A stretch of 62,320 bases of DNA, counting the filler, from Platydemus manokwari (Eukaryota), in NCBI GenBank assembly GCA_037951405.1. It is 5 parts of 5 records of this genome, joined end to end, with 100 filler letters (N's around TTAATTAATTAA, not from the genome) between each part and the next. Parts side by side here need not be neighbours in the genome. Positions count along the whole stretch, not along the records: positions 27,367 to 42,989 come from JBBMOY011266985.1; 4 more parts are not named here. One strand, given 5' to 3'. How positions within the stretch are numbered: position 1 is the stretch's first letter; each line of letters opens with the position of its first letter. A program made the position numbers and the translations under genes. A model generated the notes under the pieces. The model saw nothing but the letters and a program-made list of their open reading frames with translations. It was not told the DNA's origin and did not search any database. Positions 1 to 62,320 of this stretch are shown here, in pieces.

Positions 1-2011
1 CCTATTGATTGATAATATATCAATCAAAATTTGAAATTGTCAAAACGGACATTACTTTTCGGATGACCTAATATATTGATTTTCGACATACACTTACTGA
101 GTAAACCAAAGCATAATCGTCTAAAATTGGCTGAAAACTATTCTTATTAATCAAGAAGTTTTGTTTATTTATTCTACAATGTAAATCATATTTCATGTGG
201 CTTTTCTAAAATCACAAACCTCAAATGCCATTCTCATTTCTTGAATAATTATCATAAGAAAAATTGACAAGTTTTTTGATCAGAGAATTTTTCTATTACC
301 ATTCATTTTTGTATCCAATAAATGACCGATATCGATATATTATTTAAGTTAGACTTTGTCCTACCTAGTTGCTTATCAATTATTTCATTTTTATTAGAAT
401 GGATATTATGACCAACACCTAATATATAGGCTTATGGTTATAATAAAATTTTAACTCTCAAATTCACTGTTTCTTGATCACGTATTTATTACATTAATCT
501 CAACTAAAAATGAGATTATTCAAATATGAACAAAGATTCGAAATTCAAAAAGAGAAACCTAGGTAAATAAGTGAAATCCAGATTTAATACCAGAAAATAG
601 TAAAATATGATATAAACTTCTTATTTTTGTCACACCTTAGCTAGGAATTGTGTTTGAAAATCCATATCTGTTTAGATAAATTATTTACGTCATAACATTG
701 CGAAACGAAAATTAGGGCTAGATAGAGGCGTCGTGATTGCAGTTATATAAAATTATAGTATTACAATTTTGTGATTTTATATAATGATTTATAATTATAT
801 AATGGTAGGTTCATATTAAAATAATTGTTTGTACTAATTCTGGACGACTCATTACTCCTGATAGTCAATGTATGTTCAAATAAATAAATACATTATAAGA
901 AATAAACTGATAAAAGTAAATTTTAATGCTATTAGGAATACATATTGGATATTAGAATATATCAAAGCACATAATTTTCGTTAATTAAAATACTTTGCTC
1001 CCAAGAACAAATATCAAGTTATTGAAACCAAATAATTAATTTTAGAAACAAACTACAGTATAGTTTACAGTATAGAAGAGCGTTAATACATAACATCAAT
1101 ATATAATACATCAATATCAATTGCATAAGAAATCCGGAATTTATATATGCCCAGGACATGTACTGAAAGACTCAACGCCAAAGGAAGATTAAGTAGGCTT
1201 CAATAATTGTAAAATCATCAAACATTTGTAGCAACCGAATATTCTTCCTATTTATCGGTTCTTGACCAAGCTCTTGAACAAATTAGTTTTACTCCTCGCG
1301 GAAGTTTATTAACCATTCGTTTTCCCAGAAGTTGTAGCCAGACTCTGTCGCTTAAGTGAAAACAAATATCTGTAAATTTTTTTATTAAGCTTATAATTGT
1401 AATTCGGTGCTATATTAATAAAAGTGTATTTGAAACGAAATATCGTTCTAATATTGAAATCGGAAAGTGCGATAAGGTATCATCTCATTTTCAATGAAAT
1501 AATCACCTTCAGTATCAATTCATTACCTTTTGGTAAAGTGCGATCGAAGCAGTTATGAATTGAAAGTTTGAAATAGTTATAAAATAAATAAATCAGTGTC
1601 TAGTCCCACTCATCCAGTCATCATACGTTGAATTAGAGTTTATCGAGGCGAAAGAACATCACATTATTAGGTTCGGGATTATCTGTGGGTCATCCGAACT
1701 TCCGAGTACTGATAAGACTCAGTCAAAAAGGTGTCAATAATAGCTGTGATAATAAAAAACCAAGGTAAGCCAAAGATCACCAACAATCAACAACAATAAT
1801 AATAATAACAAGGACAATAATAATAACAATAATAATATTAATTATAAAAATAATAATAATTAATAATAATTAAACTCTGTGTAGTGAAAGTGTTTATTAG
1901 ATATTAAGATAATATAGATAACAATCTAATTTAACTTTTTACAGCTTAAAAATTTCAATTTCTATAAATTTATGTAAACACAGCCTGCCCAAAGAGAGCA
2001 AAAATTTCCGT

Positions 2012-3022
2012 TCATATTAAATCACTAGATCTGCAAATAGTTATCTGATTCTCATCAGAACTGCTTTCACTTTCAGATGAAGAATAATCTATATATTTCC
2101 AATCATTCGTATTCCAAACATCATGAGTTGATCTTACATTAGAGTTTGAAGAAATGTAATTTGTAGTTTTTAAGAATGGTTGTATTATATCGATTGTATT
2201 TTGAGCAAAGATTTTTACTTTTTCCAACTCTTCTTTCTTTGCTAATGTTTTCTCAATTCTCAGTTTGTCTTTGTAAAATTCTGAAAAATTACTGACAATT
2301 ATTGGTATTGGCATTGCTATAACTAGTACTCCAATAACACAGCAAATCGAAGCAAAAGTTTGGCCTAATGTCGTTTTGGGATAAACATCACCATAGCCCA
2401 CAGTTGTCATGCTGATTATTGACCACCAGAACGTTTCGGGAATACTTGGAAACATTTTATGATTTGTTTCCTTTTCTGCAAAATAAAGTAGACTCGAGAA
2501 AACCGAAACACCCATTGCAATAAAACTGACTAGAAGACCCAATTCTTTATAGCTCTTTTGAAGCGTATAGCCCAGAGATTGCAGACCAACAGAATGGCGA
2601 GCTAATTTGAGAACTCGCAGAATTCTCAATACGCGAAATACTTGAACCACTTTACTAATAGATTCTAATTTGCCAATGTGACTTTTATAGACACTTGTCA
2701 CGATCAGTGTAAAATAAAACGGAGCTATAGCAATCAGATCGATAATATTCAAGAATTCTATTAAGAAATATAATGGCCGATTTGCTGATATAAGACGTAA
2801 TATATACTCTAAGGTAAACCATGTGATACAAACGTGTTCAATTATTTCGAATAAGTCATTTTGGGTGTTTTCTTGATGGTAATCTGTTGTGATATTTCTT
2901 CTGGCAATTTGCTCCTCTTCTGCTGTGTCTAATCTGATCATTTTTTGAAATTCGGGTACTGTACTGACAACCAAACAAACCGTTGAGACGATGATGAATA
3001 AAATAGATATTGCTGCCATTAT
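2012..3022 (-). CDS. Shab: Voltage-gated K+ channel, Kv2/Shab family, terminal exon (S1-S6 and C-tail); T1 exon not found
   Basis: S4 FRVLRILRVLKLARHS, pore TMTTVGYGD-type motif (SMTTVGYGD) and S6 PIPIIV, which is typical of Kv2. Splice acceptor (catttag) at 3024-3023 precedes IMAAISILF. Confidence 0.9.
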   Translation of the reverse strand: MMAAISILFIIVSTVCLVVSTVPEFQKMIRLDTAEEEQIARRNITTDYHQENTQNDLFEIIEHVCITWFTLEYILRLISANRPLYFLIEFLNIIDLIAIAPFYFTLIVTSVYKSHIGKLESISKVVQVFRVLRILRVLKLARHSVGLQSLGYTLQKSYKELGLLVSFIAMGVSVFSSLLYFAEKETNHKMFPSIPETFWWSIISMTTVGYGDVYPKTTLGQTFASICCVIGVLVIAMPIPIIVSNFSEFYKDKLRIEKTLAKKEELEKVKIFAQNTIDIIQPFLKTTNYISSNSNVRSTHDVWNTNDWKYIDYSSSESESSSDENQITICRSSDLI

Positions 3023-3181
3023 CTAAATGATAATCCAAATAGTTAAATAATTACTATTATTCTCAACAAAGATAAAACATGATTTCAGTATGAATGAAAT
3101 ATTGACAAAACATATTTCAATTTTACAATGTCTTCGTCAAATATAATGAATTGGAATTTTTCTGGATAAATCAAAAATTTC

Positions 3182-4127
3182 GGCTTAAGTTAAGAAAAAA
3201 GGTCCTTTGACCCAATTTTAAAGTAATGACTTTTCGTGAGTTATTTGATATTAGAATTTATTTGTAATCATATTTTGATGAAATTTTGACATCAAATTCA
3301 ATTTTAGATTAATAACCAAAAATCAACTCTAACAATCAAAAAACATACTTTCGATGCTCGTTACTATATTTGTCACTTTCAAATCATTTCTCGTCAATTT
3401 ATATGATGATAATTAGACCTGGAATTATATTTCTATGCCAAGATATTTCTTCAATGTATATCAATAAAACATTTTAAATTGTTGGTTTTATTTTAATAAA
3501 AATTGTCAATATTTGTTGCTTATTAGTTTGTTAATGGATATAATTTTGTAAATATAATTTTTTTGTGTGAGCCCCGTGCACTAAAAATACTTTATTCAGA
3601 ATGTCGATAAGGGACAAGGCTGAATTGTTGAACCAAGTCCCTATTTGAATTCCGAAACTTATATATTTGTGGCATCTTCAGCTGTACGATTTATTTGATT
3701 TGGATCAAATCTTCATGTCATTACAACATCGACAGGTCTGGAATCTATGTATCCAATCTATTAAATAGATATTAATATACTTATTTTGAGAGAAAACACG
3801 AGTACCTTATTCCTGGCACTTCTCAATAATTTCGAAGTCACTTTTTTATAAAATAATTCTAAAAATCTTAGATATCATTGAGATTGCTTCTAATTAATTT
3901 CATTTTGACCTACTTTGACCCTTTTTTCAAATAATTAATTTTTAGTAGATTTTAAAAATCATGTGTCTATATTATTTGATTCTAAATAACTAAAATTTTA
4001 CTCAAGTACTTAAATAAAAAATTCATAATGTTATTAAATAATTTAATCAAATAATCTATATAGATTTTTGCAACACACTCCACAATTTTAAAATTTTATT
4101 TAAGGACCCTATTTTTTAACTTTAGCC
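3182..4127. mobile_element. ~950 bp non-autonomous TIR DNA transposon (MITE, Merlin-like GG termini), copy 1
   Basis: Imperfect 26-bp TIRs GGCTTAAGTTAAGAAAAAAGGTCCTT / AAGGACCCTATTTTTTAACTTTAGCC. The interior matches 36576-37531 and 38375-39185 in inverted orientation. Confidence 0.8.
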
Positions 4128-4508
4128 GAATTTTCTAAGTATATGAGTGTGATTTACCAAGACAAGACTGGAAGTTTTTAGCTGATCAATTGAAATATAA
4201 AGATAGTTGTAAAAAACTGTAAAATATTGTGTTGGACTATTCAAGCAGTTAGATCCAAGAAATTTGTAAAGTCATTAACAATGAGCTTTATGAAGCTTAA
4301 ATATTTGAAAATAATTGATAAAAATTTTTAAATCAAATAAAACCATGAAGCTAATAACTTCAATTTTCTAACTTTTTTCAAAATCACTCTGACTGTCAAT
4401 AATATCTAACTAGGAATTTTTAGATCATTAGGCACAAATATCATAATAACAACATTAATTTTAAACTTTTATGTATTTGTTTAAATACTAAAACGTAACT
4501 TTTTAATA

Positions 4509-5834
4509 ATGGCGTTTTTTAAAGGTGCGAGTAAAGAGGCCCACAGAGCTTCAATTTTGAAACATCAAAGGAGTAAAGATAGACAAGAAATTGAATTTAA
4601 GAAAAAAAAATTAGAGTCTGAATTAAGTGTTGATGATGGAATCAGTAACATTTTTACTGCTCGTCAGGATACTGAAGATTCTAACTTCGCACCTGAAACT
4701 GTAGGATTAGTCACTTTGGAAGAATTAAAAGCTCAACAAGAAGCAATAATTTCTGCAAGAGAAAAACAAGCATTAATAGAAAAATTTGAAAAAAATTCTG
4801 ATAAAGATCATTTAGATAATGAGAATAAAAAGGATATTATTCAAGTAATCATTTAAAGTTTAGCGAAAATACTAGTTTAATGAAAAATATTAACATTAAT
4901 GTTTATTATCAATCTTTGTGTTCTAAAAATATATTATTAGTGTAATACTTAAAATTTATTACTGAAATCGAAATTTAGAGGGGTCCTATATCATTTGGAT
5001 ATGATGATGATGAGGAAGAAGACAGTGATGAAACAGAAGACAAGGTGGGTGTGATATACGAATTCTATTGCTTATAGATAATAGAATATTTTAGTCTGAT
5101 GAAGCCTCGCCCCCTAATAAAAGAAAACGTTATGGTGTTAATCCTAAAGTTGACACTAGGTTTATTCCAGATATATATCGCAAAGAAGAAGAAAATAAAT
5201 TACGGTTAGTAATCCAAATTTGCAAAAATATTTACATAATAAATGAAATTTATGATTTTATTGTCATTTTATTTAGTGAAGATCTACGAAAGGAATGGTT
5301 AGAAAAGCAGATTTCTATAAAAGAAGAGGAAATAAAGATCACATATAGTTATTGGGATGGATCAGGTCATAGAAGGGATATAATTGCCAAAAAAGGTTAT
5401 TCCGTACAAATGTTTCTTACAAAATGTCTTGAACAATTACGCAAAGAATTTCCAGAATTAAAAGCCACATCGGTAGATAAATTGATGTACATCAAAGAGG
5501 ATTTGATTATTCCTCATCATAATACGTTCTATGATTTTATTGTCACTAAAGCTAGAGGAAAATCTGGACCATTGTTCACATTCGACGTGAGAGAAGATGT
5601 GCGCATTGTTCAAGACGCATCGATTGAAAAAGAAGATTCTCATGCTGGCAAAGTGAATGGCTGATTGTGATGTTATTAGGTTCATTTTTAACATTTCAGG
5701 TATGCTTGAGAAGTTGGTATGAGAGAAACAAGCACATATTTCCAGCCAGTAGATGGGAACCATTCGATCCCATGAAGAATTGGGACCAGTATACGATTGG
5801 TGATAAGATGTCAGCGAAAATTGTTGTAAAATGA
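4509..5834 (+). CDS. FAM50: FAM50/XAP5 family nuclear protein; ~5 exons (approx. 4509-4844, 4979-5044, 5095-5203, 5277-5652, 5700-5834)
   Basis: Motifs [62 protein letters not shown] and [19 protein letters not shown], separated by GT-AG introns. Confidence 0.93.
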
Positions 5835-8003
5835 AATTTGTCGATATTGTTTCTATTTTGGGTTTTGTTGATGTTGTGAGAGAGGATTTGTTTGAATTTG
5901 TGTACAATTTGGGATTTTATTGTCAATGTTAAATGATCGATTTATAATTTCACGTTTTCATTTGAATTGTTTGATGATTTTTATCTCAGACACTGGATTG
6001 ATAAATTGCTTTGCTTAAGACGTTGAAAATTTTAATGCAGGTAAAGAAAATTCATTAGATGAATTCAGTATAATTTACTAGCATATTTTATTAAAATCAT
6101 TTAGATTTTTTTTATTTGAAACTTATTGCAAGAGTTATTTCATTAAAAAAAATTGCATAAAGGTTTTCTACAATATTTGTTTAACCAGTATTATATGTGA
6201 TATTAATTTAACTTTGTGTTGAAATTTCTTAATCTCATTAAATTGATTATTGGATCCAATATTGTACAATGTACGATGATATTCTAAATAGTATTTCTCG
6301 AAATATAAAATTCAAAAACATTAAAGACTTGAATAAAAATAACTGAAATCTAAACATCGTACTCAATATGTCTCAGAATTTTCCTTTCTATTTGAGTGCT
6401 TGTGTGTGGCTTGTTCTGCTTCTTCCTATGTCGATACAACAACTCGGTGGGTTTACTATGTCCTGAATAACGACGGATAGTATCTCAGGTTCGTGTAATA
6501 CTTCATGCTTCATCGGTAATGTGACAAAATCATTGCCTAATATGTGAATTACTTCTGATATTACATCTGGTGTCGTTAATGATTTCGCATCCAAATCAAT
6601 AGGGGTTTGTTATTGGATTTCTTCTTCACATGTTTGTTTTCCCACTGGTAGGAGTCAATTATTTCCGCAACTTTTGTGCTCCAGTAAATAAAGAGAGTTC
6701 AATGCTGATTGTTGACATTCACTAGGATTATGATGTATTGCAGAGGCCTGGATCAAGTTCTGATAATTATGTATTCCATAAGGTATACAGTTTTGTATAG
6801 ATTGTCTTCCATGTTGATATGTCTCCGAACGTAGTCATCTATCTGTTGACCTTTGAACCAGAGTGGGTTATCAAGCACTGAAGGGTCAAATTTGTATTTC
6901 TCTCCAATGTAATCCCGTCAAGTACTCGATTTTTGAGATGGGTCTTGTGGTTGAGGATTCCAAAATTCAAAGAGGACTCAGTGAGGGCTTTCGAAGAAGC
7001 TGTTCAGCGGTTCAAAATGTTTTGTATGAAAATCATTTTTACTGATTTAGGTGCATGACTAGTTAGTTTAGTTTTGGAATCCCACGTATCATCTCTTAGA
7101 TATTTTATTCTTACTTCCATATGATGAAACAAATTTTCTATTTTTTTTAAAGTACTCTCTAATTTCTATCAAATTTTGTATATATTACTTTCATCATTTC
7201 CTCGGAATTTATATACTTTGTGTAGCTTTTGCTTTCGATACCTGATTTAACCAGATCTACGCTTATTTTGGTTTCGTGTCCCCGAAACACAATTTATTAT
7301 TGAAAATTTTATCAGCTCGGATAATTGTGTTAATTTTGGAATTATTTCCTATTTTATCTACTTTTTCACCAGTTTCTGATTGAACCCTTTGGTCAACTTT
7401 AGTATTTTTTCCCTCTCTTCTTTTAAGTGTTCCAGCTAATATTTTTGGACCAATTTCATTGACTATAGCACCATTGATTTCTCAGACACCGTCTCCTAGA
7501 GTTCACATTTAATGAATTTAATTTGGATGGTTAGTATATTATCCTTGTCACTGGTAATTGTCGGGGATCAATTATCAACTACTCTTCACTTTGTTTATGT
7601 TCGTTCCTTGATATCATCTTCTTTTTCAATTTTGAGGTTTGTGCCATTTTCGACATTTCTAGCGATTTCTATTTCAGAGTAGTTGATGATCTTTGTTGGT
7701 TTCCTGGATTTATAGAAACTATAATTTCTGATTTTTTTCACCTGTTGAGGTTGGCATCTTATTGCGTGTGTTTTAAAAGCAATGAAATCCAATAGTTATT
7801 GTCACATTAAAAACAAATATTCCATTATAAAAGAAAAATAATAAATATTGGGTGTAATAAATTAATCTTTTGTTTTAAAAATCGGTACAATCTAAAGATT
7901 TAAGCTACTGATTTAAAGCTGAAATTAACATATATAAATTGAAATTCTTTTTATTCACTTGAAATTATAAAATTTTGTTTTTGAAATTTTATTTTATTTT
8001 GAT

Positions 8004-11000
8004 ATGGCGAAGTGCATTCAACAGGATGGGGAGTTTACGTCATTGGAAGCAACATTAGTTAAATGCTGGAAAAGTGATTACGCAGTATGATAAATAAATT
8101 TCAATTTGAAATTTTGTTTATGAACTTTTATATTATATTTCTATATTGTTAACTGTATTTAAATTATGAATCTAATAAAGTAGCATAATATGTTATTACC
8201 TACAAATAGATTTATGAAATTCAAATAACTTCTCGCGAAAATAATATTAATTGGACGTTTTCCAAGAGATACAGTGAATTTTTGCAGCTCCATGAAAATG
8301 TACTTGTTTCTTGATGATTATAGAAATTAATTTCTTTATAGTTATGCAAACTGGATGCTTCAGTCAAAAATATTTACTTTCCTCCTAAAAAATCATTTAA
8401 TAATTTATCTTCAAAGTTTCTGAGTAAACGACTCCAAGATCTTGAACAATATCTAAATATTTTATTAAAAAAGTTTCCCATTCCTCCTTTACCTCTTGCT
8501 CAATTTATTGATTGGAATCTATATGTAAGCTTTATCTTTCTGTTGATATGCTACACTTTATTAGTGATAAAGGAAATTCACGGTATCACAAGTTTACTTG
8601 CCAAGAACTTTTACGAAAATGGTTATTGATATTGTTTTTATTTGAAAATCCTTATTCGTTTATTAGGTGAAATGATAATCACACTTGGATTTCAGTTCGA
8701 ATTTAGTGTATTGCAAATATATTCAATCAATCATAGGTTACAATGCCAATCGCCCACCAACTGTGAGTTTGGTTTAATGTGTGATGAAATTTAGAAGCTT
8801 GTTATTGAGATATCTTTACATAAATATTCTAGATTTTTATATTGATATTAATAATAATAATAATATTATTATTGTTGGTTTTTTAATCTTTATTCAAATT
8901 TTTTCAATTGTTTATTGTTTTTTATTATTATTAATTATTTCATATGATTGTCTTCATTAAATATTTGAAAGAAATTATTAATAATCGAAAATATTTATTA
9001 TAAATTATATTTATATATTCAGTATTCGATAATATTTCAATGGATTTTGTCCATGTGATGGATTTCATTGGCCATGTACGCAATGTTAAGGTGGGTATTC
9101 GCACTAATATATATTCATATGGTATCTAATTATTCCATATATCTATTGATTACCATAGGTAACTGGATCGACGACTCCTCTACATTCAAGTAATATCATC
9201 ATGAATAAATTTGATTTGGATATGACACGATTTAATTCGATTGAGAAACTGGAAGTGAGTTATTGTGAAAGTCGTTTTAAGGGCCCTTATTAGATTGATC
9301 AAATGACGATTAATTAGTTAACCAATGTCAATTTGAAACAAATGAGAGGGTTTGAAAAACTCAAAGAAACGGTTCGAGCCCTTAAAGTCAGCCATTCTCT
9401 CGACAGTATCAAAATTTTGGCACTTGGGGATCTGTTGTCCATGGGTAACGGTGATTGGGTATTCGGTCGAGATTCTGTGCCGACGAAATCTTGGGAGTAT
9501 GTCGAGTGTTTGGATTTGTCAAACAATTTTCTCCATGGAGTCGATCCTAGCATTGTAAATTGAATATTTCTATCTGTTAATATGTGAATAATGCATTTTT
9601 CTGTTGCCATGAATGACGCATGACCTAATTTTGATTATCTTTGATTTCACTATTTTACACACCAGTATCACTATGGTATTTTGCGTTATTATTGGTTCGA
9701 TTGATTACTGCATTGCTAATATTTAGGTTGTAGCGTACGTGTTTCGCAATGATTATTAAGATTATTCAAGGAATCTACAATCGTTGTCATGGTGATCTAA
9801 TCACATAAAATATGAAAAAAATTTAATTGTGTAGAATGCTACTTATTATATTAATGTTATCTATGCTATTCTCTGATCGAATGTTGATCAAATATGTTTC
9901 GGTTTTAGTGTCTATTCAAACGTGTGAAAAACGTGAAATTCAATAATAATTTATTGGTGGATGTGCAACATTTAGAAATCCTTGAAAATTTACGTGTCCT
10001 CAACCTCAGTCATAATAAGTTGGGATTGGTTTATATGTCAACGAACTTCTATCCCGAACCAACTCTTCGTGGCCGTTTGGGCAATATCACTGAACTAGAT
10101 TTATCATATAATCAATTAATTAGTGCCAGACTGATTGATGGATTGTATTCGTTGATAAAATTGAACTTGGGCAGCAATCAAATTGAAGAGGTGAATTATT
10201 CCACCAATAATAATAATAACAGCAATTGATATTCATTTATAGTTAGGCGAATTGGAGAGTTTAGGCACTCTGCAATGTCTGGAATCACTAATTTTATTGG
10301 GTAATCCTGTTTGTTCTAAATTTGGATACAGAAAATTTACATTGGAGTTATTTGGAATAAGATTTAATGAGGTTTGTCATTACATATATAATGATAATTA
10401 TTTATTGTTTTAACTATTATATTTAATGATTATATTTTATACAATAATAACCATGGTAACGTGTTCATAATCATGTTTATTCTCAAACAATTAAAAGAAT
10501 TAATCGTTATATCTTACAATTAATAGCTTTCATCATTGATTATAATTTATTTAATAATTATGTGAAAATGGCATAAGGGATTTGGTTGGATATGAAATGT
10601 AGTTTTCCAATAATAAATAATATTTCATTATGAAGGTGATTTGATCCGGTTTCTAATAATAACTGTTATCCTCTACTATTTCTTTGAACCGGGTCAAAAA
10701 GTTCAACCCAAAAAGTATATTTAAAAACAGTATTTTAAAATATTTAATTTTCTTTGGATTTATTGTTATTGATTTCTCTATTTATTCTCTATATCCTTTC
10801 TTATTTTTTTATCTTACCAAGCTTAATTTCATAATATAATTAATTCTTTGATCCAACCTTTTAACTCTGTGTGCTGTTGGAATACTACTCCTCTAAGAAT
10901 CGAATCCAATAGTCTTATCACCATGTTGTCTACTACTATTTCATTAAATACTGGTTGTAACAGACTAAGAAGTTTAATCCAAAAAGTATATTTGATAGCA

Positions 11001-12880
11001 ATATTTCAAACGAATTATATTGTTTTTGTAAGCCGCTTCTATTTTAAAAACCACCTATTAAAACAAACTGACAAGCCACGATACCAAAATATATTTAAAT
11101 ACAATTATATAAACAAATTAATTTGATTTTATACATAATATTTTATACAGGCTTAAATTTTATACAAAATTAAATCTTTAGAAATTTTAATTCAATTTAA
11201 AATGCCCACATCCTCTTTCTTTAAAATCTTTGATTTTCTTTTTATTCTTAATTGGCTTTGCATCGAATACTCACACATTTATCTACATAAGAAACTCTAG
11301 TTCTTCTGTCTTTTTTATATCTTCTCTAAATCTTTTTAAAATCTTTGTATATTTTCTATATAGTCTCAACATCTTTCTTGTCCATAATTTCAAGTCATTG
11401 ATACTATCGGAATCGACCAGATCTGTGCATTGTATCGAATGCTCACAGTTTTTAATCTATTTTATTTTATTATTTAAAAATTATTTATTAAAATTTTAAT
11501 AATAAGTGATATTTGATTATCATGGTAACATAAGTGACATTTTAATAATAATATTAGATAATATTGATTGTTCAGTTGATATAAACATCCTGGTGATTTT
11601 GCTGGTTTCGATGTTTGAATGGTGATTCAATTTAACAATTTTCGGAATATTAATTCATAATTATCTTGTCATATAATATCAATAGTAGTTTGTTCATTTT
11701 TTGCTTCACGGTGTCAAACTTTACCCTGATGAGAATTGTGAGTAAATTATTCTAAACGATGTAGCAGCATTTACATGATTTCATTAATAAAGACCTTAAT
11801 TATGAAACTTTAGATTAATTTATTTGGAATTTTTCTGACGAACCAAGCACATTTGAGAGGTGTAAAAGTAAAACTGGGAATCACTCCATTCAGATGTAAG
11901 ATTTTTGCTTAACTTTTACGAAAAAAGAATTTAATTAACATTATGAAGGGAAAAAATAATTGTTTTGATGGATTATGTTGATTTGGAATTGAAATACAAT
12001 TACAACAATTGTCAAGTTATAGGTGACAACGAATTTTATTGAAATGATCATGTGCTCATATCTACCACTGAGGAAAATACTAAATTGTAAATTCGAGGTA
12101 TAATCCAATACTGATTAGTAAAAGGACCACAGAAACCGAATATCGGTCGACCATCCTTAAAAATAGTTAAGATTCAGTTAGGAAGACGCCATAATCGTTA
12201 TCATATTGAAATTGTAATCTGAAAAGTGGTTTGAATAAAGCAGTATTTATTTTAATTGTTAGTCTTTTGATTTTGTCCTTAAATAGAATGATTAAAATTT
12301 TTCAAATTGATGTGGTCTGGTACGATAACGATTATGTTGTATTTCTAACTGAATCTTAACGATTTTAACGGGTGGTCGACCGATATTCCTTTTTCCGGGT
12401 CCTTTTACAAATCGGTATTGAATTAAACATAGGGTCTACAACTTAGTATTTTGCTCATTGGCGGATGAGCACATAATCATTTCATGTTTATAAAATCCAT
12501 TCACACGGAAACTTCGAAAGAAACAATCGTTATGGTAAAGTTTAACCGCTAATATCAAATCAAGTCAATTTTCAAAATTATAGACATTCTAAATATAAGT
12601 ATATATACCATTAAATATTCTAACATTTATTTTATTAGGTGAAACTTGATTTACGATTAGCTGATGAAACAGAATGCACACAATTGCACACATCAATTTC
12701 TGAATCCATTTTAAGGAAAAAAAGAACCAATAATGCTCCTAACCTTTCAGGAACACCTCAATCGAATTACGACAGTATTAATTTTTCAAACAACGGCGAG
12801 TGAGTGTTATTCAAATATTAGCCGATATTTTTGTCATTAGACTCGAATCTAGGAATCTTGAGGTATCTATTGAATCCGAG
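8004..12880 (+). CDS. NISCH: Nischarin-like PX + LRR protein, multi-exon (3' end uncertain)
   Basis: PX motifs KRYSEFLQLHE / FPPKK / RLQDLEQYL are followed by YEIHGITSLLA, then LRRs (LDLSNNFL, LNLSHNKL, RGRLGNITELDLSYNQL, LESLILLGNPV). An exon at ~12639 (VKLD) follows a ~2.2 kb intron. Confidence 0.85.
12040..12484. repeat. Foldback/MITE-like element with ~145-bp imperfect inverted arms, in the NISCH intron
   Basis: 12040-12183 (TGAAATGATCATGTGCTC...GAATATCGGTCGACCA...GTTAAGATTCAGTTAG) is the reverse complement of 12343-12484. Confidence 0.75.
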
Positions 12881-24179: not shown

Positions 24180-26270
24180 CCTTGCCCGGTTACAGTAATA
24201 ATGTAGTTTTACAATTTTTCCATTGATCTGGAATAGTTTTACTTGCTAATATTTTATTAAATAAATTTAATAAGTAATTAAGATTTGGATCTAACTTATA
24301 CCAGTCACTAAATCTTATGCCATCGGAACCAGGGAACGAATTTGATAGTTTGGTTCATCTAAAGTGGTCAGTTCATCTAAAGTAATGGGTTTTAAATTGG
24401 AATTATCTAAGCCTATAGGTAAGTCTGGGTTGAAACTAGGTGGTAATGATGGTGGTGGTGGAATTATGAAAAGGTCAATTATGTTTTCTAAATTTGGGAA
24501 TGATAAAAGGTTTGAAATATGTTGGATAATAAATAATCCACAGTCTGTGTCGTTAATTTGTTTTGGAAGATTTGGAATAATAAAATATTTAAATTAATTT
24601 TAGATAAGTTTTGAATTAGTTTATCTAAAGTAGTCCATAAATGTTTTTGAGCCTCAGTTAAATAAAAGGTTGCGGGATCTATATAATACGAATAATTTTT
24701 ATTTAAATCAATTATATATAAATTCCAGTACCTATTATCATATGGAGATATTTGAATATCTTCAAAAGTAGAGTCGATATCCGTTTCTATAATTGTGTTC
24801 CTATGTTCGTCATTGTGGGACTTGAAAACCTATAATATTGCTTATAAAACTACAATGATATAATATATTAAAATCAGCGGATATTTCTTTATTATGTTTA
24901 TCGTTGTAATGTTTAATTATGTTTTTACTATTAGTATATGGGAAGACATAAGTTTTATCACAGTTTATGCAACTGGATGTCCTATCGTCAAGCATAATCA
25001 TATGCACAGTATTATTTGGAGCCTCGCCATATATATTAAGTGATGTATTAAAAGAGCTATTGGGCGTGTGTCCTATATATTCAATTTCTGAGTCGGAGGA
25101 AATAATTTTATCATCGGGATCAACATTGTTGGAGTTGTCGGTTTTAATTTTTGTATTATTTATGATTATTTCATTACTTATGGGGGATATCGGTCTTATT
25201 TGATAGGGGGTAGGAGTAGTATTTGAAGGTTCATCTATGTCAACGGTTTGGATAGATTGATCATTGGGAGATATAATATTTTTAACTACATTGGTATCTA
25301 AAATCGGCGTTGTTAAATTTGTTGGAGTTGAGTTAATATAACCTCGATTAACGGTTTGAGTAAACCTGTCTAATTGAGATTTGATTAATTGGTCAAGTGA
25401 TGGTCTATCTATAGGGACATTAATTTAATCATTAAGATCTATTAAATTATCACGTTGGTCAGTTTTGAGTTTAGATTTTAAACTATGAAAATTATTCATT
25501 GAAATATTATTACGTAATAAACACATATTAAATTTATTTAAGTTATTAATATTAATTTTATTTAATATAGTTAATATAATATTTAAAAAGATTTAGTCTT
25601 ATTATAATTGGGTCGGTTATCAATAGTTAATTTAAAATTATTTATGCAGATATTGTTATTAGAGTTATTAACGTTTATATGGGGAAATATATATAAAATA
25701 AAGTTCAAAAATATGTTCTTCGTCAAACTGGACTGCTCACTTTTGTGATCACAGTCATACGCCTGTCTACCCCTAAACTGGATGCTCTGGGATGCGGTAG
25801 AGGGACTATTGTTCGTCGGTTTCGGGGGTGTGGCATTAGTCTGAGTGGATCTAGATTTATTAAAATTAGATTTTTTATTAGAATAATGGTAATTAAAAGG
25901 CTTATAAATCGGTTTTTGGTTATGGATTGATTGTTGTATATCATCATTGAAGTTTTGGAGAGCTTCATATCTATTTTGGCTTCGGAAGTTTGTTTTTGGG
26001 TTGAAATGGGACTGTTGTGGGGTCCACTTGATAGGCATAATGTAGTTATCTCCTGATTGTTGCTGAAGATTCCGATTGTTAACATTAGATGGTATGGGGA
26101 CAGGAGGTAGAGGGTGTGGGATCGGGAATTGTTGGTTTGATCTAAAGATGGGTGAATTATTTACAATATTGTTATTACGTACTTGATTATGCTGGGGGTT
26201 TTGTTGTGATTGTAGAGCAGTAGCGTATGATATCGGTGCTTTATTTGATCGATTCTCAATGTGGAGTGAG
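24180..26270 (-). pseudogene. Second diverged N-terminal ORF copy of the RLE element (SYATAL, NRYEAL, QSIQFRGRQA-DCDH, zinc fingers)
   Basis: ORFs 25583-26038 and 24810-25007 are homologous to 21103-22975. Confidence 0.7.
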
Positions 26271-26284
26271 CTTTGAGGGATAAT

Positions 26285-26600
26285 TGGGAATCTTCCCAGG
26301 AACCTAAAACTATATTGAGCACGTCTAAAGTTGTTTGGTGTTTTTTGGTCATTGCTATCTCTTGGGTTAAGTGTTTATATTTTTCATAATTAAGTGACCT
26401 ATGTAAGTTAAAGTTGGCGTCTATATCGTACGGGATTTTAAGGTCAATAATATAAGTATGCTTTTTCGAGTTATTTATTATAATTAAGTCACGTAGTAAT
26501 TTAGAGCTTATTTCTACTGAGGTTGAATCTATATCAGTGTCGATCCCTAATGATTGAAAATATTTACATATAATTTGTAGTATCATGTCGTTGCGTTAGT
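26285..26600 (-). pseudogene. Restriction-like endonuclease domain fragment
   Basis: RNDMILQII...KLLRDLIII...IIDLKIPYD...EKYKHL...LGSW fits the RHD / R(P)D / D-x-K / K-x-x-KY / LG-x-W pattern of RLE elements. Confidence 0.85.
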
Positions 26601-26695
26601 ATTATGCGCCCGAGCAACCCCTATTTGGGGCAGTCGCAAGGGTCAGCCTGCTCGAAGTGCAATTATCAGGCCTCACCCTGAAGGGTACAAATCTT
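26601..26695 (-). ncRNA. U1: U1 snRNA fragment (SL1 3' strand, SL2 with AUUGCAC loop, SL3, up to the Sm site start)
   Basis: CAGGGTGAGGCCTGATAATTGCACTTCGAGCAGGCTGACCCTTGCGACTGCCCCAAATAGGGGTTGCTCGGGCGCATAAT has the pairings AGGGT/ACCCT, GCCTG/CAGGC and CCCC/GGGG, and contains the U1A-binding ATTGCAC. Confidence 0.92.
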
Positions 26696-27369
26696 GAACT
26701 GCTGCCAAATAAAATTAAAAAAATTAAAAATAAAAAAAATTCTAATATTTATTGCATGTAAATATGGATCTTCACGAGGCGGTGGGAGAATCCCTCACCT
26801 CGACTTTAAAAGTTGTATTGAGTTTGTTTTTTATATTGTTTGCCTTGGTGAGCCAGCGTCATGATTACCTGGTCTGATGGAATTTCGAATCTTCGAAGTT
26901 TCCGTTTTTCTTCTCCTTTTTTGATTTTTTGCAATGTTTTTGTTGAATTGAGAGCGAATAATATTTTGTTGAGTTACGAGCCCGGGAGATAAGTGGGAAT
27001 CCTCAATCATCGAAGCAGTATAGCTAAAATGAGAAATAATATAAAGTAGAAAGTCTAAGTTATGAAAATTAAGTTGAAAATATAATGAAAAAAGTTATAA
27101 TAGACATTAACTAATACTGTTAGTATAAGTAAATAAATAATAGAAATATATACTAGAACCAGAAACAAATAGATACAGAAACAAATACCTCAATATACCA
27201 GGTTGAGTCAAAAGTTATTCATGTTTTTATGCAGGTATTTTATTAACACAAATTGTTATAACGCTGNNNNNNNNNNNNNNNNNNNNNNNNNNNNNNNNNN
27301 NNNNNNNNNNTTAATTAATTAANNNNNNNNNNNNNNNNNNNNNNNNNNNNNNNNNNNNNNNNNNNNATA

Positions 27370-28820
27370 ATTATAGAATAACAAACTTACTAAAAAATCA
27401 CTATTTTAAATTCTGAATCAAGTAAAAGATCCTAATTTTAAAAGGAAAACAAAGATAACATTATTAAAGAATAAAACATTGATAAAATTCATTCTTTATA
27501 TTAACCAATAATTTACATGATAAATGAGAAAAAAAAAGTAAATGAAATGGAAATGGGATTAATCCTTCACAAACCTTGAAATTTTGAAGTTTATAGTAGG
27601 GATTTGTAGATATGAAGAAAATTAAATTTGGTGTTCAATTTGGAAAAGAATTAGAAGAAAATTTGAAGATTACCCTAAAAATATTAATTATATCAAAGAA
27701 TTGAGAGAATCTTTCACTTATCAAAGAAAACCAACTATTATTCATGTTAATGGTTTGGGGAACCGAAAAACGTGCCCGTTTAAATAATTAGGATAATTAT
27801 ATAATTAATAAAGAAATAAGAATATAAATTTAGATTTAAATTGAGATATATAAATAGGATACAAATTTGATAAATTTAGTTTTGTTTTACTTGTTCAATA
27901 TATTGGTCGAAAAGGAAATTGTATTGAAACATGATAATAATAATTCAAAATGATAATAATTCAAAAACAGAATTAATATGTGTTGACAATTATTCTTTTC
28001 CTTATTTGGGATAAAAGTTGGACTTCATATCTACAAAATAAAGATTTGCAATTTATGAATTCATATAATGGATCTTCTATTTACGTAAATAATGGACTTC
28101 TGAAATAATTCAAAACCACGTGTAAAATTAATTTATTTATTGATAACATAAATTCTCATTGACCTTCAAAATATATTATGTATTTTACAGATAATTGTCT
28201 TGACCTGGAGTATAATTAAATTTTGTAATAAAAATGTTCGAAGGGAAAGAAAAAAAAGTTATCCGTTATAAAATAATGAAATTGATCCATATTATCTAGG
28301 ATTATGAAAACGATGCATTAAAAGGAAGATTTAAAAAACCTATAATTGAAATATTTTGAATGATAAAAGAGTTTTGGAAAAGTTATTAGACATTGTGAAA
28401 AATGAAAGAAAACAAACTAATGTTGATAGTGGTCCAAAGTTTTCAATTTTAATATCTTATGTAATGTTATGTATTTTAACAATGATTTCATCTATTCTTT
28501 CTGGTGTTGGAATTTTTCTGGTATTTACTTTATATTGTGGGTTGGGAGTTATATAATTTACAATCATACAATCTGTTTTTGGAAAATCATTTCATATTGG
28601 ATTAAGCAGTTAAAAAGATTTATAGAAATTTTTGTGAAATAATTAAGAATGATATTGATAAATTATATTTATTCCAGCTAAAAGCTTTAGAGGATAAAAT
28701 ATTTACTGATGAAGAGTTAAATGAAGCCAAATATATTATTTAATATTTATGTAAAGAAATGTTACAAATAAAGTAAAATAATGCAACATTAAAGAATGAA
28801 TTAAAAGAAGTTAATCGTAT
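27370..28820 (+). pseudogene. Decayed intronless multi-ORF cassette (coiled-coil ORF, Cys-containing ORF, two-TM ORF), virus/Polinton-like; copy 1
   Basis: Shares blocks with 33540-34020 (+) and 34180-35920 (-), e.g. CTTGTTCAATAT.TTGGT.GAAAAGGAA and TTTCATAT.GG.TTAAG.AGT. Confidence 0.45.
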
Positions 28821-31800
28821 TAGATGCTATGCTCAGTAGACTTATGGCAGAAAATTGCAGACACATGGTCGATATTGAACAATTTAGCAAGCATTGTAAC
28901 TGATGTGTTAATATTAGCAATACCATTCAATTTATTGGTTTTTGGGTCTTAAAAACCCTTCCCAACAATTAAGGCTAATCTTATCCAAAATCAAAATAAC
29001 CCTCTCGATTATCAGTCTATTGAAATTATTTTACAAATTACTATATAATTTCATTTGACGAATAACTGTTTAAATTTTTGCACAATTAACTGTTTTATTA
29101 AACAAGATACAATATAAATAGAAAACCCCGCTTTTGTAAAACAAATATAAGAAAACTTTACAATTAAATAATAAGTTTAATTAATCAAACTGACCAACGC
29201 TCGTTAAACAGCTTTAAGTAAAACGATTTTATGGCAGTGATTTTAAAATATGGTCAAATAAAATTTAAAATTAGACTCTTTCCAGTTTCAATGAAAAGAC
29301 CAATTTGTCACAAAATTGACAATATTCTTTAATGTTACGTTCTTAACTTATTCCTCTCCTCAACAATTCTTTTATAGACTCCAGTTTGAAATTTAGAATT
29401 AATAGCTTAAAAATGTAAAAAATATTCCAAATATAAAAAAATGATAATACTAATACTAATACTAATATTAATGACAATAATAATGTTGATGATGCTATCT
29501 ATTGTTTCATATATTATAAAATCATACAATTAATTAAAGATCTTAATCAACTAAAAATATAATTGATCACAATTAGCTAGAATCTAATGAATCTTTAGAA
29601 TTTATAAATATATATATTCTAATATTAACTTCTGTTGGTTTGAAAGCTAGTATGGGTTTTATGGGTAATGTTAATAAGAAAGAAATTATTTGTTTTGATA
29701 AATGTCTTACATTAAAAAAATATATAAACTCTTAAACCAAAAAAAATATTTATAATAAGTAAAGGAGAGGCCTCGTTAAGATTTAACCAGACTAAAGCTA
29801 TAAAGCATCGTAAAGATAAATATAAAAATATTTCAACATTTGCTTTTCATTTGGGCGTTAAAATGTCGTAATAAAATGCATACATTAATAATTTACTTAA
29901 TTGTAAAATACGAAATAGTACATAAATTGATTTATTTAATTTTACTTGTTTCTTGTGAAAAAATTTATTAAAACTAAACAACTGTAACAAAATCCGATCT
30001 GCAAAAATCCATTTCATAAATGTTCAAGGAGTAGCATAAATGTATTGATTTATATTTAGTAACAATTCGATCGATGGTACTGATATGCGTTGAATAATTT
30101 TAAAAATTTGCATGGATTGTTACAATTATTTTTTTGAATCAATATATGTCAAAGGAGACTATTCATTTTGTCCTAAAAAATTTTCTGAGAATTAATAATA
30201 ATGGAAAATTACGCTCATTTTTAAGTCTTAAAAATAATATAAATATATTTATATTTTAAAGAAATATTTAAGAATTCATATTAAATGCTTTAATTGACAT
30301 TGGAATAACCACTAAAAATATTCTCAAATAATTTTTCTTTTAAGATAATGAACGGAAAAATAAAACTGTTTTTAAATAGAATTAAATCCGCGTAGAATAG
30401 AACCTAATGAAGCGATTTTAGAAATTAATGTGTACGATAAAACTTCATTCACGAAAACTGTATAAGGAGGTCGAAATCTTGCCCCTTTACTTCAAACTAA
30501 GGAAACCACTAAATTACGTAAATTTGGAGAACCATTGCTCCTGCGATCATACTTACAATTTAAGCAAAATAGGCCATTGTCGATTAAAAGGAGTTTGATT
30601 ATTGTATAAAATACCAGAGATTATTATCGGATCTATCGATTATTGCCTTAAAAATTCCTCTTAAAAATAACTAAAGTGTTATGTATTAATCGCCTTTTCT
30701 TCCAAAATTTGTCAGGACAAATCGTTTATGTGTAACTTTAATTTTGTGTAAATTTGTGTACTAAATGAGTGTTAATTGACTGGGAGAAACACATGAAATA
30801 AAAAAATACAATAATCATTTCTTGAACATCACTTGTATTATTGTCAACTTATGACAAATTTATAAACCATGGACATCTTAAAATCTCATAAGAACCTTAA
30901 CTTAACCTTTAGTTCACCACTGCCATTTCAATCCTGCGTCCAATACTCTTCTCTTGAGGTCACTGTGCTAATACATTATAATTAAATGTTATACAATTAT
31001 CTCAATTTATCAAATATATTTTATTGTTTTGTATTGTTTTATTTTATAACTGGTATTTATATTTTAAATGTTGTTGTAACTGTACAGCCACTAATAATTT
31101 CTTATAAAAAATATTGATATTTAACAAAACTTTACCTTTTCAAGTAAAGCGTGTAAACGTAGTTATTTTTTAAATAGGTGCCAATACTCCGTAACCTTAA
31201 TGACATTGAAATAATTTTTGTTCATTAAATAGTCCAACACTTCCATCACCAACCATTTCACCATATCATTTAACATTAACAGGAACAGTTGATAAATATA
31301 TTCACCAATTACAATCCACAAATATAAATTTCCTATTTTCAAAGCTTCAAGTCCACTTTACTATTAATAATATTTAACAGCAGAAATTTTATCGATTCCT
31401 TGGAATATTCGATCATCTTCTGGAACTTTCATTGCTTTATATGTTAAGTTTGATAAAATAATCGATAAAAAATTTCAATAATATTCATTTAATAATCAAT
31501 TCAAATGATACCTTACATTTAAAATAGCTGAAATCTCCAAAATATCCCATTTATTCCATGTTCATGATCTCGAGTCTAGATCAAATCATCAAATAGATTT
31601 ATGTTATTCAATAACTATTTACACTAAATCAAATTATTCCTCAAACCGCACCACCTTAATTTTGCTTTTATATTTTCTTCAGTGTTTCTATTAAGAACAA
31701 CATATACAAAATGATCTTTCTTTACTTTTCTTTATTGAAGAATTCTCTCATCCCATTTCGTGTCACATTTTAAATATTTATTTGGATTTATCAAACCATT

Positions 31801-34179
31801 TTCAAACATTGATGGTGGATCAGCATCATGTAACCAATATAAAGTTATCAGAACAATCTATAATATATTATATGAAATCCCAATTATTAATTATCTGGTA
31901 TAGAATGATCAATAATTTACTCAAATCATCTCATTATTTATAATTATTATAATATTGACTTAAAATAATAATAATAACAATAAGAAATGATAGCTCGGAA
32001 TATTGTCTGTCCTGCTAATCGATTGCACATTCAACATGGCTTGATAAAATGGTCAAATTTCTATGTGATTTGAGGATTTGCGATTTGATTTTTATATAAA
32101 ATATGAAAATTAAATGGGTTACACAAGACTGTATTCGCGCACGATGGTAGGTAGTATAGGCCAGGAGTAGCTCCTGCCCTGTATCTCAATTTTGTGCACG
32201 TGCTAGCTCCGTATTTAACTGATTTCATATTTAACGGTTGGACCCTTGTTTGTGTGATATTAATGAATCTGAGTGACAAAATATATCAGAAAAGTAATTA
32301 GGAGAAGTAGATTTCTACCGGTAGACTCAACATAAATGTATATTTTGAATAATTTAAATTATATTTTCCAAATAATTGATTTTTAACTAATATCTTTTTC
32401 CTTTTTCACTATCACCATAAATTTTATAATTTTCTAAAAGGGAAAATAACACAGTATTTTTCTTATTTGTTTTCATGGATTTTATTTCATCTTCCCCTAA
32501 ATTATCAAACCCATCACAATTTAAAGGAATTTCAACATCTTCATTTAATATATAAAAGTAATTTTCATCTCCTAAAATTAAATATATGTAGAAATATGGG
32601 TATTAATTTAAAAATTATAACTATATTTTAATATTTCATTATTTTTGTTTCTGTTTTATAATATAAACATCGTAAGCATTTTTAAAAATATTTACTAATT
32701 TTAATGAACTCATTTTGATAAAACTTCCTAAGAATCTTTGCACCTTTAAATCAATTAATCTCTACGTCAAAAGTTTGGTTTCACAAACTTATCTAATAAT
32801 AAATATTTCTTTTGAATATATTGTGGTATAACCTTTTAGGCTTCAACTAAAGTTTCTTATGTTTTATACTTCAATGATGTACGCCAATGATATCTTGTGT
32901 ATCAATCAAAAATAACCAATATATATATATATATCTTTAGAGTTTTAAAGCATGCTTACTAAATCAGAACTATAGGATCGTCTTTAGATAATATTTTAAC
33001 TTTAAAAATTTCTTAGATATTTTACATTCATGATGAAATTCTTGAGGTAGTAATTATTCTTCTTGTTCAGTTCAAATGGTCTGAATTATACAAAAGCAGG
33101 GACAGTAGAACCGAAGAATTATAAACAAGCTTTGAAACTCCCTCGACGCTGTTTTATTCAATCTTACTAAGTCCTTTTGAGTGAACAAATCAGAAGTGGC
33201 TGATTTAATATCTTTGTTGCACGGTTATCCTATGTAGAGCAATTAATAATTGTGTCAAACAGATATTTATTTTGGTTTTTTTAAAATTAGTTTCAAAATA
33301 ACAGATAAAAATGAGGATTACATAGATTTTAATGAAGATGACCTAATATTGATCATATGAGATATGAAATCGGAGTAGCTTTAAGATGTGAATTTTTAAA
33401 AAAATGTCTATAGTTCATAAATTTGATATCAGTTCAATAAATAGTATGAGATATGTTCAAGACATGATTAATGATAAAGAACGAATATATTATATAAAAT
33501 ATAATAATGAGGAACTCGGTGGTATGAGGGGTAATTAAGACTTACACAATTATAGAATAACAGACTTGGTGATCCAGAAAGTAATTTTAATGCAGTGTAT
33601 AAACGTAAATAAAAAAAATATTTTAAAAATAAAATTAGTAAACTTAATAGAAAGTATAATATTTGAAAGATCTGAATTAATTAGTGGTAACAAAGATAAC
33701 ATTATTAGAAATAAAGAAAACATTGATAAACTTGATTCTTTGGTAAATCAATAATTTCAATGATAAATGATAATTTAAAAAAATGAAACAGAAATGGAAT
33801 TAATCTGTGAAGTTTATGGAAGGAAAAATTGAAGCAGAATCGATATAGATTCTGAAGAAAAATTTAGATGTTCAAATAGGAGAGGAATAAGAAAAAATGA
33901 AATAATCTCTTTTAAAAAATGAAATGATATTAAAAAGTTGAAAGAAGCTTTTTTGATTAAAGAAAACCAACTAATATTCATGTCTATGATAAAAAGTGGG
34001 GAAAACAGAAATAAGTTTGTTTAAAGGAGAGGAAGAATATTAATTGCTATAGAAAAATTAATATTATTTTTGATGATAAACCACCTTAAAACAATGAAAA
34101 ATAAAACAAAATCTAATATTTATTTACGCACAAACTTCGGTCTTCTCGAAACGGTGGGAAATCCCTCACCTCATTTTTG

Positions 34180-35920
34180 TTTGTATGTTTCATGGCTTGG
34201 AAGAGTAGTTTTTCTTTTATTGGCATACAAATTTTTCTCATAATCCATAGCGTTGGGAAAACATAAAGTTTATCCATACCATGTTTAATAGCTTCACAAA
34301 TTTCTATATAAATCTTTTTCTTTTTACTACTTAAACCGATATGAAAACTTTCTGAAACAAATGTGGATGTAGTTGATAATAATCCAGCTCCTACACTATG
34401 CCTATTCCCGAGATACCAGGTAAAAGAGTTGCTGAAACAGTTAGTATTCCACCAACATCTAATATTAAATATTTCGAAGTTCTATCTATCTTAGTCCACT
34501 TATTTTTTAATTTATTATAGTGAGATAGTGAGTCTTTTAAAAAATTTTTCTCATTCATAAAATTATCAATCCTAAGTTGATTTATAATTATTATTAATTA
34601 ATCATTCTCATAATCTAAGGGAGCTTATAGAGATTTAATTTCAGTTTCCCCACTACTAAAGTCATCAAGTTTAGAATAAATTTTTGGGTTATTTTCCTTT
34701 TCATCATCAATAATTTTTTTAAAATTAAATTTAAATAAAATAAGTAGGGAGGGAAGGATAAACACCTACTCTCTATTTAAACAACTTATAATAAAACATA
34801 TCATGATAATTTTATGCAAATAATTCTATAATTTCATTTTTTTCTTCTTCTAACATAACACCTTCGGTCATTATAAATTCCAAGAGATTACTCTTTGATC
34901 GTCTCTTAGGTAATATATTACCAATAAATAAATTAATTCCATATGGTTTATCTAATACTTTAAATAATTTATTATTTAAGTAAATACGATACTTTTTATT
35001 TTTAGGAATTTCAAGAATTTGTATATTAAATTCATAAATTAATGATCTAGGTTTTGTAGTCAATAAATCCCATTTCTTTCTCAAATATGGAAAAGAACAT
35101 TTATCAACACATATAAATTCTGTTATTATTTTTATTCAAGAAGGCAGTTCCATTTTTTTATCCAATTCAACTTCCTTTTCCACCAACATATTGAACAAGA
35201 AAGACAAAAGTAAAACTCACTGATCTATATTACAGATAATCATGGTCTTTAGGAAATTTAGATTCATAAGTAAAACTTCCATCCACTCCAATATTATTCT
35301 TTTTACTATTAAAAAATTTATTAAAACTATACCATAAAAATATATCTTTTTTCTTAGCCATCTCAATATATTTATCCGAATTTTTTGGCAACTTTTGGTT
35401 AAAAATTAGTTTTCCTTACACAAATTTCTTAAGAATTTCATAATTTAAATCAGTGTAGAAGGTTCCTGGTTTTTTATTTTCATAACTTTTCTATCTTCCT
35501 CATTAGAATTTTTCAGATCATTAATAGTTTCTTTTAATTTTTTATTATAATAAGTATTTTTAAGGAGATTATTCCATTTTTTTTCTAATTTTCCCATGGT
35601 CAGAACACTTAATTTTTTCACCATTATCTCTAAATCAATGAAAGCTTCTTTCAGTATTTTTATACCATTTATATTTTTAAGGAGATTATCCCAGATTTTT
35701 TCTAATTCCCTTCCAGATTGAACAACAAGTTTTTTCTTCATCATCTCTATAAATTCTGCTTCTGTTTTTCCGTCTATGAATTTCAAAATTTTAAATTTTT
35801 CCCAGATTAATTTTATTTATTTTTCATTTATTTTTTTTATTATCATTTACCAATGTAATTATCGATTTACATAAAGAATCAAGTTTATCAATACTTTCTT
35901 TGTTTTTAGTAATGGATTTT
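34180..35920 (-). pseudogene. Inverted copy of the same decayed multi-ORF cassette
   Basis: ORFs 35445-35786 and 34812-35084, plus a TM segment at ~34300-34470, are collinear with 27370-28820. Confidence 0.45.
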
Positions 35921-36575
35921 TCATTATATACAGTTCAGGAAGCAGATTTTGTTCCAACAAGATCCTTCGCAATATTGAGTAAGTGCCTGTATCAAGAGCG
36001 TTTTTCCCAGCTCAAGTCGATAAATCATGAATTTCACTCTCACAAAAATTACTAAACAATTTTAAAAGCACTAGACTATTGTTAAAGGAATCAGTAAACG
36101 GAACAAACTTTAGACGATCAAAAAAATAAACTAGGTGTGATACGTTAGACGATAAACAAGGTGTGATTTGAGTTTGTCATAAAAGAGATAAATAAAATTG
36201 AAGGCTCATATTATAAAATCTATAATAACTTAAAATTATATATCTGCGCGTTGTAAAATAATCTGAAATTTTGTTTGATTGGATAAATTGTTTTGTTTGA
36301 AAAATTTAAAGGGATTTTATCACATTTGTAGTGAGATTCAAATGATATAATAGACAGATACATTTTTTTGTTATCAATGCTGTATTTATTTAGTGTATTA
36401 TTTGATTATAATCATAGAATCATGCACCTACTGAATTGACATTGTGCTTCAACCGGTATCGAAATCACATAAAAAAGACCCTAAATTACAACAACGAAAA
36501 TATCAAAGGGATTGAGATCTTAAATTTTTTAATGAAATATGTGATCAAAAAATTTGAAATAACAATTAATAAATA

Positions 36576-37531
36576 GGCTTAACTTAAAAAATGGGGCCCG
36601 AAAATAAAATTTTAAAATTGTGTAGTGTATTGCAAAAATCTATATAAATTATTTAATTAAATTCTTTAATAACGTTTTGAATTTTTTATATAACTACTTG
36701 AGTAAAATTTAAATTGTTTAGAATCAAATAATACATGCACAGGATTTTTAAAATCAATTATTTTAAAAATTAATTTTTAAAATAATTATTTAAAAAGCCC
36801 GTCAAAGCAGGTCAAAATGCAATTAATTATAAATTAGCGATGACCACTTCTTTTAACATTAGAAGCAATCACAATGATATCTAGGATTTTCAGAGTTATT
36901 TTATAAAAAAAAGTGACTACGAAATTATTGGGAAGTGCCAGGAACAAGATACTTGTTTTTTCTCTCAAAATAAGTGTAATAATATTTATTTAATAGATTG
37001 GATACATCGATTGCTAATGTGTCGATTTTGTAATGAAATGAAGATTTGACCCAAATCAAAAAAATCGTACAGGTGGAGATGCCACACATATATAACTTTC
37101 GGAATTCAAATAACGACTTGGGTCAACAAATCAGCCTTGTTTCTTTTCGATATCCATTAGTAAACTAACAATCAATAAATATTGACATTTTTTTTAAATA
37201 AGACCAACAATTAACAATTATTTATAGAGATACAGCAAAATTTGTAGATTATTATGCAATATAGAAATATCTTCGCATAGAAATATTATTGAAGATCTAA
37301 ACATTATCGTAGAAATTATCGGGGAATGTTTTGAAAGTGCCAAAGATAGTAGCAGGCATCGAATACATGATTTTTGATTGTTAGAGTTGATTATTTGTTA
37401 GTAATCTAAAATTGAATTTCATGTAAAAATTTCTATAAAGTATGATTAAAAATAAATTTTAATATAAAAAAACTTACGAAAAGTCATTACTTTAAAATTG
37501 AGTCAAAGGACCCGTTTTCCTAACTTAAGCT
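36576..37531. mobile_element. MITE copy 2 (same family as 3182-4127) with 8-bp TSD AATAAATA
   Basis: AATAAATA|GGCTTAACTTAAAAAATGGGGCCC ... GGACCCGTTTTCCTAACTTAAGCT|AATAAATA. Confidence 0.82.
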
Positions 37532-38374
37532 AATAAATATATTAATGATTTAGAAATAAGAAAAAAATCAATAAATTAATTCGTTCTAACAAATAAAGAA
37601 AAAGCAAAAATATTTCTATTAGCACTTGAAAAAATATAGTTAATTTATCGTGCAAACCAAGAAGTTTCTGAAAATAAAAGAAAAAATTTCGACGACAGCT
37701 TTTAACTCTTTTAATATAACAACAAGTAATTATTGTCTCATACTTGAACTTTTATCCAGAGTTCAAATTCATATCTAAAGAGAGTGCAAATGTAAAGCAT
37801 TTTTTTCTAAGTGGTAGTCAAAATTGTGTTTGTTGTATTTATAATGAAATTAATAAAATATTTCATTTGAAACGTCTTCAATTCCGTGTACACAAAGTTA
37901 TTATTTGTAGCGTTATTTCATTAATTGTTGATAAATTCTAATATACTATTGTTTTTTATACTCTACTTGAGTGAGAGTGCGGTTTGTTATGATTGGTTTT
38001 ACAGAGACTTTATAAACAGGATTAGTTTTGGAGGAATAAATTTAAAATTATTAGATGAAGTTTTAGTTTTTTTCTTATTATGCATAAGTTTTACTTTATA
38101 TATTTATTTTCAATTTATATTTAAAATTATTTTATTTCAAGTAATTAGTATATAAAAGATTACCCTAAGACCTATCGAATGTTATAAACTTTTGTTACAT
38201 ATCATTATTAATATTACTTGTTTTATATCTTATTTTATATCTTTCCAAATTTTGTACTAGATGTCAGATTAGATACTTTGATTTAGAAAGTTAATTATTT
38301 TTAAAATTGCAAATAATTATAACCGGACAGAAAAATTAAATAAAATCGCAATTTAAGAATTAAAACAGAATAAA

Positions 38375-39185
38375 TTTTATTTAAGTACTTGAGTAAAATG
38401 ATAGTTATTTAGAATCAATAATATATGCACCGGATTTTTAAAATCTCCTTTAAATTAATTATTTGAAAAACCTGTCCAAGTAGGTCAAAATGCAGTTAAT
38501 GGAAAATCAACGAAGACCACTTATTTTAACGTTAGAAGCAATTAGAATGATATCTAAGATTTTCAGAGTTATTTTATAAGTAACTTTAAAAAGTGACTGC
38601 TAAATTATTGAGGAGTGCCAGGAACAATGTACTTGTGTTTTCTCTCAAAATAAGTATATTAATATCTATTTAATAGATTGGATACAAAGATCCCAAACTT
38701 GTCGATGTTATAATGAAATGAAGATTTAATCAAAATCAAATAAATTGTACAGGTGAAGATGCCACAAATATAAAAGTCTCGGAATTCAAATAGGAGCTTG
38801 CCCCTTTTTGATATTCTGAATAAAGTATTTTTGGTGCAAGGTGCTCACACAAAAAATTATATTTAAAAACATATTATACTTACAAATTCATTAGTAAACT
38901 AACAGTCAACAATTGTTGACCATTTTTATTAAAATAAAACCATCAATTTATTGATTTACAACAAAATTTGTAGATTCCTCGCCAATCAAGAAATATCTTG
39001 CCATAGAAATATATTTTAAGGTCCAAATAATGTGGTAGAAATTGCCAAGGAATATTTTGAAGACATAATATATTTTTAATCTAAAATTGAATTTTAAGTC
39101 AAAATTTCAAAGAATAACGATTAGAAATAAATTATTATATCAAATGTTATATCACGAAAAGTCATTACTTTAAAATTGGGTCAAA
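38375..39185. mobile_element. MITE copy 3, truncated (TIRs lost)
   Basis: The interior matches copies 1 and 2 (e.g. TCTCTCAAAATAAGT, GATGCCACAAATATA, CGAAAAGTCATTACTTTAAAATTGGGTCAAA). Confidence 0.75.
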
Positions 39186-39619
39186 TTCATTTTGCATAAA
39201 ATTAAATTGTGGTCAATTTCTTAATAAAGAAAATAAAAATAATAAATTGTTGTTAATATTTATAACAATAATGTTTTGTTTTATCAATTTTGTTTCTTGG
39301 CCAGATAAATAAGGATAATTTATTATTTTTCTATAATCAGACATTTAAATGAATAGAACTATTTAGTTGTTAGGTGCAAACTCTCAAATTATTTAATGGT
39401 TATTTGATATTTTATTAGGGATGACATTTATTTCTAGGTATTTTATTTAATTGATTTTTATTTTAAATTGATTCTTCCTCTTGAATATATCAAACAATTA
39501 TTGAGTAATAATTATAATAAATATTAATATTTTATATCTACGAAATATAAATCATCCATATAGGCCTTTTTCCAGAAAAAGGTTTTTTCAACCTGACTTT
39601 TATAAAATATTAAGATAAA

Positions 39620-41276
39620 TCATTCGACTTTAGAGTTTAATCGCATATAAAGCCCGTGCAATGAACAAATGAGAGAAAGGATATAGCATCACTTGAAAAG
39701 AATCACTCGGCATATACTATTTCTGTTTACATTTCGATCATTATCTGTATGATTAAAGAATCACACTTAGAATGGATCACAAAGCAATTAAATCAGTAGT
39801 AAAAAATAGAAATATATAGTACCACAAATTCAGATGTGGCTGAATTATCTTAATACATATTTAGACATCAACATGATATTTATAAAGGATTACTTATATA
39901 CAAATATGTTCTCCAGAAATACTATGACATATATGGACAAAATTAGCAGGAAATACCAGTATCTGACACCAAAACCTACATAAAATAAAGCAATAAGTAG
40001 TAAGAAAGTTCACCTCAATGAACTCTAAGAATATAGCTATTGATCTTTGACGGCCAGGTACAAAATTATTTTTACATATTTGTTGGATGAGCCCCCACAA
40101 CATAACATGTAAAATAACAATAACATTTTTACAACACAACATGTAAAATAACCTAGTGTACATATAACCCAGTATATATATAATTGCATGCAAGTGACAT
40201 AACCCATATAATATAACCTAGTGCATGCATACAGCTTGAGCACCACATAGCCCAACGTATACATAACAGTAGCAATGGTGATAACCCTGATTATAAACTG
40301 ACCAGAGAAAAAACAAAAGAACATGCTCAATAAGGACAGGCCGGCCAGTAACAATCCAATCAACAGTCCCGTTTAACAATAATAACAATAAATCGAATAT
40401 TGATTGATTTTGCAATTTTGCTTGCTTTTGATATCTGTTATTAGCTCGAATAATAAACACTTAATGCAACTTTTGTAATTGTATATACCGTATTAAACAA
40501 TTATTAATTATTTCTGATATGCTATTAAATATGGTAATAAACTTTAATCTCTGATATGATATTAAATTATTGATTTATTTATTATGGTGTATTATATGTG
40601 AAAGCGGACAAAGAAGACGATGCGAGAGAAGAGTCGATAGCGCGAATGAATGTAGCTTGATAATTAAATAATATAAAATAAATAAATAATAATTAATCAA
40701 ATTAATAGAAAAAAAAATTAATATAAAGTACAAAAGGTTTAATTAGACCAATTTAGATCAATTAAAATAGGCATGTTAAAATAATTACCTAAATAAATTA
40801 TGTGATACAATTAGTAATCCCAAGGTGTGAAATAAACCAAATTAGGTGTGAGAAAAGTGGTGGTTAAGCGTGAAAGAAAAACAGGTAAGATAAAACGCAT
40901 ATAAATACCAGCACTGATAGAGAACCACCACCATTAAATTTATCACAGCGAATCACATCTATAACTGTCAGAAACTAATTATTGATTTTCAACGGACGAA
41001 CAGTCAAATTATGGAATCACTATCAGCAGCATTGTTCGAATCTGTTATCGAAAATTACGTGTTGACATATTATCGAAGATACGCTTGGAGCTACTATATC
41101 ATAGTTGGCTCGTTATTGAAACGTTGGAGCTATTATCCAGAATTTTTGGGAGCATTTGCGGATCTAGCCGATTACTTATTTTTCGAGAATTTAATAGTAA
41201 GAGTTTTTCTTTTCTTTTTCATTCATTTACGCTCACATTTATTAATTAATAACTTAATTGGTCATTTATGATAACA
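39620..41276 (+). mobile_element. 3' remnant of a Ty3/Gypsy element: RNase H fragment, antisense ORF, LTR-like segment
   Basis: IAYKARAMN..EKGYSIT.KES.GI...HFDHYLY...LRMDHKAI is a Gypsy RNase H pattern. A TG...CA segment at ~40588-41276 contains TATAAATA. LTR limits are approximate. Confidence 0.6.
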
Positions 41277-42004
41277 ATTCAATTGTTAAAATATTTATTC
41301 GCTATGGATAATTAAATCTCCTGCTTTGTCGAAATAAATAAAGGCGGATATCTAAGCATAAATTTCGAAGGTCTAGTGAATTCAATTTTCCATTAAATTG
41401 TAGTAAATTTTCTAACTTTTAATAACTGTTTTTCATTTACGTTATTCCCTTTAATTTTAAATATTTTGTTTGAATCTATTTCTTTTGTAATAATATATTC
41501 TGTTCAAATATCAATAATATTTTCAAATATAATTTCAATTACTATTTGAAACTTATTACCATCATCCCCAAAAATGAAATTTAAAATATTATCAGTTCTG
41601 AAATATAAGAAATAATATTTTTTTCTGGAGAATGTTTAATGAATATACAAAATTAATTACAAAGTGACAAGTAATTTTAAAAAATTAAACGGAATTTTCC
41701 CAATAAAATTTTGATTGACTATTTTTACATGCTTCTTTTGAATCCGCGTGCATCAATCCTATAATAATTATATAAATGGTTTGAGTGAATATTTTGGTTT
41801 TTACACAAGATCAAAGAGTTTTATATTTAATATTTTTATTTTTAATAAAATGTTATTGATAATATTAAATCATAATATTCGTTAAAATCTTTCCGAGTCA
41901 CAAATCTTGATAAATTTTATTAATAATAACAATGAATTTTAACATAATTGATGTATAGAAATATCAAATTACAAATTGACTCTGCTGAGTTTAAAATAAA
42001 TCCT

Positions 42005-42125
42005 TACAGATTCAACATTTTTACGACATTTTAGGACATTTGACAAATTTCTCATAACAACCACTGCAAAACACGTGATCGCATGTTATATAGTTATATC
42101 ATCGGTCTTGCAAACATCGCATTCC
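42005..42125 (-). pseudogene. Frameshifted C3HC4 RING finger (IAP-type C-terminal RING)
   Basis: ECDVCK...TCDHVFCSGCYEKFVKCPKCRKNVES, recovered across two frameshifts. Confidence 0.6.
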
Positions 42126-42554
42126 TATTTTATAAAAAAATTGAAATCGATAATACTCTAATGAATAAACATTGTTTTGTCCTGTTTCAGTGTTACTAAT
42201 TATAGAGCATATTTTCAATGCATCATCTGATGATTGCCCTGAAAATTATCTTGAAAACACATTGAAATCTTTCTTAATTTCTTATAAGATTCTATAGTAA
42301 TTTTTACTGCCTTCTCCTTTTCTTCCATAAACAATGATTTTTGGAATGACTTTCTTCACAATCGATGCCATTTCTAGTTGACAAACCAGCTTCAAAGGTG
42401 ATTCATTTTTTTCAAATTTGTGCTGAATCTGAGCTAGAACCCTCTTTTTCTATCTACTATAAGCATAAATAAAGTTAAATAATTGTAATTTATGTGTTTT
42501 ATTTAGATATTAAAGTCATAAAATTACTTCTAATTAAAAAAATATTCATTTAAA

Positions 42555-42737
42555 ATGAATGAACCCAATTTGGAATTTCATTGTACAGTATGTGTTAAAT
42601 ATTTTAAAAATAAAACAGCTTTAATTTCTCATAAAAAATCAATCCTTCATTTAATAGAAGCGGGGGAAATAAGAGCAAGAAAAGGTAAATTAAATAATGA
42701 TTTTAAAAAATGGATTTATAAAAATGGATCCAAATAA
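42555..42737 (+). CDS. Small single C2H2 zinc-finger protein
   Basis: FHCTVCVKYFKNKTALISHKKSILH. Confidence 0.6.
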   Translation: MNEPNLEFHCTVCVKYFKNKTALISHKKSILHLIEAGEIRARKGKLNNDFKKWIYKNGSK

Positions 42738-42989
42738 AATCAGATATGATGTTTATACTAACGATAAATTATCAGTAATCGATATTAATATTCGTTATCC
42801 TGATCAAAAAAATAAATTAGAATCTTCGTGTGATCCTAAATTAGGAGCTAGTAATGTAGGTTTATGTAATTTATGTTATGTTAATGATAGAAAATGTAAA
42901 GGTCATTATGGCAAATTAACAACAGATAAGATAATACCTAGACCTACTATAATAGGTAGTAGAGTTTTTAATAAATTTTTAAAATATAT
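42724..42989 (+). CDS. Divergent DNA-directed RNA polymerase largest subunit (Rpb1/beta' domain 1) N-terminus, truncated by a gap
   Basis: DPKLGAS-x4-C-x2-C-x6-CKGHYGKL matches the clamp zinc motif DPRLG...C-x2-C-x6-CPGHFGHI. The upstream INIRYPD resembles AKIRFPE. Confidence 0.72.
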
Positions 42990-43899
42990 NNNNNNNNNNN
43001 NNNNNNNNNNNNNNNNNNNNNNNNNNNNNNNNNTTAATTAATTAANNNNNNNNNNNNNNNNNNNNNNNNNNNNNNNNNNNNNNNNNNNNTATTCTAACTA
43101 CTTCAAATCGAACGTAACCAATCGTTTGGAGTCCGATTGGCATTATACGAGCACAGTAACATCTAAAAAAGTGCAACCAACTCAAAACCACCAATAATCC
43201 ACCAAACCTCTATATCTGTAAAAAACCAATAAATATATGGTCACTGATTTTATCTGGTTTTCCGTATCTTTGGTGATCTTGTGGCTTGGTTCATGTAATT
43301 GTAACCTATGCATATTAATTCATTGTCCAAACAAAATTTCTCTGTTACCACCATGTCTCGGACATTACTAATAATCGTTTCGCCCATGCCATTTACCGAG
43401 TGTTTGTATGGTATTCTTGCTTTATTCCAAAACGTATCGCTAATCATTTCATTTTCTTCCATTAATGAAACTACCCCGATCAATGAGCAATGATTTTGGA
43501 GCACCATACCCATAGATACATTAATTGATGATAGACTTGAAAATGTTGGGATCCCAATCTAACATTCATTGGTAATAATTATCAGAGAATATATTCCCAA
43601 ACACATGTACATAAAAAACAATATATAACGTCTTTATATTTCCAATTGTAGTTACACTGCATTTACATAAAAACAATTCATATAGACATAATACCCTAGT
43701 CTATGGACCACATCAAAATATTTACTACAGTGATCTAGCTGAGTTCTCAATCCAATCCAGCCCAGAGCAGTAATAATCCCTGTAACAATCATGATCATTG
43801 TGCTGATACTTATAACAATTACATTATTTTGGTTTTCTGTATTGACACTTTTATGTTGAATAATCTTTGTGAAAACGTATTTATGTTACAATCTTTATA

Positions 43900-44540
43900 A
43901 TGTAACGAGGTGGAGGAGAGAGAGATAGGAGAGATTGCCAAAATAAAATAAAAAACATAAATAATAAATATAGGAGATAAATAATAATGAATATATGTAT
44001 AAGTATAAGAAATAAATAATAAAATAATAATAATAATAATAAAAGTACATCATATTTACAATAATGAAAACAGCATGGAATACAATTATCACGAATAGGT
44101 AACTGATTAGAATGGAATGTCGACAAAACGCAAATTAATTATCAACGGTAACAGTGTTACCAAAAATAGAAGGAGGAGGCTGGTCCAGCAAGGTATAAAT
44201 ACCGAGATGAAAACAAAGCCAAACACACAGCAAAAACTTCACCACAGTAAAAACACGAACGGATTAAAGCTTTCATCTACGAGTCGGAATATAATTTGTC
44301 AACAACCAACGTGCGGAGAGAATATATTTGGAAGAGAAACGTTCAAAGAGGTAACTAATTTCATACTTTTTGAAAAACAAACTAGAGCAGGGTAAGGTCC
44401 TTTTTTATTGTAGTAATTTTATGATCCATCATTTTTAGAGTCATAATTTCAATTAATAATATAATAATAATATAACATTTTTGATTGTAACATTTAAATT
44501 ATATTAGCCATTGATAATAATCGTTAATTGATAGTAACAT
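43900..44540 (+). mobile_element. LTR-like segment preceded by an antisense membrane ORF relic (43250-43860)
   Basis: TGTAACG... start, internal TATAAATA and ...TAACA end; same layout as 39620-41276. Boundaries are approximate. Confidence 0.4.
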
Positions 44541-45049
44541 TACACAGCCATATTTGTCTACGACTATATATTTTGCCAATAACTCTCTTTTATTCAACAT
44601 ATCTTTCTTCCGTCCGCTTCGGACTTTGCTGGCTACTTGCTGAGGCAACGTGCCGGCCATTCATTCATATTTTTGTGTTATAATTTCAGTTCTGTTCCGT
44701 TGTTCTTTCTGAAAAAATATATCTATAAAGATATAATCTTTTTGATTTGGAGATAGATTTATACAGAAATCAACCGACTCATAAAAATTAATTTGCGTAA
44801 AAACTCCAAGACACTTTTGTACAATAATTAAAATGGTTGATTAATTTATTCAAGTTTGCAGCGTCGTCAACCAGCTTCGTCATCACCAAGGTGAAATAAC
44901 TCCATCCATTAAACTAACCTTTAGATAACCATATTTCTAGTAGTAAGGTCTCCATCCATACCCGCTATTGAAGCCCCTCATAGGACCAGTAAAATAAGCT
45001 AAAATACAGCACAATAACAAAAAATATTTATTTAATAAAAATACCAGTA

Positions 45050-45565
45050 TTGTCTTGTCGAATAAATGGCACTAAGCTTGCTAACTTAATGAATCTTTCA
45101 ACAATAACCAAGAGATACTTGGTTTTAGTTATAAATTCTCTAAAGTGCGAAACATTCAACCACAATCTGTTCAAAAGAACAGACTATCTTTAGCACAAAT
45201 ATCACAATTCCGTACTTCACGTTCGATGCTTTGTGATATATTTGGCCACAAGTAAATCTTGTGACTGTAATCAACCAATTTCTTATTACCGATATAGTAC
45301 AACACCTCATGAAGGCATCTTGTTAGTTTCTGCGAATGAACCCCTAACACAACAATTCGCTTATTTCTATTCTCATTATATACTACCATATCTTTAAACA
45401 GTTCGTATTTCTCTAAAGTGTTAAAATTTTTGCTTTTCTAGACTGCTTAATTGATTTTTGTTTCCGTTTTCTGTAACCATTTTCGAATGGAACAAATGAC
45501 AGTATTATCGGGATAATATACCCACTCAGGCTACAAGCCTTATAATATAATATATTTTACAATAC

Positions 45566-45596
<31 letters not shown>

Positions 45597-48500
45597 CAAT
45601 ATAAATTCACATTGATTAAAATGCAGGCGTGTGGTCGAAATTATATTAATAATAACCAGAAAATTAAAAAAATTATTAATTCACCTTGCCATGGCATTAA
45701 TAAGCGTAGCAAGAGAAATTCAAATATAAATTCAAATTTCCATGACAACTGTGGATATTTCCAAGGAAATTAGAAAATAAAAAATAAAATTAGTCATTGG
45801 CTCACTTCCCAAATTACTATAAATACTGAAGCAAAATTCAGTATTTTCACCACAAACTTAACTAATTCTAAGCGTAATTATCAATTCAATACTCGGCGGA
45901 CCTTATATCTAAATTTTATATTCATCAACATTATATGCCAACTTAGCAAATGGTAAAATTTATTTGTTCACTTAACAAACTGATGTCATTCAACGAAAGT
46001 AGAATTGTTGTCAGCAATTAATACGTCTCGCAAATTTGTGATTGAATTTGTGAGTATTAAAAAAAAATTTCTTTAGTTTGTATACAGCAGTGGGAAGCCA
46101 CTTAGTTCCTTCCGGCGGTTTTTCATTACTGATAAAACTCTTCAGAGCACGATAAGCTTCTCTCTAAAATCTAATAACATTGCACATTTGATAATTTGTA
46201 ATATAATAAAGTAGGGTATCATAGCCTTATTATTTTCAGTATTTATATTAAAATACATGCAACCTAATAAATCTGTGAAATTTCAGAAGTTTCAATCTCT
46301 AACTCACGGTCTTACACCGAATAATGTAGTAAATTATGGATTGAAAAATCGTTGATTTATTTTTAATCAATCATCAAAGAACCCGAACCTACCAGTTTCC
46401 ATCAGTATTTTCTTGTTGAATCTTTCTTAGTCCGTCATTATTTGCAATGGAACGCTCAACATAAAAAATAAACCGACTTTTTTTGCTTGTCTTCTTTAGT
46501 TGCTTGGTGCTAAGTTAAGCACTGTAAACAAAATGATTCACCTTTCTTTGAGAGTCCATTCTTATTTCCCTGAATTGATCCCTTCGAAATTGAATCCGGA
46601 TGAGTTTGCAAACAGTTTTTAAAACTGAGGGCTAGCCGTTTTGTTGGTTTTCTTCATGTATGTCAATGCTTTGTGACCAGTGGGAGTCACAAATTTCTTT
46701 CCTAGCAGATAATGTTTAAACTAAAGGATTGTCAAAAGTTTCTTCCTCATGACGCGATAACCTTTTTAATGACAATTAAGAGTTCTAGAATCATAGGGTA
46801 TTACTTTCTCTTTCACCGTGTTATACAAATGGCTTGAAACGGCGTCAATCACTCCGAAACCAGAATCGGTGTCTAAAATCATCTCTTTATTTGGATCAGG
46901 AAAGGGTAAAATTGTTCCTTTATGTTTCCAAAAGTTTCCTCACACTCTGCAGTCCACTCCAATTTCTTGTCACTTCCAGTCATCATAGCATATAACGGAG
47001 CCGTAACTAATGCGTAATCCTTGATAAATCATCTGTAATAATTGCATAATCCTACGAAGGACTTTAGCTGAGTGATCCAATATGGTTTTATTGCTTCCTT
47101 AATCTTCTGTTCCTTGTTGTTATTAGTTTCTATACCTTTTACATTAACTACATGAACAAAGAATTTCAATTTTCTAGTTCAAAAACACATTTTTGGGAAT
47201 TGATTTTCTAAACTGATGATTTAATCAATTTTAAGTCGAGTTTCTCATTGTTTTCTTCTATTGTTCTTCCATACATTAAAATATTGTGCAGATAAAGAAG
47301 AATGTTATTGTTGATAAAATCCTTAAATATCGCATTCATTAGGTTCTGAAACTTGCAGGCGCAGTACATAATGTAAAAGGTAGTCTATTAAAATAAAGTG
47401 CCCAGTTCTAGTTCTGAAAGTCGTGTTTAACTTAGAATCTTCCTCAAGTTCGACTTGATAATATGCTTGGCCTAAGTCTATGGTGGAGAAAACTGTCGCG
47501 CCATTCATCGAGTCCAATAACGTTTGGATATCAGGTACCAGAAAAGAAAACCTCTCTCTCTCTCTCTGTTCGTTTAATTTTCGGAAGTCTAAACACATCA
47601 TGATTGATCCATCTTTCTTTGAAACAACGACCAACAAAGAGTTCCAAAGGCTTTTCAAGGAGTTATGACATTACTTTCAAGATTTTCTACCAACCATTGA
47701 ATTTTGCTAAATTCATCCAAATTTTTCTAAATTTATCGGTTTTCTTTCTGGGGTTTTGCTCAATAGGTTCCTCTTTTATTCGGATCTCTTGCTTGATCAA
47801 ACCTGTTAGTCTTATTTCAAAATAAGACGCCATAAAATTGAGCCATTTTCTTTTATATAGCTATTTAATAAAATATCATTCTTAACAGCAATACTCTTCA
47901 GTGTCATTTTGATTATGTCTTGGTGATTGTATTTCCTCCCGATGTCCTTGGTATCAATTGACTTTATCCCTGCAAGGAATAATCCATAAGTCTGGTGAAA
48001 TATCTTCTACCACAACGATCTTACTAGAATTTTGTTCCAAATTATTGGGATACTTATTTTTCTTAGACACAATCATGTGTATTGGAGAATACACCAACTT
48101 GTCGAACATCAGAATATTTAATCTGCGGTTCTCCAATCGCTCTCAATTATTAGTGTTATAGATGCACCAGATTCCCATAACATTTCAATATGTGTACAGT
48201 TGCATTCAATTTTACTCGAATGTCTACCAACTGCTTTCTGATACATCTTTGAGTGCTTTCTCTTCCTTTTGCAGTCTTTCTTTTTCACTTTTATTCTATC
48301 TCTAGTTAATATATGTTCTATTGACTCAATCCCACTGACGAGATAGGCACATGAGGTTGATGCCAGGTTTTTCTGATTCATGGAAAGTGAGATAATATAA
48401 CCGCCTGTTTCACTTTCATTCATAATATCGGCTTCACCTTTTTCGTCATATTAAACATTTTTCCGCAGTGGACATTCAATCATCCAGTGTCAAAATTCAC

Positions 48501-48850
48501 CGCAGCAAAAGCAAGCTCCTGGTTTTAAATATTTACTACATGTTGTGAGTTTTCCTCTACAATCGTTGCAAAATTTAGACTCAAGAGACTTCATTGACCT
48601 TGTTGGTCTTGTATTGTTTGGAAATTTCATGTGATTAACTGATGCACGATGATATTCCTTTACACCAAAATCTCTTTCCTGCACTATTGGACTTATTGTA
48701 AGAAGTCTTTTTCTAAAGTTTTTTCTCGGGTCACTTTGAAATCCCGACTGAGAATGTCGTACTGGAGTTAACTCCTTCAAATTGACAGTCAACTCTCTTT
48801 TCCTATAGTCAGATGTTGCAGAGTTGAGAGTAAAGGACTCTTTCAATTTT
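45050..48850 (-). mobile_element. Degenerate Ty3/Gypsy gag-pol (CCHC, protease, RT, RNase H, integrase zinc finger)
   Basis: CFCCGEF.HW..ECP; LWESGASITLI; WNS.LVVVSKKDGSIMMCLDFRKLN...FSTIDLGQAYYQV; ILDTDS; LGKKFV..TGHKAL; H...WPNI...VRNCDIC, in Gypsy domain order. Confidence 0.88.
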
Positions 48851-51800
48851 TTGTTATTTGGACTTTGTAGAAAAATAGTCTTGAAATTTCTTCAGAAGTG
48901 TTTTCTTTTCCTGCATTTCCGTTAGCTGTTTCTTTACCCGAGCTCATAATTTCAGTCCTTTTCGTGTAGTTATTGTCGCATTGATGCTAAATCCTGAACC
49001 TTGTCGTTTTCTGTCTTAGTTTGTGTGAAGTGTTGGAAAGGTGCCCCGATGCACTCAAGGGTAAATTGATATGGACGATGAGGGAAACTGGTGTTGGGTG
49101 GTTTATGTTGTTGTTTATTGTTATTAGGTTCAACTTAACAGCTTAATTTCTTCAATATGATTTTAAAATTATTACTCGAATCAAATAAAAACAATTAAAT
49201 TACAGTTTAATTTATGAAAGTACAAATAGATTCACAAAATTAACTCAAAGCAAACTTTTAACTCAAACCAAATCAGTCACCTGGGAACGTGAGAACCTAT
49301 GATTTTGCCTTATAAAATTTATTATAGATTTTATGCAATGTTGCGGTTCTGGCCCAATAATTAATTCACATTGGAAAAAAATGTGTATACATTTTCATGA
49401 CAATGCGTATGAAATATGCGTTAATTTTTATTGTGTCAACTTTTATTTTATCAGCACGTATTCTTTGTTTTAACAACTCTTGGAATTTTGGGCAAAAACC
49501 TGTTTAAAATATTGATATTTATGATAATTATTATTTATATATACGTAAAATAATAATACCAATAAAATCGCCATCAGCAAATCCATCGAAATTCCCTAAA
49601 ATAATAAATTAATTTATAAAATATCAATACGCAATAAGATTTCGCGCATTAACACGCGACAAATTAATTGTCAACTATTTTCGCCTATGAAGATCATGTC
49701 ACAGAATTAAATAATTACTTTATTAAATTTAATTGGGGTGTATTTTCTCTGTCTGATAAATTTACTCAGAGAGAATTTCTCTCACCAGTGAATAAATTCT
49801 ATCGATAAAATAATAAATTTACTGGAATTAGATTTAATCGCAGAGAATATCTGCGAATGATTCACACTGCCTATATAAGGCAGTAACCAAAATCAATAAG
49901 GATACTATTTTGATATAATTTTAGTTGACACAATACCGCTATTATTTTAGCCCGACGTTATACGCTACATAAATTGGAGAAGACACATCACTTGAATCTC
50001 AATTTAACGCACTGAGGATATCTGTTGCTAAAAACCAGTTTTCACGTATATACCGGGCATTTGCTGGAAGACCCAAAGTAAGACCATACCTGTATAATAC
50101 TAATCTATATTATATACTGTATCGTTTTATTCATATTATGGAGTTTGTTACTCAAAGATCTTGAAGGTAACCGGTTTTGCTGCAAGAGTGTGCAGCTTAT
50201 CAACCGCCATCTTAGCCCAGGAGTTGTAAGATTTGTCTTTAGCATAATTTGATGTATAGTGTATTTTTCAAAATCAACCTGTAATTTTTATTTTAGTTTA
50301 TGATAATCTGTTTTGTATAGGTGTTATATTTAATAAACATTTGTAGCATTAAAGTTTTAGTTATTATTCATATAGGGATTGTAAAATTGTTACTCATTGT
50401 TATTGACATAGATAATAGTTATAATTTTATAAAACTGATACTGATGGTTGGTTGAGTAAAATATATCACTACTGCCACACCTATTGTCCTCACAAAATAA
50501 GGTTGTGCGAGGTGAAGGAACAGCAACATAAGGTATATTACGCCTGTGGCCTTAATCAAGAGCTCGTTAACACTGATTAAGTCAGTAGTGGTATCAAATA
50601 GGGTTAAGTTTAGTTAAACAATAAAATCAATAAGGCCCGAACGTAACAGTAATATTGATTCCTAAGATGAGACTCTTCATAATTCATAATATTTATTATT
50701 ATAATTATTAAAAAATATTGTTGATTTACCTTTTGGTGTACTTTTCGTGTTATACTTTAATTTAAGATTTTTCAACTCGAAATTTTTAAGAGTGAATTGT
50801 GATGGAAATCCACTTTATATAGATGCTGATGATTTTCCATCACTCTTGTAAATTTTAAACATTTTTTACTACTTTATCCCTTAATTATTTATTCTTTTAA
50901 AAGTCCCTTAACCTATTACTATTAATTTAACCAATACTATTAATTTGGATGACATTATAAACCTTTAATATATAAATTGTAAACCTTTAAAATTATTTAT
51001 TTTATTTATTTTTTAATCTTTGCTTATTTCTGATTATAATTACTTAATTTATAAATAATAATATATATTTCATTGACATAATTTATTTACAGATTTAATT
51101 TCGGACTTTTTATAAATAAAAATCATAAAATCGAATCATAAAAAAATTTCATCAATAAAATTTAATATCAGAATTATCAGATCACAAATAAATTGACAAA
51201 GTTGAATGAATGATGTAGTCTTTTAATGTGACATTAGTCATTTTACTGTATAATCAATAATCTATGAAATTATTGTGTTTGATTATATTTTATAGTGGAA
51301 TCTGTTTGTATAAAAAGCAGGGTAAAGGAAGCAAATGTAGGAAATGGTTATCAACACTGAGAAATTATTAATTTAGGAAATAATTAATCAATAAAAGATA
51401 TATAAATAAGTAAGAGGAGCCAATTAACAAATCGTAAATATCAGACATGAAGAAACGCACATGGTTAAAATAAATAAATATATAAAAGATTATTAAGTAT
51501 TGGCAACTATCAAATAATTATCATAATTAGCTGAATAATAAGTGACGACAAATCACGTAGACGTGGGCGTAAGGACCCAAGCACCTATAAATACTGTGAT
51601 AAGATTCAGCTAAACCACCACTAACACTAAGTGATAACCGAACGGCGAGCAGAAAACTAACTGATAATAATCTTAGTTATTCACATTAATCTGACAGGGT
51701 CAATATTAGACATTCACGACAATCGATAATCTTTGACAAAACTTGGAATTATTCTATCGAATCTTACAGAAGGAGCGAGTTACGAGAGTTCACTAGGACA

Positions 51801-54800
51801 TTTTATTACCGCACAACTTAAGAGTAAGGATCGTTTATTGCCATATCGTTTTTATCATTCCTGAATTATAATTTAATAGGTAAACATAATTTAACTACAT
51901 CGTTTAACTAAAGTAACCATTGTGTCGATAATTTCACTTTTTACTAAAACTCTCCTTCGACCCTCTTACGGATTCGCTGGTTAATTGCTTAGGGAAGTTA
52001 CTAGTTATTTGACTTATTTCTTTTGTGCTCATTCATACTAATTGTTATTTTTGTATTTTTCCTAAATAAATATTTTTTACGGCATCCAGTGGGACTTCTT
52101 GATAATTAATAAGAACTCGTAATTTCGATTAAAAGTTTGACGTCAATAACCCAGAAAAGGGCACCGTGAACCAGCATAAAATATTATTAAGGCGTAAATC
52201 TGAGATATTATTGTTTGTATCAACCTTGGACATTCATTCACAATTCAATCATTTTCAGGCCCAAAGCAGAATTAGTTCCTCTGTGCAAAAGACATTTTAT
52301 TAGATTAACTCTTTTTCCAGAAATAGAGTAGTCAACAATGTTTAAATTCAGAGTTGATTGCAATAATTTTGTTATATATTTTTTGTGAGCCAATCCCATT
52401 TTTTGTCTTTGTTGATAAATTGCTTCATCTAGTGGGCGTGTCTGGGAGTAATTGTGATTTTTGAAAAAAAATTGCCGTTATCCTGGCAATGCTATTATTT
52501 CTATTATTTTTATTCCTTTGGTTTACTGGTAACTATTTGATTTTATTTATTTTCTTGAGGTTATTTCAATGTTTCTAATATTNNNNNNNNNNNNNNNNNN
52601 NNNNNNNNNNNNNNNNNNNNNNNNNNTTAATTAATTAANNNNNNNNNNNNNNNNNNNNNNNNNNNNNNNNNNNNNNNNNNNNGTGTCTATTTTAGGAATT
52701 ACGTCATTACTATTTTAGGACTTTGGTCTATTTATGTAATTTTAATTATGTGAAATTATTGTGAAATTATGTGATTGTATTGTGGGCGTAATATGTTATT
52801 TGATGATTCACTGTGGGTGGATATTGGATCCTAACAGTTCATATTGGCGGGACATCATTGAATTGATAAACTTTTTCTAAGTTGAAGATGAATGTAGTAT
52901 AGCATTGTAATAATAAATAGACGGATTGAATTGTACCAATTAAAATGTATCAATTAAAAGATAACTTAAAGTGCGAAGCATTCAAGAAAAAAAACATTTG
53001 AAAAGAACAAAAGTGGAAATAAGAAAATCAAATTTGAAATGACGAAAAATAAGTGATATTCATGAAAATTATGAGAGAATAATAATAGTAACGTCATTGA
53101 ATCAGAGAAGATAAGTGACAATTAAACAATTCATTTAAATAATGTTACAAAATTTAATTCAAAACAACTGAGCGTCATGCATATTGAATTTTTGTAAAAT
53201 AAGGTAACAATACCTAGATTCATATCAAACTGCATTTTTACTTGTAGCAAATAATTAGCCATAGGATAACGGAATTACTCCAAGTCACATATTTGGAAAG
53301 AAGCAGAAATTCTATACCAATACTTGGATTTAACGCAAAGGAAAAACCTGAGAAGATATCTATTGGAGAGAAATTCAAATAGTAACATTAATCACACTTT
53401 TTTGGAGCACTTAAATTTTTTATTGTATTTTCAAGAAAATGATAACAAATTATATATTATTTAAATAATTAAATATTCAAAGTATCTGCTAACATTTTAA
53501 TGTTGAGATTTTTCGATATGCCTCGTGTGGATATCGCGTGATTAGGTAAAAAAAACAAACAAACAAATATCTATTTAAGACAATGATTAATTGGTTAACC
53601 GTGATAATTCACGACTTATAACATAGATTCTCTCTTGCGATTGAACCTATTATCACATTTCTCTTGGCTACGTCCAGTAGTTGATTGCTTATTAATCGTC
53701 TTTTAGCAGCATATCGCGTATTTTGATAATTCTTGTGCTGTTTTTTTTCGAATTGTTAAATTTTCCTTAGTTAAAAGTAAAGCCTATTAAAATCGTATAT
53801 GATATATAATGTTGAAAACAGAAGAATTGAAGGTTGCAATTTTTATTTTACTGAATTGTACAAAACTGTATGTATGTAAACGACTCCAAAAATCAGTATA
53901 TAACAACGGCATAAAACTTGGCTTCCAACTTGTAGTGGAGCATCTTTACATCAATATTTATACCTGAGATCTGTGTGTAATTTTTGTATTATGTTTAGAT
54001 TTGATCTTTAATTTCTCAATTAAATTTAATACTTTTATGTGTTCAGAACTGGTCAATCACTATGTGGGTCTAATTGTGTAGTTATGTCAATTTTTCGAAT
54101 TAAAAATTTCCATTTAAGTCCTCTCTGATTAGCTGATTGCTATGCCTTTATGGTTATGTCAGCATTCAAATACCTAAAGTGCCAAAATATTAACGACAAG
54201 CATATTCTAAATTACAAAATAACGCTCAACCTTATTTCAGCCAGAATTAACGTCTCGCTGCCGCAATTCATTCATGTATTACAGCTACATGCAGATAACT
54301 TCAATTTAACCTGTAATTAAATCTCCATACTGATTACAGAAGCTCTCTAGAACCCGTGATAGCTAAAATAAATTCCTACCCAGTAATTTATTATACAATC
54401 ATAGTTTATGCTTTGAAAATAAATAATAAAAAATACAGGATAAATAATATTTAATTAATATTTCAATCATAATCTTGTTGCAGTAATATAAAACGACAAG
54501 TAACTATTACTTTAAGAAGAAAAGTAATTTTTATAGCAATTTCAGCAGAATTAAAAATAAAAATGAATTATTTATTGAAGCATTAAAAATATAACGATGG
54601 ACAAACAACCTGTTCATACATTACAAAATGAAAAATATTGATTTAAATTTTACTGCCAATAAAATTAATAAAATCTTCATTATATCAAAAATAAGATTAT
54701 CAAAAGGCATATAAACACATAAAAATTCAGAATTATACACAATTAATGAGCTAGTCTAGTTTAAATAAATAATCTAAAGCTATATATTTACTGCTAATTT

Positions 54801-55699
54801 CTTAAAGTAAGCAATTTCTCTATAAACAATAAAACTCTGCTGAAAACCACGAATTAAAGAATAAAGGAAAATTACCATTAAATGTATTAAAAATTAAACG
54901 TTATAAATTAAATACTAGCTATACCAGGTAGATAAAAAATTCTTGAGTTGTTAATAAAACACAAGGCCAACCAAACCGTTGAGCAAATACTTGACCTGAA
55001 ATTTAATACCCAAAAACCAAAAAGGTGAACAATATTCATAACATTAGTTTCAGTGAATCTTAAAATTATAAAGACTTCTTGTAATTCCCGTGCTCAAATA
55101 ATAAATAATTGATTAAGAAATTTAATAAAATTGATATATATGCAGTTATTTCACCTCTATTGCATAAGTGTTCACTAAATAACAAATTTAGCATTCCAAT
55201 TAAATAATTTCGTTACGACAGTTCATATTTCATTAATTTTAAAGTATTAATAAATTATTACAAATCATCATTCAAATATTGATCACTCAGATTAAATGTT
55301 GACAAATCAATCAAGTGATTACATTTTTAATGTCAACAGTTTAGCAGTTCAGTTTAACAAAGTCAAATTTTTGGAACTACAAGCTTAATTATGCATTGAT
55401 AAACTTCAAAATATTTAATTTATCGATTGATTTATGCCAAATTCCACGTTAAATTTAAAATAATCCACCTGTTATCAATATTTAGACGCATTATTAATAT
55501 ATTTAGGAAAGAATTTGCATAGTTTAAAAAAATTGAAAATATCCATTGTTTATACTTACAATGCTTTAATAGCCAATAACAAATCGCTTGCAAATAATAT
55601 TCACAGATTTTACAGTCACACGGTCAACTATCTATCGGATAATTAACATGTTTATACAAATATCAATATCTATTGAAGGTTTATAATAACAATGAGAAA

Positions 55700-56347
55700 T
55701 TAGAGATAATAAGCGAGCCATCTAAAGCCCTCTCCATATCCTTGTCTCTTTAAAATAGAACACATGAACAACTCCAAAGGTCTGCGTCCACCCAATTCTT
55801 GCCTGGAAACTTGTCCTTTTCCTGTAATGAAGTTCTGAATTTCCAAATAGTATCGTAAAGCTTCTTCGTTTAGAGCACCTCCTTTATCTATTTTATTACC
55901 CAGAACTAGTATTGGCACATTTGAGATTTCGTCGTCTTGTATAAGTGCTTTCAACTCGATCTTAGCTTCATTTAAACTAAAATTATATATTAGTAAGATA
56001 ATCAATAAATTTATTAATTGTTCTCACCGTTGTTGATCGAAAGCATCAACTAGAAAAACAATTCCATCAATTGATGACATATAATTTTTCCAAATTTTCC
56101 TTGCCTGTTCATGCCCACCAAGATCATATGTGGTAAATCTCATTCCACCAATAACTAATTCATCTGTCGTTGGATGGAGAGTTGGATTGTGCGTTGCCAT
56201 TCTATCATCTTTCAACCTATGTAACATTGTGGTTTTACCAGCATTGTCTAAACCAAGAAACACAAGTCTTCCTGACTTTTTCCAAAGTCCTAAGTAGCTA
56301 AGAGCACTGGAAACTGTACCCGAAAACCACTCCCAAATACCACTCAT
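55700..56347 (-). CDS. SAR1: Small GTPase SAR1 (COPII); 2 exons, 56347-56028 and 55976-55700
   Basis: [31 protein letters not shown] and [18 protein letters not shown]; 51-nt GT-AG intron. Confidence 0.97.
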
Positions 56348-56788
56348 TGTTAGGAATTTTTAACAAGAATTGTACACAAAATTAAAAACAGAATTGTGAC
56401 GATGTATGTTAAATATAATTAGTTTATTCAAACAAACTCAATTGTATATGCCTAATTTATATTATTACAATATAAATGAGAATTTCAATGAATATGATTT
56501 TTTACTATATTAATTAAACTAAAGAAAAATTAATATTTAAAAACTTATTATTAACTAAGAAATTTAAACTGATAATTAAAATTTCCTAGTGCTTCAACTT
56601 TGAAATTGTGCATTGATCTCTTACTATCATAATAATTTCATTTTCTCTCCCTATAAACAAGATAACAGTGTGGCATAATTGTGGTAGGCAGAAAATCCGA
56701 TGAAAAGAAATTATCAAGCTAATGAATATGAACAACATTGTTTAGAAATTTCAATTATCAACACTTTTAACGAGCATAATAGTGTTCC

Positions 56789-57985
56789 ATGAAAAGTTTT
56801 AAAAATTTTATTGAATTTCGTAATTTTAAGCAGAAACCTAAACTATATGAAGTTTACTTACATAAAATCAATGATGCATTTATTATACTTGAAAAATCGA
56901 GAATGAAGTATAGAAAGTTGGCATTATTTTTATCGATATGTAATTTGGCAATGTTGGTAGCTTCAATACAATATGAAGCTAAATGGGTAAAGAGAATAAC
57001 CAATGAATCATTGTGGTCCGGTCTTTGGGATTTATGCTTTCTTTCAAAAAATGTCACTTTACTCGGCGTACATTTAAAAGTGATAGACGTGGAATATTAT
57101 GAACATCAAATGAGCGTTTGCCATTCCAAAATAGAATGTAAGTTTAATGATTTCTATTTGTGTTAATGTGATATATTCCTTGAATCAGTTTGCGCAATCT
57201 TCCATTACAACTCAAAGTTTGTAAATTTGATTCACAGTCTACATTTTATAATTTAACTTAAATTTTTACAACAATTTCATATGGAACAAATAAATTTGAA
57301 AATATACTTAAAATAATATTAAAATTTTAAAAATGAATAAATCTGATAAATTAATTTTTGATAACATAAGTTAAATTAGTTAAAACTTATACCACAACGT
57401 ATTATATTATATTTTTTTAAAAATATATTTGAAGTTGTAATAGAAAAAGTTGATAAGATAAAGATTGGAACAATTTTTTAAGATATCCAAAAGGCGGTTA
57501 TCGGAGCATTAATAGCTGCAATTGGTTCTGGTTTAATTGGGTCAATTTTATCAGTGGCTGGATTTTTAACTACTAATATCTATAAAAAATATTATTATTT
57601 TCATTCTGCAGCGGAATTTTTTCTAGTTTCAGGTAAGATACAAAATTATATGAAATTTAACATTTTTTTATAAATAGGTATAACTATCTTGTTAATCGTC
57701 ATTGCCTATCCTCTTTCTGTTCGACACTATTTAAATCAGGCAGAAAAATTTATATTAGGATATGGATATTATCTATGTTTGACTTCGACTTCTTTGTACT
57801 TTATAGAGTTCTACATCATGGTGTTGGACGAGTTCTGCTCTATTCCAGTAATCAACACTCCTAGTATTAGTGCTAGTAGTTCAAATGTCAAAACTTCAAC
57901 TATAATGAAATCCCAAAACAGTGCACGACAATCAATTTCTAATAACAAAGGTCTTCGCAAACCAAATGCCAATGATTGGGTTTAA
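56789..57985 (+). CDS. PMP22/EMP/claudin-superfamily four-TM protein; 3 exons (56789-57137, 57483-57632, 57677-57985)
   Basis: TM1 followed by W...SGLWDLC...C, two TMs in exon 2, and GYGYYL before TM4; GT-AG introns in compatible phase. Confidence 0.75.
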
Positions 57986-58550
57986 TACTGTTTAAAATTA
58001 TTTCCTTTAAATTGTAATGAAAATATATCAATCGTATACCCATTTATTTTAAAAAGCTTTGGAAATGAATATTTAAAATTGCATAACAAAATTATTTGAA
58101 CGTGAATGAATAACGTGATAATAAAACAGTTTATCTATCAACTTATTATTTTAATCTTCAATGTTAAAATCGTTGCAATATCGCATATTTTAAAAAGGAA
58201 TCTTAGAGCTTACATCTTTGTAGCATGTTTATTAAGCTTGGCTTGATTTATTCTAACTGGTAAATTAAAATTATTTTTTTACTCGTAAAATATGTAATTC
58301 CGAGTTTTATACTGTATTTATAAGATTATAACTACCTTTAAATACCATGAGTTAGAGCACAAATATTAGTTTCAGACTCGAAAATATCTATAATTACTAT
58401 TATTTTCCAAGCTAACGGTACAATAGAATTCTAATGTAAATTATTTGTACAAATAGTAAGCATGGTAAGCATTATAATTTAATGCACTTTTCTAAAACTT
58501 CAATAGTTTCATTATACTTCCTCATATATTTTTTTAAGTATAAAGCTACA

Positions 58551-59135
58551 TCAAATTAAATGGGTTTGTATGTTTGGCGTTATTTTAAATTTGTATTGGA
58601 ATGGTAACTCTAAATCTTTGTAAGGCCTATCTGAAAAGTAAATCCTTCTAATTGTGAAATTAGCGTTTACAACCACTCTCAGAGTTTGAGCATATGATAT
58701 ACCGTAACATTCACTAGCCAATTTTTCTAAATCAAGCACAACCGTATTCCAATTCGGATAGAGATCAATACGCAAAACAGTTGTAAATGGATGAATTATA
58801 ACTACTGGTGAAAAATTATTAACTCTAAATTTTCTTTTAAAACCACTCCTATCTAGAATTTCAACTTCAAAACTGAATGCGGTGTTGGTATTTTTCGTGA
58901 TCATAACAAAATACCTCATACGAATTCCCAATACGTCTTTCCGATTTTTAGGACATTCTATAAAATTATTCACTGATGTTGGGCCTTTGAAATCTAAAAC
59001 TAAGGAATTGATTATCGAATCAGTTTGCCTTTTAATTATTCCATTTTTGTTTTCCACTTTCCAATTTAAACATGGTTTATTTCCAATACTGTAAAGAATG
59101 GTAATTAAACCGCGTTGACTAATATTATGATACAT
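58551..59135 (-). CDS. CFAP20: CFAP20/BUG22 family protein, divergent, single exon
   Basis: Q.GLITILYSIG.KP..W..NG.IKR.TD, FSFEVEILD, W N.V.DL, Y.QTLRV.V.AN..IRRIYFSDR.Y. Confidence 0.88.
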   Translation of the reverse strand: MYHNISQRGLITILYSIGNKPCLNWKVENKNGIIKRQTDSIINSLVLDFKGPTSVNNFIECPKNRKDVLGIRMRYFVMITKNTNTAFSFEVEILDRSGFKRKFRVNNFSPVVIIHPFTTVLRIDLYPNWNTVVLDLEKLASECYGISYAQTLRVVVNANFTIRRIYFSDRPYKDLELPFQYKFKITPNIQTHLI

Positions 59136-60093
59136 ACAATATAAAAGAAATCAATAAAAATATATATTTCGATCACACATATCAGTCAGATTTATCTATT
59201 CGTATCAATACATGCCTTTTGTTGGAATATCCGTCTATCTAAACAAGTACAATAAATTTTTGTTCCAAAAATGAATTATTAATTATTTAAAATAATTGGA
59301 ATCTTGGCAATGTTTTAAAAAATTCTGTAATTATTTATCATAAAATAATCATGAAAAATCTGAAAAGAAAATTATCAAATTTTTTTTTATAAAAATCAAT
59401 TCAATAATAAGGATTTGTGAGTAAGCCAACATTTATTATATTTGGCAATACAGCAAGAAAATGTTTCAAATATTTTTAAACTTTATATGAATAAAACATT
59501 ATTTATTAACTGATTATAAAGTATAAAATAAATTTTTGGGGGAGCTGTTTAAAAGTGAGATCTCTGTCTTGAATTAAATGTTTTTCTGGATCACCAGGAA
59601 TTATTAATGAAATACATCAAGTTTTTTTTATAATGCGTCAATCTTAAATAATCGGTTAAGTAAACTAACTTTCGAAAAAATAGCTCCAGAAATAATATTC
59701 TTAGTGAATATGGAAGATTTTGCTTAGATATTTTTGGACTAAATGATATTCCATTAATCTCTCCTGATTCAGTAAAAAAAGAATTGAAGTTAAATTCTAC
59801 TTTTACAAACTATAAAATAAGTTCAACAGATATTAAATACAAAACTATCATTAAATAAAAAAATGCATTTTATAGTAATCTGAAATACGGAATCCCGCCG
59901 AAACCTTATATATATCTTATCAAAAATATAATCTAGAGATATTATGTTTGATATCATTAATTATTAATGAAATAATAATGAAAATATATTGATAGACAGT
60001 TTAGAATAGTTTCCCTTTTGAAAACAAACCCTAGTTGCTTTAAAAATTGAAATTAATATTTATTACATCCGGTGATTATTTTAATGATATGAA

Positions 60094-60291
60094 TCAATTG
60101 GCATTAGAGAAATTATAAATGAAAATCACAGTGTTTGGAGACCGAGTTGTACCTAGATTTGATTTGTTGTAGATTTTGCTGCTAACAACTTGATCAAAAA
60201 ATCTATCAATGATAATCGAATTGCTGCATCCTGGAGCTAATGAATCTGATGACATGTTAGACTTGAAATAAATTGATTAAATATCTACCAA

Positions 60292-60325
<34 letters not shown>

Positions 60326-61440
60326 TACTAGGATTATTTCCTCGTGTTGAGAAATGTTTCTTTGTCTTTTTTCAATTATAGGAAGACTTTTAGAACCAGG
60401 AATGCGATCTAAATGCGTTCCAATAACTAGAATAGGTATTTTACAAGTGGCACTTGGTATTCTATACCAATCTGAATTTGTAGAAAAAACAGGAAACGAG
60501 TCATCCAAATAAGGGTTTAACATGGATGATTCTTCTTGATATCTATCTAGACTAGAAGTAATTCAAAATAAAATATCAAAATTAATTATAATCTACTTCA
60601 TATCATAGTTACAGCTTAATATTTCATTAACCCAATCCCCAAGATTATTTCCGGATTTTTTGTTAGTAATATCATAAACAAGAATTATGCCATCTGTGTT
60701 TGAATAAAACATTGACCTGGAATTTGTATGATTCTTATAACCACCAATATCCCATAATTCGACATAATAACTCGATTGAGATGGAGTTCCAGCTTGGTAG
60801 TCATGTAACTAAGAAAGACGAAATGATGATTATTTAAACCTTACAAATTCCAAAAGTAGAAATCTCAGTTTCATTATCTAATATCAATTTGTCTTGAAAT
60901 TTAAAATAAAAATTGTATTCATAATTTTAAACTTGTTTGTACCTTAACCTATATTATGAGTAATCCAGGATAAGACTAAATCACAAATTTAAAATATACG
61001 TTCAAATCTTTACTTTGATTTTTGCAATTCAATAACACAATTAATTAACAATTAGTAATTCTCATATCAAAAGTGATAATGCACTCATTCAAAATTTAAA
61101 ATGAATTATAACATTTTGAACAGTTTTTAAAAAATATAAATTATCAACAAAAAATACTTTGATTTCAACTTGTGCTCCAATAGTCCAACTTGGATTAGTT
61201 AAAACTTTGTTGTAGCACAGTAGGTGCGTTAAAGCTGTTTTCCCAACACCTGGATTAGTTACAAAGTCAAATTAATTATATTATATGAATTAACTATAAA
61301 TTATTTCGTCTTAATAATTTTTTTAAAATATATGATCATAAGCATTGATATTAAGATAACAAATATTAAGGGAATTAAAATCTCCATAATTTACCGGAAT
61401 CACCAGCAACGATGACTTTCACCTTTTGATAATTTGACAT
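60094..61440 (-). CDS. RABL3: Rab-like protein 3, multi-exon (3' end approximate)
   Basis: KVKVIVAGDSG|VGKTALTHLL...PSWTIGA.VEIK|LHDYQAGTP...VELWDIGG...RSMFY...GIILVYDITNKKS..NL..W; IPILVIGTHLD; LAPG.SN...FFD.V. Confidence 0.9.
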
Positions 61441-62246
61441 AAAATTTCGAATATATAAACAAAAGATGACGAAATTTATATTTAATTTATTATCAAAACT
61501 GATTTCTTTCTAAAACAACGTGCTTCCCTCAATTATAATTGCCAATATAATAATGGAGTTATATTTTTCAATTTTTATATATAAAAATGAAACTCAAATG
61601 ATTATAATTTGAAAATTTGTAGTTAGTAAAATCACCTTTAATTCATTTTTTAAACCTTATTTTTTAAAAACTTTTGGATTAACATCAAGGATTTCAGAAA
61701 ATTAACAATTTAATGAAGCTAATATTTAATATAATACGAAGAAAATCACAAACCATGTTCAAAATATAAAAGTGAACTGTTATTTTAAACACGATGAAAA
61801 TATCCACTCGTTGAATATACAATAATATGATAAACCACTTGCAATAATAATTACTCTGTTTTGTCCAGAAAGTGTGTAAATCTAATTCAGTGCATGAGAT
61901 CAATTAGCTGTTAGTGTCGGGAACTATCAACTTTGAAATGATAAACAATGATGTGAATAAATGTTATTTGTTGATGTATAATTTTTGTGGTTATGGTTTT
62001 ATTATCAAAATCCTAGTGTGAGTTCTTTACTACCAGTTGAAGCCTGATGTCAATCTTATAGGTGCTTCAATTAAAATATTATAATAAAAATAAATCAATA
62101 ATCAAAAATGAAGATAATGTCAACACTTTTTATTTTAATCTACTACAAATATTCAAAATCGCATGCTATAATAATACAAAAATCTAATATAAATGCCCTT
62201 TCTTAAAAAAAATTTCAATTCAATCAAACTTAATTCATTCAAGCAC

Positions 62247-62320
<74 letters not shown>
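62247..62320. repeat. (TTA)n microsatellite
   Basis: Pure trinucleotide run to the end of the window. Confidence 0.95.

Follow-up and report, generated by a model that had tools for sequence, protein, structure and literature searches.

Poxviruses replicate in the cytoplasm. They are described as two subfamilies, one of vertebrates and one of insects (bioRxiv 10.64898/2026.09.02.748683), and their entry into animals and spread between phyla are presented as an open question (bioRxiv 10.1101/2024.03.23.586382; PMC6943099). In the literature covered here, thinly for subscription journals, the only precedent for endogenous poxvirus-like sequences is a set of isolated fragments in ant genomes, where three Poxviridae-like EVE fragments are reported, including an RPO147 piece in Linepithema humile that falls outside the entomopoxviruses (PMC6540820). 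Two further kinds of relatives are relevant. Egoviruses (proposed Egovirales, bioRxiv 10.1101/2024.03.23.586382) are described as relatives of poxviruses that leave core genes, including RNApolA, in the genomes of their hosts, and yeast linear plasmids/VLEs (e.g., pGKL2 ORF6; PMC6211774) are described as compact AT-rich elements with a poxvirus-related polymerase.

The locus described here lies in a 62,320-nt stretch of DNA from Platydemus manokwari (hereafter, the window; 27% GC, with four 100-nt spacer gaps). It resembles the ant EVEs, with which it is compared by description only, in being a likely endogenous poxvirus-like fragment, but differs from these isolated cases in probably belonging to a multicopy family. 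Its central feature (Table 1) is an intronless ORF that has no stop codon and is still open at the gap, contains the clamp zinc motif (CNLC...CKGHYGKL) as well as IPRP, and overlaps the end of a C2H2 zinc-finger ORF, its ATG at 42724 preceding the end of the stop codon of the latter. All of these features had been pointed out in an earlier sequence-only reading of the window and were re-observed. That reading had also called CKGHYGKL and IPRP non-canonical; both motifs are present, and the residues are of poxvirus type (CFGHWGKV in vaccinia). Another in-frame ATG is found at 42697, and alignment of Met1 with poxviruses prefers 42724. A 13–14 nt unit, repeated about three times over the polymerase start (42690–42729), gives rise to these two in-frame ATGs in a near-identical context. 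Third-position GC content (GC3) is 0.08–0.13 in the polymerase and zinc-finger ORFs vs. 0.26–0.28 in four host exons, and a search with full-length poxvirus Rpo147 as query found no other Rpo147 pieces in the window, including the part beyond the gap.

Table 1. Features of the polymerase locus and its immediate surroundings (positions along the window).
Feature	Position	Strand	Remarks
Decayed RING-like ORF, 5 internal stops, RING-like C-terminal motif	41991..42449	-	Stops translated as X; oriented head-to-head with the zinc-finger ORF
TAAAATG at zinc-finger ORF start, putatively initiator-like	42551..42557	+	Motif likeness
60-aa ORF with one C2H2 finger (C-x2-C-x12-H-x5-H) and basic tail	42555..42737	+	Overlaps polymerase ORF by 14 nt
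TAAAAATG at polymerase start, putatively resembling the poxvirus intermediate/late initiator	42719..42726	+	Motif likeness
Predicted poxvirus-type Rpo147 5' end (largest RNA polymerase subunit, clamp and first zinc site)	42724..42989	+	88 codons; searches, alignment, tree
Assembly gap of 100 nt that cuts the polymerase gene (N44-12 nt spacer-N44; the window has four such identical spacers)	42990..43089		Gypsy-type remnants after gap, no viral genes

Among 177,635 PDB sequences the best match of the 88-aa ORF was vaccinia Rpo147 (E 7.3e-5), with RPC1 and RPB1 at E 0.045; Pfam matched RNA_pol_Rpb1_1 at E 0.0098, below cut-off. A search against 1.84 billion representatives yielded two matches, one of which (P0002), a repeat-rich protein, was discarded as a chance match. 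The other (P0001), a protein of 353 aa from a 1444-nt ENA contig, is 97% identical to the window ORF and extends the gene. It is colinear with 14 poxvirus rows from Met1 over about 350 aa and has the compact clamp with both zinc sites, the second of them located in P0001 beyond the window gap. P0001 matched vaccinia Rpo147 at E 6.9e-27 vs. 5e-6 for RPB1, and its best blastp matches are to salmon gill poxvirus (SGPV, E 2e-33) and lumpy skin disease virus (E 5e-33). In profile comparisons it scored 140.7 bits against 15 chordopoxvirus rows vs. 85.6 against 20 non-poxvirus rows, while seven held-out non-poxvirus viral rows displayed the reverse pattern (46–87 with the chordopoxvirus profile vs. 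214–420 with the non-poxvirus profile). No close or longer relatives of P0001 were returned by a word search or found in IMG/VR, JGI metagenomes or phages. Predicted structures were of low confidence (pLDDT 31 from the single sequence, a weak 51.6 for the alignment-based model), and the best fold matches of the latter were chordopoxvirus Rpo147, a ranking that is biased by the chordopoxvirus rows used as input and provides no independent evidence. Taken from the N-terminal 353 aa at most, these comparisons establish the window ORF as the predicted 5' end of a poxvirus-type Rpo147 with poxvirus affinity. The catalytic NADFDGD motif, located at about residue 413–415 in poxviruses, lies past the ends of both the window ORF (88 aa) and P0001 (353 aa); judged on the predicted clamp alone, the ORF would behave like Rpo147.

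Side by side with chordopoxvirus Rpo147 (vaccinia J6R, PDB 6RFL chain A, and SGPV165, to which locus L029 corresponds by coordinate match), the query shows the same colinearity from Met1, GHxGK and both zinc sites, the first motif being located at about residue 48, but it is only 24–29% identical, sits on an animal contig and exists in many variants. Its upstream neighbor is a C2H2 ORF, whereas J5L/J4R in vaccinia and SGPV164 in SGPV are described at this place. Entomopoxvirus Rpo147 is represented by two rows retrieved by motif from IMG/VR records of 236,120 and 232,392 nt (L307 and L295, which we take to be MSEV and AMEV). These have in common with the query the poxvirus stem, AT-richness and, presumably, an invertebrate host, but differ from it by weak blastp scores (E 7e-7 at 23% identity, and 0.11) and by GHPG in place of GHYGK.

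The sequence-only reading had described the enzyme as of viral type as opposed to a host polymerase and had proposed a phylogeny as a check, and both the search scores given above and the trees bear this out. The query joined poxviruses in each of four trees, with support of 99 (quick tree), 100/100, 100/100 and 100/99 (the last with the two entomopoxvirus rows), and an AU test rejected its grouping with ant RPA1 (p 0.028). The later trees (LG+G4) comprise 19–20 chosen rows, with near-duplicate poxvirus and NCLDV rows left out; they contain RPA1 but no RPB1, RPC1 or verified egovirus row, and RPB1 and RPC1 were compared by search scores. In the tree with the two entomopoxvirus rows, poxviruses divide three ways, into chordopoxviruses including SGPV, entomopoxviruses and the query, the identity to the query being 23–29%. 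In the best trees the query lies outside the chordopoxviruses including SGPV (98/98, 99/98, 99/97), as well as outside the two sampled entomopoxvirus rows, which form a 100/100 branch of their own (length 1.38); in the best tree it is the deepest of the three branches (support 68/63). The query branch is long and compositionally odd, and the AU test did not reject its placement next to SGPV (p 0.11), a grouping with the non-fish chordopoxviruses (also 0.11) or a sister position to one of the two subfamilies (0.32 and, for the entomopoxviruses, 0.21). The trees place the query as an apparent third long poxvirus branch outside both groups sampled, chordopox- and entomopoxviruses, several branching orders being compatible with the AU tests. 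Judged by the Rpo147 gene alone, the source would belong to Poxviridae, and we assign it to neither of its subfamilies. The top non-poxvirus RNA polymerase on the chordopoxvirus profile (120 bits) was found on a 306,481-nt IMG/VR contig (L040) and is possibly egovirus-like.

Of the two neighboring ORFs, the zinc-finger ORF matched nine Pfam families at E values no higher than 1, none of which reached its cut-off (best 3.9e-4), and its first match in the ESM Atlas is of C2H2 type (0.96); we regard its assignment as a putative zinc-finger protein as less strong than that of the polymerase. The decayed RING-like ORF matched Pfam zf-RING_5 at E 0.0053, below cut-off, and a RING regular expression, written after the motif had been seen, had one match in the window and none in 100 shuffles. 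RING genes are described as frequent in large DNA viruses, poxviruses among them (PMC4542343), and this ORF likely belongs to the same viral segment as the polymerase and zinc-finger ORFs. Another possible decayed ORF (41213–41755, minus strand), read with X, gave no match. Both intact ORFs (2/2) have a TAAA(A)ATG lead, compared with a window background of 140 of 2037 ATGs. These starts resemble the poxvirus intermediate/late initiator motif described in PMC11980589, and starts of the TAAA/TAAAT type would lend modest support to poxvirus kinship; at the same time, vaccinia J6R is described as an early gene, and a TAAA-type start before Rpo147 departs from the vaccinia pattern.

Parts of the studied region are contained in four public sequencing runs (X1–X4), with no RNA data set listed among them. 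In X1, 954 contigs align on 41300–42989 (about 1.7 kb) at 85–99% identity: 176 at 99% or above, 253 at 95–99%, 358 at 90–95% and 167 under 90%. The copy count that had been suggested as a check, made here on run contigs, points to many copies. Tens of variants are present in X1, where 22–45 contigs differ at single ORF sites, and there are likely hundreds. Summed contig depth, which does not represent a copy number, reaches 12,998–56,416 in the polymerase ORF. In the zinc-finger ORF, which other copies also have, it is roughly tenfold lower (about 2,000–6,200), and in the flank at 41699–42382 it is 32–141; the RING-like ORF has diverged low-depth copies. Eleven contigs diverge from the window sequence 10 nt upstream of the polymerase ATG, and therefore other copies have a different upstream neighbor. 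No contig joining the flank to the polymerase ORF was found among the X1 contigs. Among the best-supported 40 of 105 variant rows, polymerase variants at eight sites fall into those shared between copies (4/4 synonymous) and those private to the window (3/4 residue-changing), two of the private changes affecting columns otherwise common to poxvirus rows; in the zinc-finger ORF, 5/7 variants from the same 40 of 105 rows are nonsynonymous. In X2–X4, which carry other organism labels, the ORF appears in small shares at a depth of 2–14 per contig. X3 and X4 also contain a high-depth repeat from 41445–41555, and the signal in X2–X4 likely reflects trace DNA of the same animal and is not taken as evidence of host range. 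This second diverged repeat, which lies past the RING-like ORF at a distance of about 450 nt, reaches a summed depth of up to 34,000 in X1; it has no protein match and could be a host repeat or another part of the element.

The surroundings of the ORF are those of an animal genome. The window encodes animal Kv2 (E 6e-83 to KCNB1), Sar1 (closer to mammalian than to yeast Sar1) and CFAP20, with introns of about 50 nt, and the gap-free contig at 27367–42989, which has repeats in common with other contigs of the window, contains, 2.9 kb upstream, what is left of a gypsy RNase H (about 39640–39810, E 6e-11). Gene density, the small introns and the divergence of conserved proteins would suit a host that is neither vertebrate nor insect; exact look-ups of 16 translations from the window gave no match. 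The ORF is contiguous with this host-like contig and signs of decay are present, which together support integration, i.e., an endogenous state at the assembly level. The sequence-only reading had proposed an integrated element without assigning a family; its integration is backed by these observations, and the family now narrows to a poxvirus-lineage Rpo147. Pfam searches of 39300–42554 and 43090–52582 detected no second poxvirus core gene (rpo132, capping enzyme, D5, D13, A32, entry-fusion complex); the right end of the element falls into the gap.

We consider it probable, with room for reasonable doubt, that the ORF is a copy, now in decay, from a large endogenous family derived from an undescribed deep poxvirus lineage. 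The source virus would have had compact overlapping genes with TAAA(A)TG starts, which it would transcribe itself by means of a multisubunit polymerase like that of vaccinia. As long as the virus replicated, selection would preserve the polymerase protein, as suggested by the synonymous nature of the shared variants. Fragments of the viral genome, not all with the same gene upstream of Rpo147, would reach the germ line on repeated occasions, after which the endogenous copies would drift; the residue-changing private variants and the broken RING-like neighbor point to such drift of the window copy. A long terminal repeat at the locus would explain the assembly break, for which high copy number may be a simpler cause. 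A bolder version, which we put forward tentatively and consider doubtful as it stands, is that a third major poxvirus lineage, with a host that is neither vertebrate nor insect, has become an endogenous element that propagates itself, is present on the chromosomes in hundreds of copies and encodes a multisubunit RNA polymerase of its own, making it the poxvirus equivalent of Teratorn. If true, a branch as deep as both known subfamilies would reside in the genome of another animal, which would bear on the routes by which poxviruses reached animals and crossed between phyla, and a multicopy germ-line family would be an unexpected lifestyle for poxviruses.

The observed abundance of copies may also be accounted for if a Polinton/Maverick-like or Teratorn-like self-integrating element took up poxvirus transcription genes and made copies by its own integrase. 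No integrase is known from poxviruses, which counts for such a carrier, and the high copy number and graded divergence fit an integrating element. As precedents, egovirus genes are described as having entered polintons of Parabasalia (bioRxiv 10.1101/2024.03.23.586382) and Teratorn as a transposon-virus composite (PMC10175614). Nevertheless, the scanned flanks (39300–42554 and 43090–52582) contain no pPolB, retroviral-type integrase, capsid or terminal inverted repeats, and six-frame scans of 39300–42554 and of the contig after the gap found no Polinton or transposase family; such transcription genes had, according to the account in PMC6211774, not been reported in polintoviruses as of 2018, and a gene of about 3.9 kb requiring several partner subunits would be heavy cargo. 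We regard a carrier of this type as unlikely, if worth keeping in view. Quite improbable, in our estimation, is a freely replicating virus of the poxvirus lineage that infected the sequenced animals and was mis-joined to host DNA in the assembly. The very high ORF depth, the synonymous shared variants, the lack of a bridging contig in X1 and the ORF traces in three runs with other organism labels would all be in line with it, and a mixed infection or a pooled sample could yield many variants. However, with 525 of the 954 contigs less than 95% identical, the diversity seems too great for one clonal infection; some residue changes occur in the window copy only, and its neighbor is broken; most of the RING-like ORF is covered by an X1 contig of 749 nt that matches the flank exactly (depth 32); and the co-occurrence of the 41445–41555 repeat in X3 and X4 points to the same animal and not to a common virus.

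Where the source belongs can likewise be read in other ways. It is very improbable that it was egovirus-like or of another lineage sister to poxviruses, perhaps infecting a protist that lived in or on the animal, even though egoviruses are described as a proposed sister order of poxviruses with RNA polymerase genes left in protist genomes, and the query is the deepest of the three branches in the best tree. The long, fully supported stem ties the query to poxviruses, the short N-terminus and the compact clamp are as in poxviruses, the AU test rejects grouping with the only possibly egovirus-like L040 (p 0.0016), and the flanking sequence is animal; egoviruses, set beside the query by description and not by sequence, are reported from gut ciliates and parabasalids. 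Still less credence, close to none, can be given to a divergent host RPA1/RPB1/RPC1 or to a polymerase of a yeast-type linear plasmid. For the former, the weak matches to RPC1 and RPB1 and the divergence of another host gene (CFAP20, 147 bits to known CFAP20) may be invoked, but Rpo147 is preferred by 21 orders of magnitude in E-value, the RPA1 grouping is rejected, there are many diverged copies, and the ORF has no introns. As to the latter, which the sequence-only reading had entertained under the name of cytoplasmic linear plasmids, the plasmid polymerases are themselves poxvirus-related; as described in PMC6211774, however, they are beta/beta' fusions devoid of almost the whole clamp, whereas the query is a stand-alone N-terminus bearing the clamp from its own Met, and the plasmid option falls away.

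Several other features of the window and of the searched collections deserve mention. The CFAP20-family gene (58554–59135, minus strand) is intronless and, by its low score to known CFAP20, may be a fast-evolving orthologue or a paralogue; an intron-containing gene at 4485–5664 (plus strand) presumably resembles FAM50/XAP5. Decayed gypsy-type pieces (reverse transcriptase, RNase H, integrase zinc-binding) occur at about 45200–47660, as also at 39640–39810. A dispersed repeat of about 1 kb is present in three copies that are 73–80% alike (3183–4127, 36576–37530 and 38375–39185), and a minisatellite of 31-nt units occupies 15230–15663. At 18987–26831, an element that has long Asn-rich ORFs is present as decayed copies in tandem, with a 39-nt motif in common; we take them to have the look of an R2/NeSL-type non-LTR retroelement. 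Finally, two metagenomic IMG/VR contigs of 93.6 and 78.3 kb (L161 and L185) contain the motif that served to recognize the early transcription factor of poxviruses in surroundings of 16–23% GC, and are possible unrecognized AT-rich relatives of poxviruses.
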